A DNA stretch of 64,000 nucleotides. It comes from a virus. The stretch covers positions 1-64,000 of the IMG/VR virus record IMGVR_UViG_3300020045_009879, one strand, 5' to 3'. The notes below the pieces were generated by a model. The model saw only the letters and a program-made list of their open reading frames with translations. It ran no database searches and was not told the DNA's origin. Made by a program: the position numbers and the translations under genes. Of the stretch, positions 1 through 64,000 are shown piece after piece (the first letter of the stretch is position 1; each line of letters starts with the position of its first letter).

Positions 1-271
1 TCTTCACCCAAAAAGTCAACTAACTTTTCTTTAACCCATTCTTAGGCGCTATTGATGATTATCTAGATGGTAAAAGAGAAAAGTAGCAAAAGAGGAAATA
101 TAATAATACTATGGAAAATACAGAAGATCATGAATTATGGATTGAAGTCTCAGCAATTCCACCACCAACTAATATCTCATTTCCAATTAATAATTATGAA
201 TGAGAAGAATTATCGGAGAGTGAGCGCTTAGAATGGGTTAAAGAAAAGTTAGTTGACTTTTTGGGTGAAGA
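1..271. repeat. Inverted repeat: 1-42 is the exact reverse complement of 230-271 (imperfect extension to ~50 bp)
   Basis: tcttcacccaaaaagtcaactaacttttctttaacccattct vs agaatgggttaaagaaaagttagttgactttttgggtgaaga; at the window edge, possibly an assembly artefact. Confidence 0.9.
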
Positions 272-451
272 ATACTATGAAACCATCGATGAATATGATA
301 TTACATTTTTGGGAATGTAGTTCACTCACCTCAGTCGCCGGTGCGGCTAAACCCCCAAATATTCAATTAAATTGAATTGTTCATAAGAACATCTACCTGA
401 TCCAACAATCTTGGGAATTGAAGTTTGTCTCGTATTTCTACATTGACGATA

Positions 452-468
452 CAAAGATACAACATATT
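452..468 (-). promoter_or_regulatory. Bacteroidota-type -7 box (TATCTTTG) within a 17-mer shared with 63555-63571
   Basis: Minus strand AATATGTTGTATCTTTG matches TAnnTTTG; 16/17 identical to the site upstream of 63540. Confidence 0.55.
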
Positions 469-525
469 TCTCAGATTGATACTCGTAAGTGAAAATAAAT
501 ATACATATTGCTAAAACTTATTATT

Positions 526-705
526 ATGGCCGATAATTACAAATTCCTTGCTTTAACTAATGGTACAACTGGGTTAGTAATACCTATCAATGATAGTAAG
601 ACAGCTAAAGACATCTTTGACGCATTAGATATGTTAGGTTTACCATTAAATATGCTTCTTACAGAGACAAAAAAAGAGACTAAACAATATTTAGAAGACA
701 AATAA
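526..705 (+). CDS. hypothetical early protein
   Basis: ORF; ATG at 526 preferred over TTG 508; next gene starts 1 nt after stop. Confidence 0.65.
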   Translation: MADNYKFLALTNGTTGLVIPINDSKTAKDIFDALDMLGLPLNMLLTETKKETKQYLEDK

Positions 706-706
706 A

Positions 707-1006
707 ATGGATAAAAACACATATAAGTGCTATCTACGATTAATAAGGAAAGGATATTTATACGATATAAAAAATGATAACGATAGCCATTTTAAAGGAT
801 ATCTTGTGGGCTATAATATATATAATAATAATTTCCTTTTTCAATGTATAGATCGAGGGTGGTATCGAAGTAATATACAACAACTCACAGATAACGGTTA
901 TATCATTGCAAAGACCATTAAAATGCCACTTAAAAATCTTTGGAATGTTGAAATCAACAGTAGTCTTCTTAGGGAACTATTTAAACAGCAATTATCACAT
1001 AACTAA
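707..1006 (+). CDS. hypothetical protein (paralogue of 5129..5479)
   Basis: Shared LY...Y.V.Y...F...GW...G.I...W.V.I pattern. Confidence 0.7.
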   Translation: MDKNTYKCYLRLIRKGYLYDIKNDNDSHFKGYLVGYNIYNNNFLFQCIDRGWYRSNIQQLTDNGYIIAKTIKMPLKNLWNVEINSSLLRELFKQQLSHN

Positions 1007-1016
1007 AACACACGCC

Positions 1017-1235
1017 ATGAAATCAATGCAAAGAATGTTGGGCTTTATGACCATTTGTATGGTTGCAATGAGCATCAATATGAATAAGTTTAACGATGAT
1101 AAAAGCTTAATTCCTCAGCGTTATTGTTCTAAATGGCGCAGTAAAAAAGACCGTAATGAGAAGATGACTCTTAAGCAAAGAAAGGCCCGTAAAAGGGCTA
1201 AGAACAATAGACGTAAATATACCAAAAGACATTAA
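1017..1235 (+). CDS. small protein, hydrophobic N-terminus and highly basic C-terminal tail
   Basis: ATG 1017 in frame with the 906 ORF; KQRKARKRAKNNRRKYTKRH tail. Confidence 0.65.
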   Translation: MKSMQRMLGFMTICMVAMSINMNKFNDDKSLIPQRYCSKWRSKKDRNEKMTLKQRKARKRAKNNRRKYTKRH

Positions 1236-1246
1236 ATATACATATT

Positions 1247-1450
1247 ATGAGCTTAACACCCAAAATACTTAAAACATATAAAGCCGCAATAGCCGATAAG
1301 TTATTTCTACAAGATATCAAAGATGCAGATAATGATAGACCATCCAAATGTTTGGTAAGTGATATAGAGAAAATAGGTTTCGCATCATTTTATTATGGAT
1401 GGTTTGTTGGCAAATATGGTCCATCCAAATGGAAAGAAACATTTCATTAA
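1247..1450 (+). CDS. hypothetical protein
   Basis: ORF in a co-directional gene string. Confidence 0.65.
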   Translation: MSLTPKILKTYKAAIADKLFLQDIKDADNDRPSKCLVSDIEKIGFASFYYGWFVGKYGPSKWKETFH

Positions 1451-1526
1451 CAATACACACGCAAGTCCCCTGGATAAGGAGCTTTATTTACAATACATTA
1501 ATCAATTAAATTTAAAAACAAAAACA

Positions 1527-1859
1527 ATGAAACAGGAAATTACAGAATTAGAAATCAATGGTATTACTTATGTTCCTAAGTCCTCACTACCAATACAAAA
1601 GGAGTTTGATGGAGATATCAAAATCGTTGTTTTACAAAGAGGATGGATATATATTGGTAAGTTTGAAAAGAATGGCAACAATTGCAAACTTCACAATGCC
1701 TATTGCATCCGCATATGGGGTACAACAAAAGGTCTTTGCGAATTGGTCAATGGTGCCACTTCTTCCACAAAACTCGATAAATGCGAGGGCATTGTAGAAT
1801 TTGATTGGCTAACAGTTGTACACACAATTACAGTAAACGCCTCAAAATGGAAGCTATAA
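1527..1859 (+). CDS. conserved phage protein (DUF6948-like), possible Sm/LSm-like beta fold
   Basis: IVVLQRGWIYIG...LHNA.CIRIWGTTKGL.EL motif; ATG 1527. Confidence 0.6.
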   Translation: MKQEITELEINGITYVPKSSLPIQKEFDGDIKIVVLQRGWIYIGKFEKNGNNCKLHNAYCIRIWGTTKGLCELVNGATSSTKLDKCEGIVEFDWLTVVHTITVNASKWKL

Positions 1860-2092
1860 AAATAGCCAATAACTTCGAAAACAGCCATAACACATATGGC
1901 AATGGTGATGGCAATGGTGATGGCAATAGCTATGGCAATGGCAATGGTGATGGCTATGGCAATGGCTATGGCAATGGTGATGGCTATGGCAATGGCTATG
2001 GTAATGGCTACGGCAATGGCTATGGTAATGGCTACGGCAATGGCAATGGTGATAGTGATGGCAATGGCAATGGTGATAGCAATGGCTCCTAA
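1847..2092 (+). CDS. glycine-rich (G-[N/D/Y])n low-complexity protein
   Basis: MEAIKIANNFENSHNTY leader then GNGDGNGYG repeats; overlaps the upstream stop. Confidence 0.65.
   Translation: MEAIKIANNFENSHNTYGNGDGNGDGNSYGNGNGDGYGNGYGNGDGYGNGYGNGYGNGYGNGYGNGNGDSDGNGNGDSNGS
1895..2086 (+). repeat. degenerate 6-bp tandem repeat (GGY-NAY)n, about 32 units
   Basis: ggcaat/ggtgat/ggctat units seen directly. Confidence 0.95.
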
Positions 2093-2193
2093 AAAACACA
2101 ATAAAATAGCTAATTAAATCTTTCCAATACATTGAACATCCGTAAAACTAACTAAATCGAGAGTTATTAAGAGATAACTTTAAATTAATAGTT

Positions 2194-2481
2194 ATGCATA
2201 GATGTTTTAGTTGTATTACCGTCCACGGTATGGAAAATGGTATCGCAAGGCTTTCTCAACAACACTACAGGTTATCAAAAGATGATCTTGGTGAAGAATA
2301 TAGAAGTGAGGAGTCTATCAGGCGTATAAATATAAGCATTCGGCCGGACGAAACTCGTAAAAGCTTATTCAACCGTCTAAATCGTGCCGAAACATGGCTT
2401 ATCAATATGGATGGGAAATTAGAAAAGTCAACCAATAGTTATGTTAATGTTGTTGAATCATCATTGGTTGATCTGGATTAA
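2194..2481 (+). CDS. hypothetical protein
   Basis: 95-aa ORF. Confidence 0.55.
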   Translation: MHRCFSCITVHGMENGIARLSQQHYRLSKDDLGEEYRSEESIRRINISIRPDETRKSLFNRLNRAETWLINMDGKLEKSTNSYVNVVESSLVDLD

Positions 2482-2490
2482 TTAGTTACC

Positions 2491-2517
2491 ACTCCTGAGC
2501 ATGAGTAAAAAGGCTCA
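2491..2517 (+). ncRNA. small H-type pseudoknot motif, copy 1
   Basis: actc-ctgagcat-gagt-aaaaag-gctca; loop tgagc pairs with gctca. Confidence 0.6.
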
Positions 2518-2566
2518 CCTAAAAGTAGTTTTACCATTCTATTCACACAAAAATGGCTGCACCAGC

Positions 2567-2738
2567 ACTTCATTTATCATTAGCTATTTCTCAGCCCATC
2601 TTTCCCGATCGAGAAGGCGTACCGCTGGCTTAATTATGAAGAAAGACTATCTTACCCAAACTTAGTTAATTGTTTTGTAGCTGCTCATTCTGGTCGGCAC
2701 ATTACAAGGATATCGGTCTAACTAAGCTGATAGAAGTG
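2567..2738 (+). ncRNA. putative multi-stem structured RNA (~170 nt)
   Basis: Closing cacttc..tatca / tgata.gaagtg; internal cttagtta/taactaag and cagc/gctg stems; no long ORF. Confidence 0.45.
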
Positions 2739-2953
2739 ACCTAGGGTAATACCAAAACTATGCACTGTGAGTTAATCGATTTGGAAATATCCAATGATAT
2801 TAAAACAGTGACCTCTCCAGCTAAGCATGATGCTGAATCAAGAGAGACTAAAACCGAAAGTATTGCAGTAATGAAATCCCAAGTATGACTAGTTGCAAAT
2901 AGTTATAGCAAGAGAGTAAGCTACCTTGGTAAGGTTACAACCATTATAATTAT

Positions 2954-3031
2954 GCTCCTGGACATGAGGGAGAGGCTCAACCAAAAGGATGATTAGTGCA
3001 CTGATAACATATGGTTCGAATCCACGGGGCT
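2954..3031 (+). tRNA. highly degenerate tRNA-like element
   Basis: gctcc/ggggc ends, tgg-TTCGAAT-cca T-loop; no canonical D or anticodon arm. Confidence 0.3.
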
Positions 3032-3114
3032 CAAAGATGATGAAATAGTAATATAGTAATCATGAAAAGGGCAGCGCAATAGCCAAGGGAATGGCCATTA
3101 ATCATCCCTCATAT

Positions 3115-3141
3115 ATTCCTAAGCATGAATTAAAACTGCTC
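3115..3141 (+). ncRNA. small H-type pseudoknot motif, copy 2
   Basis: attc-ctaagcat-gaat-taaaact-gctc. Confidence 0.55.
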
Positions 3142-3153
3142 CCCTGATTTTCA

Positions 3154-3228
3154 AAAGAGATAATAATCACTTGGATCTATGATTATGATATTGGATATAA
3201 AATGAGGGTTCAATTCCCTCTCTCTCTA
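3154..3228 (+). tRNA. degenerate tRNA-like element (75 nt; acceptor and T arm retained)
   Basis: aaagaga/tctctct acceptor (6/7 paired), gaggg-TTCAATT-ccctc T arm; D and anticodon arms non-canonical. Confidence 0.45.
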
Positions 3229-3428
3229 CAGCTATGCAATATTGCACAAAACAATTAGCACCATTGCCATGAAAAAGAATCTATAAGCTTTAATTAAGTA
3301 TTATGAAATAACCATTGGCTAATACAGTCTAGTGGCTTCCTAAACACAAATAAAACTATTAGGAGGTAATTTGTATGCCGTTGATATTAAAATGGCTGGA
3401 CGTGCGAAGACGGTGTCGCATAATATTA

Positions 3429-3504
3429 GGGGAGGTCTTCTAAAGTAGGATATTAGCGTGTCTAGACAAGACTAATGATGTGAGGTCATCTCTCACCCTC
3501 TCCA
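3429..3504 (+). tRNA. tRNA-like cloverleaf with enlarged anticodon arm
   Basis: ggggagg/cctctcc acceptor; ttct/agga D stem; tattag/ctaatg stem with 15-nt loop; gtgag/ctcac T stem with atypical 7-nt loop gtcatct. Confidence 0.5.
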
Positions 3505-3508
3505 CAAA

Positions 3509-3600
3509 GCAGAAGCTCATTGGCTCGCAAAGCGAATATTGTGAATGTAATATTTGGTTAATCATGATAACTTCAGTGCACAAACATAGTAAACTTCTGC
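3509..3600 (+). ncRNA. putative structured RNA closed by gcagaag/cttctgc
   Basis: 7-bp closing stem and internal aatattg/taatatt hairpin. Confidence 0.35.
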
Positions 3601-3871
3601 CCCTAAATAATGGTGAGAGTTAGTCATGCTCTCTTAAATGACATTTAGAAAAATATCAGCCATTATTTTTTATTTAACAACAACTAAGCCATATATTATG
3701 TCCATAAAAATATTATCGCCAGTAAAAATAAGTACTAAGACTAGTAATTCGTCAAAGAATGTTAAGTCCAGTCGAATACTAAAAATGAATATTAAACAGT
3801 TAACAACCGATATTCATAATAGAATACGAGAAGATAATTCATTAGGAAAACATTTATTCATATAAAGATTT

Positions 3872-4039
3872 AAACTCTTCCACTGAAGACAGACAGATAA
3901 ATGGTTAATCTACTACTACAAATCAGTCCTTAGCTAAAAGGATGTTGTCTGGGGTAAGATATTATAATTTGAATAACGTCTAATAGGCGGAGAATCTTAT
4001 TAGAAATATTCCACGTTAGCATTGTGAATGGGAGAGTTT
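3872..4039 (+). ncRNA. putative multi-stem structured RNA (~170 nt)
   Basis: Closing aaactcttcc/gggagagttt; internal cagaca/tgtctg, tcctt/aagga, tctaatagg/tcttattaga. Confidence 0.45.
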
Positions 4040-4048
4040 TTAAAACAT

Positions 4049-4235
4049 AAAACAAATAGTTATTGCATAGAAGCACATACATAAATGGCAGTGCTGAAAG
4101 AGAGCCTATCTAATGGAAATAGCTACCAAACGGATGGCAAGGCTGTAATGCCGAGGTCCCTGCTCTATTTTGCATAATATCAGGTGAGGCTTAATTAACC
4201 TCTGTAAAAACTAACGTCAAATAATTATTTGTTTT
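4049..4235 (+). ncRNA. putative multi-stem structured RNA (~185 nt)
   Basis: Closing aaacaaatagttat/ataattatttgttt; internal agcac/gtgct, ggca/tgcc, gagg/cctc. Confidence 0.45.
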
Positions 4236-4251
4236 TCAAAATAAAATGGAT

Positions 4252-4346
4252 TGGGAAGTAGCTCAATGGTAGAGCCCTTCATCGTAAGGCGTGTATTTAT
4301 ACAGTGACTGGAAGGAGATGCAAAGTTCGATTCTTTGTCTTCTCGC
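4252..4346 (+). tRNA. tRNA-like RNA with a 30-nt anticodon loop
   Basis: tgggaag/cttctcg acceptor, U8A9, canonical D arm gctc-aatggta-gagc, ccttc/gaagg stem around 30 nt, caaag-TTCGATT-ctttg T arm; no encoded CCA. Confidence 0.7.
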
Positions 4347-4384
4347 AATGGCAATAATGCCAGTTAATTTAATATTGTAATGCT

Positions 4385-4783
4385 ATGGCAAACACAAAGA
4401 GAGTGCAATATGTGCGCTCACAACCAGAATTTGTATTAAAGGATAAATATTTATCCCCAAAAGGGATGAGGATGATGGCTGTTTTGTCCAAAAAGATAAC
4501 CGAAGACACATCCATTACGCCTAAACTACGCAAGCATATTGAGAAAGAAATTTGGGCTAAATATGGCAAAAATCGCTATACCGTTAACCCAGAAAGCGTA
4601 ATTATCAAAGGCATCATTCACACAACACCATTGGCTGGTAACATAGCCACTAAAGAAGAACTGCCTCCGGTAAAATCAGCACCAGTAGAAAAATCTAAAG
4701 CTAAAAAGTCCTTTCTAAAGACATTGGCAGGCATTGTAGGTATGTTATTGATCATTCTTGGTATTAAAAAACTAATACAATGA
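4385..4783 (+). CDS. basic protein with C-terminal transmembrane anchor
   Basis: LAGIVGMLLIILGI tail. Confidence 0.7.
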   Translation: MANTKRVQYVRSQPEFVLKDKYLSPKGMRMMAVLSKKITEDTSITPKLRKHIEKEIWAKYGKNRYTVNPESVIIKGIIHTTPLAGNIATKEELPPVKSAPVEKSKAKKSFLKTLAGIVGMLLIILGIKKLIQ

Positions 4784-4938
4784 GAAATCATTTTACCTCT
4801 ACAGCTGCCGTTAGAAGACAAAAAGTCTCTGACAATAGTAAATGTGTATGCTATACTCCACAATGCAGATTATCCTGTATAATGGACAGAATAGCACCAA
4901 AGAAGCATACATTTATCAAAAAACATCGCTAATATAAT

Positions 4939-4966
4939 GTCCTAAGCATGACGATAAAAAGGCTTA
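4939..4966 (+). ncRNA. small H-type pseudoknot motif, copy 3
   Basis: gtc-ctaagcat-gac-gataaaaag-gctta; 7 nt upstream of ATG 4974. Confidence 0.6.
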
Positions 4967-4973
4967 AACTATT

Positions 4974-5132
4974 ATGAGAACAGTAATATTATTATCTGGC
5001 CTAGCAATTGCTCAAGCTATAAGGGTTGACTGGTATAATAAGGATTCAGTTGGTGTGTATTTTATTATATTGTTATTTTGCATAATAATGGATCTTATTG
5101 AATTTCTGTATAATACACATAAAAAATCATGA
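4974..5132 (+). CDS. small membrane protein (52 aa; not in ORF track)
   Basis: MRTVILLSGLAIAQAIR...YFIILLFCIIMDLIEF; ATGA overlap with the next gene. Confidence 0.6.
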   Translation: MRTVILLSGLAIAQAIRVDWYNKDSVGVYFIILLFCIIMDLIEFLYNTHKKS

Positions 5133-5479
5133 CAATTACACCAAAAGTAACGATAAGGCTTTTTAACAAACTTAAAAGTCAAAACATTCTATATAATTTA
5201 GATTTTCCACACAATGATCGATCAAGATGTACAGCTTATTGCGTTGCATACTCTTGTGAATCTCCAACACAAATAAATAAATATAATAAATTATATTTCA
5301 GAAAAACAGATAATAATGGATGGAATCTACGTGATCGTAATTCACATGGTATTATGATTTTTGATCCAAAAGAAAACCAAAATCTAGACAGAAACTGCTA
5401 TTGGGCCGTAAATATAACGCCAGAAGTAGCCAAAGAGTTTTTGCGACAACGAAGAGAATATCTTAAGACAAAAAAATAA
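5129..5479 (+). CDS. hypothetical protein (paralogue of 707..1006)
   Basis: Shared motif pattern. Confidence 0.7.
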   Translation: MTITPKVTIRLFNKLKSQNILYNLDFPHNDRSRCTAYCVAYSCESPTQINKYNKLYFRKTDNNGWNLRDRNSHGIMIFDPKENQNLDRNCYWAVNITPEVAKEFLRQRREYLKTKK

Positions 5480-5611
5480 TCATGTGGAAAACATTTGTCT
5501 ATATTCTACTATCAGGCATAGCCGGAGTCAATACTATTACTATTACCGAGATTAAAACTGATGCTCGAGTACATATAACAAGCACACATATAACTTATAT
5601 TTTCGAATAAT

Positions 5612-5881
5612 ATGAAAGAATTACTCTTAGCACTTTTAAATGCAGCAAATAAACTATACCCCATGCGTGGAATACATACAAGTTGGTGTACTGCGGGATC
5701 ATTTTCTAACGAAGGCAAAATATATGGTTTTATAATTGAAGGCAATAGAGGCACGCTTAGACGTATTGATATTGGCACCAAAGAGAATGAATGGTTTGAT
5801 GTTATTAAGACAGGGAACAAATTCACTACTATCATTCATAACGGAATTAAATATGACATACAGCCAACACTACAATTATGA
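5612..5881 (+). CDS. hypothetical protein
   Basis: ORF; ATGA overlap with next gene. Confidence 0.65.
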   Translation: MKELLLALLNAANKLYPMRGIHTSWCTAGSFSNEGKIYGFIIEGNRGTLRRIDIGTKENEWFDVIKTGNKFTTIIHNGIKYDIQPTLQL

Positions 5882-6234
5882 AACTTATCAATAGTAAAGC
5901 CTTTTACAAAGCCGCATTAAGAAAATATGGTGGTATGATCATACTGCCCCATACTGAAACACCATGGGGCAGTATTAGTTATCCAATGAAATTTATTGGA
6001 GTCAATTTGGGAGGTAAATTTCTTTTTGCTTGTAACGGGTGCGGTAGTCTAATATTAAGTGGCACAAATGTATATATTCGCAATGGAAAACCCAAGCAAG
6101 ATTCTTCTGGTCGCAATGTTAATTTTTTAGCACTCTCAGCACATCAACGAGGTCTTGATTTTTTAGAAAAAATATATCAATCACAAAAACCAATACGTTA
6201 TGAGGAAATATTTTCTGATACGTTTCACCTATGA
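5878..6234 (+). CDS. hypothetical protein
   Basis: ORF in coupled string. Confidence 0.65.
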   Translation: MKLINSKAFYKAALRKYGGMIILPHTETPWGSISYPMKFIGVNLGGKFLFACNGCGSLILSGTNVYIRNGKPKQDSSGRNVNFLALSAHQRGLDFLEKIYQSQKPIRYEEIFSDTFHL

Positions 6235-6385
6235 TAAAGAAATTATGGGTGATAATGCCACTCCAATAATACAAGTGTCTAAAAAGCGCTTATTTGTGGA
6301 AGCAATAGGCCTTAATGCTGCCTGCAGGAAAATTGTGGGGCAATATTCTAATGCAAGAATGTTTCATGATCTAACGATACGATAA
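6200..6385 (+). CDS. hypothetical protein
   Basis: ORF; TAATG coupling to next gene. Confidence 0.6.
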   Translation: MRKYFLIRFTYDKEIMGDNATPIIQVSKKRLFVEAIGLNAACRKIVGQYSNARMFHDLTIR

Positions 6386-6630
6386 TGAAAATATTAATCG
6401 GTGGTTATGCAATAAATACCAAACATATTATTGCGATATCAAATATTACCAATAAACGAAACAAATATGACAGATTTAGTGTAATGTTTATCAATAGAAA
6501 AACAATTACATTTGATTGCACATGTACATTATCGGAAGAAACAATGAATAAAAAACAATTAGAATCACTCAGAAGCCAGTTAATTAAAGTATGGGGACAT
6601 GAAAATGATATTAAACACATTATGCCATGA
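6385..6630 (+). CDS. hypothetical protein
   Basis: ORF in coupled string. Confidence 0.65.
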   Translation: MKILIGGYAINTKHIIAISNITNKRNKYDRFSVMFINRKTITFDCTCTLSEETMNKKQLESLRSQLIKVWGHENDIKHIMP

Positions 6631-7199
6631 AATCACATACAACAATCAGAGAAACAGGAGCATTCCTCTTAATATTTATTGTCATAGCACTATTTTTTAT
6701 GGCTGCATTTATGTGGAAAGAATAATATTATCGCTGTCATGGGATGGCGACGTGTGTGGTTAGTTGTTATACAAGGGAGAAGTGTAAAAAACTTCTCCTG
6801 CGTATAAAATAATATTTAAAATATCACTCTCGTGGATATCGCGTATATAAGCCATGGTTTTATAATCATCCATAATATATTTGCCAAAGGTACAAGCCCG
6901 ACACGCCAAGTATCTATCTAATAGAGAAACAACACTAGACACGCACCAAGTTCATTTATTTTATGATGATAATACGTCAAAACAACTAAAAAACCTTCCA
7001 CACAGATAATACTTTATATACATAATAAGTTAAAAGTAGATTCTGTAAATAACACAATCCCGTTGTAGGTTAGCGGGATTAAAATATTTAAAGGTAGCTA
7101 CCTCAAGGCTATGCCGTCGTTGAGGCGTACTTTAAACATCTTATAGAATAACTATCTACACAGAAGGCGAAACTAATAAAAAATTAAAATAACTACACC

Positions 7200-7439
7200 A
7201 TGGATAAGAAAATTGGAGATAAATTTATTTACACAGATAAAGACGGAAGAAAACATCAGTTATTAATTGTTGAAGATACTTTAATTGACTGTACTAAATG
7301 TTTCTTTGGAAATGGTGCAAAAGTAGCCCATCCATGTAAAATTAGTCAAAGGATTGTAGGCAGATGCACTGGTTCAAGAAGAACGGATGGTAAATATATT
7401 AATTTTATTATATTACGATCACAAAAACTTAAACAATGA
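7200..7439 (+). CDS. small Cys-rich protein, family A
   Basis: KKIGDKF.Y...CTKCFF...C...GRC...RTDGK.I.F. Confidence 0.75.
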   Translation: MDKKIGDKFIYTDKDGRKHQLLIVEDTLIDCTKCFFGNGAKVAHPCKISQRIVGRCTGSRRTDGKYINFIILRSQKLKQ

Positions 7440-7669
7440 TACAGCGCAAACAGGGGGAAAAATTTGTCTTTACAGACATAACAAATGAAGATAAATATCT
7501 TATAAAAACAATTTTACATACTGGTGACCCAGAAAAACATTGTGAAAAATGCTTTTTTAATGATTATTTTTGCGAAGAAGCGACGGACTTAACTGGGTCA
7601 TGCATAGAGCCATCCTTAACTTTTTTCTGTATAAAAACTAAAAAACACACACATGAAAGCAAAATTTAG
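7436..7669 (+). CDS. small Cys-rich protein, family A
   Basis: RKQGEKF...CEKCFF...C...GSC. Confidence 0.75.
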   Translation: MIQRKQGEKFVFTDITNEDKYLIKTILHTGDPEKHCEKCFFNDYFCEEATDLTGSCIEPSLTFFCIKTKKHTHESKI

Positions 7670-7755
7670 ATTATTAGTGATATCACATTGTAATAAAAAC
7701 TGTCCACCACCTATCGACGAAGATTTTATGCAACTAGAAGAGTTATTTTAAGCAT

Positions 7756-7992
7756 ATGAGCAGAAAATTAATTTTTAAAGATTCCATTGATGGATGTCAA
7801 TATCTCGTGAAAAAAATGGGACCATATGATACTAATATAAATTGTCCCGCATGTTTTAGATGGAATCACATAGCAAGCTTTAAGTCCAATAGTGTAAATT
7901 GTGCTGAAATTGATAATAAACTTCAATGTAGATCTAAAATAAAAAATTGGCAATATTTTTATTTTAAACTAATTAAATTTAAAAAAACATGA
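7756..7992 (+). CDS. small Cys-rich protein, family A (divergent)
   Basis: CPACF...C...C...YFYF. Confidence 0.65.
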   Translation: MSRKLIFKDSIDGCQYLVKKMGPYDTNINCPACFRWNHIASFKSNSVNCAEIDNKLQCRSKIKNWQYFYFKLIKFKKT

Positions 7993-8198
7993 ATTCAACA
8001 AAACTTTTATTATGGTTTATATTTACAATTATTATAATTGGGATCACTATTTTTATTATCGTAAAAAAAAGAACCAAATGCATTCATGAATATGAGTATT
8101 ATGTCCTTAGAATGAAAAAACATTCTTACTCCTCAATAATTCACTCTACTGTCATATCAAAATGCAAACTATGTGGGCATATAAAAGATAAAACATGA
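7989..8198 (+). CDS. small membrane-anchored Zn-ribbon-like protein
   Basis: N-terminal TM helix, C.H.Y...CKLCG. Confidence 0.65.
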   Translation: MNSTKLLLWFIFTIIIIGITIFIIVKKRTKCIHEYEYYVLRMKKHSYSSIIHSTVISKCKLCGHIKDKT

Positions 8199-8473
8199 AA
8201 ATATATATGGAAAGAACACTGAATACCATGAAAAACACATGCATAATAAGAATATTCAAAAAATTTCTCATAAAACATAGGGCATATGAGGCATATTGCG
8301 AGGCAATGAATGAAGAATGTGATAATATATACGCAAAATTAATGAAGTCAGATAATCCATATAATTTCGTCGGTGGATATTTCTCATGGGAGGAAACTGC
8401 AAAAGAAAATGATTTTTGGGCTGATCTGGATGATGAATGGAATATGTTTTTAGATAATTATTTAAAACTATGA
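8195..8473 (+). CDS. hypothetical protein, family B
   Basis: IFKKFL...AY...FSW...W..L..W..F. Confidence 0.75.
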   Translation: MKIYMERTLNTMKNTCIIRIFKKFLIKHRAYEAYCEAMNEECDNIYAKLMKSDNPYNFVGGYFSWEETAKENDFWADLDDEWNMFLDNYLKL

Positions 8474-8760
8474 AAATACCATTAAAAATATTCTTACGTT
8501 TCCTTAAAAAAGAAAAGTGTTTTGATGCGTATATTACAGCATGCAAAGAAGATAAAAAACTTCATTATCGTGACCGTCCAATGTTAGAATATATGCACAA
8601 TATGTGCATCATAGACGATAATAAAAAATGCAACGAAGATTCCCTTATTCAGTCTTTTGACTGGGATGAATTTCCTCTTGATAAAGGTCTAGATTATACT
8701 TGGTGGGATATATCTGAAAAATGGAAAACATTTATAAAATATGAAGAAGAAGATAGCTAA
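8470..8760 (+). CDS. hypothetical protein, family B
   Basis: IFLRFL...AY..AC...SFDW...W..I..KW..F. Confidence 0.75.
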   Translation: MKIPLKIFLRFLKKEKCFDAYITACKEDKKLHYRDRPMLEYMHNMCIIDDNKKCNEDSLIQSFDWDEFPLDKGLDYTWWDISEKWKTFIKYEEEDS

Positions 8761-9058
8761 AAAAGTATTCCTTAATTTCCTGCGAAAGAATAACTGTTTA
8801 CAGGAATATCTCATGGCATGTAAGAAAACCAATTTAGAATATAATAATGCCACAAAATCCAATATATCATTAAGGTCTTACTTACAAAAAAGAGAAATCA
8901 TGGATAAGGATAATAATTTCAATGTGGGTAGCATATGTAATTCATTCACGTGGTCTAAATATCCAATAAAAAAAGGCAATGTCAGCAATTGGAAAAACTG
9001 GAAAAACCTACATGAAAAATGGAATGATTTTTTACACAATAATAATTTTGAATGTTAA
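8741..9058 (+). CDS. hypothetical protein, family B
   Basis: VFLNFL...EY..AC...SFTW...W..L..KW..F. Confidence 0.75.
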   Translation: MKKKIAKKVFLNFLRKNNCLQEYLMACKKTNLEYNNATKSNISLRSYLQKREIMDKDNNFNVGSICNSFTWSKYPIKKGNVSNWKNWKNLHEKWNDFLHNNNFEC

Positions 9059-9108
9059 ACGCAAAAGAATGCGGAACATAAAAATAATAATAATTTAAAA
9101 CAAAAATA

Positions 9109-9387
9109 ATGACAACAAGATTACAGCGTATGGTAGTTAAGGTCAGGTGGCAATATTCACCAGACAGAATTCAAACAACATGTTTCCTCGATTCACTATG
9201 GGGAGAGGAATCTTCAAGTATTTCATCCGGCACAGCAACAAAATCTAAGAAAGATCAATTTGAGTATGAAAAAGCACGTAAAACATCTTTAAAACGCGCA
9301 TTAGCCGCCTCTGATCTTAACAAAGAAGAAAGAAGTGAGATATGGGTAGCATATTTCTCCAGAAAACCAGCAAAAGTAGTTGTATAA
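9109..9387 (+). CDS. hypothetical protein
   Basis: ORF followed by terminator. Confidence 0.7.
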   Translation: MTTRLQRMVVKVRWQYSPDRIQTTCFLDSLWGEESSSISSGTATKSKKDQFEYEKARKTSLKRALAASDLNKEERSEIWVAYFSRKPAKVVV

Positions 9388-9389
9388 AT

Positions 9390-9412
9390 AAGGGGGATTA
9401 ATTTCCCCTTTT
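9390..9412 (+). terminator. intrinsic terminator
   Basis: aagggg-gattaattt-cccctt followed by tt. Confidence 0.6.
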
Positions 9413-9426
9413 AACTCAATAATCCA

Positions 9427-9672
9427 ATGGAAAAACATATAGAAGTAAATGGAATAAAATATAAGCCAGTAAAAATTGCAGATATTAGAAAGGAAATATC
9501 ATTTACAACAAATGTCAAGGGATGCGGATTTTGCTCATTTGCACAAAATACTAATAAAGCCTGCGTTTTAGCTCATGAATTACGTCCCTGCGTCAAAATA
9601 AGTCTTAGTGTTTTCATGGACAAAATTCTATACATAAAAACATTCAAGCATAAATATAATCCATACAAATAA
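9427..9672 (+). CDS. small Cys-rich protein, family A-like
   Basis: CGFCSF...C...C. Confidence 0.65.
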   Translation: MEKHIEVNGIKYKPVKIADIRKEISFTTNVKGCGFCSFAQNTNKACVLAHELRPCVKISLSVFMDKILYIKTFKHKYNPYK

Positions 9673-9673
9673 C

Positions 9674-9961
9674 ATGCAAAGGAAAATAGGGGAATCATTT
9701 ATATACGAGCACGTTAAATTGGTTGTATTTGCGTATAATACTAAACATATACCAATTAATAGGGATGATAAAACACATAAATGTTATATTTGCATTTTTG
9801 GGTCAAAGGGAAATACACAATTTGCATGTCACTGCGGACGAGGAGAACATGTAAGGGGTGAGTGTGGTCCAAACAGGGTCTTTTGGGACAAAGAAGAATA
9901 TAAAAAATTCACCAGAGAACAAAAAGCATTAATATCTACAAATCCAAATAAATTTAAATAA
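9674..9961 (+). CDS. small Cys-rich protein, family A
   Basis: MQRKIGESFIY...CYICIF...C.C...RGEC. Confidence 0.75.
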   Translation: MQRKIGESFIYEHVKLVVFAYNTKHIPINRDDKTHKCYICIFGSKGNTQFACHCGRGEHVRGECGPNRVFWDKEEYKKFTREQKALISTNPNKFK

Positions 9962-9962
9962 T

Positions 9963-10229
9963 ATGGCAATTTTATCACCAATAGACAAACGAATCTTAGA
10001 ATGTGCAAAGAGGGTCTTAAGAGACAAAACAAGCGTCGTTATGACTAGGGGAGTTATATTTGACTCACAATTCAAAAGCCTCGTTAATATCGCCTTAAAA
10101 TGCGATCTAACAGACGCCATGCTTAAGGAAGAAATGGAATATCTATGTAGGCAGGAATGCCTAGATCTTATTGTCAAAAATGACAAATATGGAGATGAAA
10201 CTACACACTTTATAGGAGACGCAGAATGA
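9963..10229 (+). CDS. hypothetical protein
   Basis: ORF in coupled string. Confidence 0.65.
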   Translation: MAILSPIDKRILECAKRVLRDKTSVVMTRGVIFDSQFKSLVNIALKCDLTDAMLKEEMEYLCRQECLDLIVKNDKYGDETTHFIGDAE

Positions 10230-10392
10230 AAAGGGCTGAAAGCAAGAAAAGATATAAAAAAAGGAATGTCATATATGTGGAAACTAAATATGGTGATTTT
10301 ATCGATGAATCTGAATATGGTATGACTCAGCAAAAAAATGCCATGTCTGAAAAAGAATTAATTAAATACGGATTTAAATTAATAAAATAATT

Positions 10393-10737
10393 ATGAAACA
10401 TTTATTTGTGTCATATGAATTAACTTTAAAGCTAAAGGAAAAAGGATTTGATGAAGAGTGTTTAGGACTCTATTATAAAGATGGTTCATTTGCCTATAAT
10501 CCAGATAGTGATGTGTTTGTTGGTGCGCCTCTTTATCAACAAGTAATTGATTGGTTTAGAGAGAAACATAATATTTATATTGAAATTAAATTAGGAATAA
10601 GAAATAATCTGCTATATATAGGAGAAATTTATACTATAAGAGACACCTATAAAAGTAATATCAAACTAACTAATTATTTTGATTCTTATTATAAAGCTTT
10701 AACAGAAGCTATTGAAGAAACACTTAAATTAATCTAA
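10393..10737 (+). CDS. conserved Bacteroidota-phage hypothetical protein
   Basis: FVSYEL..KLKEKGFDEECL..Y...APLYQQVIDWFREKH motif. Confidence 0.75.
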   Translation: MKHLFVSYELTLKLKEKGFDEECLGLYYKDGSFAYNPDSDVFVGAPLYQQVIDWFREKHNIYIEIKLGIRNNLLYIGEIYTIRDTYKSNIKLTNYFDSYYKALTEAIEETLKLI

Positions 10738-10739
10738 TC

Positions 10740-11033
10740 ATGATACAAAAACATCAAACAGCATGTTGTGCACTATGCCAGCTTACAGCATCAAATGAAG
10801 ACTCTCTAGAGGCACTAGATGAAGCTGTAAATAAGATTAAAAAAAGTGCAAATAGGTTGTGGACGCCAGTAGATAAAAGCGGAGGGGAACGCGCAATCTA
10901 TGTAATAGTAGCACCCGGAGAATCTAAACTGGAAAATAATTTAGAAAGACTTAATTTCTGTCTAATAGCAATTTTTCAAAGAAGAAACGGTTATATTAAC
11001 GGCCAGCTAGGAATGTGGATGTTAAAATTTTAA
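10740..11033 (+). CDS. hypothetical protein (CCALC motif)
   Basis: ORF in coupled string. Confidence 0.65.
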   Translation: MIQKHQTACCALCQLTASNEDSLEALDEAVNKIKKSANRLWTPVDKSGGERAIYVIVAPGESKLENNLERLNFCLIAIFQRRNGYINGQLGMWMLKF

Positions 11034-11034
11034 C

Positions 11035-11505
11035 ATGGCAATAAAAAGAATCTACACCGATGGCAGTTGTCTCCAGAATCCAGGTCCAGGAGGATATGCA
11101 TTAATTATAGTAAAAGATGATGAAGTTCTAGAAATCAAGCAGTCATACTCACCACACACTACAAATAACCAGATGGAACTTTTAGCAATTAGGGATGCTA
11201 TAATATATTGTATTAATAAAAATATATCTGAATGTAAGATATACAGTGATTCACAATATTCAGTATTTGGAATTAATCAGTGGATGCATAAATGGATAAA
11301 AAATAGATGGAAAGGAAGTAAACATACCGTTATTGCCAATGTAGAGATATGGCAAGAGGTATATTCCTTATGGGAAAATGCTAAACAAAAACTCAATATA
11401 TCAGTCCATTATATTAAGGGTCACGCAGATAATAAATTTAATAATCTTGCCGATAAAAAAGCAAGAGAAATAATACATTCTTATGATACAAATCAAAAGA
11501 AATAA
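11035..11505 (+). CDS. rnhA: ribonuclease HI
   Basis: YTDGSC..NPGPGG, TNNQMEL, SDSQY, KGHA..N..AD catalytic motifs. Confidence 0.95.
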   Translation: MAIKRIYTDGSCLQNPGPGGYALIIVKDDEVLEIKQSYSPHTTNNQMELLAIRDAIIYCINKNISECKIYSDSQYSVFGINQWMHKWIKNRWKGSKHTVIANVEIWQEVYSLWENAKQKLNISVHYIKGHADNKFNNLADKKAREIIHSYDTNQKK

Positions 11506-12463
11506 ATTTTTAACAAAGATAATCAATAATGAACAAATATCATCAATTCCAACGAAAGCTTTCGATGAAATAACCGGAGTTGGTAATCTTGAATATGCAA
11601 AAGAGTTTATTCGAGATAAAGATCTTATAATGAGTGAAATTAAAGCACTAGAAAATTACAGACTCACGAGAGCCATTACGCCAAATACACATGCCCCTAA
11701 TAAAATACTAATTGATGATAAAGAAATATCATTTAAAAAACTTCTTGAATCGTGGGATTTAACATATGATATATTATGTTCTGCAATTAAAAACGCAACA
11801 CTTCTTACCATAAACAACGAGATACAATGCGATAATTACGAGTATATTGACTGTATTAATAAAATTGCAAATTCATATATACAGAGAAATATACCATTTG
11901 AACCAAAAAAATCTAGTTTGAAGCTTATGTTTATTAACAGATCTATTGTAAATAATTCAAAATATATTGGCCTTAGCGGAACACGAATACTCACTACGTC
12001 TTTAACATTTGTAGCACCTAAAAATAGTTTTCATGATGACAGAGAAAGTATAAATATTTATAACCCAGATGAAAAAACAATAGAAAATCTTATTGACACA
12101 ACAGATAAGATATATTTTAGTTTTTCATTATTTTACAACGACGAAGAATGGTATTTCCAAGAATTATCAAGAGAATCAATAGAAAGGATATTATCCAAAT
12201 GCCGAGAATTCGCACAACAAATATCATCAAATCCTCCAAACTCAATAATGGCATCAGGAATATTCCAAATACTATGGTATCAATCCGTCGAAGGATTAAA
12301 GTCGGGCACAATAGTTCTACAAGACATTTGGGGACACAAAAAGAGATTTGCCGTAAAAGATTTAATCCCCAAACCCAAATACCTGTTGCAACAATACATG
12401 GGAAAATACCTCTCAACGAAGACTTCGAAATGGAGGGAAGATGTCAGCAATTACATACTTTAA
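11483..12463 (+). CDS. hypothetical protein (326 aa)
   Basis: Long ORF; short motif shared with the next two genes. Confidence 0.8.
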   Translation: MIQIKRNKFLTKIINNEQISSIPTKAFDEITGVGNLEYAKEFIRDKDLIMSEIKALENYRLTRAITPNTHAPNKILIDDKEISFKKLLESWDLTYDILCSAIKNATLLTINNEIQCDNYEYIDCINKIANSYIQRNIPFEPKKSSLKLMFINRSIVNNSKYIGLSGTRILTTSLTFVAPKNSFHDDRESINIYNPDEKTIENLIDTTDKIYFSFSLFYNDEEWYFQELSRESIERILSKCREFAQQISSNPPNSIMASGIFQILWYQSVEGLKSGTIVLQDIWGHKKRFAVKDLIPKPKYLLQQYMGKYLSTKTSKWREDVSNYIL

Positions 12464-12472
12464 AAAAAATGA

Positions 12473-13534
12473 ATGATGAGTACAGATTTTCCCAATACTG
12501 GAGCAAAAATACAGTATGACCTAATATATTCTGAAGAACAGCTTAGTGAGATTATTCATTTGTTAAGTCTACTAGCAAAAAAATATTCGTGGAATATAAA
12601 TATAACAGATACAATACGCTGGGCTTTAAATTATGGATTAAAGCATCCATATGGAATAATATATTGGTGTCATCTTAATCCAGTTAAAAAATCCATAATG
12701 TTTAGTCCCAGAAATATTGTTAAAAACTCATGTGTTGGATCATGCTCCTCGCCAGCCATTTTGACTTTGTGTGCAGAATTATATATTATTAATGGATGCA
12801 GCCCTGATGAATTTGTTAAATACACTTCAAATATGGTAAAGGAACTTGTTCCAGAGCTAACAACAAATAATAATTTCATTAGCAATAATTATATATCTCA
12901 AATCTATAGTCAACCAATACGATATTCCCATGAAAATAAAATTGATTTATTAAGTAAAATAGATTTATCAATAGAATATCTCTATGTAACCGGAGACAAA
13001 GAGACAATACTTACTATTTTAGGATTTAATACTTCGATTAAAAAAAAGACTACTGAAGGCGTATTAGCAAAAAAAGCGTATATAGAAGAACTTCTTGGGT
13101 GTAATTTTGAAGAATTTTGTAAACTAGTACCAAACGAAACATTTAATACTAATGATTTACCAAAAGATTATATTCCTGAGCATTATTTTACCAATAGAAT
13201 TGCTATAGGAGGACATGTATTTGAATGGGAAGCATTTAAACAGCACACCGATATGGATATTAGATTGTTTGACTCAATGTTAAAAAAAGTTAATCATTCT
13301 ATACACATATCTAGAAATTCTAATACATTATTCCAACTTAATAATGGAGTATGGAATTGTTACAAATATACCAAACCATCAGACGACGATATACGTAAAA
13401 ACACAATAGACAGAACCCTAGCATATAGTGTAAAAATCATTAGAATACAGCAAGACAAAGTGGAAATAAAAAGTTATAATATCTTAAAAGAAGGATTAAC
13501 AATAAAAATAGAAGAAAATGAAAAATTTAATTAA
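12473..13534 (+). CDS. hypothetical protein (353 aa)
   Basis: Long ORF. Confidence 0.8.
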   Translation: MMSTDFPNTGAKIQYDLIYSEEQLSEIIHLLSLLAKKYSWNINITDTIRWALNYGLKHPYGIIYWCHLNPVKKSIMFSPRNIVKNSCVGSCSSPAILTLCAELYIINGCSPDEFVKYTSNMVKELVPELTTNNNFISNNYISQIYSQPIRYSHENKIDLLSKIDLSIEYLYVTGDKETILTILGFNTSIKKKTTEGVLAKKAYIEELLGCNFEEFCKLVPNETFNTNDLPKDYIPEHYFTNRIAIGGHVFEWEAFKQHTDMDIRLFDSMLKKVNHSIHISRNSNTLFQLNNGVWNCYKYTKPSDDDIRKNTIDRTLAYSVKIIRIQQDKVEIKSYNILKEGLTIKIEENEKFN

Positions 13535-14552
13535 ATTTAACGGAACAGCAACAAAGTCAATAAAAGACTTCTTTATTGTAAAACACCAATATTCTATTGG
13601 AAAGGATTTAATAACAACCGGAGGCAATTCAGATAAATATGCAATTATTGACCCCGAATCAAAAAGCATTTCGCTGTTCAATAGGGTAAATACAGAAAAA
13701 ATTAAGGGGGTTAAGATTGATATTTTTTCAATAAATATTACCGATGCTTTTCTGAGATTCTTTTATGATTTCATTAATAATGATAAAAATTTCAATATAA
13801 ACACCCTTACCATATTAGAAAAATCTTATATAGATATCATATCTTATTCCACATCTGCATCAAATAAAAATACCTATAACTTAGAAAATTGGCATCAACT
13901 GACAATATGTGGTAGTCTAATCACCGAAGACATAAGTATTCCAATGGGTAAGACACCAATAATGCCTAATGATGGTAGACTTAATGGGTCATGTGCACTA
14001 GCAATAATGGAGTTAAACTATTCATTTTGCGAACCAAACTCATTACATTCAAGGGATATGTTTGCAGACGTAAGTATTTACACTTCAAAAATGCTAAGCG
14101 AATTTCTCTTTGCCTCTCCATCCACTTTGATAAAACATTTTGCCGACGATAATCTTAGCAATGCTATTTTGCAAGAATTAGTAAATCCAGCATTTGATAA
14201 AACCATTAAGAAACTAAGAAAAGAAAATGAGAACATTATCATAATAGGCATTCTTGCGGAAAATGGCGAGACTGTTTGGATTTCAATGGCCACCATGCTT
14301 GAATATATGGATATGACAGAAGAAATATTCAACAGATGTCTAGATAATATCAAAGACAAAAAAACGGCCGCATCATACAATATTATTGGACTTGAAAATT
14401 TTCAGACCACGGAGGTAAAATACATGAAAATGTATTTGGAAAAGTCAAATTATTTGTATAACTTTACAAACATATTAAACTTTAAAGAACCATGTTATAA
14501 TGAGGATACAAAAAAATACGAGGAATTAGAAGATTATGACCTTAACTTCTAA
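13518..14552 (+). CDS. hypothetical protein (344 aa)
   Basis: Long ORF. Confidence 0.8.
   Translation: MKNLIKFNGTATKSIKDFFIVKHQYSIGKDLITTGGNSDKYAIIDPESKSISLFNRVNTEKIKGVKIDIFSINITDAFLRFFYDFINNDKNFNINTLTILEKSYIDIISYSTSASNKNTYNLENWHQLTICGSLITEDISIPMGKTPIMPNDGRLNGSCALAIMELNYSFCEPNSLHSRDMFADVSIYTSKMLSEFLFASPSTLIKHFADDNLSNAILQELVNPAFDKTIKKLRKENENIIIIGILAENGETVWISMATMLEYMDMTEEIFNRCLDNIKDKKTAASYNIIGLENFQTTEVKYMKMYLEKSNYLYNFTNILNFKEPCYNEDTKKYEELEDYDLNF
14435..14466 (+). promoter_or_regulatory. putative Bacteroidota sigma70-type promoter for the replication genes
   Basis: TTTG-N20-TAACTTTA (consensus TTTG-N19-21-TAnnTTTG, one mismatch), 70 nt before 14536. Confidence 0.45.
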
Positions 14553-15117
14553 AATTGATTTCAACAAAATAATTTCACTTGGGTTATCAAAACAACTCAC
14601 ACTTGATGAGACGATGCATTTGGCATTTATTGATGGTATGTTTAAACCCATACACCTTGATCTAAGAATGTCAATTGTATCTTCTCTTCAAGAGAAGGGA
14701 TTAATAGTACATGATAAAGAGGACGGTCGTATCACTATGACGACCAGGGGAGGAAATATTTTTAAATCAACAAAGAAAGATAACTCCTTTCTTGCAAAAA
14801 CCCTTAGGGAATTATTTCCACCAGGTCTAAAAGATGATAAATGGCCATGGAGATCTACTAACGTACAGATTCGAGATAAGCTGGATAAATTTATGGCATT
14901 ATATCCAGAAGCAGAGGATGAGCAAATTATCAGTGCCACTAAAAATTATCTCAGCAAGATGCATGATAATGAGCGAGGAATGTCTTTACTACAGTATTTC
15001 ATACTAAAAAATACAGATGACGGACAGAAAAGCATTCTCGCTGAATATATAGATGTTGAGAAAGACTTTAAAAAAAATCCTTACACTACACAATCAAGTA
15101 ATATAACACAAATATGA
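14536..15117 (+). CDS. putative replication initiator / helicase loader (winged-helix-like N-terminus)
   Basis: SLQEKGLI...ITMTTRG wHTH-like pattern; LRELFP...W...KF...I..AT..Y C-domain; precedes DnaB. Confidence 0.5.
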   Translation: MTLTSKIDFNKIISLGLSKQLTLDETMHLAFIDGMFKPIHLDLRMSIVSSLQEKGLIVHDKEDGRITMTTRGGNIFKSTKKDNSFLAKTLRELFPPGLKDDKWPWRSTNVQIRDKLDKFMALYPEAEDEQIISATKNYLSKMHDNERGMSLLQYFILKNTDDGQKSILAEYIDVEKDFKKNPYTTQSSNITQI

Positions 15118-15311
15118 GCATTAGACAAGAACGAAAGGCGAAAAGAGCCTCAAAGAAAGATAGCAATGGTATGACTATGGATCTATCCAGACCGGTAAGA
15201 AGAGCAATGCAAAGGTTACAGCGTGCCATAAATGATTACCATGCTACGGGTGGAAAAAATCCACAAAGTGATCAAACATATACTTTGCCAGGATCAGAAA
15301 ATTATCATTGA
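15114..15311 (+). CDS. small basic hypothetical protein
   Basis: ORF. Confidence 0.6.
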   Translation: MSIRQERKAKRASKKDSNGMTMDLSRPVRRAMQRLQRAINDYHATGGKNPQSDQTYTLPGSENYH

Positions 15312-15313
15312 TT

Positions 15314-15595
15314 ATGCTTGAAAGACCAATTAATGATTGTTTTGCACATGAAAATATATTACTACAGGTAATTGAGCGTCCAGTTTATAATCCAGAGATT
15401 GATATTGGCGTTCTAGTAGATACACAGGGCAAGCGTACGCAAATAACAAAGGAGAATTATAATGCCTGCTATAAGTGTTTTTATTTTAAAAAATCCTATT
15501 GTAAGACACTTCCAATACGAGGAGAATGTTCAGACCGCAACCGCATTGACGAGAAAAAAGTAATCTTTATACAGATAGCCAATGAGCCTTTATGA
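15314..15595 (+). CDS. small Cys-rich protein, family A
   Basis: CYKCFY...C...RGEC...R.DEK.VIF. Confidence 0.7.
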   Translation: MLERPINDCFAHENILLQVIERPVYNPEIDIGVLVDTQGKRTQITKENYNACYKCFYFKKSYCKTLPIRGECSDRNRIDEKKVIFIQIANEPL

Positions 15596-16718
15596 AAGAA
15601 CAATAAAGAAGATCAGAGAAAACAAGGCCAAAAGACTTAGTGGAGAGATTATCGCACTACCATGGCATGGATTGCCTAGGCTAAGCAGAATTTTGGCAGG
15701 CATTGAGCCAGAAAAGATTACGATTATTACATCTGGTCCGAAGGCGGGCAAATCACAGATTACCAATTACTTGTATTTATTTCAACCGATAGATTATCTT
15801 TTTGAACATCCTGATTGTAATCTTAACATTAAAATATTCTATTTCTCTCTAGAGATCTCCCAAGAATCATTAATGCGACAGGCTATATCATATCGTTTAT
15901 TTGCCAAGTATGGAGTAACAATATCTCCGCAAAAGTTAATGTCTATCTTTCAGAATTATATTCTCGACGATTATATTGATGGATTAATAGACAAAGAAAG
16001 GCCATGGCTTGATTTTCTAGAACAACACCTTGATATACAGGAAAGTATCAGAAATGGAACTGGCATTTATATGTATATAAAAAGCTGGTATGAAGCTAAC
16101 GGCACGTGGATTTACAAAGACGTTATCTATAATGGAAAAGTAGAAACAGTAAAAGATTATTACATACCCAATAATTCAAATCTTATAGTTACAGCAATCA
16201 TCGACCACATTTCTCTCCTTGCACAGGAGAGATCGGAGGGCTCCATGCTTACACTTCATCAATCTATAGGTAAGTTCTCATCAGAATACTGCTTAAGACT
16301 TAGGGATAAGTATAAAATGTGTTTAGTACTAGTGCAACAGCAAGCATTAACATCTGAACAACAACAGTTTACAAGTTCTGGAAAATCTATTATTGAGAAA
16401 TTAAAACCATCCCCGGATGGATTGGGTACAAATAAAGAAACCTCGAGGGATTGCAATCTAATGCTAGGCCTATTTAATCCCTATAAATACGATTTTAAAA
16501 CGTATAAGGCAAAAGATGATACAGGATATGATCTTACAAGGCTACAGGATAATCACAGAGAACTGCTTATATTACTCAATAGAGATGGCATAAGTTCTGC
16601 GGCTATTGATTTAGTCTTCAATGGTGCATGTAGTTATTTCCAGGAACTCCCTAAGCCAGAGGATATTCAGGAAACAGATTATTTAGCAGTCGAGGATATG
16701 CGAAAAAATGTAATTTAA
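15582..16718 (+). CDS. dnaB: DnaB-like (SF4) replicative helicase
   Basis: Walker A SGPKAGKS, FSLE, IDHISLL, LVQQQ, LLNRDG. Confidence 0.88.
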   Translation: MSLYERTIKKIRENKAKRLSGEIIALPWHGLPRLSRILAGIEPEKITIITSGPKAGKSQITNYLYLFQPIDYLFEHPDCNLNIKIFYFSLEISQESLMRQAISYRLFAKYGVTISPQKLMSIFQNYILDDYIDGLIDKERPWLDFLEQHLDIQESIRNGTGIYMYIKSWYEANGTWIYKDVIYNGKVETVKDYYIPNNSNLIVTAIIDHISLLAQERSEGSMLTLHQSIGKFSSEYCLRLRDKYKMCLVLVQQQALTSEQQQFTSSGKSIIEKLKPSPDGLGTNKETSRDCNLMLGLFNPYKYDFKTYKAKDDTGYDLTRLQDNHRELLILLNRDGISSAAIDLVFNGACSYFQELPKPEDIQETDYLAVEDMRKNVI

Positions 16719-16727
16719 TAATTTAAT

Positions 16728-17456
16728 ATGAGTATAATTTTACCAACAGAAAAAGTAAAAGCAACAACAGTAAATCCTGCAATGATGATTCTGGCAGGCT
16801 TCCATAAGAGCGGCAAAAGTCTGAGTCTCAGTCTGTTAGATGACAATTTGATCATAGATACCGAGATGGGGTGTCGCTACTTGGATGCAATGAAAGTTGA
16901 GGTTAATGGTATCAGGGATTTTAACGATGTAGTCGTAGCATTGCGTGCTGGCGGCATCCATCATCGTTTTATCACCATTGATACAGGAACAAAACTTGAG
17001 GATATAGCACAGGAATTAGCTCTGATAAACTACAAAAAGAGCCCCATAGGCAGACGATTTGAGGGTGGCTCTAAAGATATTCAAAATTTAGCTAATGGCC
17101 TCGGATATGGGCTTATAAGGACAGCCTATATGGATCTATTAGAGTGGATAAAGCCATTTTGCGATACATTAATTGTAGTCTGTCATGTTAAGAACTCTTC
17201 TTTCACTAAAGATGGGGAAGAAATTTCTATGATTGACATCAGTCTGACGGGCCAACTCAAAACTATTTTAGCTGCACGTGCTGATGCCGTAGGCGTACTT
17301 TATCGCAAGAAAAATCAGTCTATCCTTTCATTTAAGGGCGGAGAATCTTTCTTAGTAGAAGCACGACCAGAACATCTTAGGGGTAAAGAATTTGTAGTCC
17401 TTGAATCTGATGAGAATAATATAGTAACAGCGAATTGGTCACAGATTTTTATTTAA
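16728..17456 (+). CDS. AAA_24/Sak4-like P-loop ATPase
   Basis: GFHKSGKS, LIIDTE, ITIDT, GLGYG, LIVVCH, ADAVG. Confidence 0.85.
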   Translation: MSIILPTEKVKATTVNPAMMILAGFHKSGKSLSLSLLDDNLIIDTEMGCRYLDAMKVEVNGIRDFNDVVVALRAGGIHHRFITIDTGTKLEDIAQELALINYKKSPIGRRFEGGSKDIQNLANGLGYGLIRTAYMDLLEWIKPFCDTLIVVCHVKNSSFTKDGEEISMIDISLTGQLKTILAARADAVGVLYRKKNQSILSFKGGESFLVEARPEHLRGKEFVVLESDENNIVTANWSQIFI

Positions 17457-17504
17457 ACAACACACAACCACACAGAAAATTAGTAACTTTTAAATTTTAA
17501 TTAT

Positions 17505-18254
17505 ATGAGTTTTTCTACAGAAGGCGTTAAAACAGAGGAAGGTGTAAGCAAATATCTAACGTACGGGATTAATTATTGCAAGATCACTGGCATAACGGTC
17601 ATCAAAGCCAAAAGCACAGACTCCAAAAAGATTCAATTTCAAATGGAGGGTGCTCCTATGGGAAAAGAATTCGAAGGTATTGATGGTGCTAAAGGCAAAG
17701 TTGGCCGTATCGAAACCAGCTATATGTCCAAAGATGAGGCATATAAAGACTTCATGCGTCAGATTGGCGTTATGGCTGATAAGTTAGATGTAAGAGTAGC
17801 CGTTGACGCAGTAAAAGCATTCACTATTGAGGATTATATCACAGCAGTAGAACCGCTACTTAAGGGCAAATTTGCCTGGTGGATGTTTGGCGGAGAAGAG
17901 TATTCTGAAAGAAAATGGAAGATGCTTCTTCTTAAATGGGGATTTATCAAATCAGAAAAAGAAATAGATCCTTCAACATTAAAAATGGATGGATTTATTG
18001 GTGTAGAAATACGGAATACATCAAATATTGTAGCTTTACATTTCGACAAGACTAATCATTTCCATTTCAATCCATTTGTTAAATCTGAAGATGGTTTTGC
18101 ATTACCAGGAGCATTAGCAGTGGCTAGTGGACTTAATCTACCGTCAACATCATCACAAGTGGACGATTTACCTTTTGGTATTCCCAGTAATAAGCCCAGT
18201 AAACTTCCATTCGAAGAAGATGGACCAACAGATGGATTACCCTTTGATAAATAA
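17505..18254 (+). CDS. putative single-stranded DNA-binding protein
   Basis: Position after the Sak4-like ATPase; acidic tail with DDLPF, SKLPF, DGLPF. Confidence 0.65.
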   Translation: MSFSTEGVKTEEGVSKYLTYGINYCKITGITVIKAKSTDSKKIQFQMEGAPMGKEFEGIDGAKGKVGRIETSYMSKDEAYKDFMRQIGVMADKLDVRVAVDAVKAFTIEDYITAVEPLLKGKFAWWMFGGEEYSERKWKMLLLKWGFIKSEKEIDPSTLKMDGFIGVEIRNTSNIVALHFDKTNHFHFNPFVKSEDGFALPGALAVASGLNLPSTSSQVDDLPFGIPSNKPSKLPFEEDGPTDGLPFDK

Positions 18255-18256
18255 TC

Positions 18257-19279
18257 ATGATATTCAAAACATTTTATCCGGTAAGCAGAAAATTGCTTTT
18301 GGATAGTGTTTCTGAATTAGACATTTTCAAACATTTTTGTCCCAATTTCAATAGAGTAGGAGAGCATTTTGTCTCTCCTATTTTAATTGATGGAAGGCCC
18401 AACAAAGGACAGAAGGCTGCCAGGATATTATTTACGGGAAAAAGATTCATCTTACATGATTTTAGAGCAGGACAAAGCTTTGGCGCCATAGAATTTGCCT
18501 CAATAATGACGGGTTTTTCCATAGAAGACACCATTAAATATCTATGTGATCTATTTGGAATTACTGAAGGTACGTTCTTTGATCGCAAATTAACCCCTAA
18601 GCTTATAAATAAAGAAGAACTTGAAAATGCTACGCAACAACAGCGATCAATTAATATTGATGTAAAATATACTCCATGGACAAGAGAATCCCTTCTCTAT
18701 TGGTATCAATTTGGATGGCTACCTTATATGCTCGATTTAGCCACAATTAGACCCGTAAGTAACTTTTGGATACGAATGGGCAATGAGTATAAATCAAGCT
18801 ATAATTCGGCCTATTTAGGGGGTCTATCGTTCTCTTATGACTTCGGAGAGCATGATGGAGTATTCAGAAGAAAAATCTATAATCCACTTACAGAAATTAA
18901 AGAATTAAAATGGAAGAACAATTCAACGAAGGAGATAATACAGGGATTAAATACAATAGATTGCCATTTAGATACTTTCTATCTTACATCATCATTAAAG
19001 GATTGCGGCGTATTCTGGAGACTAAAAGGTTATCCATGCGCTGGGGCTCCTAATTCAGAAAGTACAACATTATCGCCTGCACAAATAAGACGCATTAGAC
19101 AAATATCTGAGAGGCAGATGATATACTTTGATAATGATGCCGTAGGTATTCAACAGGCTAAAAAACAATCCAATCTATACGGATTTGAATGGCAATGCAA
19201 TCCAATTTATAGCCCAAAGGATCCGGCAGATTATACAAAAGAACGAGGATTAACAGAATTTAATAAATTAATATTATAA
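18257..19279 (+). CDS. crAss-type DNA primase (TOPRIM)
   Basis: TSSLKD, APNSE, YFDND..G, KDPADY. Confidence 0.85.
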   Translation: MIFKTFYPVSRKLLLDSVSELDIFKHFCPNFNRVGEHFVSPILIDGRPNKGQKAARILFTGKRFILHDFRAGQSFGAIEFASIMTGFSIEDTIKYLCDLFGITEGTFFDRKLTPKLINKEELENATQQQRSINIDVKYTPWTRESLLYWYQFGWLPYMLDLATIRPVSNFWIRMGNEYKSSYNSAYLGGLSFSYDFGEHDGVFRRKIYNPLTEIKELKWKNNSTKEIIQGLNTIDCHLDTFYLTSSLKDCGVFWRLKGYPCAGAPNSESTTLSPAQIRRIRQISERQMIYFDNDAVGIQQAKKQSNLYGFEWQCNPIYSPKDPADYTKERGLTEFNKLIL

Positions 19280-19832
19280 AAACAAAAACGATCAGTGAAT
19301 ATCAATTCACAAAAACAACTAAAACAATAAATAACAATGATTTGACTCTTAACGTAAAGTTAAGGATTAATCATCAACAAGGAACTTATGATATTTGTTC
19401 TACTTATCATGATGAAAAATTTAACTTTAAAAACATCAGAAGTTTATCACCCATAAATGATTTATTAGAACTAATAAAAGAGGCCAACGAATTTGCCGTT
19501 AATGAATTACTAAAAATAAATTAAAGATGAGTAATTTTTTTTATACTGTAGAAGAATTAATCAATGCATTGAAAACATTGGAGCCAAATGCAAGCATTAG
19601 CGATATTGAGTTTACAAGATACGAAGATTGGAGCATTGAATTATATTATAAGGGAAAAATTGTGAAAAAAAGTTAATTATGGATCACCAAATCGGAGAAG
19701 TGTTCTGTCACATAGAAGATGACAGAACAGAAACACTGGTTCAGATTGTTCCAAATGCAGAAGACAGAAGAATACTATTGGGAAAAATAAGTGATGACAT
19801 TTTAAAACAAATTAAAGAAATAAAAGAAAAGC

Positions 19833-20219
19833 ATGAGTAAAGAAAAATTATTGATTGCAGTATATGGCAGCTTACGCAAAGGGATGGGCAACCATCGCCT
19901 TTTAGAGACCTCTAAACTATTATCCACAGAAACTATCCAAGATAACTTTAGAATGGTGGATATGGGCTCTTATCCAGGTCTAATCAAGTCCGAAGAAGTC
20001 AATGATATCGTCGTGGAGATCTATGAGGTGACACCAGACACATACAAAAGAATTGAATGGCTAGAATCATACCCATCCTTTTATGATCGCAGAAATGTGC
20101 ACACCACAGAAGGAGAGGTTAGTATATACTATCTGGCCAAAGGTGGTGGCTGGAGCGAAAGCGATCGTCTTGTAGAAAAAACAGACGGCGCATTTGATTG
20201 GGTCAAACATTATCAGTAA
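19833..20219 (+). CDS. gamma-glutamylcyclotransferase (AIG2-like)
   Basis: AVYGSLRKGMGNH, YPGL, VEIYEV, LESYP..Y.R. Confidence 0.92.
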   Translation: MSKEKLLIAVYGSLRKGMGNHRLLETSKLLSTETIQDNFRMVDMGSYPGLIKSEEVNDIVVEIYEVTPDTYKRIEWLESYPSFYDRRNVHTTEGEVSIYYLAKGGGWSESDRLVEKTDGAFDWVKHYQ

Positions 20220-20239
20220 AAACACTTTAAATACACATA

Positions 20240-20515
20240 ATGGAAAATATTGAAGATAAAATTAAACAAGCCGCTATAAAATTTGCCAAAGAAGATGATT
20301 CCTTGGGATTGGAAAATTGTTCTAGATGGGAATTTATTTCTGGGATTAAATCTCCTGAAGCTAAAAAATATTGGCAACAAGGGATGTATACAGAGGAAAG
20401 GGTAGTAAACTTACTACATAAGTTTAAAACAACTATACTTGAGAGTATAGGATATACATATACTCCACAATTATCTACCACTAAGGATTGGTTTAATAGA
20501 AATAAAAAGAAATAA
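20240..20515 (+). CDS. hypothetical protein
   Basis: ORF; MYTEE.V..LL...WF motif. Confidence 0.7.
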   Translation: MENIEDKIKQAAIKFAKEDDSLGLENCSRWEFISGIKSPEAKKYWQQGMYTEERVVNLLHKFKTTILESIGYTYTPQLSTTKDWFNRNKKK

Positions 20516-20516
20516 C

Positions 20517-21347
20517 ATGCCACTAATAAAACTTAGGAGTAAAAATCCATCAGCAACAGAATTACGCACGCGTTTATCTTCAGTAAAAACTAAAAATCCA
20601 TTTGTTGTAAGATTGGGCAGCAGAACACCATTAAGCACCTTTAGAAATAGGATTTACCATGGTGCCACAGAGATTAATACCATTGACTCAATCGAAAACA
20701 GCCGGGATAAATTGAAGATGAAGGAATGCTTTTCGGCCCAATCAGTTAAACAAGCTAATTGGTATCAGTTCTGTCCAAATGAAGCAGGAATGAGATATGG
20801 CAGATTAAATGATGTTGAAACACAGATTACACAAGAAAATCTTCCTTATCCAATTGTAGTAAAACAAGTGGTTGGATATAAAGGACATGGAATGATAAAA
20901 TGTGAAAATCAGGAAGAGTTGCAAGCGTGGCTGGCATCACATCACTTTCATACGGCAGGATTTTACATAGAGCGTTTTCATGCATTTGCAAAAGAATATC
21001 GCCTACATGCCACACAAGAACAAGTATTTTTATCCTGGAGGAAACTAAGAAAAGAAGATGCCACTGAGAGATGGTTCTTCAATTCTACAAATTGCAACTG
21101 GGTAAACGAAGAACACGAACTATTTGCAAAACCAGAAGCGTGGGATCTTATGTGCGAACATGCAGTAAGAGCAATGAGGGCTACGGGATTATCTATTGGT
21201 GCCGTCGATGTTAGGTGTAAGTCTAATTGCAGAACGGAGAATGATTTTATTGTGCTCGAGTGTAACTCAGCGCCCGAGTTGGCGGAAATTGGAACAGAGG
21301 CTTATTATATGGAAATAACAAAAATTGTAAGAGATCATGATAATTAA
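20517..21347 (+). CDS. ATP-grasp peptide ligase (RimK/YheCD-like)
   Basis: DKL, YPIVVK..G.KG.G, EYRLH, GAVDV, LECNSAP. Confidence 0.9.
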   Translation: MPLIKLRSKNPSATELRTRLSSVKTKNPFVVRLGSRTPLSTFRNRIYHGATEINTIDSIENSRDKLKMKECFSAQSVKQANWYQFCPNEAGMRYGRLNDVETQITQENLPYPIVVKQVVGYKGHGMIKCENQEELQAWLASHHFHTAGFYIERFHAFAKEYRLHATQEQVFLSWRKLRKEDATERWFFNSTNCNWVNEEHELFAKPEAWDLMCEHAVRAMRATGLSIGAVDVRCKSNCRTENDFIVLECNSAPELAEIGTEAYYMEITKIVRDHDN

Positions 21348-22524
21348 CAGCACAATTTTAACAGAATGGGTAAAAAGTGGTGGTGATAAATCTGGATTAC
21401 ATTTTGAAGAACATGGATGCTCTGAATTTATTGCTCATCATGCAGGGATCATAAAACATGTATCATTGGCATTTAATATGCTTAGAAATGAATGCTGGAG
21501 TGATATATCCACATACATGATAAAATTAGGCTACAAAGATTCGAGAGTTAATGTAATGCAAGAGTGGGTTAAGTTTTGCTATGAGGCGCTTAAGTGTATG
21601 AATCTAAAAAAAGATGAGCCATTTATCGAACTTTATACCTGGAAAGAGTTTAAAGAGGAGTGTAATTCAATAAAAGATTCAGTAAAAAATTCACAGAGTT
21701 CTTTTTCTTGGAATAATGAGAAAAATATACTACGCATTACCGCTGGAAGTGACGTAGAGTTCACTCTAACGGATGATACTATTATTGGAATTAAATGTAA
21801 TACTGCACAGTTAAGAAAACATTTTAAGTTTAATTATTGTGATGATAAACAAGTACTTCCAGGGGAAGGTACAAATGGTAGTAAATGTAGAAAGACTCAA
21901 CTTGCACATACTTTACTAAGATATGGATGGTCATCTGTATATTATATGGTGCCTATAACACTTAAACTAATGCAATTAAATCCTGCATTAGATCAATTTT
22001 ATATTATGCAGATTGCATGGAATATCAGAGGTAAATTGGGACTAGGATGGAGTGCAGATTATGGTACCCTATTCCAACAAAATAATGAAATTATGCCAAA
22101 ATCCATGTTTATGTCTAAATTTAAAGATGTAAAAATAGACGGTGTTCAAGTACATTTTTTAGTGTCGGAAGATCCGCTGATTAAAATGATCAGAGATGTG
22201 GACGTAAAAGACTCTAAAATAAATGTTGATTTCAATATTCACGACTCAGAGAAACTTACACTACCACAATTATTAGATTTAAATGATACTAAATATACCG
22301 ATGAAATTGCAAAATATTTAGAGAAGTTAGAGTCTAATAATAGCATAGACCACATGAAAGTAAGATTTAAATTCGTACAGACGATATTTAAGTCTACTAT
22401 TGTTAATGTACCATATGTTGGATATCACAAAAAGGGTGTAAATATTGACCGTATCCTCTTTAAAGATGAGGAAAACACAATATTAAGCATTGCAGAGAAA
22501 AGTAAATTAATAGAAATTTTATGA
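21337..22524 (+). CDS. hypothetical protein within the amidoligase cluster (395 aa)
   Basis: Long ORF overlapping both neighbours. Confidence 0.8.
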   Translation: MIINSTILTEWVKSGGDKSGLHFEEHGCSEFIAHHAGIIKHVSLAFNMLRNECWSDISTYMIKLGYKDSRVNVMQEWVKFCYEALKCMNLKKDEPFIELYTWKEFKEECNSIKDSVKNSQSSFSWNNEKNILRITAGSDVEFTLTDDTIIGIKCNTAQLRKHFKFNYCDDKQVLPGEGTNGSKCRKTQLAHTLLRYGWSSVYYMVPITLKLMQLNPALDQFYIMQIAWNIRGKLGLGWSADYGTLFQQNNEIMPKSMFMSKFKDVKIDGVQVHFLVSEDPLIKMIRDVDVKDSKINVDFNIHDSEKLTLPQLLDLNDTKYTDEIAKYLEKLESNNSIDHMKVRFKFVQTIFKSTIVNVPYVGYHKKGVNIDRILFKDEENTILSIAEKSKLIEIL

Positions 22525-23291
22525 AAAATTGGACATCAAGAATGCTTCTGGGGTCAGACCCGGAGGCATTTATTGTAAATACACGGACTGGACAGGTAGT
22601 ATCATCTAAAAGATTTACAGATGGTACAAAAGATAAACCTGAAGAACTTGTCGGGGGATACGCATTACTCAATGATAATATTTTAATCGAGGGTAATGTT
22701 CCCCCGGCAAGTACAAGAGAAGAATTCATAGCAAATATGACACAGTTACACACATTTATGAGCGAAAGAGCAGAGAAGCGATTGGCTCATCTAGAAAATC
22801 ATGACTGTAGAGAAATAAACGCGGAACTAATGATGACCGATGAGGCTAAGGAGTTTGGATGTTCATCATTTAGAGATGCATGGAATGGGCTCATAGAGAT
22901 AGAAACGCCACAGTTAAACAATAACTCACGACCTGCAGGTTGTCATATTCATATAGGTATTGAAGATCTGACTGATTATGAAAGACAAGCAATAGTCAGG
23001 GCATTTGATATATTTGTTACGCTTCCATCTATTGCAATTACCGGACAATCATATAGAACAGCAAATCTATACGGATTGCTAGGCGCATGCCGATTAAAAA
23101 TTTACGGCGTAGAGGCAAGATCTCTTGGTGGACATTTCTTCCAGCCTAAATACTTTGGTTGGATTTATGATCTTACATTTCTTGCGGTAGATTATGCTTT
23201 TAAGAATACAGAAAGAATTAATGATTTTCCCAATATCACAACATTGATTGGGACTGAAAGGCAACGAATTATTAAATCACTTCAAATATAA
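22521..23291 (+). CDS. phiEco32-like COOH-NH2 ligase (glutamine synthetase-like fold)
   Basis: LGSDPE.F, DN..IE.N.PPA, FGC, R.AG.HIHIG, YG..G..R.K.YGVE.RSL. Confidence 0.9.
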   Translation: MKNWTSRMLLGSDPEAFIVNTRTGQVVSSKRFTDGTKDKPEELVGGYALLNDNILIEGNVPPASTREEFIANMTQLHTFMSERAEKRLAHLENHDCREINAELMMTDEAKEFGCSSFRDAWNGLIEIETPQLNNNSRPAGCHIHIGIEDLTDYERQAIVRAFDIFVTLPSIAITGQSYRTANLYGLLGACRLKIYGVEARSLGGHFFQPKYFGWIYDLTFLAVDYAFKNTERINDFPNITTLIGTERQRIIKSLQI

Positions 23292-23295
23292 ATAC

Positions 23296-26237
23296 ATGTG
23301 TGGATTGTTTGCAAGACTATCAAGCGAAAAAGAATGGGATGCTCTGTCAAGATTTAAATTTCAACTTCTTGGCGTAGAAATGGATGCTAGAGGTAGGACT
23401 TCTCTGCCGTCTTAAATAGTAATATTTGAGATAATTATTGAGCAAAAACGGTGAACGAGTAAATAAGTAGAATCAAATGGCGGAAAATGTATTATCTTTG
23501 TAAAATTACAAACTTAATATTATTTATATGACTGATTCCACTAGAATGATTCTTGATTTATTTAATCAGGGTAAAAAAATAAAAGAGATAGAAAAAATTA
23601 CTGGAAAGAAATATAAAAATTTATCCAGGATGAGAATCAAATATGCAGATTTATGTATTCCATATATTAATAGCAAACCTAAACGTGGCTATAGTGTTAA
23701 CGATACATTTTTTGATGATATTGATTCAGAAATTAAAGCATATCTCTTAGGATATTTTATAGCAGATGGGAATATAGATAAAGCCAAATCAAGATTTTCA
23801 ATTGGATCATCAATTGATGATGAAGAAGTAATTAATTTATTTTCAAAATATATATCAGAAGAAGTACTAATTACAAGAAGATTTAGATTTAGAAATAATA
23901 TTCCATGCAAAGAACTTTTGGAATTCAGGTGGACAAGTAGTCATATGAAGGATTTATTTATTAATAAATATAATATAATCCCAAGAAAAACATATGACAA
24001 CAATTTTATATTTCCATTTGAATTAATGCCAGAGGAATTACATGGTCATTTTATTAGAGGATTTTTTGATGGAGATGGTCATATACGAATTGATGAGAAA
24101 GCAATTTCATTATCAATAGTGTTTACAAGCCTTCCATTTTTGAATCAAATAATAAATATTATAAATAATAATTGTACTAATTTTAAGCCAAAGATTGAAA
24201 TAATCAATGGCAAGACATTAGATTATTATAAATTATATCCAAGATCTGAATCTGGAAAATTTGGCACTGCGAGATTGTTTTATACAGATATATATAACTT
24301 CTTATATAAAAACTCTAATTTTTACCTTTCAAGAAAATTAAATAAATTTAAAGAATATATTCATTGAATACCGTGCTAAGGCTAATGATAATACATTTAG
24401 CCCAGTGTAACGCATAGCGGATGAAACTGTCAGATCGGGATAGAATATAATTCTGCCACGAGTGCTCAACACCCTACAGAATTGATGAGGGTGAAAATAT
24501 ATGCTGAACTATGCCTGCAATTTTAGGGTATAGATCTAGGGGATAAAAAGCCCCTGGGATAACAAATTGGGAGACGGTTGTGGCGTAGCATTTGATGGAG
24601 TGGTTATAAAAGGTGCTAATCCAAAGAAATTTGATGATTTCTGGAGATTAGATAACGTACCCACAGTGCTGAACCATAATGCTATTATAGGTCACGATAG
24701 AAAAGCTTCTGTTGGAGCACAGACCCTAGAGAACACTCAGCCAATATGCTTTGATGAATTAAGTACTATTCTTGCCCATAATGGAACAGTATATAATTAT
24801 AAAGAGATGTATGCTGCCCATAAGATTAAGGATCATTATGATTATGATATTACAGGGATGTCTGATTCTCAGGTAATAGGACTCTTAATGGAGAGATCGG
24901 GATGGCAAGTACTTAATGAATATATTGGCACAATGGCATTCTTGTATATGAGAGATACAGAACCAGGCGTCGTTTATGCATATCACGGCAAGTCAAAATT
25001 GCGTAAATTTGCATCATTAGACTCAGAAGAAAGGCCATTATATTATGCTCAAGAGGATGGTGAAACATGGCTTTGCTCAACAAAAGAAGCATTACATAAG
25101 ATCATAAAAAATAAAGATCTTGTTATTGAATTACCATTCAATAAAGTTATGCGATTTGATGGCAATAGCATGTCTATAGCACATACTGTTAACAGGGATA
25201 AGTGTACTCAGGTAGAAGATACTACTGTTAACTCTGAGCCATATTTATACGACAGATACTACAGAGATGAATATAATGATTGCTATTATGACAAATGGAA
25301 AAACAAAAAAACAGAAAATTTTACACCGGCTCTAAGGTCAAGAATAGAAGACGACATCTTCGCAAGCAAAAAGGCAGATAGTCTTTACTGGGAGGCAGGA
25401 ATATTTAAGATTAACAATGAACCTGCGCATGGTATGATATCGGTATCTTCCACTGGATGCATAGTTAAATTTGATACCGGTGCTTATAATTTCTATTTTT
25501 ATAATGGTAATCTTCTAAAAGGCGAACCATCTTATATAGAGTTACTTAAAACAATAGGCAGCAAAGGATATGCTAGCTTATCACGACAACACAGACTTTG
25601 GCTTTTAGGTAAATACTTTGCATTTCCATTCTTTGTAAAATTAAGTGAAAAAGAGGATTCTGGATATTTATACAGTAATAAAACTAATACTGAATTATGT
25701 ACAAATCCATTTTCTGGCACAATAGAAATTCCGTTTAGTTCAAAAATAGTGAAAATTGTTAATGGAAAACTTAATGCTATTGTTTTTGAGACATATCGTG
25801 GCATTTTCAATCTTTTAGCTAATCAAGTCAATCATCCTAATATAACAGAGGTTAATAGATTGATTAATAAAATAACAGACAAACATGATGAATCAGATCA
25901 AAATGAAGATCCTGAGATTGATGACATATATGCATGTCCAATATGTTTAGGATATGGTACAATGACAGGAAATAATTACACTCAATATGAATGTGAAGCA
26001 TGTAATGGAGACACAATTATAACCAAGAGAAATTTACTGGAATATATAAGCACTCATTATATCATTAAAGATGTTTTAGATGACTTGGTTGATGATTATG
26101 ATGAAGAAAGGGTATTACAAATGGTTTCTAAATCCATTGATCGTGCAATTACAATATTAGATATTGCTGGATTTTTTACGGCAGAAGATTTAACAATAAA
26201 ATTGAATGAAATAAAAATGATCTTATGGCAAAAATAG
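23296..26237 (+). CDS. class II (Ntn) glutamine amidotransferase, spliced: exon 1 23296-23394, exon 2 24570-26237 (588 aa); C-terminal CxxCxGxG Zn finger
   Basis: Exon 1 MCGLF...DARG joins in frame to GDGCG; exon 2 has GHDRKAS, HNGT, SDS motifs. Confidence 0.9.
23493..23500 (+). promoter_or_regulatory. -7 box TATCTTTG upstream of the intron ORF
   Basis: Perfect TAnnTTTG 28 nt before ATG 23528. Confidence 0.5.
23528..24367 (+). CDS. intron-encoded double-motif LAGLIDADG homing endonuclease with N-terminal HTH
   Basis: AYLLGYFIADG and HFIRGFFDGDG motifs. Confidence 0.93.
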   Translation: MTDSTRMILDLFNQGKKIKEIEKITGKKYKNLSRMRIKYADLCIPYINSKPKRGYSVNDTFFDDIDSEIKAYLLGYFIADGNIDKAKSRFSIGSSIDDEEVINLFSKYISEEVLITRRFRFRNNIPCKELLEFRWTSSHMKDLFINKYNIIPRKTYDNNFIFPFELMPEELHGHFIRGFFDGDGHIRIDEKAISLSIVFTSLPFLNQIINIINNNCTNFKPKIEIINGKTLDYYKLYPRSESGKFGTARLFYTDIYNFLYKNSNFYLSRKLNKFKEYIH

Positions 26238-27733
26238 TAACATGGGATAATAAAGTTGAAGATAAAGAACAATGTGTATTCATAAGAGGTGCATTTTACC
26301 ACAAAGAGCGAGACTGCCATTATCATGATGGCATTTATTATTCTCCATTTAGCAGATATTATGTTGTAGATCACAATACTAAGACAAGAGTGTTTAATCT
26401 TGATGGCAAGTTAAAATATGGTATTGTTGATCGTAGGCATGGGGAATTTATCTTTGGATATTATTCTCCAAATATTTCAACCAACGGAGGCATAATAATT
26501 TCTGCAGAACAATCTGAAGCCCTACTGAAAGAAATTGCAATATCAAGGAATCCTCAGAATAATTATATCGATATTCTATCAAGATTATCAACAAATTATG
26601 ATTATGCCGGAGAATGTGGTGTTGCTCCTGGAATTACGGAGATAGGATGTATGGATGTTCATGCCTTACTGAAGGATGGATATATTCAAGTGCCATCATC
26701 GGATTCTATAGTGCATAACAAAGATGCTAGTAAATGTAGTATATCAATGAAAAAATCTGCATTACTTCAATATGACTTTGCTCTTGCATATAATTCTGAG
26801 ACCATGATGGAATTATTCCAATCACATTTCAACAAACATCCATTACCAATCTCAAAAATAGAAGAAGAATTAGCGGATATAATTGGTGATCATACTTTCG
26901 GCATAGAATATGAGTCGTGGGACGGCAGATTACCAACATATGAAGCGGCACAAAATGGATTAATCCCACTAAGAGATGGAAGCCTTAGGCATGATAAAGT
27001 ATGTGGGTACGAATATGCTACAGTAATAATGCGTGGATGTAATGGTATAGCGGCAATTAAAAGTCAGTGTAATGCGCTTAAGACATTTACAACATTTAAC
27101 GAAAAATGCTCTATGCATATCCATATTGGAAATATTGATAAGACACCAGAAAATTTGATAAAACTGTGGAATGCGTTTTATACTATTCAGAAGGATATTT
27201 TCAAGATGTTCCCAGCATGTTTGGCTAATACATCTACCTATAAACAAAAAGATTACTGTAGTATGCTACCAAATATTTCTCCATTAACGAAAGACTCTAT
27301 TGTGGAGTTTCTAAGCGGTGGACGAGACCGATTCAATAAATTTGGAGGCAAGCATCCATTAGACCCATCAAACCAATCTAAATGGAATGTCCCTAGCCGA
27401 TACGTATTTTGTAACTTCAATAATTTTTATTATACCGATAGGGGAACAATAGAATTGAGGATTTCTACCCCGACATTTAATTATAATAAGATAACTGCAT
27501 TACTTATTATCTTTGCAACAATTATTAATGAGGCATTAAATGGAAATATTCATGAAACTGTGGAATCAGTAATTGACACAATTAGAAACGTAAGAATAAA
27601 ATCCTGGCTTTTAAACTATTGTATCCACAGAAAAACAGTATTAAATCAATATAAAATGGTCGAAAACGGAGTAATTTATTATGAAAATATTTCAAACGAT
27701 GCAAGCAATGGAAATGAGTCAGAATTATACTGA
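26225..27733 (+). CDS. putative amidoligase (Amidoligase_2-like COOH-NH2 ligase)
   Basis: FGIEYE, DGSL, GYEYAT, CSMHIHIG, RY..CN, TIELR. Confidence 0.88.
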   Translation: MAKIVTWDNKVEDKEQCVFIRGAFYHKERDCHYHDGIYYSPFSRYYVVDHNTKTRVFNLDGKLKYGIVDRRHGEFIFGYYSPNISTNGGIIISAEQSEALLKEIAISRNPQNNYIDILSRLSTNYDYAGECGVAPGITEIGCMDVHALLKDGYIQVPSSDSIVHNKDASKCSISMKKSALLQYDFALAYNSETMMELFQSHFNKHPLPISKIEEELADIIGDHTFGIEYESWDGRLPTYEAAQNGLIPLRDGSLRHDKVCGYEYATVIMRGCNGIAAIKSQCNALKTFTTFNEKCSMHIHIGNIDKTPENLIKLWNAFYTIQKDIFKMFPACLANTSTYKQKDYCSMLPNISPLTKDSIVEFLSGGRDRFNKFGGKHPLDPSNQSKWNVPSRYVFCNFNNFYYTDRGTIELRISTPTFNYNKITALLIIFATIINEALNGNIHETVESVIDTIRNVRIKSWLLNYCIHRKTVLNQYKMVENGVIYYENISNDASNGNESELY

Positions 27734-28439
27734 TTTATATGCAGACTTAACCATTATTGAAAAGAGATTAGATACATATGGCATTAAAACTAATCTTGGC
27801 GAATTAATAACGGCAAAACCCGTTATTAATGCATTCTCATTGATTAATTGTTTGGCTATTCTACATGATATGTTTCCATATTCCGGTCCATTTAATCCCT
27901 TTAAATTCTGTAAATTAAGAGAGTTAAATGGAATAATTGTTGGTGGCTTACCCAACGATAAATTCGTTGAAAGCCTCGCTGCATGGACAGGATCGGCATA
28001 TTGTTCTGTTGACTCATCACCTGTTATAGTAAATAATTTACAACTTGCTATTGCATTAAACGAACACTCTAGCGCTCATAGAACCTGGGGATTATCCAAT
28101 AATATGAATAAACTTCAAACAAGCGGAATAATACTGCTTCCAGAGGTTTTAAGCACATATGTTGGTGGTAATGAGATAATGAAAAAAGCCTGGGAGCCAT
28201 TTATCTGGAGTTTTCTGAATAATATTACTGCATTAGACGAAAGATTGCCAATACTTTTTGTAACAGAATCCGCAGAACAGAAATTCTGTTCTGCGGTAGA
28301 GGGAGCGAGGTATGTAAATAGCATGTATATTGATGATGAAAATGATAGAAAAAATAGTAAGGCACTTGGCCAATTTGAGCACATTATTACAGAAAATGGT
28401 GCTAGATATTTTAACCTTTATAAATTAGCACAAAAATGA
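27681..28439 (+). CDS. uracil-DNA glycosylase family 1 homologue, catalytic residues lost
   Basis: Colinear with UNG: FNPFKFC...GIIVGGLPN (GQDPY), GSAYC (GLAFS), GIILLPEVLS (GVLLLNTVLT), AWEPF; HPSP absent. Confidence 0.7.
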   Translation: MKIFQTMQAMEMSQNYTDLYADLTIIEKRLDTYGIKTNLGELITAKPVINAFSLINCLAILHDMFPYSGPFNPFKFCKLRELNGIIVGGLPNDKFVESLAAWTGSAYCSVDSSPVIVNNLQLAIALNEHSSAHRTWGLSNNMNKLQTSGIILLPEVLSTYVGGNEIMKKAWEPFIWSFLNNITALDERLPILFVTESAEQKFCSAVEGARYVNSMYIDDENDRKNSKALGQFEHIITENGARYFNLYKLAQK

Positions 28440-29497
28440 TAGAAAAGGATCAATTATTAACATTGCAATCTTTTAGTCTGGAAGAAGAATATCGTGCAAG
28501 TAGCAGTTTAAACTACTCACTACTTAAAGATCTTGTTAATGGTCCAAAGGCATTAGCAGAGGAGCGGTCGTTAAGACCCTCCTCTGCTTTGCAAATTGGA
28601 TCGTTTGTTGATATGTATTATACCAATAGAGAAAGGCTGTATGATGTATTCAGTGTAGATAAGCCAAAGATAAAACTGTCTGATTCATTTGAACAGGTAT
28701 ATAATCATTTTGCAAATATTAAGCAATGGAATCCTACGCCAGAAGAAATTGTCTCTGTATGCAAAGCACTTGGATTGTTTACTAAGATGAGCGATGACGT
28801 TGTAACAGAGAGAATTCCGCCTGGTTTATTGAAAAAATTGGATAATGCACAAAAGACAGAGGGAAAAGTATTACTATCACCAGAGGATAATTCAAAATGT
28901 TTTCAAGCAATAGATAATATTGATTCCTGCCCAGAGGCCACTGATTTAATTACAGAAGGAGAAAACGAAGTCATACTCCATCAATTTAAATTGGAATTTC
29001 CACTCACTTTAGACTCTGGCAAAATAAGAACGTTTAAAGTTATGTTGGATTTTATTAAGTTAAAATTTGATACACTAGAAATGTTTGGCATGGATCTTAA
29101 AACTGGAACACGAGCATCACATAAATTCTATGATCAATTTGTAGAATACAGATATGATATACAGGGGATACTCTATTATTTAGGATTATTGGCTCTTAGG
29201 ATGATGATACGCGAACGATTTGGTGTTGAATTTAATAAGCCCACGTCTCATAATTTTAAGTTCTTATATAGCCCTAAAATGCAATCTAAACTACCTATTA
29301 TAGTTCCCATGGATGATAATTGGATTAGATTAAATGGTGGAGAATATTTTGAACATAAAGGCGTACGTTACCCAGGATTCTGGAAACTTGTTAATGATGC
29401 AGATTGGTATATTAACAACCAAGAATTTTCCAATCATAGAATTGTTGCAGAGAAGAGGGAATACAATATTTCACAACTTTCAGGTTTAATTATATGA
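28436..29497 (+). CDS. PD-(D/E)XK exonuclease (RecE/ExoVIII, DUF3799-like)
   Basis: YSLLK, GSFVD, K..LD, DLKT, YRYDIQ..LY. Confidence 0.8.
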   Translation: MIEKDQLLTLQSFSLEEEYRASSSLNYSLLKDLVNGPKALAEERSLRPSSALQIGSFVDMYYTNRERLYDVFSVDKPKIKLSDSFEQVYNHFANIKQWNPTPEEIVSVCKALGLFTKMSDDVVTERIPPGLLKKLDNAQKTEGKVLLSPEDNSKCFQAIDNIDSCPEATDLITEGENEVILHQFKLEFPLTLDSGKIRTFKVMLDFIKLKFDTLEMFGMDLKTGTRASHKFYDQFVEYRYDIQGILYYLGLLALRMMIRERFGVEFNKPTSHNFKFLYSPKMQSKLPIIVPMDDNWIRLNGGEYFEHKGVRYPGFWKLVNDADWYINNQEFSNHRIVAEKREYNISQLSGLII

Positions 29498-30456
29498 ATT
29501 TACAAAATTTAAAATATACATATGAGATATTAGATAATGTCTTCGAAAAAAATATTGCCTTTTCCCTTGGCGGTTATTATTCTTTAGTAAAACAAAACAT
29601 ACTGGAAGAATTTCGTCCAATAAATGATATAGATGTAAATATAATTATTGATAAAGGGGCATCAATGGAATTAATACAAGATAGAATTGTAAATTTCTTT
29701 CATGATTTTACTGCATTTCAAAGAAATTCTAATAATGATTATATCTTAAGGCTAAACACGGAACCGGAAAGAAATTATTATAAAAAAAGATCAAAACAGA
29801 TTCAACAAGATCCAGAAATAGAATCAGATGTATGTTTTTCTATATCATTAACAGCAAAAAGTATAAAAGACTATCTTGATGAACAAAAAAAGGTAAAAGT
29901 TGTTTCCTGGGATACACCGTATTATTTATCATCAAGTGCTACATATTATCCATCAGCAGAATGGACAGAAAGCCCACAATCAGCAGTCAGTAGTTCACGA
30001 TTAAGTTCTCCAAGTTTTTATTGGAGTGGAACCAATAATCCATATGAATTTCCAATTGGAACAACTAAAAAGATTAAAGAAAAAGAAGATCCAAGGGTGT
30101 TTGTATCACATCATGCATTTAATGATTTTATAAAAAAGCAAATGTTTGATAAATTAATTGACTTGGTGTTATCTAGCAACAATGAGTTAACAATAGACTT
30201 TTTTCTTATGGAACATGATCCTAAACATAATCAAGTATTTGTTATAGAAAAGGAAAACTATACAGCATATTATCCAATACTAAAAGCTAAATACAAATAT
30301 TGTACAGAAAAGTTTACCCCAGAAAAGTCCTTTAAAAAACATATTCTAGATCTAAGTCTTTCTTTTAATGCAAAGAGAATTAGGGGGTTGAATTATCCAG
30401 AAGATATCGAATTATTAATTAAGAATTGGGAGGAAATGCATGAGAAAGATAAATAG
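29494..30456 (+). CDS. Pol beta-superfamily nucleotidyltransferase
   Basis: LGG..SL..Q...RP.NDIDV and distal IDFF. Confidence 0.65.
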   Translation: MNLQNLKYTYEILDNVFEKNIAFSLGGYYSLVKQNILEEFRPINDIDVNIIIDKGASMELIQDRIVNFFHDFTAFQRNSNNDYILRLNTEPERNYYKKRSKQIQQDPEIESDVCFSISLTAKSIKDYLDEQKKVKVVSWDTPYYLSSSATYYPSAEWTESPQSAVSSSRLSSPSFYWSGTNNPYEFPIGTTKKIKEKEDPRVFVSHHAFNDFIKKQMFDKLIDLVLSSNNELTIDFFLMEHDPKHNQVFVIEKENYTAYYPILKAKYKYCTEKFTPEKSFKKHILDLSLSFNAKRIRGLNYPEDIELLIKNWEEMHEKDK

Positions 30457-30922
30457 GTCAATGTATTACTTACTACCACTTGTTAGGGGATGGTCAGCTT
30501 TGGCTGAACCCCCTATCAATACATTTGCGCGTGGTGGGCATAAGAATTCATTGATATTACAATATTCAAGGGGATCAATACCTATGGGTGGTGAAAAGAT
30601 AGCAGAAGATGAAGAACATCAATATTTTCAATGTCCAATAGATAAAGAATACTTAGAAGATTATTCCCTATTAATAAACGGAGAATACAGCAAGATAAAG
30701 GACGATACAAAAAATATCCTAATATCTAGAGCTTCTGCATTAACTGATTCTCGCAGAATTGAAAAGGTACTCTATAAATCAAAGCGCCTTAGAAAACAAT
30801 TGGAAGACACCTTGGGCATAAATGATATTGATGCCATTGCAGATGAATATGATAGTAAAATGTACGATGAAGAACTTTTAAAAATTGATTATGATAAAAG
30901 TGAAAAAAGCACTGAGGTTTAA
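30440..30922 (+). CDS. conserved crAss-like hypothetical protein
   Basis: YYLLPL...DY.L.I.GEYSKI...K motif. Confidence 0.7.
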   Translation: MRKINRSMYYLLPLVRGWSALAEPPINTFARGGHKNSLILQYSRGSIPMGGEKIAEDEEHQYFQCPIDKEYLEDYSLLINGEYSKIKDDTKNILISRASALTDSRRIEKVLYKSKRLRKQLEDTLGINDIDAIADEYDSKMYDEELLKIDYDKSEKSTEV

Positions 30923-31184
30923 TGAAGGAAAGTTAGATTGGACATTGCTGGACTATCCATCATTAGTCCCTCTGGTAGAAGCAATGACTAAAGGAGCAGA
31001 GAAATATGAAAGGTTTAACTGGCAGTTACCATGCGATGATCCAAGGCAACATTTACAATCTGCAATGCGACATTTGATTGCAATTATTAGTGGAGAAGAA
31101 ATTGATAAAGAGAGTGGCGTAAGGCATGTCGGTCATTTAATGGCTAATGCAATGATGTATGTTTTTCATACTAAAGAAACTTAA
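30891..31184 (+). CDS. dATP/dGTP diphosphohydrolase domain protein (DUF5664-like)
   Basis: RFNEGK..W.LL, GAEKY..NW, SAMRHL, D.ESG..H..H...NAM. Confidence 0.85.
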   Translation: MIKVKKALRFNEGKLDWTLLDYPSLVPLVEAMTKGAEKYERFNWQLPCDDPRQHLQSAMRHLIAIISGEEIDKESGVRHVGHLMANAMMYVFHTKET

Positions 31185-31188
31185 AATT

Positions 31189-31752
31189 ATGAAGATAGGA
31201 ACAAAATCAATATTGTTTGGAGCACACTGCTTTTTTTTACATCCGTTATTTGTTGCTTTAGCATGGAATAGACTTTATGGATTTCCATTAGATCCTCGTC
31301 TATGGATTGCATTTTTTGTGCATGATATAGGGTATTGGGGAAAACCTAATATAGATGGTCCAGAAGGCGAGACACATGTTGAACTAGGCGCTAAAATAAT
31401 GAGTATATTTGGTAAAGAATGGGCGGATTTAAGCATGTATCATTCAAGATATTATGCAAAAAAGAATAATGCCAAACCATCCAAACTTTGTTTTGCAGAT
31501 AAATTATCATTTGCCTGCACTCCACATTGGTTATATCTTCCAATGGTAAATTTTACTGGAGAAATATATGAATATCTAAAAAATGGTAAAAAGGCAGAAA
31601 CAAAACATTGGAAATTAGTAGAAGGACAAAAAACCTGGCATTTACAACTTTGTAAATATATGATTAAATGGGTAGCAAAACATAAAAATGGGGATATTGA
31701 TACTTGGACTAACCCAAATAGACATGCAATTGATCGAAGTCAATATTTTTAA
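31189..31752 (+). CDS. HD-superfamily phosphohydrolase
   Basis: H...HDIGY...H.ELGA...YH...ADK. Confidence 0.75.
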   Translation: MKIGTKSILFGAHCFFLHPLFVALAWNRLYGFPLDPRLWIAFFVHDIGYWGKPNIDGPEGETHVELGAKIMSIFGKEWADLSMYHSRYYAKKNNAKPSKLCFADKLSFACTPHWLYLPMVNFTGEIYEYLKNGKKAETKHWKLVEGQKTWHLQLCKYMIKWVAKHKNGDIDTWTNPNRHAIDRSQYF

Positions 31753-31820
31753 ATAAAAAAAATATATGAATAATAATCTTAATTATTGACTATCTTTACA
31801 AAAAAACTAATACTTATATT

Positions 31821-32231
31821 ATGCCAGTAAAAAAGATTATCTATGATGGAATTAAGTTTGACAGTGCATTAGAATGCAACTGTTACAAAGCACTTATAGC
31901 CGCAGGAATTACTTTTGACCATCACACAAAGCATGAAATATTTCCAGGATTTATCTCTTCAATTACATCATTTGATAAAGATGAACGCAAGGGAAAAGAC
32001 ATGTATCTTTCCTCTGAAAAATTCGGAAGTCTCTCATATACTCCTGATTACCAGGCTAAAGACTATTCGTGGTTCATAGAAACAAAGGGTTTTCTGCGGC
32101 CTGAGGCTGCCATGCGGATAAAACTATTTAAAATGAAACTTACGCAAGAAGGAAGTACGGCGCATTATTTTATGCCAAGAAATAAAAAACACATTGATCA
32201 AACTATTGAAATAATTAAAACGTTACAATGA
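31821..32231 (+). CDS. T7 endonuclease I-like PD-(D/E)XK nuclease / resolvase
   Basis: GIKFDS.LE, YTPDY, IETKG. Confidence 0.82.
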   Translation: MPVKKIIYDGIKFDSALECNCYKALIAAGITFDHHTKHEIFPGFISSITSFDKDERKGKDMYLSSEKFGSLSYTPDYQAKDYSWFIETKGFLRPEAAMRIKLFKMKLTQEGSTAHYFMPRNKKHIDQTIEIIKTLQ

Positions 32232-32998
32232 GAGAGGAAATAAGAGAGATATTTTATCAAAGAGCCAAGTTGTTACAGAATTTAGATAAGATAGTATCTG
32301 CCGGACATAAGGCTGCCAATAAGAGTAAAAATCAAATGTCTCTCTTTGCAGAGGATGAATCGTATTCTGATATCATATTAGAAGAGCCAAAAGACTTTAA
32401 TCCATTTGAATTTGTTGAAATGGAAAAAGATACCATAGGATTTTCATTAACATATTCTGAGTATGAGAGATATGAAATGTTAAATTGCAGATATTGTAAT
32501 AGCACTTTAGAAAAGGTCTTCGGGGTAGAATTTGAAGGTAATAAAACATTTCTTGCTAAGTTGGTAGACATACAACATAAAACCAGTGGATTTGGCAATC
32601 CTTTTGCAAAATTAATATTTGCTTATGATGGAACAAAAACTAAGATGTATTTATTTGGAGATCTATATAGAAAGAATCTGGTAAAATGCTTTATCAATAG
32701 AATATATTTGATTACTGCCACACACAATATCGAACGTAATTCCCTTGATTTAGTTAATTTTATGCCAGCAGACGATGTCTCTGATCTAAATATTAAAGTC
32801 ATATGGGTCTCTGTACCACTAAGTAAATTGGCACTGCTAAAGACTTATTTATATGTGCATATGAAAGGCGACAATTTTCCTATAAATATACACGTCTCAG
32901 ATAAAAACTTTACCTATATGGAAGTATTAAGATGTAATATTAATAATGAAAATCTTGTAGAATTAAGAAAGCAGGGAATAACAATAAAATTAAGATAA
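32228..32998 (+). CDS. stand-alone DNA polymerase III alpha (DnaE) C-terminal fragment: clamp-binding motif, OB fold and CTD; no catalytic domain
   Basis: RA.LL..LD...G.K...QMSLF...EK..IG..L...Y...CN; OB-like TS..G.PFA.L...LFG.LY. Confidence 0.78.
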   Translation: MREEIREIFYQRAKLLQNLDKIVSAGHKAANKSKNQMSLFAEDESYSDIILEEPKDFNPFEFVEMEKDTIGFSLTYSEYERYEMLNCRYCNSTLEKVFGVEFEGNKTFLAKLVDIQHKTSGFGNPFAKLIFAYDGTKTKMYLFGDLYRKNLVKCFINRIYLITATHNIERNSLDLVNFMPADDVSDLNIKVIWVSVPLSKLALLKTYLYVHMKGDNFPINIHVSDKNFTYMEVLRCNINNENLVELRKQGITIKLR

Positions 32999-32999
32999 A

Positions 33000-33215
33000 A
33001 TGCCGGTACATCAAAAAGAATTATTTAAAATAAAATCTGGACAAGTTAATGTGCGTTATCCAGAACATAAAGCTGAAGCCTTAAATAGGGTATATGGAAG
33101 GACATTACCACGATTAATAAGGGGCCTATTAGATGAACTGTTATCTGACGGTCTTTTAAATGCAGAGAGAGATTTAGGACACACTGTTATACGCAGAGAA
33201 AATTTAATAATGTAA
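33000..33215 (+). CDS. possible ribbon-helix-helix DNA-binding protein
   Basis: QVNVRYPEHKAEAL...LPRLIRGLLDELL. Confidence 0.5.
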   Translation: MPVHQKELFKIKSGQVNVRYPEHKAEALNRVYGRTLPRLIRGLLDELLSDGLLNAERDLGHTVIRRENLIM

Positions 33216-33218
33216 AAT

Positions 33219-33506
33219 ATGAAAAAAGAGCGAAATAATGACGTAATATTAACAACAATTCTTAATAAAATGCTTGAAAAATATGGAGTTGATGTTAAAT
33301 ATGTGTTAAAAAATCAAGAAGTCAATGGAGAGTTATGGTATCAATACTATACAATGACGCAAAAAGAATTTGAAAAATGGCGTGAATGGACGATGAATTA
33401 TTTTAAAACCACATATATTTCTAAGGCCAACAGAGAACGCGAGTTTGACAGTATAAATTTAATGTGGGGACTTAAAATAAAAGAAGATGATGATACAACT
33501 GAATAG
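33219..33506 (+). CDS. hypothetical protein
   Basis: WYQYYTMT...W..W...L.WGLK. Confidence 0.7.
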   Translation: MKKERNNDVILTTILNKMLEKYGVDVKYVLKNQEVNGELWYQYYTMTQKEFEKWREWTMNYFKTTYISKANREREFDSINLMWGLKIKEDDDTTE

Positions 33507-34251
33507 TAAGCAATTAGTTTTTATAGGAGATATCCACGGTGATTTTGCTAAACTCCAACAACTTATAAAACCATTCACCGACACTTGTTTTATAGTATGT
33601 GGAGATTGTGGCTTTGGCTTTTCAGATACAAAGTATGCCAAGATACAGAAGATGATTAAGGCCAATTTTGATGCCGGATTAGAGAAGAGAAATAATTATC
33701 TTCTTTTCTTTAGGGGCAATCATGATGATCCTTCTTATTTTGAGGCGCCAATTAAAGATTATATTAATACTCATAGATTCAGACTCATAGAAGATTTTAC
33801 AATGGTTGAGGTTGCTGGAGAAAGAGTTTTATGTGTCGGTGGTGCTGTGTCTGTAGACAGAAGATTTAGGAAGGTTAATTCATCTTATTGGCTTGATGAA
33901 GAAATATCTTTCAAGTATTACGATTCAGTTTTTTCTTTCCCATCAGAGGATCCAGAACCAATCATAACAATTTTAGCTACACACTCTGCACCAAGAAAGT
34001 ATGTAAACGCGTATATTAAAAAAGAAGATTGGGTTAAAATATCTTTTAATTTGGATAAAAAACTTACATTAGATTGTGATCGTGAAGACAAAATACTTGA
34101 AAGGATTTATAGCAACGTTGATGCACCCAAATGGATACACGGACATTATCATTTCAGTAATGTTAGGCCAATAGAACACGGAGAACTTATAAGTCTTAAT
34201 ATTAATGAATTATATCTAATAAAATCAAAAGATTATTACAATGAGCTATAA
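33487..34251 (+). CDS. calcineurin-like metallophosphoesterase
   Basis: GDIHG, GD, RGNHD, THSAP, HGHYH. Confidence 0.93.
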   Translation: MMIQLNSKQLVFIGDIHGDFAKLQQLIKPFTDTCFIVCGDCGFGFSDTKYAKIQKMIKANFDAGLEKRNNYLLFFRGNHDDPSYFEAPIKDYINTHRFRLIEDFTMVEVAGERVLCVGGAVSVDRRFRKVNSSYWLDEEISFKYYDSVFSFPSEDPEPIITILATHSAPRKYVNAYIKKEDWVKISFNLDKKLTLDCDREDKILERIYSNVDAPKWIHGHYHFSNVRPIEHGELISLNINELYLIKSKDYYNEL

Positions 34252-34495
34252 ATTGATTAGAAAAAAGGATAACTTAATACATTGTGCTAAAAATGTATGT
34301 TATTTAACATTTTTTGAGAATGGTAGTTTTAGAAAAAAGCATTTGAAACCAAAAGTCGGCAGGTCATTATTAATGAGTCCATTTAACATATATTTTACCT
34401 GGCAAACAACTCCAATTACGAAGATAATTGAAGAAAAAGAGAATTATCTACATTTTCTTACGGAAAATAGTGAATATGAATTATTTAAAGAATAG
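34241..34495 (+). CDS. hypothetical protein
   Basis: ORF in coupled string. Confidence 0.7.
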   Translation: MSYKLIRKKDNLIHCAKNVCYLTFFENGSFRKKHLKPKVGRSLLMSPFNIYFTWQTTPITKIIEEKENYLHFLTENSEYELFKE

Positions 34496-34498
34496 ATC

Positions 34499-34804
34499 AT
34501 GAGGACAATGAAGATATATATAGTGATTGCCAGCTATAACTATGAGGATAATAGTTTGGATAATACAGCCATAATTGGAATTTTTAGACACAGATCTAAG
34601 GCTGATAAAATTTGTGAAAAATTTAGAGAAAAACAAGAATTATTAGCCAATGCACCAGAACCAATATCACCATCATCTACTTATGATCGGAGGAATCCTA
34701 CCGATGAGTGGATAAATTATTTTGATGATCATGCAAATTGGGAAGAACATCAAGAGTATGACAGTTGCGAAGTTGTAGAAAATGAACTTAACGGAGAAAG
34801 ATAA
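34499..34804 (+). CDS. hypothetical protein, family C
   Basis: MKIYIV.A...YED...IGIF.H.SKA...C.V.E.ELN. Confidence 0.72.
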   Translation: MRTMKIYIVIASYNYEDNSLDNTAIIGIFRHRSKADKICEKFREKQELLANAPEPISPSSTYDRRNPTDEWINYFDDHANWEEHQEYDSCEVVENELNGER

Positions 34805-34806
34805 TT

Positions 34807-35118
34807 GTGAAAGTATACTTAGTAGAGGCAGATTTTGATCAATATGAAGATTCTTATCAAGTATCATTAGGATTGTTTAAACATAAATCCAAAGCAGAAA
34901 TTGTTAAATTAAACTATGAACAAGACATTAAAAAATTGTGTGACGAAGTATTAGTTAAGCCAATTGCAAATGGTGAAGATGAAGATTCCCCCGAATGGGA
35001 TGAATATTGGAGTCCTGAATGGAATGAATATTGGAGTAATGAGGAGTCCAAAAGAATTGCAAATGACTTTAATTTCTGCACCATAACAGAATACGAACTT
35101 AATGAAGAAGAAAAATAA
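34807..35118 (+). CDS. hypothetical protein, family C, with internal SPEWxEYW repeat
   Basis: MKVYLV.A...YED...LGLF.H.SKA...C.I.E.ELN. Confidence 0.72.
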   Translation: MKVYLVEADFDQYEDSYQVSLGLFKHKSKAEIVKLNYEQDIKKLCDEVLVKPIANGEDEDSPEWDEYWSPEWNEYWSNEESKRIANDFNFCTITEYELNEEEK

Positions 35119-35321
35119 TGGCAACATTTGGAAGTTCTTGGAATGAAGATGATAAACCAATTGGACCAATGAGTCATTGGTTAGAAGATGATGAAGAGAT
35201 TGATGATAGTCCATTGGCTCTACGCTCTCTTAAAGAAATCATGAATGATGGGGATGCAGAAAAGAAAATTGGACCAATGTCAAGTTGGTTGTCAAAAGAC
35301 TATAACAAAAAACATAAATAA
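35118..35321 (+). CDS. small acidic protein with a duplicated IGPMSxWL motif
   Basis: IGPMSHWL and IGPMSSWL. Confidence 0.65.
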   Translation: MATFGSSWNEDDKPIGPMSHWLEDDEEIDDSPLALRSLKEIMNDGDAEKKIGPMSSWLSKDYNKKHK

Positions 35322-35322
35322 C

Positions 35323-35547
35323 ATGAGCAAAAAGACGTCAATTAAAAATAAACTTCAAGAAAGATTTGGAATTTATTTTACGCAAAAGGAACTCTATAGG
35401 GCGTTATGTAGTTTTAGTGACAGTATTGACAGGACTTATACTATTAGTGAACTAGAAAGCCTCCTAGATGGCAAAGAACGGTTGCTGGAGGAGTTTTCTG
35501 AGTTTTTACTGAATGAATTTGAACCAGAACATAAATTTATAGCATAA
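35323..35547 (+). CDS. hypothetical protein
   Basis: ATG 35323 in frame with the 35245 ORF. Confidence 0.65.
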   Translation: MSKKTSIKNKLQERFGIYFTQKELYRALCSFSDSIDRTYTISELESLLDGKERLLEEFSEFLLNEFEPEHKFIA

Positions 35548-35654
35548 TGGATGAAGAAGTATTGCTTTGTCCCCATTGTTTTGGGATATGGGATGGGGTC
35601 TATTGTTTAGAATGTGGATTTAGTGTATTTAGAATGGACCCTTATTATGATTAA
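35547..35654 (+). CDS. 35-aa Zn-ribbon microprotein (not in ORF track)
   Basis: MDEEVLLCPHCFGIWDGVYCLECGF...; TAATG coupling. Confidence 0.55.
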   Translation: MDEEVLLCPHCFGIWDGVYCLECGFSVFRMDPYYD

Positions 35655-35804
35655 AAAATAATATTATGAAGGTAGAATTTTCAATGTGTAGCTTTGATAA
35701 TATCCTGTTAGGATTAATGACAGCAAGAGGACAGGATGAGGATGGTGAATTTATTACCTTATCGCTGGGATTATTATTCTTTGAGGTAAGTTGGTATTGG
35801 TATT

Positions 35805-35840
35805 AAAAGAAAAAGCGGCTTTTGGCCGCTTATCTTTTTT
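35805..35840. terminator. bidirectional intrinsic terminator between the convergent gene blocks
   Basis: A-tract, aagcggct-ttt-ggccgctt hairpin, T-tract. Confidence 0.85.
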
Positions 35841-38800
35841 CTATTTGTTCTGTGGTATTCCAGTGCTTCTATCCCTAAATTTATAATAGACGTTTAGTAT
35901 TGGGAATGTTTTTATAAACCTTTCCTTAACCTGCTGATCATTATAATATGGATCACCTAATAGATGATGATAAAATGTTGTCATTAATTTTCTATAGTCA
36001 TCTAAAAATCCTAACGCTGGAATAAGATTATCTGTTGTTGTCTTAAACGATCTTGGATCTATAAAAAATGTTATATCTTTAATAGTATTATTCATATTAT
36101 TCATCAGAAGATATTTCCATCGTTTTGTTTCTTTATCATCGTCGTCAAGCGATGCAGACAGTAATAAATATGCAGCAGCAAGAGTTAATAATACTTTTAT
36201 CTCTATAAATTGTTTGCGAAGATTAGATATAAATAATTGCTTATCTTTTGTCAGCAATTTAATACCATCAAAAGATGCTTCTCCCTTAAACATTGCAAGT
36301 TTTGCAAATATACTACCCATCTGCGCAATACCAGAGAATAATCCCTCCCTTTGTACAAATTTTAACATGGTGGTATAAGTACCCTCGAAATCTCTACCAA
36401 GAACACCTAATGATTGTCTAGGCGCAAATCTGGTATATACTCCATCAGCAAGCCAGGACATACGATATTGAGCTACTAATCTGCCAACTATAGACCTTTT
36501 AAGCATGATAGAAGACTCTTTGGCCATGTTACCATGCAGTAACTGGTTAATAAATTTAACCTTATTCATAAAGGCTAAAAGCTCTTTGTTTCCAAGTATT
36601 GATTCTGAATTAGATCCCCAATCATTATTCTCACCAAATTCCTTTGCATTCCATGATCCATCAACATTAAACGCATCAATAAGATTTCTTTCTTTACCAT
36701 TGATATCTGTCATCTTAGTATGATGCATCATAGCATCCATAACTGATGTTCTTAAAATATAGTCACCCTCGCTAAGCCATCCAAAAGCACTAAAGAATTT
36801 AGTACTATACTTATTGGCACCGGCATCACCACCATAATTTTCAGCAAGAATCCCATTACGAACTGCAATATTATGAATTTTGTTATTGGTTAAGTTCTTA
36901 CTGCCTGCAGTTTTTTTTAAAGAGGACATAGCCCTGCCCCATGAGGCAAGAGCTTCTTTTGGTGTAAATTCAGATCTTCCTGCTGCATGAGAAAAAAAGT
37001 TTATTGAACCAAATAATATATTAGTAACGGCTGGAAATGGGTTAAAAGCAAATGTTTTGATAGCTGCACCAGTAATTAATATATCACCAGCTTGTGACCA
37101 TACAAAATTAGAGCCGGTAGAATCTGTAAATTGTTTATAAACAGATATCTTGTAATCAAAATCTTCCTTAGTTATCTCGCCATTATCATACGCCCATGTA
37201 AGATCATCTATTAATTTTAAGATTTTACCACCGGCAATCTTTTCTGTCTCTAGAGTAACAAGAGACGGATATTTCTTTAATATTTTATTGATGGCCGCCT
37301 CTTTGCCAAGCTTAGCAACTAAATCATTGAAATCTACAAGTATATTGATCGCTTTCTTTGGATCATTGATAGATATAATTTTTATATTATCATCATAAAT
37401 CTTTTTAGCACTAACACCTTCTTTATCGGAGGATTTATTGTATAAATTATTGTTTATAACGTGGTCAATAAGCTTCCTTAGGTTGTGGAGTTTATCCTCC
37501 CCTCCATTACTTTTTTTTGTGTTGGCAACGTCAATAGTTCCATCTGCCTTTAATATAATCCTTCCAAAACTTTTATCATCAATGGCAGACTTTATGAGTA
37601 ATGCATAATCCTCAATGGCAGATAAATGCTTATAAGTAATTGCCATCTTAGCAAATTCTATCAAATTACCCTCTAAATTATCACTCTTTTCGGCGACATC
37701 TAAATTTCTTAGATATTGCATTGGGATAACATTCTTAGGATTACCATCTCCATCGAGAAATTCAAGTTGCATCCCATTCCTTGAAGTTACAGCACTCATG
37801 AGTCTACCTGACAGCGTAGTGGGAATACCCCTTAAACTACCCTTTAATAGCTTATTTAATAACTCTTTCCTTACATTGGGTATAAATGTTCCATCTATAT
37901 CTTTTGAGGCATATCCTGGCAGATAAGAGGCATATTTTGTAAGCTCAGATGCGTGGGCATCATAAAACTCAAGCATCTTAGGATTAGACAATATTTTATT
38001 GACAAATCTATTATCATACGACAATAAATCTTTTCCGCTTGAACTATTTCTAATTGGTACCTCAACGATATGCTTATCAATATCTCCGAACATCCTTATA
38101 TCATCTTCAGATGCAGTATCATTATAAATGTAATTATAATATTCTGATGGAGATGTATTTTTTCTATACTCATTAAGAAATGATTCTGATTCTGCCTCCG
38201 ACTTACCCGAGGCCACAAGTTCTTTCTCCCTCTCTTCTATGTGGTCATATAGTTCAGTCCAACTTTGTTGTTTTACCTTAGCCTCTTCGATTAATTGCTT
38301 TGAATATTTCTCATCATGAGTGATGTTATTTAATTCGTTAAATAACTTATTTAAACCGTGTTCTGTAGATAATAATTTTGTGTTAATAGTATAGACATTA
38401 CTCTTTAATGCCTCTGATTTACGCTTAACTTCCCTTAACATTTTCGCTGCAGAATCCTTTTTATTACCATACTTAATATCATTTATCTTCTCAACAAAGT
38501 CTTTATCAATTGTTTTCCTGAAGGTATAGTAACTTTTTGTGAATCTAGAGATAATGCCACCGTCCCAATTGCCATTTTCATCTGTTGACAACATGTCCTT
38601 AAAGTTAAGTCCAGCCTCTTTTAACTTTGCAAATAATGATTTAATTCTATTTGCCGCATCAAAATATTCATTATGAGATTTTGAATTTGCAGACGTTATA
38701 AACTTATGTAATAGATTAACTATAGGCTTGTCGCTATAATGAGCTAACCCCAATGAATAGGCTCCTATTGTGCCTATATCAGACTCTCTAGACACGGCTG

Positions 38801-40001
38801 ATGTAGGTATTTCTAGACCAAACATATCCTTACCAACCTTCTTGATGAATGAAGGCAATATTTTACTATGCAGTTTATCAAAATCAGCATTAAAAGCTTT
38901 TCTTTGAACACTCAGTACTCCTTCGAGAGTCTTTTTATCCAAGCGCATTCTTCCTCCGAATACATTACGAAGATTCTGCCACATAGAAATAGCTTCTCCT
39001 ACAGCTTTTAATTCTTCTGCCCCTGGATTCTTGGAATTTAGTATAGAATTAATCCATGCAGCATTCTTTTCATATAGTGCATCCAGGTTTGCAATGTTTT
39101 TCTTACTTGCTAATGTAGATAATTTGGTTTGCATTATCACCAAGTTCTTTTCGTGATGTTCTTTCTTCTGAATTAATGCTGCCAATTCATTCATATTGGC
39201 ATCTGTCTTACCAAGTAAATTGATCTGACTTTCTATCTCCTTAATTCTATTCTCAACCTTTCCAATAAGCCTATATAATTCTGCATTTCTTGCCTTAATT
39301 CTATCAATAACAAAATTAAGACCCATCTTTAGATTTACTTCAAGGGGGGAGTCTTTAAAGAATGCCCGAGAAAAATCATCTTCATACAATGCAGCAGGAT
39401 CATATTCATTCTCTAACGTGAATAAATCTTCTTCGTCTAATATATTTTCCTCAATATAATTTAACTCTCCGTCGTATTCTTCATCGTTATCACCAGAAAC
39501 AAACTCTTCTCCAATAGTATCATCGACATTATCCTCAACTTCACTTTCTGGGACATAATCAATTAGGTCATCATCTATAATGGAATCAATATCTGCCTCT
39601 ACTGGATCTTCGCTATCAGTATCATCCGGTAAACCCTCTTCAATATTATCACCTGATGGAATATTTTCTTTAGTATATTGATATTTCTGACTAGTATATT
39701 TCTCTCCAAAATCTATATTGAGTTTTAGATTAAAACTGTTTTGCTTACTCCGTAATATATCATTGGTACTAACTGCAACACCGTTAAGTGTGTAGAAATG
39801 ATTCTCTCCAACAGAACTACTATATTCGGCAAGAGACTTAACTAAGTTAACTGCATCTACCTTTGTTAATGTGGAGGTTCTTTCGAACTTATTTAATACA
39901 TTAGAGGCAAGATTGAGGTATGTCTTTATGCCCTCTTCTCCGTATGTAGAGACTAATCTCTTTAATGTAGGATCTTTTATATCTTTAATTTTGCAGGTCA
40001 T
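35841..40001 (-). CDS. large virion ejection protein (third of the RNAP block)
   Basis: 1386 aa; follows the vRNAP as in crAss-like phages; hydrophobic helix near the C-terminus. Confidence 0.8.
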   Translation of the reverse strand: MTCKIKDIKDPTLKRLVSTYGEEGIKTYLNLASNVLNKFERTSTLTKVDAVNLVKSLAEYSSSVGENHFYTLNGVAVSTNDILRSKQNSFNLKLNIDFGEKYTSQKYQYTKENIPSGDNIEEGLPDDTDSEDPVEADIDSIIDDDLIDYVPESEVEDNVDDTIGEEFVSGDNDEEYDGELNYIEENILDEEDLFTLENEYDPAALYEDDFSRAFFKDSPLEVNLKMGLNFVIDRIKARNAELYRLIGKVENRIKEIESQINLLGKTDANMNELAALIQKKEHHEKNLVIMQTKLSTLASKKNIANLDALYEKNAAWINSILNSKNPGAEELKAVGEAISMWQNLRNVFGGRMRLDKKTLEGVLSVQRKAFNADFDKLHSKILPSFIKKVGKDMFGLEIPTSAVSRESDIGTIGAYSLGLAHYSDKPIVNLLHKFITSANSKSHNEYFDAANRIKSLFAKLKEAGLNFKDMLSTDENGNWDGGIISRFTKSYYTFRKTIDKDFVEKINDIKYGNKKDSAAKMLREVKRKSEALKSNVYTINTKLLSTEHGLNKLFNELNNITHDEKYSKQLIEEAKVKQQSWTELYDHIEEREKELVASGKSEAESESFLNEYRKNTSPSEYYNYIYNDTASEDDIRMFGDIDKHIVEVPIRNSSSGKDLLSYDNRFVNKILSNPKMLEFYDAHASELTKYASYLPGYASKDIDGTFIPNVRKELLNKLLKGSLRGIPTTLSGRLMSAVTSRNGMQLEFLDGDGNPKNVIPMQYLRNLDVAEKSDNLEGNLIEFAKMAITYKHLSAIEDYALLIKSAIDDKSFGRIILKADGTIDVANTKKSNGGEDKLHNLRKLIDHVINNNLYNKSSDKEGVSAKKIYDDNIKIISINDPKKAINILVDFNDLVAKLGKEAAINKILKKYPSLVTLETEKIAGGKILKLIDDLTWAYDNGEITKEDFDYKISVYKQFTDSTGSNFVWSQAGDILITGAAIKTFAFNPFPAVTNILFGSINFFSHAAGRSEFTPKEALASWGRAMSSLKKTAGSKNLTNNKIHNIAVRNGILAENYGGDAGANKYSTKFFSAFGWLSEGDYILRTSVMDAMMHHTKMTDINGKERNLIDAFNVDGSWNAKEFGENNDWGSNSESILGNKELLAFMNKVKFINQLLHGNMAKESSIMLKRSIVGRLVAQYRMSWLADGVYTRFAPRQSLGVLGRDFEGTYTTMLKFVQREGLFSGIAQMGSIFAKLAMFKGEASFDGIKLLTKDKQLFISNLRKQFIEIKVLLTLAAAYLLLSASLDDDDKETKRWKYLLMNNMNNTIKDITFFIDPRSFKTTTDNLIPALGFLDDYRKLMTTFYHHLLGDPYYNDQQVKERFIKTFPILNVYYKFRDRSTGIPQNK

Positions 40002-40002
40002 A

Positions 40003-43000
40003 TTAACACTTAGTTTTAAATATATTATTATTTAATGCATGCCTAAAGGCGCTTCTTTCTTCTCTGGTGGAATTACTCAAGAAATCCCTTACTGTACCAG
40101 TAATCTGTTGAGAATCAGAATCTATAATTTCATTTGGGGCATACTTTTGAGTTGCTGATCTGATAATATTCTTTTTAAGTTTCTTTGCCTTAGTATTCAT
40201 TAATTCATTCGTAAGCATCATATTTTGAACCATGGCGGCCTCTAATACACTTTGCTGATTAACAGATGAACCATTGAAGAAGGATACTATAGAGTCAAAG
40301 AATGATGCAAATTTACTAAATAACGTTTCGAGCAATGATTTACTTTTCTCTACACCAATCTTTTCGTATGTGCTATCGCTAAGATATACACTATTCATTA
40401 GATCTTGGATGTGTTTTCTAGATGATAGTTCTGAGATAAAGTCCATCTGACTATTTAGCATATACAAGGATTTCCTTAGATCATCTTGCATATCTTTATC
40501 ATCCGCAAAGATACTATTAATTGCCTCGGAATCCAACCTCCCATCTTTGATAAATTGTCCATATGTAAGTGGCTCATCATCAATTATAAAGTTAGCGCCA
40601 TCAAAAGAGCTTACAATGGGTTCATCACTAATGGCACCCATGGCATCGTCGTATATCATGTCAACATTGTCAGCTATCTGTTTGAACCTGGGGTCGCCAT
40701 TCTTACCAAGAAGATATGACTCTGCCATCATGGAGTGCTGTATCTCGTGTAATATCGTTTCTTTTGCAAAAGACATTGAGCCAGTCCTATCTATCTCTTG
40801 CTCAAATAAACCATTATATATTGTTATCTGACTCTTGCCATCTACAATATTAAACTCTGCAATAGAGTTATTAACACTTGGTTCATCGCTGTATTTAACA
40901 GATATATCCTGAATATTATCTGGAAGTTGTTTCAGCAACTCTACAATCCATTTTGAATATGTAGTATCAATCTGTTCTACTACAGGTAATAAAGATCTAA
41001 CATCTGTCTGCTCCTTAAGCATACGCAGGAAGAATACCTTCTCTGTATTAAAGTCATTAGATAAAGAGTTAATATTTGCCATTCCTCCAACAAAATAACC
41101 TGTAGATATTGCATCTGGTTTGTAATCAGTAAAATACCCAGAGTCGAATACCTTTTTACCAACCTTATTCATTGAGGACTCAAAATAAGAGGCCGATCCT
41201 TTTAATATAGAATAGTCATATTTTTTGTATAATGCAAGCTTATTATTTCCACTACTTATCGGAGAATCAAAGATATATATATTAGCATTAGGAGAACCCT
41301 TAGAGCTTTTTATAAACAGAGGTATTTCCTCTAATTTAAAATTTTGCCCTATCCTTACAAAATTCCTGTCTAAACTTTTATGATAATTACCCCCGACAGA
41401 GTTAAAATTAGAATACCTGGAATCCAGTACATTAAATGGTATTATATACTGAGGATTGTTTCTATAGAATAAATTAATAAACTCATCTACATGTGATCCA
41501 TCTCTCAGATCTCTTACTTTTTCTGCAAGCTTAGAATAGAACCCGATTGACTCAAGGGCATCTATTGGTATCACTTTTACAAAACTTGTCTTGGTTTTAT
41601 TGCCACTAGTAAGAAATTCATACATTATTATTGATGTAGTCAATTGTCTAACATCATCATCGGTATCTTTAGATAATGTATAGAATCCATCCATGGCCCT
41701 CTCTAAATCTGCATTGTTTTTTAGATCACCATTAAATGAAATGATTTTGTTTGTCTTATTAATAGACACAGATGTAAGAAACTTATTATTTTTATATTTA
41801 GAGCTAGTACTTGACTGTAACTCCCTGATTTTCTTGGATATATTGGCACCAATTTCTTCTACCGTTCCGTGGATACCAAAAGATTCAGATATAACTTTAG
41901 AGAATACGTAAGACTTATACCCATCAACCACAGAACTTATCATCTGCGGTTTTGTCTTTTTGTTCAATCCGTTAAATAATGTAATCTTATCTATGGCGGT
42001 CATTAAAATACTACCATTATATCCAAGCACTTTATCTATGTCAAAGATTATATCCTCTGCCAAAACTAAATTATTACCGGTGGTATTCAATTCTCCATTA
42101 AGAGATTGGGTAAACTTGTCAGAATTGATTATGGATCCATCATTACCTGAAGACAATATGCTACTTAATAATAAGTTATTCTCTGCACTATTAGATTTAA
42201 ATCCCTTATCAAATCCAGTTTGATTATTAAGATCAAAGAGTTTATTGGCTATCTTAGACAATGGGGTAAAGATATTCTTCATAATATCTATCTGATGAGC
42301 CACCCATAACGCCTTTGTTTCTGGCAGTGCCCCTTGTCCGGATACAAGTTGCTGCCCCGTATTATAAATATTATACAGTTCTTGCTCATTATAGACCTTG
42401 CTAGACAGTTTCTTTGTTTCAGTGGCAACTTGTACCGCTGTTACATCTAATTGCCTTAAAAGGTCTGCAAATGCAATCTTTGTGGCAGTCTTAAGATTCA
42501 ATGTTTTTCCGCTAGTTCTAACAACACCCTTTGAATTACCAATAAGACCAGATACTATCTTAACGATCTCTTGGTTTAGTATCGCTGGAACATATGTTAG
42601 TGGCAGTGAATTATTATTACTGTCGGATAATAACATAAGAGATTCTGCAATATTGAATGTAAAACTATTTAGTCCGTTGGGGATTAAATTACCATTCTTT
42701 GCATTGTCAATAGATTCTGATAGTAAAATAACTATATTTCTAAGTGCAGTTCGATCTTCGAAATCCAAACTAAGAGACGAATTGCTTCCGGTCCATTTGC
42801 CAACAACAGATTTGCCGTATGGATTTATGTATCTTAAAATCAATGGATTAGATCTTCCATTAAGACTAAGTTTTGATACGGATAAATCTTTAAAGATCAT
42901 ACCCTTCTTATATGCGAGTATAATGGACGACATTGCCTTTGCATAAATATCAATACCCCCTTTGGCGGACTGTTGTGATTTATATTCTTGTGTTTGACGC

Positions 43001-46000
43001 TGCCATGAATACCATGGTGCTTTTGGCTGTAATATCTTATATTTCTTGCCAGTATCTTTTAGATCATCGGCATCTAATGCCTCAAGGGACATTCTTGCAA
43101 CATTGGGGTTAGATAATACAGACTCAAATAAATCAACGTAATCATTCTCTATTGCTTGTCTAGAAACATCCTCTACAGATGGGCGACTATCTTCGTTAAA
43201 ATTACTTTCTATGAAACTATTTACTGCGTCATTATTAATTGATACATGACCATTTTCATCGTATTGAGTTACACCTTTTGGGATAGAGACAAGTTTATTA
43301 TCTTTTGTTAAAAATGCATTCCTCCAATATTGGTATAATTTATCAATGTCAAAGTCGGATCCAGTCTGAACAACGATTTCTTGCGGTACTATAACCATTG
43401 TGCCCATACCCTTAGGCGTAAATCCAACGATCTTAAATAACACCTGAGACTGATGCAACTGGTTAGGCAAACGCATCCCTATGATGTTAAGTAGCGATGG
43501 ATCTATATTGTTTAGGTCAATACTATTCATATTGACAGAACTTCCCATTGATATAAAGTCAAATGGTAAAATTATTTCTGCAACATGAACTTCTTCGCCG
43601 CCATTCTCTTTAGGTTTTATTCTAGTGTATTTTAATTGCTCACCAGAATCCCTGCCGTTAAACATTACGACGCCATCACGAGGAACAATTTCTGTCTTAA
43701 CAGTAACCTTACCGCTCCCAGTCAGTGGGAACTGCGGATTAGCCCTGCCTGGTCTTTGCAGTTTAATGACATCTGTATATTGAGAGAACAGAAATTCTTC
43801 TAGAGATTTCCTTGAATATGACCAGAACAATGGTAACCCATATTTATCTGCAACTAGTGCAGAGTTTGATTCATTATTTGATATACCAGAGTCAACTTTT
43901 ATGGCTTTTTTAACTATCTTTTCAATGTCAAATTCGCCATCAGTCTTTAGAGATTCATCAATAGATTGTTTGGCTATCTTTGATAATTCTGCATTAATAC
44001 TGTGTTTTCTGAGGTCTAACTGTTCCCCAGAAATCTTATCTCCATGATGGGTGAATTCTTCGTCATATAACCCCCCAAGGATTGACTTATCAGCCTGAAC
44101 AACATTCGTCTGTAATCCTTCACCTAAATGCGTAGGAGTCTCTTGTTGATAACCAAAACCAGTCCATGGAAGTTCTCCTGACGATTGGTCTAATGCAGCA
44201 CGAAGATCTTTTGCATTTTTTATTGTAAATGCTGAATCTTTCCCGTATATTGATACGGGAGTAATGCCCCCCTGTTTGCCGGAAGATTTATGAGGAATCC
44301 TACCAATGTGTTGATCTTTAGAAGGATCTTCATCATAACCCATCTCCATAGCCTCAACAAGATTAACTAAATCTTGGTTAACAGACTTTGCAAATTCTTG
44401 AGTTAAGGGTAGTTCTGCAGATTTCATGAACACCTTTACCGCAATGTTCTCTCCACCAATTTCTTTTACAACAATGGCTACCTGTCTTGGTTTACCTGCA
44501 CCGATAATAAAATGTTTACTATATTTTTTATTTACTGTGCCATCCTCTGCATATTGCCTTCTAAGCTGAACAAATTCCCAATCTTTAATTACTCCAGTAC
44601 GATATAATGCATCTAACTTATTATAGAAAGAAACATACTCTAAGCCATCGGTACCTTTACCAGTATATTTATCGACTTGATTTTGCAGATTCTTTGGTAG
44701 AGACGTTAGATAGTCTTTACCGTCCGTACGGGAATCATCGACATAAGCAACCTTATAAGTTGGTTTACTAGATATAACAGATCCATCGTTGAGAGTAATA
44801 GTGTATTCTCCAACTGCATCTACGGCTGGAGATATGTCTGATGACAATCTCTTCTGATACTCATTCATAAATTTCTCCATCGCAGAGTTTATTGCGATAG
44901 CATTTGATGGATCTTTTATGCCATTGACCTTATTGTCATCTGACTCTGACTTAATCATTTTCTGTAAAGACTGTGAGGATTGTGCTGGATCACCAGACAT
45001 AACTAACCCAAACCCACCCATGATAGAGAATGAATTCATTGATGACTCCAGAGACAATAATGATAACACACGAAGCATCTCATCATTATAGATATTATTC
45101 TTGTGTGATGAGGATTGATTTGGTGAGACCACAAACTCATCGTCAATTTGTTCGTCATCAAAGATATCTTCAGAAGCATATTCATTAGATACAGTCTGTT
45201 TCTTCATAAATGGAGCATATCCTTTTGATTTTCCCCATTCGTATTTTATTAGGTTAGTATAATATTTACTACCACTGGTTTTAAGCAGACCTAGTTTCTC
45301 CCAACTATTTAAGTCTGAGCTTATCTGACTTATAAAATGATTATATAATGCTTCTTTAAATTTAGCCTCAATATGCTTTTTATTAAGATCTAAATCGCCA
45401 ATGCCTTTATCTGTATAAATTGAACCATCTTTATTTCTCTTTATCAATCCATTTAAAAATGATGCAGAATAAAAAAACTGAGAGTTATATTCATAGTTTG
45501 CACCAAGTTGTTTTTTCATCTCCTTAACAACATCGCCATCCTTATGCGTTAAAACGTATATCATTCTATCTAACTCTGCAGAAACAACGGTCATAGCATT
45601 AGACATTAACTCACTATCCATGATCTGTCTCTTGCCAAACCTACTAATCAACATGTTGCCATCAACGAATGATATCAGGTCTGTAAGTTCTGCTTTTCCA
45701 CCTTCTTCTGCAATAGCATTTAACTCAACTCGTGGCACCTTAAATATTGGAGACTCTTTTTTGTCAGACTTAGTAGTATCTAGAATAGACATAAAACTAC
45801 CACCTTCTTGGAATAGATACATAGCATTGACATGAAGATCCACGTCACTAAGATTACTTCTCTCTGCACCATCATTAGTGCCATACTCCTTCATGGCATA
45901 GTTTTCGTCATATTGGAATCCATTGGTAAACTCGTCGCTGGCAGATTCTATGATGCCATAATCTCCAACCCTTCCCCCAAAGTGTCTATTATTGAATAAT

Positions 46001-47832
46001 GCCAATCTTCTTAACCCAACAGTAGACGCCAATGTATCTCTTAATGCAATATTAGTCTGCAGATTTCTGATAAGATTAAAGTTTGGAGATGGTTGTTTGT
46101 AATTATATCTAGGTTTACCGCCAATACCAATGAAGTTATTTGCAAAGAATCTATTAGACGCCTTCCCTTCAATATTGGCTAAGAATCTTAAGCCGGTCTG
46201 ATTTAGGTCGTTAATAAGTTTATCGGATATTGCAGACGAAGTGATCTCGTCTGCGTTTAATTTTTTAATATCAAACTTAGACAAAATATCTGCAATAGAA
46301 CCAAATACACCAGACTTTAAGTGTGATGTGGAGAATCCTTTAGATGCAAGATTATAAGAGTTCCTTCTATTGTAAAGAGTCTTAGCGTCACCAGATAGCA
46401 ATGCAGCAAAAGAATTATCAGACAGTTTTATCCCAAGATCCTCAAGCATTCTAGTGGCATAACCCTTAATTAAATTATTCTTATCTTCATTGGATAAAGA
46501 TCTATTCTCTTCTAAAAGGGTTTTTAGTGATTTAAACTCCTCACCAATACTCTTTATATGATCAGCATAGCCAAACAGATTCCCCACGAATTTAGACTCA
46601 TACAGAAGGTCTAGTACGTTAGATATGTCTGAATACCATTGCTTGATAACAACGCTCTCTATGCGACTATTATTGGCCTTGGCGACCCTGCTAGCGGCTG
46701 GATCTTTACTGTTGATTAAAATGACAACGGGTTGGTTCCGCTGTTTATTCATTGCATTCTGAAACTGAATCCTAAGTTGCTGATTTTTACTATCGTTCAG
46801 AGTATTGTATACAACCTCAAAGAAATTATCTTTCGGATGGTTTTTTGACTCATTTAAGAGTGTGTTCATCATACCTTTCTCTGAGAAATCATTATTGGCA
46901 GTCAGCACCATTAACACTTCTTTATAGACCCTAGACTGGTCATAGAGTGTTGTTACCCCTAGATTATTGCCTCCAAAGTCTTTAATACCCATCATCATCG
47001 CCTTTACCTGTGCAGACGAGTATTCTTTAGGGTCCTTGCCAAGTGAATCGTCAACATCAAAAGATTTCTCCACTACATCACTATCAGTAGCATCCTGCAT
47101 AGTAGCATCTTCTGTAACTATTGAATTTAAAAACTCATCATCAAGTGAGAGTAATTGTTTTAATTTTCTTTTATTTCTAGACCTAAAGCGAATACCATTT
47201 AATTCTAAAAGGTTTATTGCATTATCTTGTAACTTATTCCATGCGTCATTGTCAAGAATCTTATCGTAAGACCTATTGGCAGTTTTTAATGCCCTTAATA
47301 GTGCCTCATCATTTTGTGTTAACGTACTCTTACCGGCTAGTTTGGAAATGTCTTTTTCTACAGCATCCTTAAGCGTTGTAATAGTATTTTTGGCACTAGT
47401 CATAATATCCAATACCTTAGCACTTTTCTGGTGTAATAAGGCCTGAGACACCTCATAGGTAATACTATCTACTGCAGCAGTCTTTTCTCTGAGCGACAAT
47501 ACTTTACCATCAGATGTTTTAACTGTATATGTGAAGTCCCGATTTTTCTTGGGGATATATTCTATTGGACTATTTTTTGTTACCTTACTTTCCTCGTTTT
47601 GAATATTCTGCATGGCAACAGACGCCTCTTCTGTACTTAAACCACGCAACAATGTGCTCCTAGTCTCTTCGTCTAACTTAATAAACTCACTGGCATATGG
47701 AAGGCCGTCATTAGATATATTGCCATGGGTCTTATTCCAGATATTATGGGCAATATTCTCATCCTCTACCCTTTTGAGTAAATTCTTATATGAGTCGTGA
47801 TTTACATTTGGACATGTTACTTTCCTTGCCAT
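40003..47832 (-). CDS. virion-packaged single-chain DNA-dependent RNA polymerase with C-terminal zincin-like domain
   Basis: GSDFDIDKLY catalytic motif (43339-43356), R.P.Q..QS, DNAK; HEIQH at 40735-40749. Confidence 0.92.
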   Translation of the reverse strand: MARKVTCPNVNHDSYKNLLKRVEDENIAHNIWNKTHGNISNDGLPYASEFIKLDEETRSTLLRGLSTEEASVAMQNIQNEESKVTKNSPIEYIPKKNRDFTYTVKTSDGKVLSLREKTAAVDSITYEVSQALLHQKSAKVLDIMTSAKNTITTLKDAVEKDISKLAGKSTLTQNDEALLRALKTANRSYDKILDNDAWNKLQDNAINLLELNGIRFRSRNKRKLKQLLSLDDEFLNSIVTEDATMQDATDSDVVEKSFDVDDSLGKDPKEYSSAQVKAMMMGIKDFGGNNLGVTTLYDQSRVYKEVLMVLTANNDFSEKGMMNTLLNESKNHPKDNFFEVVYNTLNDSKNQQLRIQFQNAMNKQRNQPVVILINSKDPAASRVAKANNSRIESVVIKQWYSDISNVLDLLYESKFVGNLFGYADHIKSIGEEFKSLKTLLEENRSLSNEDKNNLIKGYATRMLEDLGIKLSDNSFAALLSGDAKTLYNRRNSYNLASKGFSTSHLKSGVFGSIADILSKFDIKKLNADEITSSAISDKLINDLNQTGLRFLANIEGKASNRFFANNFIGIGGKPRYNYKQPSPNFNLIRNLQTNIALRDTLASTVGLRRLALFNNRHFGGRVGDYGIIESASDEFTNGFQYDENYAMKEYGTNDGAERSNLSDVDLHVNAMYLFQEGGSFMSILDTTKSDKKESPIFKVPRVELNAIAEEGGKAELTDLISFVDGNMLISRFGKRQIMDSELMSNAMTVVSAELDRMIYVLTHKDGDVVKEMKKQLGANYEYNSQFFYSASFLNGLIKRNKDGSIYTDKGIGDLDLNKKHIEAKFKEALYNHFISQISSDLNSWEKLGLLKTSGSKYYTNLIKYEWGKSKGYAPFMKKQTVSNEYASEDIFDDEQIDDEFVVSPNQSSSHKNNIYNDEMLRVLSLLSLESSMNSFSIMGGFGLVMSGDPAQSSQSLQKMIKSESDDNKVNGIKDPSNAIAINSAMEKFMNEYQKRLSSDISPAVDAVGEYTITLNDGSVISSKPTYKVAYVDDSRTDGKDYLTSLPKNLQNQVDKYTGKGTDGLEYVSFYNKLDALYRTGVIKDWEFVQLRRQYAEDGTVNKKYSKHFIIGAGKPRQVAIVVKEIGGENIAVKVFMKSAELPLTQEFAKSVNQDLVNLVEAMEMGYDEDPSKDQHIGRIPHKSSGKQGGITPVSIYGKDSAFTIKNAKDLRAALDQSSGELPWTGFGYQQETPTHLGEGLQTNVVQADKSILGGLYDEEFTHHGDKISGEQLDLRKHSINAELSKIAKQSIDESLKTDGEFDIEKIVKKAIKVDSGISNNESNSALVADKYGLPLFWSYSRKSLEEFLFSQYTDVIKLQRPGRANPQFPLTGSGKVTVKTEIVPRDGVVMFNGRDSGEQLKYTRIKPKENGGEEVHVAEIILPFDFISMGSSVNMNSIDLNNIDPSLLNIIGMRLPNQLHQSQVLFKIVGFTPKGMGTMVIVPQEIVVQTGSDFDIDKLYQYWRNAFLTKDNKLVSIPKGVTQYDENGHVSINNDAVNSFIESNFNEDSRPSVEDVSRQAIENDYVDLFESVLSNPNVARMSLEALDADDLKDTGKKYKILQPKAPWYSWQRQTQEYKSQQSAKGGIDIYAKAMSSIILAYKKGMIFKDLSVSKLSLNGRSNPLILRYINPYGKSVVGKWTGSNSSLSLDFEDRTALRNIVILLSESIDNAKNGNLIPNGLNSFTFNIAESLMLLSDSNNNSLPLTYVPAILNQEIVKIVSGLIGNSKGVVRTSGKTLNLKTATKIAFADLLRQLDVTAVQVATETKKLSSKVYNEQELYNIYNTGQQLVSGQGALPETKALWVAHQIDIMKNIFTPLSKIANKLFDLNNQTGFDKGFKSNSAENNLLLSSILSSGNDGSIINSDKFTQSLNGELNTTGNNLVLAEDIIFDIDKVLGYNGSILMTAIDKITLFNGLNKKTKPQMISSVVDGYKSYVFSKVISESFGIHGTVEEIGANISKKIRELQSSTSSKYKNNKFLTSVSINKTNKIISFNGDLKNNADLERAMDGFYTLSKDTDDDVRQLTTSIIMYEFLTSGNKTKTSFVKVIPIDALESIGFYSKLAEKVRDLRDGSHVDEFINLFYRNNPQYIIPFNVLDSRYSNFNSVGGNYHKSLDRNFVRIGQNFKLEEIPLFIKSSKGSPNANIYIFDSPISSGNNKLALYKKYDYSILKGSASYFESSMNKVGKKVFDSGYFTDYKPDAISTGYFVGGMANINSLSNDFNTEKVFFLRMLKEQTDVRSLLPVVEQIDTTYSKWIVELLKQLPDNIQDISVKYSDEPSVNNSIAEFNIVDGKSQITIYNGLFEQEIDRTGSMSFAKETILHEIQHSMMAESYLLGKNGDPRFKQIADNVDMIYDDAMGAISDEPIVSSFDGANFIIDDEPLTYGQFIKDGRLDSEAINSIFADDKDMQDDLRKSLYMLNSQMDFISELSSRKHIQDLMNSVYLSDSTYEKIGVEKSKSLLETLFSKFASFFDSIVSFFNGSSVNQQSVLEAAMVQNMMLTNELMNTKAKKLKKNIIRSATQKYAPNEIIDSDSQQITGTVRDFLSNSTREERSAFRHALNNNIFKTKC

Positions 47833-47833
47833 A

Positions 47834-50800
47834 TTATTTCTTGCATATATCGTGAATATTCTCTATCTCTTCGTCATCATCCATGGTTATCTCAAAACCA
47901 CCAGAGGTAATTGTTACCTCATTAGAACTGCCAATAACTTCAATTTTCTTTGAAGTATTACTATTATCCGCAACAGTCTCGGTAACGATTGGTACAACAG
48001 TTAGCACCTCCACTATAGGCTTTTTAGATTCTACCGATATATTAGGAATTTCAAATTCTAATACTGGTTGCACAAAATATACTCCTTTAGTAGTATTGCC
48101 AAACGGTATCTCGCCAGCAACCTTAAATTGAATCATCCTATTGTTCTTATAGAAATCGCTAATAGTCTCTGCCTCAACAGTATGCGTGCCGTCAGGATGA
48201 ATCATTATTACATTATTGTCGGTATTACCATTGTTATCTAGGCCCAGATGCTTCTTGGAAAAGTTCATTAACATACTAGATGCGTCGGACGTCAACATAT
48301 TTATCTCCGCATTAGTAGGTTTGACCGCTTCGAAAATAGTCTTAGTGCTTCCCGCGTGTTTCCATTCAATAACGAATTTATCATTCTCATCAAAGTTCAT
48401 GTGGAATTGCCATCCCTTAGATTTAGACGAATTTAACAACGTGGTAATATATGAGTATAAACCCATTCTCCTTAACTGATCAATGCTTTTTGTTTCTGGA
48501 TTCAATCCATTTCTTAATCTATATTTAGATCCTAGATCATGAAGTATATCTTTTACACCTTTATTTTTATAGAACATTTCTAATGCGGTACCTATTGATG
48601 CAGACCATTTCTCTCCAAGTGGACTTGCGTAGGCTATCTGTGGAGACAGCATGCCATTAGCGGTGGGAACCATTACAACGGGAGTACCATCAATAGCCTT
48701 GAACATTATACCATTAGTAATTGGATTACCATTCACATCCTGCGCAACACCACCTTGCATAAACCCCCACATATTACCAGATGAACCAGTATATTTCTTT
48801 ACATCTTCCTCTAGGTTCGGAGCACTCTCGGTGATTGGCATCTTTTCTTCTGTAGAGAAAATCATTCCTGCACCTACGTTGGTAATTTTAGATTCTACCT
48901 TAAAATTCTTATTGCCCTTATTGAACTGCTTTTTAAATTCTTCCCTAAGTTTATCTATTGAATCTATGTCTTGTACTATTTTTGTCTCACCCTCTTTATT
49001 ATCCGCAGGAGCAATGTGTGTTCTTTCTCTAGCATCATTTCTTTCTTCTAGCCATGCGTGTTCTGGCAGATAACCAACCAATTCATCATTAATAAATATG
49101 CCGATTGGCATTTCATTCTTTTTGTTATCCCCATATGTAAGATTATCTTTGGCTGCATCACTAGGTGATACGTCTTTAGTGGCATAAGAACCATCTTTTT
49201 CGTTTACTATTGGCCTTCCATTTATACCTCTTTGAATGGATTTAACGGCGCCATCGACGACTCTTAAGGTTATTTTTGCACCATTAGTAAAGGAGAAATC
49301 TGAGTTCTTTAAAAACTCCTGATTGACACTGTCAGGGTTACTCTTAATTAACCATTCGCCAGTAGATTCATTCTTTACGTAGGAATATTTTGATGCAAGA
49401 TAGTTTACAGCAATTGCCATTAACCTCTTTCTGGTATCCATTAATGTAGATTTCTTCTCACTATCTAGTATCTTTGACGCTAATTCTCTGGCCTCCTTGG
49501 GAGATCTATTTACTATACGATCTGGCCTCTTATTCGTTGGTTCAACCTCTTTTTTGTCAGAATATGTTTTGATGATGGACGACATGTCTAATTGACCACC
49601 CTCAGCGACATGTGCAACAACTTGATCGTAAATATCTTTGCCAATAATATTCTCTCCAATAACAACCTTAGTGTCTGGATTTTCAACAGCCTGAAACATA
49701 TGCAATTGGTTGTTTAGCTCCTGTGCGCCCTTCATTACCAAAACAATAGCCTCTAATTCAGAAGTTGCATTCGTAAGATGCCGTATCTTAAACTTCTTTC
49801 CGTCAGGAGTTGGGAATAGTGTAAAAAAATTATCTGGATTACCATTTACACCATTTTCTTTTACTAAATGCACTGCTGGATTTTCTTTATCAAATTTAGA
49901 TCCCGTAATATCTTCATATTTATCTTGCGGAACACTGGTCAGTTTTACAATGTTATCTTTTACCTTTTGGGTACCATCTTCGCTACTAGTTACATACTTT
50001 GAATGCATATATTCTTCCTGTACGGAATTACCACTATTGGTAACTATAGACGGTATAACGCTATTAACATTATCAACACTTGGAGTAGTTCTAACCACTT
50101 CATTTGCATATATTTGCTTTTCGCCGATAGGAGTCTCAATTACAATAGGTTCTGTCTTTGGAGTAATATCAGCAGCATTCTTTGTAGCCTTTGCATTATC
50201 AATTTGATTCTTAACCTCTTCGGCCTGCTTCTTCCTATCAGACCTGAGCGCATCCCTTGTTTCTTCTGAAATTGCAGCTTTATATGCTTCTTTGGCCTCG
50301 TCCATCATCGTTGTTAGATTTGACCTAAGTGCTATTAAATTCTTTATATTATCCTTGCTATTGAATAATTTTTCATCTAATGTTCCGTCAAAGTTGATAT
50401 TTTGCTCTAAAGATTTTTGATTTTCAATTTCCTTATCCGTTGACTCAATTTTGTCTTTCAACACATTTATGCCAATAACATATCCAAGTATTTCTTTAGC
50501 ATTTTCTCTACCGGATAAGTCTTCCCCCTTAGCAAATTTTACAACACTATTAAGTTTCTCTATGGCAAGTTGCGCCCTCTCTTTTTCTTTGGGGGTGGAA
50601 TTTCTATTTTCTAAAACATTCTGAAATGCGGCAATCTTTGTTTGTGTTCCAGATAGATTAATGCCTACACCTTCCTCCGAGTTTAATGCATCGACTGCTA
50701 CAGAAGATATAGCCATATCATATCCAAATGCCTCAGGGTCTGCGTCTACATCTTTAGATGTCATAAAGTCTCTAATACCATCGACCTGTCCTATTGATGT

Positions 50801-52102
50801 TTCTGCCTTAGATATTACATCTTTTTTCCCAGATAATAGTGCTGCGTCTTTTAAATCCTTAACTGCGCCCTCGACTCTTTTATATGCAGGAACAATATAA
50901 TGTGTTATGGCAGTATTACCACCACCGCCAATGGCACCGAGCATCATGGATTCTAAACCCTGTGGTTCAACTAAATGTGATAATGATCTAGATAAATTGT
51001 GTTTGAATTTATCGCCCTGTTCGCCCTTTAAAGACGATTCTGACTGTGCTATATAGTTAACGCCCTCTTCTGCGCCTTCCTGCAATGATTCTATGCCAAT
51101 AGATCTTGCAATACCCCCCTCTAACTTAGTTATGGTTCCACGTGCTCCAGTAAATAGTCCTGCAGATGTTAGGTTAGATAATACGTTCAATCTGTTAATA
51201 CTAACGCTTACGTCGGCAGCAGCAGAGGCTGCATCTCTAGCATCATCATCAGACATTCCCTGTGCCATCTTCATCTGATACACCTGTTGATATTGCGGCA
51301 CAGCCTCCATAACGCTCTCTGCCTGATTTAGAGCCACGGCATTCAATACTGTGGGGGCAGCATATAATCTTTTTGCTACAGAGTTTTCTATGAACTTAGG
51401 AATAGCACTCTCAGTTATCTTTCCTGCACTAAGCAGCTTTTGTGCACGTGCATTCGCGCCTAGTTTTAATGCTTCTATACCGGTCTTACCAGCAACAGCA
51501 TCAGCAGCAGCAGACATCAACCCACCAGTTATATATCCAGTAAGAGCAAAAGATCCAACAGAGTTTAATAGTTGCGATAAATTATCCCAGTTATAACCAC
51601 TGTCAGAGAAATTAAATGACTCTCCTGGGTTTTTCCTGTAGATAGGTGCTTTTGAATTAACCCATGCCATCATAGAGTCGGTGGCCTTTTCTATTGGATT
51701 GCCATACTCATTGTCAATATTAGCATAGTCCTCAAAGTCTAATATATCTGCAAGATTACCTATTGTCCCGAGTATTGTGTTAGGGATAAGCCTCTTAGCA
51801 GTATTAAACATCTGCTGATAACCAGACTGAGAGTCTGCCCTAAGCGCATTAATATTAGTATCTTCGGAGAGTAGTGCAGCATTAGGAATGTATTCTGAAT
51901 AATTTCCAATAGGTTCAACCATGCCAGCAGTATCATAGGATACTCTAGAGGCAATCTTTGGATCATACACATCCCTTGGTTTGCCTATGTTATATATAGG
52001 ATTACCAAACGCATCGCGTTCGTAAGATGCAGCATTCTCTATCTGTGCAATTTGATTTTGCTTATATAATGGTTTGGCTGAATTTGGAATCATTATTTCC
52101 AA
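47834..52102 (-). CDS. large virion ejection protein (first of the RNAP block)
   Basis: 1422 aa; EG.EE..NY and LGAIGGG segments typical of ejected channel-forming proteins. Confidence 0.8.
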   Translation of the reverse strand: MEIMIPNSAKPLYKQNQIAQIENAASYERDAFGNPIYNIGKPRDVYDPKIASRVSYDTAGMVEPIGNYSEYIPNAALLSEDTNINALRADSQSGYQQMFNTAKRLIPNTILGTIGNLADILDFEDYANIDNEYGNPIEKATDSMMAWVNSKAPIYRKNPGESFNFSDSGYNWDNLSQLLNSVGSFALTGYITGGLMSAAADAVAGKTGIEALKLGANARAQKLLSAGKITESAIPKFIENSVAKRLYAAPTVLNAVALNQAESVMEAVPQYQQVYQMKMAQGMSDDDARDAASAAADVSVSINRLNVLSNLTSAGLFTGARGTITKLEGGIARSIGIESLQEGAEEGVNYIAQSESSLKGEQGDKFKHNLSRSLSHLVEPQGLESMMLGAIGGGGNTAITHYIVPAYKRVEGAVKDLKDAALLSGKKDVISKAETSIGQVDGIRDFMTSKDVDADPEAFGYDMAISSVAVDALNSEEGVGINLSGTQTKIAAFQNVLENRNSTPKEKERAQLAIEKLNSVVKFAKGEDLSGRENAKEILGYVIGINVLKDKIESTDKEIENQKSLEQNINFDGTLDEKLFNSKDNIKNLIALRSNLTTMMDEAKEAYKAAISEETRDALRSDRKKQAEEVKNQIDNAKATKNAADITPKTEPIVIETPIGEKQIYANEVVRTTPSVDNVNSVIPSIVTNSGNSVQEEYMHSKYVTSSEDGTQKVKDNIVKLTSVPQDKYEDITGSKFDKENPAVHLVKENGVNGNPDNFFTLFPTPDGKKFKIRHLTNATSELEAIVLVMKGAQELNNQLHMFQAVENPDTKVVIGENIIGKDIYDQVVAHVAEGGQLDMSSIIKTYSDKKEVEPTNKRPDRIVNRSPKEARELASKILDSEKKSTLMDTRKRLMAIAVNYLASKYSYVKNESTGEWLIKSNPDSVNQEFLKNSDFSFTNGAKITLRVVDGAVKSIQRGINGRPIVNEKDGSYATKDVSPSDAAKDNLTYGDNKKNEMPIGIFINDELVGYLPEHAWLEERNDARERTHIAPADNKEGETKIVQDIDSIDKLREEFKKQFNKGNKNFKVESKITNVGAGMIFSTEEKMPITESAPNLEEDVKKYTGSSGNMWGFMQGGVAQDVNGNPITNGIMFKAIDGTPVVMVPTANGMLSPQIAYASPLGEKWSASIGTALEMFYKNKGVKDILHDLGSKYRLRNGLNPETKSIDQLRRMGLYSYITTLLNSSKSKGWQFHMNFDENDKFVIEWKHAGSTKTIFEAVKPTNAEINMLTSDASSMLMNFSKKHLGLDNNGNTDNNVIMIHPDGTHTVEAETISDFYKNNRMIQFKVAGEIPFGNTTKGVYFVQPVLEFEIPNISVESKKPIVEVLTVVPIVTETVADNSNTSKKIEVIGSSNEVTITSGGFEITMDDDEEIENIHDICKK

Positions 52103-53712
52103 GCTTTAGATGAGCGATATATATCTTCGGCCCTCTGGATTGAATTTGTTGCGTCTTGATCTCGCTGAGAAGACGTCTCTGGATTATGGAGAACATTTAC
52201 GGCCTTTTTTGCTGCATAATATAGGGGAGAGGTGGGGTTAATATTGATCGTTCGCGGTGGCATACGTTTTGTCCCCTCCTTGTACTCAATTAATACTGAT
52301 ATAAATGGTTTCCCGGTTCCATTGAAACTTCGCCTACCATCTTTGTCTACCAAAGATTTACCCTGAAATCCAAGATGAGTAACTTCCGTGTTAGTTATTT
52401 CGGCAGTACCATCCTTAATTTTCTCTAAAAGATCATTATCCTCAGAAGAGTAACCTCTATTCACAAAATCTCCAGAGATCAAACCATACCGCAGTGGTTC
52501 GTCTAACGTTTGCCTTATATTGTAAAGAACTTCTTCCGACGCTGTCTTTCCAAGGTCGGCTACTTGTCCTTTATTTATTCTAAATTTCTGTGTATGTGTG
52601 AAATATGGATCTGTCCTTAATTCGTCTTTTAACTGTTCTCTCTTTTGCACTAATCCCTCAGGATCAAATAATCCAGATTTATCCAGTATTGATGGAGTAT
52701 AATCTCTCCATTTTTGATTTTCCTCTGTAATTCTGCGCTGCATACTATCATAATCATACTTGCCATTAGTTAATTGCCTTGTGGCAACATCTAATTGCTC
52801 TTTCTTGACTGGATTTTCTGCTGCCAAAGTTAATACATCATCACTGGGTTGTAGTATGTTTAATGTTGAACTATCTTCCTGATCAATAAAGTCCGTTCTG
52901 GTTTCTTTCGCCCCATTTTTGCCCTTATAGTTTTCTTTCATATATTGTGCTGAGACCGGTGCACGCTCCATTCCACCAACAACACCAGACATAATACCGC
53001 CGGTAATAGCATCTCTTACCTCTGAATGTGTGGGATCTAAACCCCTAGATTTTGCTATCTCATTAACCTGTGCATCAACAAGGCTCTTAAATTTAGGATC
53101 TGTCTGATATGCTTTAAATGCATCATCCTGAGTTTTAAATCCATGGACGAAATTCATTATGCCAAGATCAAGATCTGTTGTGTCTCTTCCAGTAATACCC
53201 TGTGCATAATTCTTTCCATATGCGGCCCCAAGACCAGTGAGTTTATCTCTGCTTACAACCTGAAAACTATTTAATGCACTAGGATCTTTCCTGTATTCAT
53301 CGAAGGATTTCTCTAGTGGACTTGTTCCTACGATAATGTTATCACCATCCATTCTGGCCTTAGAATACTCTGCGCCCCATTTCTCTCTCGTCTTGGCAAA
53401 GTCCTGCATTGGTAAAACCTGGGTGGCGTATAATTGCCTAAGTTGTCTTGCATCGTCTACATTCTTCTGTGTGGCGCCTTCTTTGGATATTTTATTAAGA
53501 ACTTCGTTATACTTCTTAGTAAACTCTTCTTGCTTAGGTGCAGCCTCTCCTAATGCCCCTTGTAAGGTCAAATTAGCCTCATTCATGGCATCAACCTGAG
53601 ACGTTAGCGCTTGATCCCTCTTGTATAGTTCTTGCGGCCCAAACATGGACTCCTGCATTGTCATTGGAGAATATTCTGCAATTGGTGCATTTCCCCAGAA
53701 TCTATTTGCCAT
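52093..53712 (-). CDS. virion cargo/ejection protein
   Basis: 539 aa, Cys-free, Y.P...E...P N-terminus; synteny. Confidence 0.72.
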   Translation of the reverse strand: MANRFWGNAPIAEYSPMTMQESMFGPQELYKRDQALTSQVDAMNEANLTLQGALGEAAPKQEEFTKKYNEVLNKISKEGATQKNVDDARQLRQLYATQVLPMQDFAKTREKWGAEYSKARMDGDNIIVGTSPLEKSFDEYRKDPSALNSFQVVSRDKLTGLGAAYGKNYAQGITGRDTTDLDLGIMNFVHGFKTQDDAFKAYQTDPKFKSLVDAQVNEIAKSRGLDPTHSEVRDAITGGIMSGVVGGMERAPVSAQYMKENYKGKNGAKETRTDFIDQEDSSTLNILQPSDDVLTLAAENPVKKEQLDVATRQLTNGKYDYDSMQRRITEENQKWRDYTPSILDKSGLFDPEGLVQKREQLKDELRTDPYFTHTQKFRINKGQVADLGKTASEEVLYNIRQTLDEPLRYGLISGDFVNRGYSSEDNDLLEKIKDGTAEITNTEVTHLGFQGKSLVDKDGRRSFNGTGKPFISVLIEYKEGTKRMPPRTININPTSPLYYAAKKAVNVLHNPETSSQRDQDATNSIQRAEDIYRSSKAWK

Positions 53713-53726
53713 ATAATTATTTTTTA

Positions 53727-53758
53727 CAAATGTAGTGTATTATTAGCGCAGATGCAAT
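53727..53758 (-). promoter_or_regulatory. Bacteroidota-type promoter for the ejection/RNAP genes
   Basis: Minus strand ATTG-N20-TACATTTG, 14 nt before ATG 53712. Confidence 0.6.
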
Positions 53759-53790
53759 ATATCAATTAGTCCATTAGATTAACAGAACCT

Positions 53791-56466
53791 TCATGATGGA
53801 TGCACTGAAGATAACTTCTGTTTGGTTACCTTTGGATTCTGTTTATAAACAACCTGTGCCTTTTTCTTTGGGTCTGTAATCTTAGTGCCATCAGAAGAAT
53901 ATCCATATATTCTCTCTGCAAGTTTATTTTGCACATTTTCCTTACCGATCTGTCCTAGTTGCGTAAATGCTGCAGACCTGCGTTGTTGTTCCTGATTAGT
54001 AAAACCCTGAGACAATTCTTTATTAGTAATATCCATATCCTTACGAGATAATGCCTCTTTGGCACCCATCTCTGCATTAAACATATTGACTTTATTAACA
54101 TTCTCCAGATTATATTGTTCGGCAGAATTTTTAAGCCCAGTATTCTTTCCATAAATATCAGTTAATGCTTCACCCGCAGACCTACCTGTTGCACGATTTA
54201 ATCCCTGTAGGCCACTTCTCATTGCTGAAGCAGAACCGCCAGCGACACTAGATAATACGTCTACACCTGTTCTATACTGAGAACCAAGTTGTTCTGTTAC
54301 TGGTGCAGTAGATAAGTAGTCTGGCGCAAACTTTTGTGCATTAACTCTTGGTAACATTAAATCATTGGGAATGTTACTTGGTTTACGTCCAGGGATTAGA
54401 TTGGCAAATACTGGCGCCATGCGAAGAAGATTACTATAATCAAAACCTCCGCCGGTTATGTCTGGATGCAATTGAGTAAAATCTGGAGTAGGTGCCAATT
54501 CATTTGGCGGTGGAGTTACTGCAAGAGATAGAGATCTTGGTTGTAATGGAGATAAATTGCCCGGTCTAATTGGTTTCTTTGCATAAACACCTACATCACC
54601 AGTATCCTGCGGTCTTGCCTTGCTATCATAATAGTTTGGATTATCCTGTGTAGAATAATTCATATTAGGAATCTGAAATGGAGTCGGAGTATTAATACCA
54701 GTAATACCATTAGGTTGTGTATTATTCACCTCCGGCAATCCGTTTACTTTTGCATTATATGCAAGTGTTCCTGCTCCGCCAACAATACCTGCGGCCATAA
54801 ACTTTCTTGCATTATCCGCATCCTGTGCGGCAAACTGAGATGACTGGAGTGTTGGCGCATTGCCAGAATATTTTGGAATAGCAGTGGTTGGTTGTGCCAC
54901 TGTTGTAGCCTCTCTTCCTGCTAATTCCTCTGCCCTATAAGCCTTATTCATAGCATCCTTAACAGTTCCTGCAGCCCTTCCAGTTGCACCCAATACTGGC
55001 ATTCCTGCGGCATATGCATCTGGACCAGTTGCTGATCCAGTAAGATAATTTAATAATGCAGTAGGGGGGAAAATATTACCAAAACCTTTTAATACTTCAC
55101 CAGCTGGAGCTATTTGCCCGGCATTTTCTATAGCAGAATCAACCCATTTATCTGTAGTTGTTCTTGGATCACGTGCGGACATTTTGGTGCCCCAAGGATA
55201 TAAATTACCACCATCTGCACTAATGTTATATTTCTTTGCAGCAACCCATGGTTTCCATCCCTGTTTTGAGTGCAACTCGGCAGCCTTCATAATATTGTAC
55301 TCTGGGTTAAAAACATCACCACCCAAATAAACCTCTGGATGATATTTACTGTTAAACTGAAATAATCCACTATCATTACCGCCACCAGGATTTCTTTTCT
55401 CTCCCCTAAAGGTTTTTGCATTGCCGGCAGATTCACCCATCATAACTTTAGCAGCATTAGACCATTGATCTTCTTTAAAATACTTTTTAATCAAATCGAG
55501 ATATGGAACGTTGGGTGGCACGGTATTAGTCTGAGATACTGCATTATCAATCTTCTGTTGTACTGGTGCATATACAGACTGAGCCACGGATGATGGCGGA
55601 GTAGATTCTGTTACTTGTTGTCCGCTTTGTGGTGATACAATTTGTGGCATTTCGTTATTGCCATATTTTTCAGCAAGTCTTTTTCTGCTAAGCTCTTGAA
55701 TTAATGGATGATCAAAAATAGATCCGCCACTGGCCAACATTCTGATGCCGGCAATATCTGCATCAGTAAGGTTAACTGGTTTAATATCTCCGCCCAAAAC
55801 ATATTTATTTTTCTCATCAGTAAGATTATTCTCTATGAGTCTCTGGTAATATGATTGCTGGGGATTGTCTGAAAGATTTCTAAAGTCGCCCTCGTGATCA
55901 GACATGATTGATTTTGCAAACTTATCAATTGTAGGGAACTGTCCTGTTTGTGCAAGGTAATTTTTAACGAATTCTAAGGTGGGTGCATGTTCTCTCTCAA
56001 CCTCTACACCATTTTTAATCTCTCTTTGCAAAGATACTTTACCACCATTAGCAAATTCTGCCTCAGCAGTTGGAATTCTGGCTGGCTGCTGACCAAATCT
56101 TGGTGGTGCCGAAGGATAACGAGTAGTATCATTAAATCCAGTGGCAGCTTTTTTGCTCTGCAGATTTAATACATCTTCTTGCCATCTTTTATACGCACCA
56201 CTTTCATTAACTTCATCACGACCCTTAGACTCGCTAAGGTATTTCTTTTGTTGTAGATTAAGGTCCATGTTGCCATGTAGATCCATAAAGTCGTTGGTGG
56301 ACAATCCTTTGCCGGTTATGGGTACATCGCCAACCATATTAGGATTATTACCGGCAAACTTCTTTTGCTCGTCATATAATTCTTTAAGTAATTTTCTGGT
56401 GGTTCCAGAATCTACTCCGTACGTTGTTTCAATGGCCTTTGCCCTAGTTGCAAAATTTGGTTTCAT
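53791..56466 (-). CDS. virion cargo protein with lytic transglycosylase (lysozyme-like) and DUF5661-like domains
   Basis: ES.G...GLFQ...NPEYNI..A...GWKPW; GVEVEREH...DH...YY..L. Confidence 0.8.
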   Translation of the reverse strand: MKPNFATRAKAIETTYGVDSGTTRKLLKELYDEQKKFAGNNPNMVGDVPITGKGLSTNDFMDLHGNMDLNLQQKKYLSESKGRDEVNESGAYKRWQEDVLNLQSKKAATGFNDTTRYPSAPPRFGQQPARIPTAEAEFANGGKVSLQREIKNGVEVEREHAPTLEFVKNYLAQTGQFPTIDKFAKSIMSDHEGDFRNLSDNPQQSYYQRLIENNLTDEKNKYVLGGDIKPVNLTDADIAGIRMLASGGSIFDHPLIQELSRKRLAEKYGNNEMPQIVSPQSGQQVTESTPPSSVAQSVYAPVQQKIDNAVSQTNTVPPNVPYLDLIKKYFKEDQWSNAAKVMMGESAGNAKTFRGEKRNPGGGNDSGLFQFNSKYHPEVYLGGDVFNPEYNIMKAAELHSKQGWKPWVAAKKYNISADGGNLYPWGTKMSARDPRTTTDKWVDSAIENAGQIAPAGEVLKGFGNIFPPTALLNYLTGSATGPDAYAAGMPVLGATGRAAGTVKDAMNKAYRAEELAGREATTVAQPTTAIPKYSGNAPTLQSSQFAAQDADNARKFMAAGIVGGAGTLAYNAKVNGLPEVNNTQPNGITGINTPTPFQIPNMNYSTQDNPNYYDSKARPQDTGDVGVYAKKPIRPGNLSPLQPRSLSLAVTPPPNELAPTPDFTQLHPDITGGGFDYSNLLRMAPVFANLIPGRKPSNIPNDLMLPRVNAQKFAPDYLSTAPVTEQLGSQYRTGVDVLSSVAGGSASAMRSGLQGLNRATGRSAGEALTDIYGKNTGLKNSAEQYNLENVNKVNMFNAEMGAKEALSRKDMDITNKELSQGFTNQEQQRRSAAFTQLGQIGKENVQNKLAERIYGYSSDGTKITDPKKKAQVVYKQNPKVTKQKLSSVHPS

Positions 56467-56475
56467 ATCTTGCTA

Positions 56476-57327
56476 TTAATAATCTGTAAATAAATAACCA
56501 CCAGTAGCATGAACATTCTTCATTTTACCTCCATGGCAAAATTGTGGTTGTTGTGGTATCAGTCCCTGTTCCGCAGCTTCCTTCATTTGTTTAGCCTCTT
56601 CGTTGGCCATTTTAAGGCGATTTAAGAACACTTCTTGCCCCTTCTGGGCAATTGAATCATTAGGTCTATCTTTGATGTATTTAGAGGCCAATTTAGACGC
56701 TGCAGCGAATGTTTTGCCTTCATATTTCTCTGGCAGGTTATACTCCTTAGCACCCATAACTGGAAGTCTATCTGAATAGATAAAATCCTTAACCTTAGTT
56801 TCACCCTGTTCTACGAGATTTGGCTGACCATTTTGCTGTGATATCCCCTGCGGTATTCCGTTAAGTGGGTTCTGTTCGTGTCGACCACCTGTATTGAACT
56901 GCGTAATACCTGGAAGTTCGCCTCCATCGGCAGCATAAATATTACCTGTCTGAGAATTAATACCAGACATCATCAAATCACCTTTGGCCTGATTGCTCAT
57001 TCTATTTGCAAAATCCATTCTTTGTTTATCTTTGGAGGCTGTGATGGCACTTATGCCGCCACCAACTAACGCACCAACGCCCATACCTATTGGTCCTAAT
57101 GCTGCTCCCGCGGAAGCTCCACTTAGCGCGCCCTTGGCTATTGCTCCACCAATAGAACCTTCTGGGGTCAAAAGATCCACGCCCTGACCAAGTATTCCCG
57201 CCCCACCAGCGATAGCACCCTGGTTCTTGTTCAAAAACTGGCCGGTTATACTGTCAAGACCCATGCCTCCCATGAAGAATAGATTTCCGCCATGGCTTTT
57301 TATAATGGGCAGATTATTTTTATACAT
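56476..57327 (-). CDS. virion cargo protein with Gly-zipper membrane segment
   Basis: GASAGAALGPIGMGVGALVGG; GG.HE.NP..G...VE.GE motif. Confidence 0.78.
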   Translation of the reverse strand: MYKNNLPIIKSHGGNLFFMGGMGLDSITGQFLNKNQGAIAGGAGILGQGVDLLTPEGSIGGAIAKGALSGASAGAALGPIGMGVGALVGGGISAITASKDKQRMDFANRMSNQAKGDLMMSGINSQTGNIYAADGGELPGITQFNTGGRHEQNPLNGIPQGISQQNGQPNLVEQGETKVKDFIYSDRLPVMGAKEYNLPEKYEGKTFAAASKLASKYIKDRPNDSIAQKGQEVFLNRLKMANEEAKQMKEAAEQGLIPQQPQFCHGGKMKNVHATGGYLFTDY

Positions 57328-57329
57328 AA

Positions 57330-60300
57330 TTATTGTCTTAAACTGTTGTAGTACAACGAGATATCATTTAAAAAAATACTTTTACTTGTTGTCCCTGGGA
57401 GATATTTTATCTTAATAAATAAGTGTTGTCCTCTCATCCTAGATATGGGATAGGTTGCGTCCCTTGGTATATATAACCTAGAAATTCTAAACCTACGTTT
57501 TATTGAACTCATAATGGATGGTGTACTAGAAGTTGTAAGTACACTTGATGTTAGGTAGTCATTCCATGCGGAGAAATATGTTATATTATCTGCTCCGTCA
57601 GCAAAACTACTATTCTTAACGTCTGACGAGTAATTGGTATTTTTATCCGCAGTGCTAATAACATCATGCGTCCATTCTATTGCATTAAAAATATTATCAT
57701 TAATACCGCCCTCTGGGTTTAGACAAATAGTTAACTCTAACTCCTTCTGTGCCCCGTAAAAGTTGCATGAATTGCCACTGGTAAAATGGGTATATAATTG
57801 ACTTGTATTACTTTTGGGTACAGAGTGCAGTTGTCCATCTACTGTGCAGAAGAACTCTGGAGAAAACTCATATATGCCAAAGAACTTGGAGGCGTTTTCA
57901 TTAAACATCAAAACCTCTGAGGCTGGTGATGGTGGGGTTTCGGGAGAGGCATATCCTTTGGCGATGTCAAATAGAACATCGTCGGTCATTGGATCATAAC
58001 CTAGACTATATTCTGGCTTATATGTTAAGCTTGCATCAAAACCTTTTATATAAGATGATACAAGCATCTTATCGCTAAGACCGGTTACCTGACTTCCATT
58101 AATAATATTAATAGTTCTACGAATCTTATCTGCATAATAAACGGCAGATGACGTAGATACAATACCGTTAAAATCATCACATCCAGATTGAGTATTTATA
58201 TATTGATAAGTATTTAATACCTGTCCTGTACCTAGTTCTATTGCCACACTATCAGAACCCTGTATTTGCACTCTTGGCAATATACTTAGTACACTTACAC
58301 CATCTCTTTGAAAGCAATAAACAGTATCGTTAAGTTTCAGTAATCTATTAATATTACCATATTCTCCCTCTACATACATTTCCTCATTTGAAAGGATGTC
58401 TAACCATGAGTCTATAATCTCTCCGGCCATCTTTGGTTTGCTCGCAAGTATTCTATTAGAGAAATTAGTATTCTTTACGAATAGATATGGGTCTGGCATT
58501 GAAACTATTGCATTTCCCTCCTGAGAAAATACATTGTTATATTTATGAAACTCCTCATTGGTTGGAAGGAATGTTGAGGACCATCCTGCAAAAGACATAT
58601 CATTTCTATTAAAGATATTGATAGATGTCTCTACTGGAAATTTAACAATCTCTGTTAACTGTATTTTACTCTCAGAAAAACCAACGCCGTCGATCCTTGC
58701 AATTCTTGCAAATGTAAAGTCGCCCACAAATACATCCCCACTATCTATGATTAGATATGGAGTGGCCGCATCCTCTATCTTATTATAATGACCAACCTCA
58801 ATATATTTGTTAATAGTCCTGTCCTCGTATCTATTACCACCATATTGATTTATGAGCGGATTAACAATTTCCATTAGTAGTAGATCATCAGTACTCTCCA
58901 TTCCGGCCCCAAGAGAACTAGTCATTAGCGTTTCATACGGCACCTCATTACTATCGACAAATGTAATATTTTGAGAGGCGATAGAATCTACCCCCATGAT
59001 TGGTAATCCAAGTGTACGCTCGACAAATGTATCCCTATATTCATCTCTGCAGTCCGCAACAATCGTCTGAAGAGAATTGGAATATCTATATCTTGACAAT
59101 CCATTATACTGTCTCACAAGAGAGTCGTTCTTTGCTAATTCTGGAGTTCCAAGAATAGTGCCCTCTGTGCCGCCGAGAGCGGAATGAAATACATAACTTC
59201 TATAATGATGGAGTAATTGTTCTGATTTTTGATCCAACTCACCATACGGTTTATTTGGGCCTATATATCCATTAGCATTAATAAAATTACCATTTATCCC
59301 GGCATCATAAGCGTTATAAGTAGCAACAGAAAATAGGTTTGTCTTGGCCTCATCAGTTTGATCAAATTGAACGTCTTCACCGTTAATGAGAATAAGTTTA
59401 CCCCTTATTTTTCTAACGTCTTGTGTTAATGACCCAACAACTCTATATTTCATACCACTAGATAAGAGTGGATCTGCAAAGACAGTATCGGGAGAATACA
59501 ATTGCATTAGTCTATTTTCCTGGAAGGATATTTGTAATCCGGCCAATCCTGCTGGTAATGCATCATAATCCCTAAATATCTCAGTCCACGGCCATGGTCT
59601 ATCACCATCAGTATGCCTAATTGCAGAAGTGGAGCCATATGGTGCCGCTCTATGCGGACTTATACATGAGTGATTAGACATGCCATATATCTTAACCTCG
59701 CGTTGTATCCCATCACCATGGGATGCCTCGTATGGTACATCTACCTGGTCTAATCTGTGACGAAGCCATGGTGATGGGACTTTAAGCATTTTTGGCGCCT
59801 GAAGGTCTCCGTGTCCAATAGTCTCATATGTCCCATCAAAATAAGATCCAGTCTGCCTGGAGGCAAAACTAGACGTATCCTGAAATATCATAGGAGAGAC
59901 AATACCCTGTGCAACAATGGTCTTATCAACAGATGTTCTTTCCACGCGTAAAAACTTATATCCTATAACTCCCTGTGCAACCAATATGTCGTGACCAGTC
60001 GGAGATACAGTAAATTCAATGGCAACCCTAGTATCATTAGCCATTCCAGTATAAACTATGGGGATCCTAACGTCAGCAATCCATTGTGGTTTAGACTTTT
60101 GTGATCTGCTATTATAAAATTGCACGGCCCATCTATATGTTTCACCTCGCTTCATAGAGCGAATTTCTTCCTCGTCATAGCCTGCAGTATTTATACTCGC
60201 TACAGACGTCTCTTTTATCTTATAAGAAAGATGTCTTCCCTCTCCACCATAAACGGTTCCAGCAACTTCATTGGGATGATATAGATATGTATAGTCTTGA

Positions 60301-61571
60301 ATGCAGTCGTGCGTGGTTGGTATATTGGCGCTAGATATGGTATATGCCCTACCAGTTTGATCTACAGTAACAGGCGAGGAATCGACTAATAATGCAACTA
60401 CTCCGCCGACTGTAGCAGAATAACATCTAGAATCAAAAAAGTTAGCACTATTAACCGTAAGATCCATGTTAAGATCCCATGGATTCTCCTGAAGGTTAGC
60501 TAATATAAGTCTATTTTTCTTTCCTATGATACACCTTGGAACAAGTTCTATGCCACCAAGAAATGTTAATTGCTCAATAGATGATATATATTTAATTCTT
60601 CCATCATCAACGAGTCTTAAGCTAGCAGAACTGTCAATGGCATAATCGCCTATTACTGACACTGTTGGCGTTACGTTTAAGTCATTATATTTTATAGAAT
60701 AGACTCTTACATAATCATAACTTGTATCAATATTGGAAATGGTAATTACGTTAGACTTACCGATCAGTTCATCGACCGCTCCTCCGCCATTAGTCTTAGA
60801 CATAACCTGCATCTCAGAGAGTGGTGACAGATTGGTCTGTCCTCCATTTATGTTATAAAGGTTATAGGCATACTGGATATATCCGGCGGTATGACTACCA
60901 CCAGATAAGTGATCAATAATTTCTGGCTGTGAAAAATTAAACTGTGGCACCATGGAGAATACCTTCTTAGGTTTAACCATATTTATGGTGCTAAGTAAAT
61001 TTATTGAGAACACTTGATGGACGCCATCTGCAATATATATTCTCTTAACTGATTCGCTTTCATGATTAATAACTATATCATAGTTATAACTAGTAGACCA
61101 TCCGAGAGAGTTAATATAAACCAGCGTTATCGATGGGCTCGCATATGTAGACACATTATATTTCCATATGCAGTCTACTACAGTGTTAGTAGTTAACAGG
61201 TATAAATCTGCCCCATCATTATATGTTGCGACGATTTTGCATGTCCCAAGCCCGCCAATCTGCGACTCTAAATCTTGAATCTCTTGGTGTAATCCCAGCG
61301 AATATGTAAGTGTTGCAGATACACCATTAATATTATATGTCACCACAGTAGATGATATTGATACTATTGTGCCAAACTCTAATGCGATCTGATTACCATC
61401 AGCACATCGTATAATACCATCAGAGCCAATATTATTATCTGCAGTAGACGAATAGGAACTGGTTATGCGTCCATTCCTAAGCATAGAATAGACATTCTTG
61501 CCACGCTTAGAACTTGGAGAATCGGCATCAAGGCCGCCAGTATATGAATATGTTTCCTTCTTAATTGCCAT
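57330..61571 (-). CDS. tail stabilisation / muzzle protein (P22 gp10-like)
   Basis: 1413 aa beta-rich; GG...G..QYAY.LY...G.QT..SP.S, KRGETYR, QYGG motifs; synteny. Confidence 0.82.
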   Translation of the reverse strand: MAIKKETYSYTGGLDADSPSSKRGKNVYSMLRNGRITSSYSSTADNNIGSDGIIRCADGNQIALEFGTIVSISSTVVTYNINGVSATLTYSLGLHQEIQDLESQIGGLGTCKIVATYNDGADLYLLTTNTVVDCIWKYNVSTYASPSITLVYINSLGWSTSYNYDIVINHESESVKRIYIADGVHQVFSINLLSTINMVKPKKVFSMVPQFNFSQPEIIDHLSGGSHTAGYIQYAYNLYNINGGQTNLSPLSEMQVMSKTNGGGAVDELIGKSNVITISNIDTSYDYVRVYSIKYNDLNVTPTVSVIGDYAIDSSASLRLVDDGRIKYISSIEQLTFLGGIELVPRCIIGKKNRLILANLQENPWDLNMDLTVNSANFFDSRCYSATVGGVVALLVDSSPVTVDQTGRAYTISSANIPTTHDCIQDYTYLYHPNEVAGTVYGGEGRHLSYKIKETSVASINTAGYDEEEIRSMKRGETYRWAVQFYNSRSQKSKPQWIADVRIPIVYTGMANDTRVAIEFTVSPTGHDILVAQGVIGYKFLRVERTSVDKTIVAQGIVSPMIFQDTSSFASRQTGSYFDGTYETIGHGDLQAPKMLKVPSPWLRHRLDQVDVPYEASHGDGIQREVKIYGMSNHSCISPHRAAPYGSTSAIRHTDGDRPWPWTEIFRDYDALPAGLAGLQISFQENRLMQLYSPDTVFADPLLSSGMKYRVVGSLTQDVRKIRGKLILINGEDVQFDQTDEAKTNLFSVATYNAYDAGINGNFINANGYIGPNKPYGELDQKSEQLLHHYRSYVFHSALGGTEGTILGTPELAKNDSLVRQYNGLSRYRYSNSLQTIVADCRDEYRDTFVERTLGLPIMGVDSIASQNITFVDSNEVPYETLMTSSLGAGMESTDDLLLMEIVNPLINQYGGNRYEDRTINKYIEVGHYNKIEDAATPYLIIDSGDVFVGDFTFARIARIDGVGFSESKIQLTEIVKFPVETSINIFNRNDMSFAGWSSTFLPTNEEFHKYNNVFSQEGNAIVSMPDPYLFVKNTNFSNRILASKPKMAGEIIDSWLDILSNEEMYVEGEYGNINRLLKLNDTVYCFQRDGVSVLSILPRVQIQGSDSVAIELGTGQVLNTYQYINTQSGCDDFNGIVSTSSAVYYADKIRRTINIINGSQVTGLSDKMLVSSYIKGFDASLTYKPEYSLGYDPMTDDVLFDIAKGYASPETPPSPASEVLMFNENASKFFGIYEFSPEFFCTVDGQLHSVPKSNTSQLYTHFTSGNSCNFYGAQKELELTICLNPEGGINDNIFNAIEWTHDVISTADKNTNYSSDVKNSSFADGADNITYFSAWNDYLTSSVLTTSSTPSIMSSIKRRFRISRLYIPRDATYPISRMRGQHLFIKIKYLPGTTSKSIFLNDISLYYNSLRQ

Positions 61572-62401
61572 TAATGTTTTCTAATTCTTTCAGGATGTCC
61601 TGCGTGACGGAAGAACTGTGCGTGTTGGTCATCATTGCCTATCAGTCTTCTGTAGGTATTAGACATAGCAGTTCTCTTGTCTATACTAGCATATGCAGCG
61701 TGAGATTGCGCCTGTCCGACCGCCCAAAGATATTCTTCATTTGCTCTTTGATATGCACGTACAACATCTTTACCCATATCTTGCATGATGCCAAAATATT
61801 CTCTCTTAATATTATTCTCAATAGCCTTTTCTACCGCAACATCATTGGGTATCATGGGAACTCCATCATCATCTAATAACAATCCATCGTAGGCAATATC
61901 CATTATGCCAGAAGAGAATGAGGTATATACATAGTTTCCATTAAACTTATATGTATTCTCTGGGGTTAAATCGGTCATATCAGATCTATTATAGAACTCA
62001 TGAAAAGTATCCGTTGCCTCATACATAGCCTCATAAGACTCTTGATCCACGCCTGTCGGGTAAGAGATAATTTGTTCTGGTGCTACATAGGTAGCAGTTT
62101 CCATGTCTACTTCTGTAGTGTCTATGGGCTCATATATATCATAAGTCCACGTATCACCTTCTGTCAGGGCATTTTGTACGCGCCTAGCCTGACGTACAAA
62201 AACCATATCACATGGCTTTATACATCTATTATTTTCTATATTTAACCGCACAATTTTACCCTGCAGGAACGCTGGCGACCCTATGAGTTTTATTACATCA
62301 ACGGCCCACACTACGGCAGACTCATAAGCAAGATCGTTACACAGAGGATTTCTGTGAACACGATCGATTACAGAATTTAAACTTATGAAATTACTGTACA
62401 T
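61571..62401 (-). CDS. tail ring / tubular protein (P22 gp4-like)
   Basis: TSF..G...IAY...D.DG.PMIP...AIE..IK...Y.W.VGQA. Confidence 0.8.
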   Translation of the reverse strand: MYSNFISLNSVIDRVHRNPLCNDLAYESAVVWAVDVIKLIGSPAFLQGKIVRLNIENNRCIKPCDMVFVRQARRVQNALTEGDTWTYDIYEPIDTTEVDMETATYVAPEQIISYPTGVDQESYEAMYEATDTFHEFYNRSDMTDLTPENTYKFNGNYVYTSFSSGIMDIAYDGLLLDDDGVPMIPNDVAVEKAIENNIKREYFGIMQDMGKDVVRAYQRANEEYLWAVGQAQSHAAYASIDKRTAMSNTYRRLIGNDDQHAQFFRHAGHPERIRKH

Positions 62402-62930
62402 ATTTACTGTTTTTATCGTCTAATGAGTCAAATGTTCCATTGAAGATATTCTTGGATACATCTCTTTTAAACTTTCTATTTATCTGGGCCATATAAAATA
62501 TCCTATTGCCAAACTTGCAGGTATCTTTCTTGTAGTCTATAGTAAAAAGATATCCAGAAGAATGATCATTGGTATGATACACCAACTGTTTAATTTCTTT
62601 TGTCTCTGGATATTCTACCCACAACTTCTTTGTTGCATCCCAGTTGGGTGGCAGTCGTTTATATGGATTACCGTCTTTATCAAATTTCATCTTAGGTAGA
62701 TACTTCCTTATAACTATCCTCCCTAGTGCATACGGTATTTTGAAGTCATACATTGTAGAAGACATTCTGTCTCTTAATGCACTAAATAACAAATCGAGTA
62801 TTTTAGCATATTCTCCAGATGTTATTTTCTTATCGCCACTCCTCTTAACATAATCCTTATAATAATCCTCTACACCGTAATCACATATTACCTTGTGGAT
62901 TCTTATCAAGCCTTTCCTCTGTTGCATCAT
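62391..62930 (-). CDS. IHF/HU-like protein of the crAss structural module
   Basis: FKIP..LGRI.IRK...NW..T..LW...N.HS.GY. Confidence 0.72.
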   Translation of the reverse strand: MMQQRKGLIRIHKVICDYGVEDYYKDYVKRSGDKKITSGEYAKILDLLFSALRDRMSSTMYDFKIPYALGRIVIRKYLPKMKFDKDGNPYKRLPPNWDATKKLWVEYPETKEIKQLVYHTNDHSSGYLFTIDYKKDTCKFGNRIFYMAQINRKFKRDVSKNIFNGTFDSLDDKNSKYVQ

Positions 62931-63540
62931 TTAATGAATCTTTGTTAATATTTAAATATTGTGCTAACTTCTGATCTACTATTTTCCTTACATCGAGCAA
63001 TACACCATTAGATATTGGATACTCTTGATCCCAAAAGTCTAATTGCGAGTTTGGATTTGCTAAAAGCCACGCTGCTTCTGGATCTTCAAATAAGCCCCTT
63101 ACGTTTATTGTGTTCAACAGTTTATACATCTCATTTTGACTATTGAAAATTATCTTACCATCGCTATTTAACGCACAATAAATCATGTCCGTTGTGAATG
63201 GATTGTACCCAACAAATGGTAGTCTATCAATAGATACTACATTAATAGGTATCTCTAACGGACTTACTGTATATGCTTTGATTGGGGCATTAGCGCTACC
63301 TGTAGTTTTAATAAGAGATGGTAACGATAGCGTAGTCATTGCATTGGTGCCTACTGCAAGTGTAACGAGTTGATACTCATTATATGGAACGATATTCCTC
63401 GGATCAGAATATCTCTGTTGCATAATTACCCCTCTTGCATTATTTATAAGATATGCGATATAGGTATTGACAATAGATACATCATCCACCATGAGTCGAA
63501 ACTGTTCTCTCACGTCATAAATCAACTCGCGTCCAGTCAT
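62881..63540 (-). CDS. tail ring / connector protein
   Basis: MT.RELIYDV.E...I...R...RGLFEDP...EYPI; synteny. Confidence 0.75.
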   Translation of the reverse strand: MTGRELIYDVREQFRLMVDDVSIVNTYIAYLINNARGVIMQQRYSDPRNIVPYNEYQLVTLAVGTNAMTTLSLPSLIKTTGSANAPIKAYTVSPLEIPINVVSIDRLPFVGYNPFTTDMIYCALNSDGKIIFNSQNEMYKLLNTINVRGLFEDPEAAWLLANPNSQLDFWDQEYPISNGVLLDVRKIVDQKLAQYLNINKDSLNDATEERLDKNPQGNM

Positions 63541-63554
63541 AATAATTCTTTTTG

Positions 63555-63571
63555 CAAATATACAACATATT
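63555..63571 (-). promoter_or_regulatory. -7 box TATATTTG promoter for the tail genes
   Basis: AATATGTTGTATATTTG 14 nt before ATG 63540; near-identical to 452-468. Confidence 0.6.
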
Positions 63572-63575
63572 AAAC

Positions 63576-63608
63576 AAAAAAGGGTGACCCTTTCGAGACA
63601 CCCCTTTT
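63576..63608 (-). terminator. intrinsic terminator after the capsid-associated gene
   Basis: Minus strand gggtg...caccc followed by a U-tract. Confidence 0.7.
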
Positions 63609-63644
63609 ATTGCTATAAGCTTATGAATAAGCTCCTTCGAAAAG

Positions 63645-64000
63645 TTACGCCAAATCCTTACCATAAGCGATCAGAGCGGCGACATCAGTTTTTGCTGCAT
63701 CGGCTACTGCGACTGTTAAATGGCGAGGAGACTGTTGTACTGCATGATTATGCTCATCGCCTCCCCAAAATTGGAACTCGAACAATTCATAATCAGTACC
63801 ATCGACGACATCAGATACGAAAGCAAAGTCGTTAGGCCAAGCCTGTCCTCTGTAGGAGTCAGCGAAGGCGCCACGGGTTTGCCATTCCAAATCTTTCAGG
63901 AAGTTTACACTTGTTGGATTTTGAACCCCAGCAGTATAGGCCAGAGCCAATCCAGTAATTGCATTAGTTGTAACACTAACTTCTGTAGCTTTAACAACGA
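63645..64000 (-). CDS. auxiliary capsid protein, C-terminal part (runs off the window)
   Basis: Frame open to the window end; LEW..RG...D.YR...WP motif; synteny. Confidence 0.65.
   Translation of the reverse strand, partial: VVKATEVSVTTNAITGLALAYTAGVQNPTSVNFLKDLEWQTRGAFADSYRGQAWPNDFAFVSDVVDGTDYELFEFQFWGGDEHNHAVQQSPRHLTVAVADAAKTDVAALIAYGKDLA

Follow-up and report, generated by a model that had tools for sequence, protein, structure and literature searches.

A divergent freshwater-1 RNA and tRNA-derived elements in the early region of a crAss-like phage

Positions 4049–4235 of the contig analysed here encode a predicted structured RNA that is a divergent, full-length relative of freshwater-1, and the stretch around it, 2485–4350, reads as a tRNA island of the early (+ strand) region, derived or relic and decayed in part. 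We put the probability of this reading, taken jointly with the release and self-pairing mechanism set out below, at roughly 0.6. The island contains one 187-nt RNA, tRNA-derived elements, one small protein gene and an AT-rich spacer with a repeated 10-nt motif. The window, meaning the whole stretch of DNA analysed, covers the initial 64 kb of an IMG/VR contig that is 95.9 kb long. On protein homology its source is an uncultured crAss-like phage; a 2609-aa protein of the contig matches putative RNA polymerases of crAss-like, Bacteroides, Flavobacterium and Cellulophaga phages. For annotation, this yields a single RNA gene and a single small protein gene, plus four tRNA-derived features.

The 187-nt RNA and its family

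4049–4235, + strand: structured RNA of 187 nt, extended freshwater-1 family (Rfam RF02979, model R1, covariation)
4120–4125, + strand: self-complementary hexamer UAGCUA, candidate kissing-loop site (family loop comparison)

The RNA is closed by a 16-bp stem, P1 (4049–4064 with 4220–4235), which exceeds the longest stem in every one of 200 shuffles, and its conserved core spans 4062–4211. The Rfam freshwater-1 model covers 4149–4209 (61 nt, all 62 model positions 1–62), and both freshwater-1 hairpins are present together with the CCCUGCUCU, UGCA, A-CAGG and UAAAA segments. The score is 39.3 bits (E 8.1e-7), below the gathering score of 72 that canonical members pass (for example L023, 84.7 bits). 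At gathering thresholds the whole window gave no Rfam match, and the Rfam comparison raised with the original prediction yielded sub-threshold hits, namely RF02979 and the tRNA model RF00005 (26.1 bits at 4253–4345 and 25.9 bits at 3154–3228, both below the cut-off of 29). We built a covariance model of 155 positions, R1, from 28 other phage sequences, with the window excluded. R1 recognizes the window RNA at 75 bits (E 1.2e-14) over model positions 1–155 of 155, and each of its features (P2, P3, P4, UGAAAG, the internal hairpin and the two 3' hairpins) has a counterpart. The RNA also fits the family dimensions, with a length of 187 nt, a motif offset of 109 and a stem of 16 bp. This module, one of several that had been proposed from the sequence, is thus real, with a closing stem beyond the shuffles and homologues that covary.

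Family members are ~190 nt long (176–209 nt), and a terminal stem of 9–19 bp joins their 5' and 3' ends. Rfam's 62-nt freshwater-1 motif, which starts ~105–111 nt from the 5' end, makes up the 3' third; the catalogued motif is the mere tail of a multi-helix RNA. Beyond the Rfam model the family has three more helices that covary, the invariant segments UGAAAG and ACAKA, the long terminal stem, and an internal hairpin whose loop is palindromic. Compensatory changes occur in 24 of the 32 pairs, and 95.1% of cells pair, where shuffles give 74.9%. For covariation the family scores 0.575 versus 0.19 in shuffles, none of 500 of which reaches its value, and slid controls gave 0.05–0.11. The check for covariation therefore turned out positively for the family of 4049–4235. 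The sequence of the closing stem differs from lineage to lineage. A constant closing-stem cassette was ruled out, every closing stem being unique within its own locus.

The motif was found in 66 viral contigs, nearly all of them within same-strand tRNA arrays. On the upstream side, a genuine tRNA ends −1 to +3 nt from the closing stem of the RNA in 33 of 46 distinct family loci; on the downstream side, a tRNA starts 3–8 nt from the closing stem in 22 of the 46. A freshwater-1 RNA is thus usually bounded to the nucleotide by tRNA ends. The window is looser than these arrays: a tRNA-Thr-like element lies 17 nt downstream of the RNA, and nothing tRNA-like lies upstream. The nearest relatives of the window RNA (L058, L019 and L070) have no flanking tRNA-like element, so tRNA punctuation is not obligatory in the family. 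Judging from where matches occur, the family is phage-specific. A search of 185,579 species genomes gave 17 pattern matches, which is close to the chance expectation. L079, from a 2.9-kb MAG contig, was the sole strong match to R1 (133 bits), and L084 and L089 scored ~26 bits. A metagenome scan for the TTAATTAA-loop subtype added two new contigs only, both unrelated.

The hexamer UAGCUA occupies the 3' side of the internal hairpin loop, above a UGG/CCA stem. Among 49 distinct family members, the aligned loop is UAGCUA, UAAUUA, UCAUGA, UGAUCA or ACUAGU in ~27 and the non-palindromic UCGCAA in ~21, so self-pairing cannot be family-wide. Loop hexamers that vary yet stay self-complementary suggest that the RNA may pair with its own copies, a directly testable hint of dimer formation.

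Two further resemblances were considered and rejected. A second copy of the RNA at ~3395–3455 would share only an 18-nt repeat (3418–3435 and 4172–4189); the repeat is not a second copy, because R1 finds a single copy only and nothing there. For a likeness to RNase P RNA (ACAGAA, GAAAG), the segments in question pair differently, and Rfam gave no RNase P match.

tRNA-derived elements

2951–3034, + strand: element a (ARAGORN at relaxed thresholds only; T-arm search)
3154–3229, + strand: element b (Rfam tRNA, 25.9 bits; ARAGORN at relaxed thresholds only; T-arm search)
3430–3505, + strand: element c, weak and tRNA-shaped (ARAGORN at the 80% threshold only)
4253–4346, + strand: element d, tRNA-Thr(CGU)-derived (ARAGORN with introns; Rfam, 26.1 bits; T-arm 4321–4337)

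The 95.9-kb contig contains no canonical tRNA gene (default ARAGORN gave 0 in the window). We searched both strands of the whole 64 kb with a strict T-arm pattern, a 5-bp stem with G53-C61 and the loop TTCRANY. It gave three sites versus 0.79 expected, all on the + strand (3010–3026, 3204–3220 and 4321–4337), and all three fall inside 2485–4350. ARAGORN calls tRNA-Thr(cgt) at 4253–4346 when introns are allowed and, at relaxed thresholds, poor cloverleafs at 2951–3034, 3158–3229 and 3430–3505. The T-arm sites and these intron-allowed or relaxed calls together bear out the four tRNA-like elements that had been read from the sequence.

The elements differ in quality. Element a has a canonical GGTTCGAATCC T-loop region, 5 of 7 acceptor pairs, a long variable arm and a 6-nt anticodon loop. 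Element b has a perfect T arm (GAGGG-TTCAATT-CCCTC), 6 of 7 acceptor pairs and U8A9; its D stem is over-long (7 bp) and its anticodon loop is not normal, being either 8 nt or a mini-hairpin. Element c is the one of which we are least sure. Its T stem has 5 bp and carries the non-canonical loop GTCATCT, its acceptor stem contains mismatches and its anticodon stem is mismatched, and neither the T-arm search nor the Rfam tRNA model found it. Element d has near-canonical acceptor, D and T arms, with a U-U mismatch at acceptor pair 7-66. A 23-nt insert (4288–4310) carrying a 4-bp UGUA/UACA mini-hairpin enlarges its anticodon loop to 30 nt. With the insert deleted in silico, default ARAGORN calls tRNA-Thr(cgt). 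This element sits where other phages have ordinary tRNAs, downstream of the RNA. A scan of viral sequences for D-arm/T-loop pairs with extra spacing returned many odd tRNA-like genes, none of them related to element d.

A 7-nt anticodon loop on a 5-bp stem is absent from all four elements, and as predicted from their folds they cannot read codons. Recognition based on the T arm is biased, so the pattern of an upper half kept and an anticodon arm lost may simply be the appearance of a decaying gene.

Coding potential and the remaining modules

2485–2950, + strand: AT-rich spacer, holding the proposed modules 2567–2738 and 2763–2810 and ORFs of 54 and 42 aa
3698–3865, + strand: conserved protein-coding ORF of 55 aa (homologues P0010 and P0011; codon score)
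3872–4039, + strand: candidate RNA module, closed by an 11-bp stem and containing a 9-bp hairpin (z −1.83)

Positions 4385–11033 are filled by abutting + strand ORFs, a chain without a break, and 2485–4384 holds short isolated ORFs only. The low coding density claimed for 2485–4350 is therefore confirmed, while the further claim that the stretch has no convincing ORF fails at 3698–3865. This 55-aa ORF has two 53-aa homologues, one of 76% identity (P0010) and one of 73% identity that is present on 6 contigs (P0011). A 2-codon indel relative to the homologues is in frame, the C-terminus is identical, and the codon score of 0.15 is similar to that of neighbouring genes; PHROG gave no match. The 42-aa ORF at 2760–2888 has no homologue, and the two library matches of the 54-aa ORF at 2501–2665 were rejected as compositional artefacts without a BLASTP alignment. 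An AGGAGG box with a 22-codon mini-ORF can be read at 3361–3444.

The stretch had been described as tiled by RNA modules closed by long-range stems. Stems of at least 9 bp spanning 50–230 nt number 8 in the region, compared with 5.9 ± 2.5 in shuffles and 5–16 in equal lengths of flanking coding sequence. The closures at 2567/2738, 2763/2810, 3509/3600 and 3872/4039 (5, 6, 7 and 11 bp, respectively) are thus within chance, since the long-range stems match the shuffled and coding counts. Only the closure of 4049–4235 stands out, and one segment of the supposed tiling is the conserved protein gene, so the tiling itself is not supported. Folding energies add nothing to the modules either: their z values against shuffles are −0.44, −0.69, −1.83 and −1.17, and z averaged over a sliding scan is −0.30 within the region and −0.43 beyond it. 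This test is powerless here, because the validated 187-nt RNA itself has a single-sequence folding z of ~ +1.

When every segment of 2485–4360 was compared with ~70 phage loci by blastn and nhmmer, only the RNA at 4049–4235 matched; elements a–d had no homologue. The module at 3872–4039, whose z is the best among those first proposed and whose 11-bp stem is within chance, had no homologue among the 70 loci. The spacer at 2485–2950 had no DNA homologue among them; its z is −0.44, its closing stems are 5–6 bp, and both of its short ORFs are non-conserved. Most likely, what is left of the proposed modules is spacer or sequence particular to this lineage.

Proteins with 63–68% identity to those of the phage (P0004–P0008), together with the 73–76% identity of P0010 and P0011, indicate that related contigs exist. 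No relative was found among viral contigs through the two flanking small proteins or the helicase, nor through an alignment of a 326-aa protein or one of the 55-aa ORF. Blastn in distant mode gave no match between 2300–4500 and the phage collection.

Probable release of the RNA, rival readings and known systems

2495–2504, + strand: CTRAGCATGA copy 1, with a 5-bp hairpin (2496–2500 with 2513–2517), 13 nt past the stop codon of the upstream gene
2821–2830, + strand: copy 2, exact CTRAGCATGA match
3119–3128, + strand: copy 3, 35 nt upstream of element b
4942–4951, + strand: copy 4, beyond the reported interval, 10 nt past a stop codon, with the next ORF starting 32 nt downstream

From its context, the conserved RNA is probably released by tRNA-processing enzymes. 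The region would be part of early-gene transcription, and its tRNA-shaped elements would be where RNase P and tRNA 3'-end enzymes of the host cut; the scans of the early ORFs with Pfam and PHROG found no RNA-processing enzyme. These cuts would free the conserved RNA, whose 5' and 3' ends pair into a terminal stem that would protect it. Once mature, it probably binds another copy of itself through the UAGCUA loop hexamer, and the product may act as a stable particle, like other phage tRNA-island RNAs. The original prediction had several RNAs cut from a polycistronic transcript through tRNA-like RNase P/Z signals. For one RNA this has comparative support (33/46 and 22/46 loci flanked upstream and downstream); the other modules lack such support. 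The decoy or anti-defence role suggested for the products is speculative. A more specific version is tentative and a minority possibility: the ~190-nt RNA would be a self-pairing, RNA-only phage particle joined by a kissing loop and cut out by host tRNA enzymes, and the tRNA-derived elements, among them a tRNA-Thr whose anticodon arm has been rebuilt, would be kept purely as cutting marks for the RNA and its neighbours, all decoding tRNAs having been lost.

The array may instead be a pure graveyard that decayed once the phage's own tRNAs were unneeded. The four elements would then be dead and without a processing role, and only the 187-nt RNA and the 55-aa gene would be functional, each with its own start and stop signals. 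This account is conceivable, though we do not favour it. The 95.9 kb without a canonical tRNA, the mismatched acceptor stems and scrambled arms of elements a–c, the chance-level long-range stems and folding energies of the spacer, and the relatives of the RNA in L058 and L019 that lack tRNA-like neighbours all agree with it. However, in element d the acceptor, D and T arms are all intact and the sole lesion is a clean 23-nt insert; the element also lies at the site that working tRNAs occupy in 22 of the 46 family loci. Moreover, 1.2 kb of dead sequence would be unusual because phage genomes are compact.

The spacer could also be mainly regulatory. The CTRAGCATGA hairpins would then be phage-specific promoters, terminators or processing sites between early transcription units, and the modules would be 5' and 3' UTRs and micro-ORFs. 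CTRAGCATGA occurs as four exact copies in the 95.9 kb, all on the + strand and none elsewhere, where ~0.2 are expected and the reversed control gives 0. Copies 1 and 4 form the same 5-bp hairpin, with one compensatory change (G-C to A-U in copy 4). The two pseudoknot copies described earlier accordingly survive as a short repeated element, in four copies, that reads as a hairpin and not as a pseudoknot. The positions of the copies suit a regulatory role, two being 10–13 nt past a stop codon and two 32–35 nt ahead of the next gene or RNA element, as do the AGGAGG box and the mini-ORF. Against it, the motif has no sigma-70 or Bacteroidota −7 consensus at a constant spacing, neither the distant relative L058 nor any other locus compared contains it, and the tRNA-derived elements are left unexplained. 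Sigma-70 promoter and terminator scans were uninformative. As the main account of the stretch, a regulatory spacer is rather unlikely. It is compatible with the tRNA-island explanation, and both can hold.

That 4253–4346 is a working tRNA-Thr(CGU) gene with a removable short intron, through which the island would still supply a decoding tRNA, is very improbable: the insert fits the canonical 37/38 position, without it ARAGORN makes a default-quality call of tRNA-Thr(cgt) that has U33 and a loop of 7 nt, and insert-bearing tRNA-like genes are frequent in viral contigs, but no bulge-helix-bulge can be drawn around the insert, its 23 nt fall far short of a self-splicing group I intron (and Rfam gave no group I match), the contig has neither an RtcB ligase nor a tRNA splicing endonuclease (tRNA_int_endo), acceptor pair 7-66 is a U-U mismatch, and ARAGORN's intron mode makes many doubtful calls. 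Bacteria are not known to have an enzyme for introns of this kind.

The tRNA-island reading, which we prefer, places the window RNA beside other RNAs of phage tRNA islands. The T4 RNAs species 1 and 2 (rnaC and rnaD) are transcribed and processed together with the tRNAs of their cluster. Like freshwater-1 RNAs in tRNA arrays, they are non-tRNA RNAs adjoining same-strand tRNA genes; they are stable and measure 139 and 119 nt. In the NC_000866 annotation, rnaD starts 1 nt past tRNA-Arg. They differ in having neither sequence nor structure homology to the 187-nt RNA, R1 finding nothing at rnaC and rnaD of NC_000866 with filters off, and T4 has eight working tRNAs, whereas the contig of the present phage has none.

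GOLLD and ROOL are encoded by phages, in many cases close to tRNA islands, and build homo-oligomers of RNA alone (Kretsch et al. 2025, PMC12286853). Judging by its palindromic loop hexamers, the freshwater-1 family may self-pair too. However, GOLLD and ROOL are ~600–800 nt or more and unrelated to the 187-nt RNA, and neither gave an Rfam match in the window at gathering thresholds or in 2300–4500 at E up to 5.

The freshwater-1 motif itself (RF02979) comes from the supplement only of Weinberg et al. 2017 (PMC5737381), and the literature searched describes neither a function nor an extended structure for it. The 3' 61 nt of the window RNA align to all 62 positions, with both hairpins and the CCCUGCUCU, UGCA and CAGG segments, but the Rfam model is 62 nt and the RNA ~190 nt, and the window copy scores 39.3 bits where the cut-off is 72. 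Phage tRNA islands carry abundant RNAs of unknown function (T4 species 1 and 2, GOLLD, ROOL), and freshwater-1 is one more. Here a crAss-like phage without a working tRNA keeps the RNA and a tRNA-shaped neighbour, and the window is thus a natural contrast case and useful for testing tRNA mimics as processing signals.

The conserved RNA at 4049–4235

At curated thresholds, Rfam gave no match anywhere in the window. A relaxed search returned three meaningful matches, all sub-threshold: freshwater-1 (RF02979) at 4149–4209 (39.3 bits, E 8e-7; cut-off 72) and two to tRNA, which are discussed below. A DNA pattern drawn from the freshwater-1 core identified 66 viral contigs, and in nearly all of them ARAGORN placed the motif within a same-strand tRNA array. 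In every lineage the motif forms the 3′ third of an RNA 176–209 nt long, whose ends pair in a 9–19-bp stem of lineage-specific sequence. A closing stem constant within one phage was looked for and not seen.

Alignment of 30 sequences revealed homology from end to end, extending to UGAAAG, ACAKA and UAGCUACC, segments that lie outside the search pattern. RNAalifold predicted 32 pairs, and compensatory changes occur in 24 of them. Pairing was found in 95.1% of cells versus 74.9% when shuffled, and the covariation score was 0.575 versus 0.19 (none of 500 shuffles as high; slid controls, 0.05–0.11). Covariation among homologues is strong for this family, and Rfam freshwater-1 is only the last 62 nt of a larger RNA, the extended freshwater-1 family. 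The family is phage-specific: a pattern scan of 185,579 species genomes produced 17 matches, about the chance expectation, and just one, on a 2.9-kb MAG contig, was strong to the model.

The window copy is 187 nt long and is closed by a 16-bp stem (4049–4064 with 4220–4235). Its freshwater-1 motif is offset 109 nt from the 5′ end, a layout shared with other lineages. A covariance model of 28 sequences, with the window left out, matched 4062–4211 at 75 bits (E 1.2e-14) over 155 of 155 positions; all its further window matches were noise. By its layout, the family covariation and the full-length match to a window-free model, 4049–4235 is a real RNA gene, a full-length though divergent family member. 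An 18-nt repeat (3418–3435 and 4172–4189) was considered as a second copy of the RNA and rejected, as the family model finds one copy.

tRNA-derived elements and the RNA ends

ARAGORN detected no tRNA in the window. The two sub-threshold Rfam tRNA matches lie at 4253–4345 (26.1 bits) and 3154–3228 (25.9 bits; cut-off 29). A strict T-arm search of both strands of the 64 kb gave three sites against 0.79 expected, all on the + strand and within 2485–4384. The four elements of the stretch are as follows.

2951–3034, +, element a: good T-arm; D and anticodon arms abnormal
3154–3229, +, element b: good T-arm; D and anticodon arms abnormal
3430–3505, +, element c: weak
4253–4346, +, element d: near-canonical acceptor, D and T arms; 5-bp anticodon stem around 30 nt

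Four tRNA-like elements had been proposed; a, b and d stand by their good T-arms and c is weak, and recognition by T-arm skews such a sample toward an intact-looking upper half. When the 23-nt insert of element d (4288–4310) was removed in silico, default ARAGORN read a tRNA-Thr(CGU). Splicing of this insert as an intron is unsupported because it shows no bulge–helix–bulge, is far below group I intron size, and neither RtcB nor a splicing endonuclease is encoded on the contig. Rfam at gathering thresholds found no group I intron across the whole window.

Across the family, a tRNA 3′ end falls −1 to +3 nt from the closing stem in 33 of 46 distinct loci, and a tRNA starts 3–8 nt past it in 22 of 46. 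In the window, element d begins 17 nt past the conserved RNA, in the slot of ordinary tRNAs in other phages. RNase P cleavage and tRNA 3′-end processing would release the conserved RNA, and its liberation by tRNA-processing cuts is the simplest reading of the gene layout. The suggestion that tRNA mimics serve as RNase P/Z signals fits for one RNA, 4049–4235, and lacks comparative support elsewhere in the stretch.

Three other loci (L020, L039 and L066) carry a conserved tRNA-like sequence 0–90 nt 3′ of the closing stem, with a canonical T-arm (TGGG-TTCGATT-CCCA) and missed by default ARAGORN, so non-canonical tRNA-like neighbours are not peculiar to the window. At another locus (L014), 0–130 nt 3′ of the RNA, a partial copy of the gene's 5′ half, acceptor plus D-arm, stands ahead of a tRNA-Gly, which looks split by insertion or duplication. 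The viral contigs of loci L095–L165 hold dozens of tRNA-like genes with D-arm TAGCTCAATGGTAGAGC and 16–35 extra nt ahead of the T-loop. In many, the anticodon loop is of the CUUAUAC type and the variable arm is long; others have big anticodon-region inserts. Directly after element d and before a 132-aa ORF, a small hairpin containing GC pairs and trailed by a T-rich tail (TGGCA-ATAA-TGCCA, 4349–4362) could be a terminator or processing site.

The remainder of the stretch

The original prediction described the stretch as tiled by modules closed by long-range stems. Eight stems of ≥9 bp occur in it, versus 5.9 ± 2.5 in shuffles and 5–16 in equal-length flanking coding sequence. The 16-bp stem alone is longer than every shuffled one, and 4049–4235, which also has homologues and covariation, is upheld as a module; the other four closing stems (2567–2738, 2763–2810, 3509–3600 and 3872–4039) are not unusual by either comparison. 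Folding energies of the modules and of sliding windows were unremarkable. Folding better than shuffled sequence was not seen, and this test is uninformative here because the validated RNA fails it too. Homologues of all other segments of the stretch were absent from ~70 phage loci. Outside the stretch, the lowest folding z-score of any 150-nt segment in the first 9 kb (−5.8, at 1851–2100) is probably due to sequence repeats, not RNA structure.

A repeated element does exist, and is probably what had been taken for two pseudoknot copies:

2495, 2821, 3119 and 4942, +: CTRAGCATGA, four copies in the 95.9-kb contig

The reversed motif occurs nowhere in that contig. At 2495 and 4942 the motif lies 10–13 nt past a stop codon, and these two copies share a 5-bp hairpin with an A-rich loop of 12–14 nt, in which a single G-C pair is replaced by A-U in compensation. 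We read the motif as a putative regulatory or processing signal borne on a hairpin and, as no other locus has it, specific to this phage lineage.

Coding density is low, as predicted: 2485–4384 has short isolated ORFs only, whereas abutting ORFs run unbroken over 4385–11033 (+). The claim of no convincing ORF does not hold, as a 55-aa ORF (3698–3865) has 53-aa homologues on other contigs (76% and 73% identity), differing by an in-frame two-codon indel with the C-terminus unchanged. Homologues of ORFs 2501–2665 and 2760–2888 were sought and none was real. A 22-codon mini-ORF (3376–3444) that extends into element c has a strong Shine–Dalgarno-like box (AGGAGG) 8 nt upstream of its ATG (segment 3361–3444), a type of box absent before other genes of the phage.

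The window comprises the first 64,000 bases of an IMG/VR virus record of 95,871 bases (CheckV completeness, 64%), and its GC content is ~33%. The left 35 kb form a + strand block in which small early ORFs come first and replication genes after them; farther right, the window encodes giant proteins on the − strand. An RNase H gene (11035–11505; Pfam PF00075, E 2e-35) is the first of the replication block, right after the early small-ORF chain. A 2609-aa protein shows distant similarity (~24% identity) to the 'putative RNA polymerase' that is found in crAss-like phages of Bacteroides, Flavobacterium and Cellulophaga. By this resemblance the phage is crAss-like, and its host probably belongs to the Bacteroidota.

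Overall, a derived tRNA island is the best description of the stretch. Its contents are one solid gene for a structured RNA, a tRNA-Thr-derived neighbour at the processing-signal position, one small protein gene, two or three more tRNA relics, and spacer with a lineage-specific motif. What was originally observed is partly confirmed and its interpretation partly supported.

Loop self-complementarity and comparable phage RNAs

Helix P4 of the family RNA contains an internal hairpin with a covarying 3–4-bp stem and a hexamer on the 3′ side of its loop. This hexamer is self-complementary in ~27 of 49 distinct members, in five forms: UAGCUA (the window's copy among them, at 4120–4125), UAAUUA, UCAUGA, UGAUCA and ACUAGU. 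The non-palindromic UCGCAA occupies the position in ~21 of 49. Because a six-base palindrome cannot pair with itself within one loop, and self-complementarity outlasts sequence change, the pattern points to pairing between two RNA copies in the style of a kissing-loop dimer.

The placement of the family RNA against tRNA genes recalls the T4 tRNA cluster, where the stable RNAs rnaD and rnaC adjoin tRNA-Arg, although these have no homology to the extended freshwater-1 family. GOLLD and ROOL are phage RNAs near tRNA islands that were recently demonstrated to form RNA-only homo-oligomers (PMC12286853). The analogy is suggestive rather than proof: the extended freshwater-1 RNA is likewise found near tRNA islands and is a candidate for self-pairing.

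What the first reader, a model, noticed from the sequence alone, without database searches (positions are those of the whole stretch)
32228..32998. Stand-alone non-catalytic DnaE C-terminal module (QMSLF clamp motif, OB fold, tau-binding region)
Seen: a 256-aa ORF with its own ATG, coupled to an unrelated nuclease gene, resembling the last ~250 aa of Bacteroidota DnaE: QMSLF, EKxxIGxxL, YCN, an OB-like segment and a CTD. No PHP or palm domain is encoded anywhere in the window and there is no intein signature. Established: this region of Pol III alpha binds the beta clamp, ssDNA and tau (DnaX). Inference: a captured replisome-interface protein acting either as a dominant-negative decoy that stalls host replication or as an adaptor redirecting host clamp and clamp loader to the phage helicase/primase.
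Basis: partly seen in the sequence, partly recalled or inferred. Interest (0 to 1): 0.8.

Follow-up and report, generated by a model that had tools for sequence, protein, structure and literature searches.

The report
Stand-alone DnaE tail in polymerase-less crAss-like phage
A crAss-like phage that encodes no DNA polymerase of its own carries a small, conserved gene copying only the non-catalytic tail of the bacterial replicative polymerase (sliding-clamp hook, DNA-binding barrel, clamp-loader-binding domain), most likely to plug the host replication machine into phage replication.

Summary
Window 32228-32998 (+) is a 256-aa ORF that is homologous to the last ~250 residues of Pol III alpha (DnaE). 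A family profile hits E. coli DnaE 894-1090 (E 5.8e-8) and full-length DnaEs (9.5e-14). The AF2 model (pLDDT 87) aligns with Taq alpha 948-1199 over residues 10-256.

It belongs to a new family with no Pfam or PHROG match: about 54 clusters at 50% identity, nearly all ~255 aa and stand-alone.

The phage is a ~96-kb Crassvirales genome. This genome and four relatives carrying the gene, two of them complete with terminal repeats, encode no PHP, palm, finger or HhH part of DnaE and no PolA or PolB. PolA-bearing crAss-like phages lack the gene.

The clamp motif (Q-L/M-S/D-L-F) is the best-conserved segment. The tau-binding-like domain is the least conserved and is missing in a 227-aa subfamily.

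Best reading (inferred): a non-catalytic alpha-tail mimic that docks on the host beta clamp, and in long forms on tau, at phage forks. The decoy reading remains open. No special likeness to Bacteroidota DnaE was seen, and nuclease coupling is not conserved.

The parts
32228..32998 (+). 256-aa stand-alone homologue of the DnaE (Pol III alpha) C-terminal module, whole gene including stop
   Evidence: ORF. Profile, hhalign and local HMM matches to DnaE ~885-1125. Fold match to Taq and Mtb DnaE.
32228..32326 (+). Residues 1-33: two N-terminal helices equivalent to the helix pair that follows the HhH beta-binding domain in DnaE. Carries invariant R12 and conserved N18.
   Evidence: DSSP H3-17 and H19-33. 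Alignment with E. coli DnaE from residue 894. Conservation.
32330..32347 (+). Residues 35-40, NQMSLF: canonical beta-clamp-binding pentapeptide (Q-L/M-S/D-L-F) in a flexible loop
   Evidence: Q36, L39 and F40 are conserved in 93-98% of 45 family members, and this is the most conserved segment (2.80 bits). pLDDT is 51-60 for residues 31-50. It aligns with the internal clamp motif of DnaE. It is the only strict match among all G000 ORFs.
32402..32518 (+). Residues 59-97: helical linker with invariant E66 and G71 (E-x-x-x-L/I-G, the DnaE 'E.E.LG' motif), Y76 and C90
32519..32782 (+). Residues 98-185: OB fold with the conserved S-x-x-G-N-x-Y/F-A-K loop
   Evidence: Strands E105-180. VIA and Foldseek OB matches, including DnaE, PolC, RPA and PriB. 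Conservation of S120, G123, N124, F/Y126 and K128.
32783..32995 (+). Residues 186-256: beta-alpha-beta-beta-alpha-beta C-terminal domain, aligned with the C-terminal (tau-binding) domain of Taq alpha. Least conserved part, and missing in the 227-aa subfamily.
   Evidence: secondary structure. (4iqj_D 948-1199 to model 10-256). (1.48 bits). (short forms).
31821..32231 (+). Upstream DUF1064 / resolvase-like nuclease gene, overlapping the target by ATGA. Context only; the coupling is not conserved family-wide.
   Evidence: PF06356 E 1.9e-7 and phrog_190. Overlap. Neighbours in relatives.
11035..19279 (+). Phage replication genes: RNase H, three orphan ORFs, a conserved 193-aa protein, DnaB-like helicase, Sak4-like ATPase, SSB-like protein and primase. 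No DNA polymerase. This is the context that makes the finding meaningful.

Best explanation
The gene encodes a non-catalytic mimic of the C-terminal 'replisome-interface' module of Pol III alpha. It is kept by a lineage of crAss-like phages that make their own helicase, primase, SSB-like protein and primer-removal nuclease but no DNA polymerase, and that must therefore copy their DNA with the host Pol III holoenzyme.

Proposed mechanism:
- The exposed Q-M-S-L-F peptide docks in the hydrophobic pocket of the host beta sliding clamp.
- The OB fold holds single-stranded template next to the clamp.
- In the long forms, such as this one, the C-terminal domain occupies a tau (DnaX) subunit the way alpha does.
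- The protein thereby ties host clamps and clamp loader, and through them Pol III, to forks driven by the phage helicase and primase.

What is shown: homology and fold, stand-alone state, absence of any DnaE core or other polymerase in complete relatives, and strongest purifying selection on the clamp motif.

What is inferred: clamp, ssDNA and tau binding; any contact with a phage protein; and that the net effect is recruitment rather than inhibition.
For: Identity:
- Profile, HMM and hhalign matches to DnaE ~885-1125.
- Fold matches to Taq and Mtb DnaE covering residues 10-256.

Stand-alone and selected:
- About 54 clusters at 50% identity, almost all 250-270 aa.
- Invariant R12/E66/G71 and near-invariant Q36/L39/F40.
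- The clamp-motif loop is the most conserved segment (2.80 bits against 1.45-2.13 elsewhere), and every variant fits Q-L/M-x-L-F.
- The motif sits in a low-pLDDT loop between helices and occurs only once among all ORFs of G000 and of G001.

The polymerase-less context is real and does not come from a truncated contig:
- The phage is a crAss-like phage.
- G001 (90.8 kb, terminal repeat, collinear with this genome) and G003 (95.7 kb, terminal repeat, CheckV 100%) carry the gene. They have no PF07733, PF14579, PF00476 or PF00136 match at E<=1.
- An unfiltered full-length DnaE HMM finds only positions ~880-1088 in four genomes.
- Positive control: the same search finds PolA in crAss-like phages cr106_1 and DAC15, and these lack the family.

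Position: the gene sits inside the replication operon in conserved synteny, and does not lie among the early small genes.
Against: - No binding was tested.
- The tau-binding-like domain is the least conserved part and is absent in the short subfamily. Tau capture cannot be universal.
- No phage partner that would make it an adaptor rather than a competitor has been identified.
- A free alpha tail would by itself compete with host alpha for beta and tau. The converse free domain, tau C16, is lethal when modestly produced in E. coli (PMC1888804).
- The exclusivity with DNAP rests on only 5 carrier genomes and 2 non-carriers.
Confidence: 0.5

Rival explanations
1. Dominant-negative decoy. The free alpha tail titrates host beta clamps (and tau, in long forms) away from host Pol III and so shuts off host chromosome replication. 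It has no positive role at phage forks.
For: - The motif matches the optimal clamp-binding consensus rather than the weaker variants many DnaEs carry.
- Free interface domains of Pol III can be toxic: modest production of tau C16 is lethal in E. coli, and suppressor mutants lose alpha binding (PMC1888804).
- Phage proteins that block the host clamp are known (from my own knowledge: Staphylococcus phages Twort and G1).
Against: - These phages encode no polymerase, so they need the very clamp and clamp loader that a pure inhibitor would disable.
- The gene lies in the replication operon next to helicase, primase and recombination genes, not in the early host-takeover region.
- Retention of a whole OB fold with a conserved loop is more than a clamp-blocking peptide would need.
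Confidence: 0.22
2. Accessory subunit of a cryptic phage polymerase. The catalytic part would be encoded elsewhere, as a very divergent split DnaE or an unknown polymerase family, and this protein would supply its clamp-binding and OB modules in trans.
For: - Three orphan ORFs of 326, 353 and 344 aa follow RNase H at 11483-14552. They have a syntenic 254/363/339-aa trio in G001, and their summed size is close to a DnaE core.
- A Pol-beta-superfamily nucleotidyltransferase-like ORF lies at 29494-30456.
Against: - An unfiltered full-length DnaE HMM finds nothing for positions 1-880 in six-frame translations of four genomes. Pfam PHP, core and HhH models also find nothing.
- The orphan trio shows almost no sequence conservation between G000 and G001 (best E 7e-4 over 105 aa), whereas helicase and primase are 56-60% identical. 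An essential polymerase would not drift like that.
- I saw no HxH or DxD catalytic motifs when reading their sequences, and they have no PDB, Pfam or PHROG hits.
- The NTase-like ORF resembles AbiEii, DUF2204 and Gad2-type minimal transferases, not polymerases.
- There is no split-intein signature.
Confidence: 0.08
3. Clamp-tethered ssDNA-binding accessory for recombination or repair. It would bring the neighbouring DUF1064 nuclease, the exonuclease or the Sak4 system to clamps left on phage DNA, and would not act in fork assembly.
For: - ATGA coupling to the DUF1064 resolvase-like gene here and in G001.
- The exonuclease VIII-like and Sak4-like genes are in the same operon.
- The universally kept parts are the clamp motif plus OB only.
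Against: The nuclease adjacency is not conserved. There is an extra ORF and a gap in L020/L021, the upstream neighbour is an HD-like gene in G004, and it is a DnaA-C HTH gene in G003.
Confidence: 0.12
4. Decaying remnant of an ancestral phage dnaE gene, with no function.
For: DNAP genes are swapped and lost often in Crassvirales (PMC7886860).
Against: - Intact full-length ORFs persist across about 54 clusters down to ~22% identity, with invariant residues and uniform length.
- Synteny is conserved.
Confidence: 0.02

Closest known systems
C-terminal region of bacterial Pol III alpha (DnaE): internal clamp-binding motif, OB fold and tau-binding C-terminal domain (E. coli residues ~890-1160; Taq ~945-1220)
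   Same: - Homologous sequence and fold over the whole 256 aa.
- Same order of elements: helix pair, Q-x-S-L-F loop, E-x-E-x-LG linker, OB fold, beta-alpha-beta-beta-alpha-beta domain.
   Different: - No PHP, palm, thumb, fingers or HhH domain on the same polypeptide or anywhere in the genome, so it cannot polymerise.
- Only 20-35% identical to any DnaE.
- A subfamily has lost the last domain.
Phage P1 HOT, a phage-encoded homologue of the Pol III theta subunit (from my own knowledge, not checked here)
   Same: A phage without its own replicative polymerase encodes a stand-alone homologue of a non-catalytic piece of the host Pol III holoenzyme.
   Different: HOT copies a whole small accessory subunit that binds epsilon. 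Here a fragment of the catalytic subunit itself is copied, the part that contacts clamp, ssDNA and tau.
ImuB, the catalytically dead Y-family polymerase that carries the clamp-binding motif for DnaE2 mutasomes (from my own knowledge; ImuB-C stand-alone proteins are mentioned in PMC12926913)
   Same: A polymerase-derived, non-catalytic protein whose likely job is to supply a beta-clamp contact to another enzyme.
   Different: Unrelated fold and family. ImuB is bacterial and works in damage tolerance, and its partners are known.
Phage-encoded sliding-clamp binders that block host replication (Staphylococcus phage Twort ORF168 and G1 ORF240; from my own knowledge)
   Same: Small phage proteins aimed at the host DnaN.
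   Different: Those are unrelated small inhibitors from phages that have their own polymerase. This protein keeps an OB fold and a tau-domain-like fold, and comes from polymerase-less phages.
Cyanobacterial split DnaE (DnaE-n / DnaE-c joined by a split intein)
   Same: A separately encoded C-terminal piece of DnaE.
   Different: - From my own knowledge, the split there lies much further upstream, in the catalytic part.
- A C-intein precedes the extein there, and a DnaE-n gene exists. None of this is found here.

Membership tests
C-family DNA polymerase alpha subunit (DnaE) | PHP domain | tested here: not met
   PF02811 is absent from six-frame G000. The full-length DnaE HMM gives no hit to positions 1-880 in G000-G003.
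C-family DNA polymerase alpha subunit (DnaE) | Pol-beta-like palm/thumb core (PF07733) with catalytic aspartates | tested here: not met
   No PF07733 match at E<=1 in G000-G004. The local HMM finds nothing either.
C-family DNA polymerase alpha subunit (DnaE) | Fingers and HhH beta-binding domain (PF17657, PF14579) | tested here: not met
   PF14579 is absent in G000-G004. The ORF starts just after the HHH_6-equivalent position. PF17657 itself was not run; the local DnaE HMM gives no hit to the finger positions.
C-family DNA polymerase alpha subunit (DnaE) | Internal beta-clamp-binding motif after the HhH domain | tested here: met
   NQMSLF aligns with the internal motif of E. coli and other DnaEs. 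It is 93-98% conserved in the family.
C-family DNA polymerase alpha subunit (DnaE) | OB fold C-terminal to the clamp motif | tested here: met
   AF2 strands 105-180. VIA Z 10-11.8 to the OB folds of DnaE, PolC and RPA.
C-family DNA polymerase alpha subunit (DnaE) | C-terminal tau-binding domain | tested here: inconclusive
   The fold aligns with Taq alpha up to residue 1199. However, sequence conservation is the lowest of all regions, the domain is missing in short forms, and tau binding is untested.
Beta-clamp-binding proteins carrying the QL[SD]LF-type pentapeptide | Motif matching the consensus, conserved among orthologues, in an exposed flexible segment | tested here: met
   Motif variants. 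pLDDT 51-60 in the loop. Unique occurrence in the proteome.
Beta-clamp-binding proteins carrying the QL[SD]LF-type pentapeptide | Physical binding to DnaN | not testable with these tools
Split-intein DnaE-c | N-terminal C-intein segment and a partner DnaE-n gene | tested here: not met
   The family N-termini align directly with DnaE ~885-894 with no extra segment. No DnaE-n is present.
Crassvirales (the phage as a whole) | crAss-type portal, major capsid protein and terminase, plus a block of giant virion proteins | tested here: met
   phrog_6547, phrog_11589 and phrog_6681. Portal 47-49% identical to Steigviridae and other crAss-like phages. ORFs of 2609, 1422, 1413 and 1386 aa.

The most novel reading that the evidence does not exclude
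A whole lineage of crAss-like phages has replaced its own DNA polymerase with a 'plug' made from the tail of Pol III alpha. The plug occupies one clamp pocket and, in long forms, one tau arm of the host holoenzyme, and it also contacts the phage helicase or primase. The host replicase is thereby rebuilt around a phage-specified fork. This would be a previously undescribed way for a virus to take over a cellular replisome. It would also fit the finding that one relative (G003) additionally carries a stand-alone DnaA C-terminal DNA-binding domain.
Probability: 0.3. Interest if true: 0.85.

Novelty: new variant of a known kind. Interest (0 to 1): 0.66.

Why it matters
How crAss-like phages replicate is unknown ('through an unknown mechanism', PMC10136315). 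It is also unexplained why their polymerase genes are swapped or lost so often (PMC7886860).

This family gives the polymerase-less lineages a concrete, testable handle: a small soluble protein with a canonical clamp-binding peptide, an OB fold and a tau-domain-like fold.

If it recruits the host Pol III, it defines a new route of replisome hijacking and a marker gene for host-polymerase-dependent Crassvirales. If it is a decoy, it is a natural high-affinity binder of clamp and tau that could serve as a probe of the Bacteroidota replisome.

Either way it is an unannotated family. It has no Pfam or PHROG model, and one JGI record calls it 'DNA polymerase III alpha subunit', which could mislead annotation into crediting these phages with a polymerase.

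Tried and rejected
**Searches that found nothing**
- Single-sequence searches of the ORF against Pfam, PHROGs and PDB.
- tblastn of this protein and three distant family members against 50,697 GenBank phage records. The only hit was one weak match in an unannotated 15.6-kb faecal contig. No cultured or annotated phage carries the family at BLAST sensitivity.
- The search for related loci: nothing with the full alignment (no conserved stretch) or with the single protein. Sub-alignments gave 4 viral and 4 metagenome loci. Two other sub-alignments and the bacterial genome collection gave none, so no host clue was obtained.

**Hidden-polymerase hunt**
- The three orphan ORFs at 11483-14552 have no PDB, Pfam or PHROG hit.
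- The ESM Atlas model of the 353-aa ORF was too poor to use.
- They are not paralogues of each other and are barely alignable with their syntenic counterparts in G001.
- They were rejected as a conserved polymerase, but their function stays unknown.
- The NTase-motif ORF at 29494-30456 was considered as a minimal polymerase and rejected. Its Atlas neighbours are AbiEii, DUF2204 and Gad2-type transferases with weak TM scores.

**Control that needed a second family**
- The PolB search as a positive control on cr106_1 and DAC15 found nothing because these phages carry PolA. The PolA control worked.

I had intended to test the protein against the phage helicase and primase.

**Left unused**
- The second structure-prediction job, because no unknown ORF had an alignment deep enough to give a useful model.
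Full report
**1. The observation**

The ORF exists as described: window 32228..32998, + strand, 256 aa, ATG start.
- Its ATG overlaps the TGA of the upstream 136-aa gene (ATGA). The next gene starts one base after its TAA, so it sits in a tightly packed operon.

**2. Is the resemblance to DnaE real?**

Searches with the single sequence against Pfam, PHROGs and PDB sequences find nothing. The claim therefore needed more sensitive tests, and all of them agree.
- An exhaustive phmmer search over 1.84 billion representatives found 54 relatives. Nearly all are 250-270 aa. Two hits, P0056 and P0058, are contig-truncated pieces of genuine DnaE (finger + HHH_6 + OB by Pfam). They match the query precisely downstream of the HHH_6 domain.
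- A profile of 45 family members (A1) hits E. coli DnaE 894-1090 at E 5.8e-8 and Thermus aquaticus DnaE 945-1101 at 6e-5 among all PDB sequences. The clamp motif, the E-x-E-x-LG linker and the OB fold are in register.
- The same profile, searched among longer proteins in a 5.8-billion-sequence collection, returns only full-length DnaEs with the complete PHP/core/finger/HhH/OB architecture. The best E is 9.5e-14.
- hhalign places the family on residues 885-1125 of a 1176-aa DnaE with 97.6% probability.
- A full-length DnaE HMM that I built from 24 of those sequences hits the window ORF at E 2e-9, on HMM positions 887-1085 of 1155.

Structure gives the same answer.
- The AlphaFold2 model has mean pLDDT 87. 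It shows two N-terminal helices, a flexible loop with the clamp motif (pLDDT 51-60), a helical linker, a five-stranded OB barrel and a final beta-alpha-beta-beta-alpha-beta domain.
- Foldseek's six best PDB hits are all Taq Pol III alpha, over about 257 columns, E down to 3e-8.
- VIA-align gives M. tuberculosis DnaE1 919-1099 as the top hit (Z 11.8). It aligns Taq alpha 948-1199 with model residues 10-256 (220 residues, Z 9.6). Generic OB proteins match only residues ~80-185.

In detail: this is a homologue of the whole C-terminal module of DnaE and of nothing else.

**3. What kind of genome is this, and is a DnaE N-terminal half hiding somewhere?**

The window is the first 64 kb of a 95,871-bp virus record.
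- Major capsid protein, portal and large terminase match crAss-type PHROGs.
- The portal is 47-49% identical to Steigviridae and other Crassvirales.
- The minus-strand block of 1386-, 2609-, 1422- and 1413-aa proteins is the crAss hallmark.

CheckV's '64% complete' is probably an underestimate. A collinear relative, G001, is 90,772 bp and has a terminal repeat. By my comparison of ORF coordinates, this record seems to lack at most a few kb next to the terminase.

The plus-strand block encodes the following:
- RNase H;
- three orphan ORFs;
- a conserved 193-aa protein;
- a DnaB-like helicase;
- a Sak4-like ATPase;
- an SSB-like protein;
- a primase;
- a peptide-ligase cassette;
- an exonuclease VIII-like nuclease;
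- a nucleotidyltransferase-like protein;
- a MazZ-like diphosphohydrolase;
- an HD-like protein;
- the DUF1064 nuclease;
- the DnaE-tail gene;
- a metallophosphoesterase.

Six-frame searches for polymerase parts gave these results.

| Search | Genomes | Result |
|---|---|---|
| DnaE core (PF07733) | G000-G004 | no match at E<=1 |
| PHP (PF02811) | G000 | no match |
| HhH (PF14579) | G000-G004 | no match at E<=1 |
| PolA (PF00476) | G000-G004 | no match at E<=1 |
| PolB (PF00136) | G000-G004 | no match at E<=1 |
| PolA, positive control | cr106_1, DAC15 | ~795-aa PolA found |
| Family A1 | cr106_1, DAC15 | absent |

G001 and G003 have terminal repeats, and CheckV rates G003 as 100% complete.

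The unfiltered DnaE HMM, run against every stop-to-stop frame of 40 aa or more in four genomes, detects only the tail genes. For positions 1-880 nothing scores better than E 3.

The lineage has no recognisable polymerase at all. This agrees with an earlier unchecked note of this scan (e1-6007004). [quoted passage not shown]

**4. Could a cryptic polymerase exist?**

The three ORFs after RNase H (326, 353 and 344 aa; 11483-14552) have a summed size close to a DnaE core and a syntenic trio in G001 (254, 363 and 339 aa). I looked at them closely.
- They have no hits in Pfam, PHROGs or PDB.
- I saw no HxH or DxD motifs when reading the sequences.
- The Atlas model is unusable.
- They are almost unalignable with their G001 counterparts (best E 7e-4 over 105 aa). 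Helicase, Sak4 and primase are 56-67% identical between the same two genomes.

An essential polymerase would not evolve this way, so I reject them as a conserved catalytic subunit. Their function stays unknown.

The 320-aa ORF at 29494-30456 carries a GG...DIDV nucleotidyltransferase motif. Its Atlas neighbours are AbiEii, DUF2204, aminoglycoside-NTase and Gad2-type minimal transferases at weak TM scores, not polymerases.

**5. Anatomy of the family**

The family alignment has R12, E66 and G71 invariant. Q36, L39, F40, Y76, C90 and G123 are at 90% or more.

| Region | Conservation (bits) |
|---|---|
| Clamp-motif loop | 2.80 |
| Helical linker | 2.13 |
| N-terminal helices | 2.00 |
| OB fold | 1.89 |
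| C-terminal domain | 1.48 |
| Acidic spacer | 1.45 |

(All values.)

- The 24 motif variants seen (GQMSLF, GQLSLF, NQLSLF, GQLDLF and others) nearly all fit Q-L/M-x-L-F; a few depart at a single position.
- A strict Q[LM][SD][LM]F pattern occurs exactly once among all ORFs of this genome and once in G001, in this protein each time.
- The OB fold keeps an S-x-x-G-N-x-Y/F-A-K loop.
- A subfamily of ~227 aa (alignment A3) includes the copy in the complete genome G003. It keeps the helices, a GQLTLF motif and the OB fold, but ends about 37 residues after the barrel and so lacks the last domain.
- The universal core is therefore clamp motif plus OB. The tau-domain-like part is an optional addition.

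**6. Context in relatives**

The gene always lies near the 3' end of the replication operon, a few kb before the convergent giant-protein block. Its upstream neighbour varies:
- the DUF1064 nuclease, ATGA-coupled, in this genome and in G001;
- the same nuclease separated by a 91-aa ORF in L020/L021;
- an HD-like gene in G004;
- a stand-alone DnaA C-terminal HTH gene plus a 74-aa ORF in G003.

Coupling to the nuclease is therefore local, not a family trait.

**7. Origin**

The family is only 20-35% identical to any cellular DnaE. The best-scoring full-length cluster belongs to Candidatus Poribacteria. That ranking depends on word sharing and is not a phylogeny.

**8. Mechanism**

Established knowledge:
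- The internal Q-x-x-L-F motif of alpha binds the beta clamp, and the OB fold binds ssDNA (from my own knowledge).
- Alpha binds tau domain V with a Kd of about 260 pM (PMC1888804).
- That the contact site on alpha is its C-terminal domain is from my own knowledge.

Given a phage that supplies helicase, primase, SSB-like protein and primer removal but no polymerase, the host Pol III holoenzyme must do the synthesis.

The most economical reading is that this protein is the phage's handle on that holoenzyme. It docks on beta through the motif, with the OB fold on the adjacent template. In long forms it also occupies a tau arm. I give this recruiting or organising role about 0.5.

The same properties would make a free tail a competitor of host alpha. 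The converse free domain, tau C16, is lethal when modestly produced in E. coli. A pure decoy therefore remains a serious rival (0.22). It fits poorly with a phage that needs the same clamp and clamp loader, and with the gene's place in the replication operon.

The other rivals are:
- a clamp-tethered accessory for recombination nucleases (0.12);
- a subunit of a cryptic polymerase (0.08);
- a decaying remnant (0.02, contradicted by the conservation).

None of the binding steps is shown.

**9. Comparison and novelty**

The protein works like the tail of DnaE but is not a DnaE. Four of the seven defining parts of the alpha subunit were tested and are absent.

Functional analogues, from my own knowledge:
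- phage P1 HOT, a phage copy of the theta subunit;
- ImuB, a dead polymerase that supplies a clamp contact;
- the small clamp-blocking proteins of Staphylococcus phages.

I found no description of a stand-alone DnaE C-terminal module in the searchable literature. That includes the two crAss genomics papers, the Crassvirales review, the DNAP-swapping paper and a 2026 survey of bacterial polymerases and their stand-alone homologues.

I rate it a new variant of a known kind: phage proteins that target the host replisome interface.

**10. Limits**

- The host is unknown.
- The DNAP-exclusivity pattern rests on 5 carrier genomes and 2 non-carriers.

Noticed in passing
window 11483-14552 (+): Three consecutive orphan ORFs (326, 353 and 344 aa) lie between RNase H and the conserved 193-aa/helicase pair. 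G001 has a syntenic trio (254, 363 and 339 aa), but there is almost no sequence similarity between the two sets. This looks like a fast-evolving cassette of unknown function.
   Followed up: partly
window 17505-18254 (+): The SSB-like 249-aa protein ends in repeated acidic-hydrophobic tips (DDLPF ... LPFEED ... DGLPFDK). These resemble the DDDIPF tail with which bacterial SSB recruits host partners such as the chi subunit. It may be a second handle on the host replisome.
   Followed up: no
window 29494-30456 (+): A 320-aa protein with a minimal nucleotidyltransferase motif (GG...DIDV). Its ESM Atlas structural neighbours are AbiEii, DUF2204, aminoglycoside-NTase and Gad2 (anti-Gabija) type proteins at weak TM scores. 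It is conserved in relatives and may be an anti-defence enzyme.
   Followed up: partly
window 30885-31184 (+): A 99-aa protein that matches the N-terminal domain of dATP/dGTP diphosphohydrolase (PF18909, E 2e-23), the MazZ type known from phages with modified purines. It is 71% identical in G001.
   Followed up: no
window 19833-27733 (+), with 23528-24367: A peptide-ligase cassette: GGACT cyclotransferase, RimK-like ATP-grasp, a 395-aa unknown, a phiEco32-type COOH-NH2 ligase, a class-II glutamine amidotransferase and an amidoligase. A free-standing LAGLIDADG endonuclease gene is inserted between two of these genes here but not in G001.
   Followed up: partly
genome 92443-95712 (-), outside the window (L002:12446-15712): The large terminase is 1089 aa here against 742 aa in the collinear relative G001. 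Residues ~575-930 give separate PHROG matches. This suggests an inserted element such as an intein or an endonuclease domain.
   Followed up: no
L013:9281-9778 (+) in G003, two genes upstream of its DnaE-tail gene: A stand-alone 165-aa protein carrying only the DnaA C-terminal DNA-binding HTH (PF08299, E 1e-7). It is a second host-replication-protein fragment in a polymerase-less crAss-like phage. The same block holds a FEN-like 5'-3' exonuclease, ThiF- and JAB-like genes, DUF932 and an RNA ligase.
   Followed up: partly
whole record G000 (95,871 bp) compared with G001 (90,772 bp): CheckV rates these genomes 60-64% complete. G001, however, has a 123-bp terminal repeat and is collinear with G000, so completeness is underestimated for this lineage.
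   Followed up: partly
protein P0005 (close homologue, 55% identical): One public record names this 256-aa protein 'DNA polymerase III alpha subunit'. That annotation could wrongly credit such phages with a polymerase.
   Followed up: no

Follow-up and report, generated by a model that had tools for sequence, protein, structure and literature searches.

Based on the comparative evidence presented here, the junction cysteines of the large cargo proteins of crAss-like phages are kept where the genes are separate and lost where they are fused. This pattern is displayed by three consecutive giant proteins, A, B and C (Table 1), encoded in the window, i.e. the whole 64,000-nucleotide stretch analysed (positions 1 to 64,000 of IMG/VR virus record IMGVR_UViG_3300020045_009879); by sequence similarity, they are assigned to a divergent crAss-like phage, as the cargo trio that is associated with its RNA polymerase. 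It is likely that A, B and C are joined at docked tips by inter-protein disulfides, forming one injectable thread.

Together, A, B and C contain 4 cysteines in 5,414 residues, all encoded on the minus strand, and every one of them lies at most 7 residues from one of the two internal junctions. Were the 4 placed at random, the probability that every one of the four 7-residue zones facing a junction received a cysteine would be about 7e-11. The translations agree exactly with the four codons named in the first-pass annotation, which had also correctly described both junctions as TAA-T-ATG and the two outer ends of the block as devoid of cysteine. Its 1422-aa protein A with Cys1420 stands as regards the cysteine and its position from the end; this length derives from an upstream TTG, and we prefer the ATG at 52093, which overlaps the upstream stop and is also the start used for the public entry (P0012, 1419 aa), so that the cysteine becomes residue 1417. 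Cysteine depletion extends to both upstream cargo-like proteins (539 and 891 aa), which have none; the cysteine content of most other ORFs of the window is about 1-3%.

Table 1. Features of the cargo block, in window coordinates
Feature	Coordinates	Strand	Description
Protein C	35841..40001	-	1386 aa; last link; sole Cys is residue 3 (codon 39993-39995)
C N-terminal tip module, residues 1-32	39906..40001	-	Shares a BLAST cluster and alignment with the B N-tip
Protein B	40003..47832	-	2609 aa; putative virion RNA polymerase; Cys only at residue 7 and at the last residue
B C-terminal tip, last 22 residues	40006..40071	-	Ends ...KTKC; Cys2609 codon 40006-40008
B HExxH motif, residues 2362-2366	40735..40749	-	In the C-terminal region of B
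B catalytic motif GSDFDIDK, residues 1491-1498	43339..43362	-	DFDxD motif of two-barrel polymerases
B N-terminal tip module, residues 1-35	47728..47832	-	Cys7 (codon 47812-47814), PNxN, then two-helix hairpin
Protein A	47834..52093	-	1419 aa from ATG; first chain link; sole Cys is residue 1417
A C-terminal tip Cys codon	47843..47845	-	End reads ...ICKK; Cys is the third residue from the end
539-aa cargo-like protein	52093..53712	-	Upstream, in gp46 position; no Cys, no tips; outer boundary of the chain
891-aa protein	53791..56466	-	Upstream; no Cys; resembles crAss001 cargo protein gp45 over its C-terminal third (E 2e-5)

The assignment to the crAss-like phages relies on several similarities. 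The block, with its two large partner proteins, is located downstream of the tail-tubular, muzzle and cargo C1/C2 genes; the 276-aa and 1413-aa proteins of the window match crAss001 gp43 and gp44 (E 1e-32 and 2e-30), and the 283-aa and 891-aa proteins match gp45. B matches crAss 'putative RNA polymerase' genes in tblastn searches, and crAss001 gp50 and the phi14:2 polymerase in BLASTP (E ~1e-11). It carries the two-barrel DFDxD motif of the Crassvirales virion RNA polymerase cargo block, as described for crAss virion polymerases (bioRxiv 10.1101/2020.03.07.982082), and the surrounding GSDFDIDK is invariant among 11 homologues (alignment A1). A and C match crAss partner proteins or the equivalent parts of fused forms: A is collinear with the N-terminal parts of fused giants, its residues ~30-400 aligning with these as well as with p-crAssphage gp45 and crAss002 gp32, and C is collinear with their C-terminal parts and similar to crAss001 gp49. 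The N-terminal 160 aa of B are too variable for residue-level mapping onto fused forms, and BLAST finds no counterpart of its last 500 aa among the IMG/VR loci. No PHROGs or Pfam match was found for A, B, C and the other cargo proteins, nor a PDB sequence match for B, and no ferritin or thioredoxin Pfam domain is present in the window's own 95,871-bp record. The HExxH motif of B (invariant in alignment A2 and nearly so in A1) is a possible zincin-type site; as B has no Pfam match, this assignment stands at motif level. Counterparts of the trio were found by mass spectrometry in crAss001 and phi14:2 virions (PMC10172136; bioRxiv 10.1101/2020.03.07.982082), and by analogy A, B and C would be packaged and ejected.

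The tip cysteines are all kept in homologues of A (42-93% identity), B (47-92%) and C (52-89%). In A, the cysteine has the same place in relatives P0013-P0015 (42-93% identity). Cys2609 of B is invariant even in a 24%-identical relative, and the pattern of this tip, ER..F..L...G.h.hKC, is common to six other loci; in C, M1 and C3 are among just 26 invariant columns (14 homologues, 18-89% identity). We extended this comparison to 75 non-redundant crAss-like loci from IMG/VR, retrieved by an alignment-based scan of viral contigs, a single-protein scan having returned nothing. Their junctions bear cysteine on both sides in 71 cases, on neither in 44, on the downstream side only in 6 and on the upstream side only in none, a two-sided association (Fisher 8e-27) among junctions that are phylogenetically non-independent; many of the 71 concordant ones reflect shared inheritance, not separate origins. 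The loci contain 224 cysteines in 427,966 aa, only 67 of which are internal. Cysteine is found at about 95% of junction ends and almost never at outer ends, which lack it at 31/32 N-ends and 57/61 C-ends. Complete all-fused giants (4,700-6,700 aa) are entirely cysteine-free in 8/8 cases, as is the C-ward part of 13/15 B+C fusions. The conservation of junction cysteines and their loss on fusion, both predicted by the first-pass annotation, are thus fully borne out in the 75 loci, in the relatives and in the fused giants. On the polymerase-core tree, the split or fused state has switched at least 11 times for A|B and at least 9 times for B|C; these counts are approximate, because the tree was made with FastTree and 27/78 inner branches are unsupported. 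Additional, non-homologous split sites (-265, -2265 and -2409 relative to DFDID) are tipped too. Tips do not depend on gene adjacency: they are kept across 400-500-nt gaps containing other genes. The distance of the cysteine from the stop or start codon varies. The exceptions are 3/60 B|C junctions (L008 and the sister pair L026 and L037), which lack tips and have cysteine 130-400 residues from the end, and three loci (L031, L063 and L064) in which the upstream cysteine is 14-31 residues from the end.

The same rule is followed by cultured crassviruses. In crAss001, gp47 has its sole cysteine at -2, gp50 has Cys5 and a cysteine at -8, and gp49 has its sole cysteine at residue 5; the gp47 gene lies on the opposite strand from gp50 and is not adjacent to it, which places the pairing signal at the protein level. 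The 1797-, 2180- and 1421-aa proteins of phi14:2 are tipped like the crAss001 trio, and p-crAssphage and FpV4 also obey the rule. Cargo cysteines are mentioned neither by Bayfield et al. 2023 (PMC10172136) nor by Drobysheva et al. (bioRxiv 10.1101/2020.03.07.982082). The latter authors propose cleavage of the fused forms into their parts; the tip pattern suggests instead that the parts are under selection to stay joined.

The tips are small modules rather than lone residues, a feature that is new here. The upstream tip is short, with cysteine 0-2 residues from the C-terminus. In the downstream tip, cysteine at residue 3-7 is followed by a small two-helix module, modelled in B by AF2 as helices 13-22 and 25-35 (block pLDDT ~84); cysteine is the sole invariant position in a 33-sequence alignment of this N-tip, and a profile of the module hits 41 N-termini but just 5 internal sites, all of them weak. 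The two-helix module of the N-tip is found again at junctions that are not homologous. One fission came as an inserted cassette bearing both tips, and arrival by insertion is suggested by loci L025, L044 and L061 compared with L018 and L075. In relatives, ferritin-like genes lie within five junction gaps. Tentatively, a C-tip and an N-tip with their cysteines, sometimes with a passenger gene (ferritin-like or GIY-YIG nuclease), might constitute a self-contained, transferable connector. Inserted at any of many positions in a giant ejected protein, it could split the gene and leave function intact, as the pieces would be linked again into a single thread through the tips; if so, it would be a protein-level counterpart of the intron or intein for proteins travelling as a single chain. 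A search for cognate C-tip/N-tip types moving jointly between junction positions found 0 cross-class pairs similar on both sides. Deliberately differing tips at the two junctions of one phage were not supported either: 0/16 were similar, but chance alone predicts only about 1. When the tip motif was mapped by regex into fused proteins, the noise was too high for the result to be used.

How such tips may operate can be outlined as follows. Elsewhere in the order, the counterpart of the trio is a single polypeptide of 4,700-6,700 aa; where this is split, the new ends bear tips. The two tips of a junction would most likely dock, and their thiols would then bond as an inter-protein disulfide inside the particle, a chemistry suggested by analogy with cyanophage A4. 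A, B and C would from then on act as one covalent, almost unbranched thread, left free of cross-links by the absence of other cysteines; such a thread could pass the portal and tail partly unfolded, in fixed order and at 1:1:1, and the reducing cytoplasm could separate the links afterwards. With an anoxic gut and a reducing cytoplasm, the moment of oxidation counts against this reading, as do several internal cysteines in the fused B+C protein of the gut phages p-crAssphage and crAss002. In its favour, virions of crAss001 contain disulfides both in the tail and at the portal vertex (PMC10172136).

The comparative data show pairing, not chemistry, and the tips may join the proteins end to end by other thiol chemistry (a shared metal ion, or a thioether, thioester or true peptide ligation formed during assembly, in place of a reversible disulfide). 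Compatible with this are the His three residues before the A-tip cysteine, the His five residues after the B N-tip cysteine and the ferritin-like genes in the junction gaps of relatives. Nevertheless, we regard it as unlikely, since a metal ion would be poorly held by just two thiolates, the flanking His lack conservation, Pfam shows neither a ligase nor an intein-like domain, and the sole solved case of this sequence signature, A4, is a disulfide. Quite improbable is that the tip cysteine bonds elsewhere, in a homodimer or with a capsid, portal or tail protein. Structural proteins of crAss001 do use disulfides (PMC10172136), and in some phages the first cargo protein has a lone near-terminal cysteine, with none opposite it at the adjoining end of the neighbouring annotated gene (p-crAssphage 857-aa protein at -1; crAss002 557-aa protein at -7; FpV4 598-aa protein at residue 5). 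Against this, facing pairs are the rule, with no upstream-only junction and bare outer ends; fusion removes the two cysteines of a pair jointly, all-fused giants do without cysteine altogether, and the A4 pair is a heteromeric one, C-end to N-end.

Very improbable indeed is that the cysteines are a by-product, either tolerated at the floppy ends of cysteine-purged proteins or encoded by a nucleotide signal for translational coupling. Ejected proteins of Schitoviridae are known to suppress cysteine (PMC11445570), and both junctions of the window are tight. But tolerance at floppy ends does not account for the contrast between junction and outer ends, T7 gp15 and gp16 are cysteine-free without a facing tip pair, and the single cysteine of T7 gp14, at residue 2, has no partner; a coupling signal is difficult to reconcile with crAss001 partners on opposite strands, with tips surviving across gene-containing gaps or with variable distances to the stop or start codon. 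Several ideas were rejected: chance by the random-placement probability given above, relaxed constraint at termini by the nearly always cysteine-free outer ends, a nucleotide-level junction signal by the opposite strands in crAss001 and the 400-500-nt gaps, and intramolecular cyclisation of B by A and C holding one cysteine each. A split intein combines an N-intein of ~100 aa whose first residue is Cys or Ser with a C-intein whose last residue is Asn, the extein then resuming at Cys, Ser or Thr; it was rejected too, cysteines 0-2 residues from the stop and 3-7 after the start being the reverse of this layout, with no Pfam intein or Hint domain and no conserved intein residues at the inserted-cassette boundaries.

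Crassviruses are the most abundant human gut phages, and the proposed disulfide-joined thread touches on how a polymerase-associated cargo of ~700 kDa is delivered through a narrow tail. If a conserved end-to-end tether exists, it would mean that the cargo exits as a single thread whose order and 1:1:1 ratio are set. Such a tether would account for the free interchange of split and fused gene forms across the order, and would give the long-noted scarcity of cysteine in ejected proteins a positive reason, namely that the thread must not branch.

Among known systems, crAss001 gp47/gp50/gp49 and the phi14:2 polymerase with its two neighbours are homologous to A/B/C and share DFDID and the tip-cysteine pattern, although identity with the window proteins is only 22-30%. 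Schitoviridae (N4 gp50, DEV gp71-gp73) likewise combine a giant virion polymerase and partners with strong cysteine suppression, explained there as avoidance of periplasmic disulfide catalysts (PMC11445570). Their ejection proteins have essentially no cysteine and hence no tips, unlike the crAss trio, and their polymerase is T7-like rather than of the two-barrel DFDID type of B; the trio thus lacks both marks of a Schitoviridae-type operon, a T7-like single-subunit polymerase and a complete absence of cysteine. In polyketide and non-ribosomal peptide synthases, short C- and N-terminal docking domains set the order of giant polypeptides; these are non-covalent and serve an enzymatic purpose, and we draw an analogy only, claiming no homology with the tips. 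The closest case is the cyanopodophage A4 (Anabaena phage A-4L), in whose pre-ejectosome a disulfide between gp27 Cys1715 and gp26 Cys5 is seen by cryo-EM (PNAS 2025, PMC12002296), so that the first-pass statement that no such system had been described was too strong. Our check of the A4 sequences confirmed sole cysteines at residue 1715 of gp27 (1717 aa) and residue 5 of gp26 (1114 aa); as in the trio, these are consecutive giant internal or ejection proteins with sole or near-sole cysteines at facing ends. In A4, however, the bond was seen in the particle, whereas the crAss trio is known here from sequence, and the A4 pair has a single link and no RNA polymerase, as opposed to a chain of two or more links around a polymerase. 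BLASTP found no match at E<0.01 between gp27 or gp26 and the window proteins or any crAss block protein; the resemblance is therefore functional, not familial. The A4 paper (PMC12002296) reports one bond and mentions neither covariation with fusion nor modular tips nor a general rule. The crAss tip rule is described in none of the papers cited here.

On sequence grounds, the three giant minus-strand cargo proteins A, B and C are the RNA-polymerase-associated cargo trio of a divergent crassvirus, given the polymerase match and DFDxD motif of B, the crAss001-like neighbours and the matches of A and C. PHROGs and Pfam searches with the window cargo proteins gave no matches, nor did a PDB sequence search with B. 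Residues ~1130-1530 of B, the predicted virion RNA polymerase, share 23-26% identity with 'putative RNA polymerase' genes of crAss-like phages, and GSDFDIDK at B 1491-1498 is invariant in an alignment of 11 homologues; this is the DFDxD motif known from the crAss virion polymerase (bioRxiv 10.1101/2020.03.07.982082). The upstream neighbours match crAss001 gp43, the muzzle protein gp44 and the cargo protein gp45, A matches p-crAssphage gp45 and crAss002 gp32, and C matches crAss001 gp49. The record is a 95,871-bp IMG/VR virus contig.

Five large genes succeed one another on the minus strand (35841-56466; table), and their products contain four Cys in 6,844 residues, most other window ORFs having ~1-3% Cys. 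Window translation confirmed the Cys codon positions given by the first-pass annotation, as well as its two TAA-T-ATG junctions. By chance, four Cys would occupy all four 7-residue zones that face a junction, one per zone, with an expectation of ~7e-11. We refer to a Cys-bearing protein end facing a neighbouring protein as a tip.

Coordinates of the window block and of related features in other crAss-like polymerase loci (L-numbers; locus-own coordinates)
Feature	Location	Strand	Length	Cys or match
891-aa protein	53791-56466	-	891 aa	none
539-aa protein	52093-53712	-	539 aa	none
A	47834-52093	-	1419 aa counted from ATG	residue 1417 (third from end)
B	40003-47832	-	2609 aa	residue 7 and last residue
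C	35841-40001	-	1386 aa	residue 3
First cargo-like protein, p-crAssphage	L083:820-3393			lone Cys at -1
First cargo-like protein, crAss002	L084:1343-3016			lone Cys at -7
First cargo-like protein, FpV4	L085:2779-4575			lone Cys5
Ferritin-like ORF in Cys-tipped junction gap	L025:9061-9534			PF00210
Ferritin-like ORF in Cys-tipped junction gap	L044:9054-9530			PF00210
Ferritin-like ORF in Cys-tipped junction gap	L061:9202-9687			PF00210
Ferritin-like ORF in Cys-tipped junction gap	L028:13496-13987			PF00210
Ferritin-like ORF in Cys-tipped junction gap	L026:15931-16443			PF00210

The earlier proposal that these terminal Cys pair into a disulfide-linked A-B-C chain predicted that they would be kept in orthologues and lost upon gene fusion, and both expectations hold. 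Every tip is retained in close relatives (B homologues at 47-92% identity, A at 42-93%, C at 52-89%), and distant giants (22-27% identity) have few Cys, likewise at their extreme ends. An alignment-seeded scan of IMG/VR yielded 80 polymerase loci, whose ORF tables follow the same rule nearly everywhere. Among 75 non-redundant loci, Cys is present on both sides of 71 junctions, on neither side of 44 (mostly the junctions between C1, C2 and A, C1 and C2 being cargo proteins upstream of A), on the downstream side only of six and on the upstream side only of none (Fisher 8e-27, a statistic that ignores shared ancestry). Internal Cys account for just 67 of 224, in 427,966 residues, and the outer ends of the blocks are without Cys at 31/32 N-ends and 57/61 C-ends. 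As for fusion, A+B fusions have the C-terminal tip only, B+C fusions the N-terminal tip only. Eight complete single giants (4,730-5,639 aa) and another, open-ended, of >6,718 aa contain no Cys; A and C are collinear with the N- and C-terminal parts of these giants, respectively. A FastTree tree built on the polymerase core requires at least 11 changes of state for A|B and at least 9 for B|C, counts that are rough minima because the tree is quick and partly unresolved.

Tip pairing is a trait of the proteins rather than of the DNA. In crAss001, gp47 is encoded on the plus strand and has its sole Cys at -2, while the minus strand encodes gp50 (Cys5, one internal Cys and Cys at -8) and gp49 (sole Cys5); the partners gp47 and gp50 thus lie apart and in opposite orientation, and each is tipped nonetheless. 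Tips are also retained across 400-500-nt gaps containing other genes. The rule is obeyed by phi14:2 (1797, 2180 and 1421 aa), p-crAssphage and FpV4, and by crAss002 provided that gp33 starts at the internal Met33. Paired tips are not a default of Cys-poor ejection proteins, since T7 gp15 and gp16 are Cys-free, without a facing tip pair, and T7 gp14 has just one Cys, at residue 2.

The sequences further indicate that the tips are small modules. The C-terminal Cys, flanked by Lys, lies 0-2 residues from the end in 67/79 junctions; 73/79 have the N-terminal Cys at residue 3-5, the second residue being mostly Ala or Ser. When the first 80 residues were compared, one BLAST cluster took in 45 of the 79 tipped downstream proteins, including both N-tips of the window, and spanned junctions of both the A|B and the B|C type, with 44 pairs across the two classes at E<1e-3. 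Cys is the sole invariant column of a 33-sequence N-tip alignment, and a profile of the module found 41 N-termini versus just 5 weak internal sites in all block proteins. An AF2 model of the B N-tip, moderate in confidence (block pLDDT ~84, mean 68), has a Cys-bearing leader followed by a two-helix hairpin, and a helix-Gly-strand-Cys pattern is common to the C-tip of B and six other loci. One weak internal match (E 0.01; L032 ~4400-4500, residue 949 of a 3299-aa ORF) is in a fused A+B protein, with Ala preceding in place of Cys, and is perhaps the remnant of an earlier junction.

A third split site, ~265 residues ahead of DFDID, divides the polymerase of L025, L044 and L061. When set against the fused L018, which is the sister of L025, and L075 from the same clade, these three loci carry an insertion made up of ~95 aa ending in a Cys tip, a ferritin-like gene and ~60 aa starting with a Cys tip; by this comparison, fission in this lineage came as a cassette bringing both tips. 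Each of five ferritin-like ORFs (157-170 aa, PF00210 E 1e-12 to 1e-22, 2-5 Cys each) occupies a gap flanked by Cys-tipped cargo genes; three junction positions are represented, and a link to thiol or iron redox chemistry there is possible. At L074:7356-9320, three ORFs follow a Cys-tipped giant: one of 92 aa and one of 345 aa, each with a tip at either end, and between them a GIY-YIG nuclease ORF (E 2e-8). The arrangement looks like a small multi-link junction containing a selfish nuclease.

Exceptions do occur. Tips are missing from one junction in L008 and in two sister loci, L026 and L037. These three loci have an additional 525-697-aa ORF between B and C (with a CxxxxC pair in L026 and L037), and at that junction their polymerase protein has, in place of a tip, a Cys 130-400 residues from the end. 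The upstream Cys is 14-31 residues from the end in L031, L063 and L064, and some gut phages have internal Cys. For the first cargo-like proteins of p-crAssphage, crAss002 and FpV4, the neighbouring annotated gene has no partner Cys at the end that faces them.

Other features of the window were recorded. The crAss001 gp45 homologue is present as two ORFs (53791-57327, minus strand), of 283 aa (matching gp45 residues 326-563, portal-bound domain included) and 891 aa (residues 564-798); this split is without Cys tips, and the single Cys of the 283-aa protein is 19 residues from its end. An HExxH motif at B 2362-2366 (40735-40749, minus strand), invariant in relatives down to 24% identity, places a possible zincin-like site in the C-terminal region of the polymerase protein, whereas in p-crAssphage it is the upstream protein that carries the zincin protease annotation. 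GC skew flips sign at ~35600-35850, and just downstream of gene C the plus-strand replication module converges with the minus-strand structural/cargo module. A 92-aa minus-strand ORF at 1854-2132 contains 16 Cys (17%) and runs antisense to the plus-strand genes around it; it could encode a Cys-rich metal-binding peptide or be a spurious frame.

The best explanation is that A, B and C are joined by an end-to-end disulfide tether, whose docking, chemistry, timing and release we infer. Such a tether would remake, from separate gene products, the single thread encoded as one protein in other crassviruses, and terminal Cys with no others would keep that thread unbranched for tail passage. Suppression of Cys is documented for ejected proteins of Schitoviridae (PMC11445570). 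The crAss001 structural atlas, which describes disulfides at the portal vertex as well as in the tail and proposes that cargo is partly unfolded, does not mention cargo cysteines (PMC10172136); the phi14:2 preprint, which suggests cleavage of fused forms, is also silent on them (bioRxiv 10.1101/2020.03.07.982082). Our literature searches found no system closer than the cyanophage A4 pre-ejectosome, in which cryo-EM revealed a disulfide between gp27 Cys1715 and gp26 Cys5 (PMC12002296). In the A4 genome these residues, the former at -2, are the only Cys of each protein. No sequence similarity to the crAss proteins was found at BLASTP E<0.01; the A4 pair resembles the crAss junctions in having its Cys at a facing C-end and N-end.
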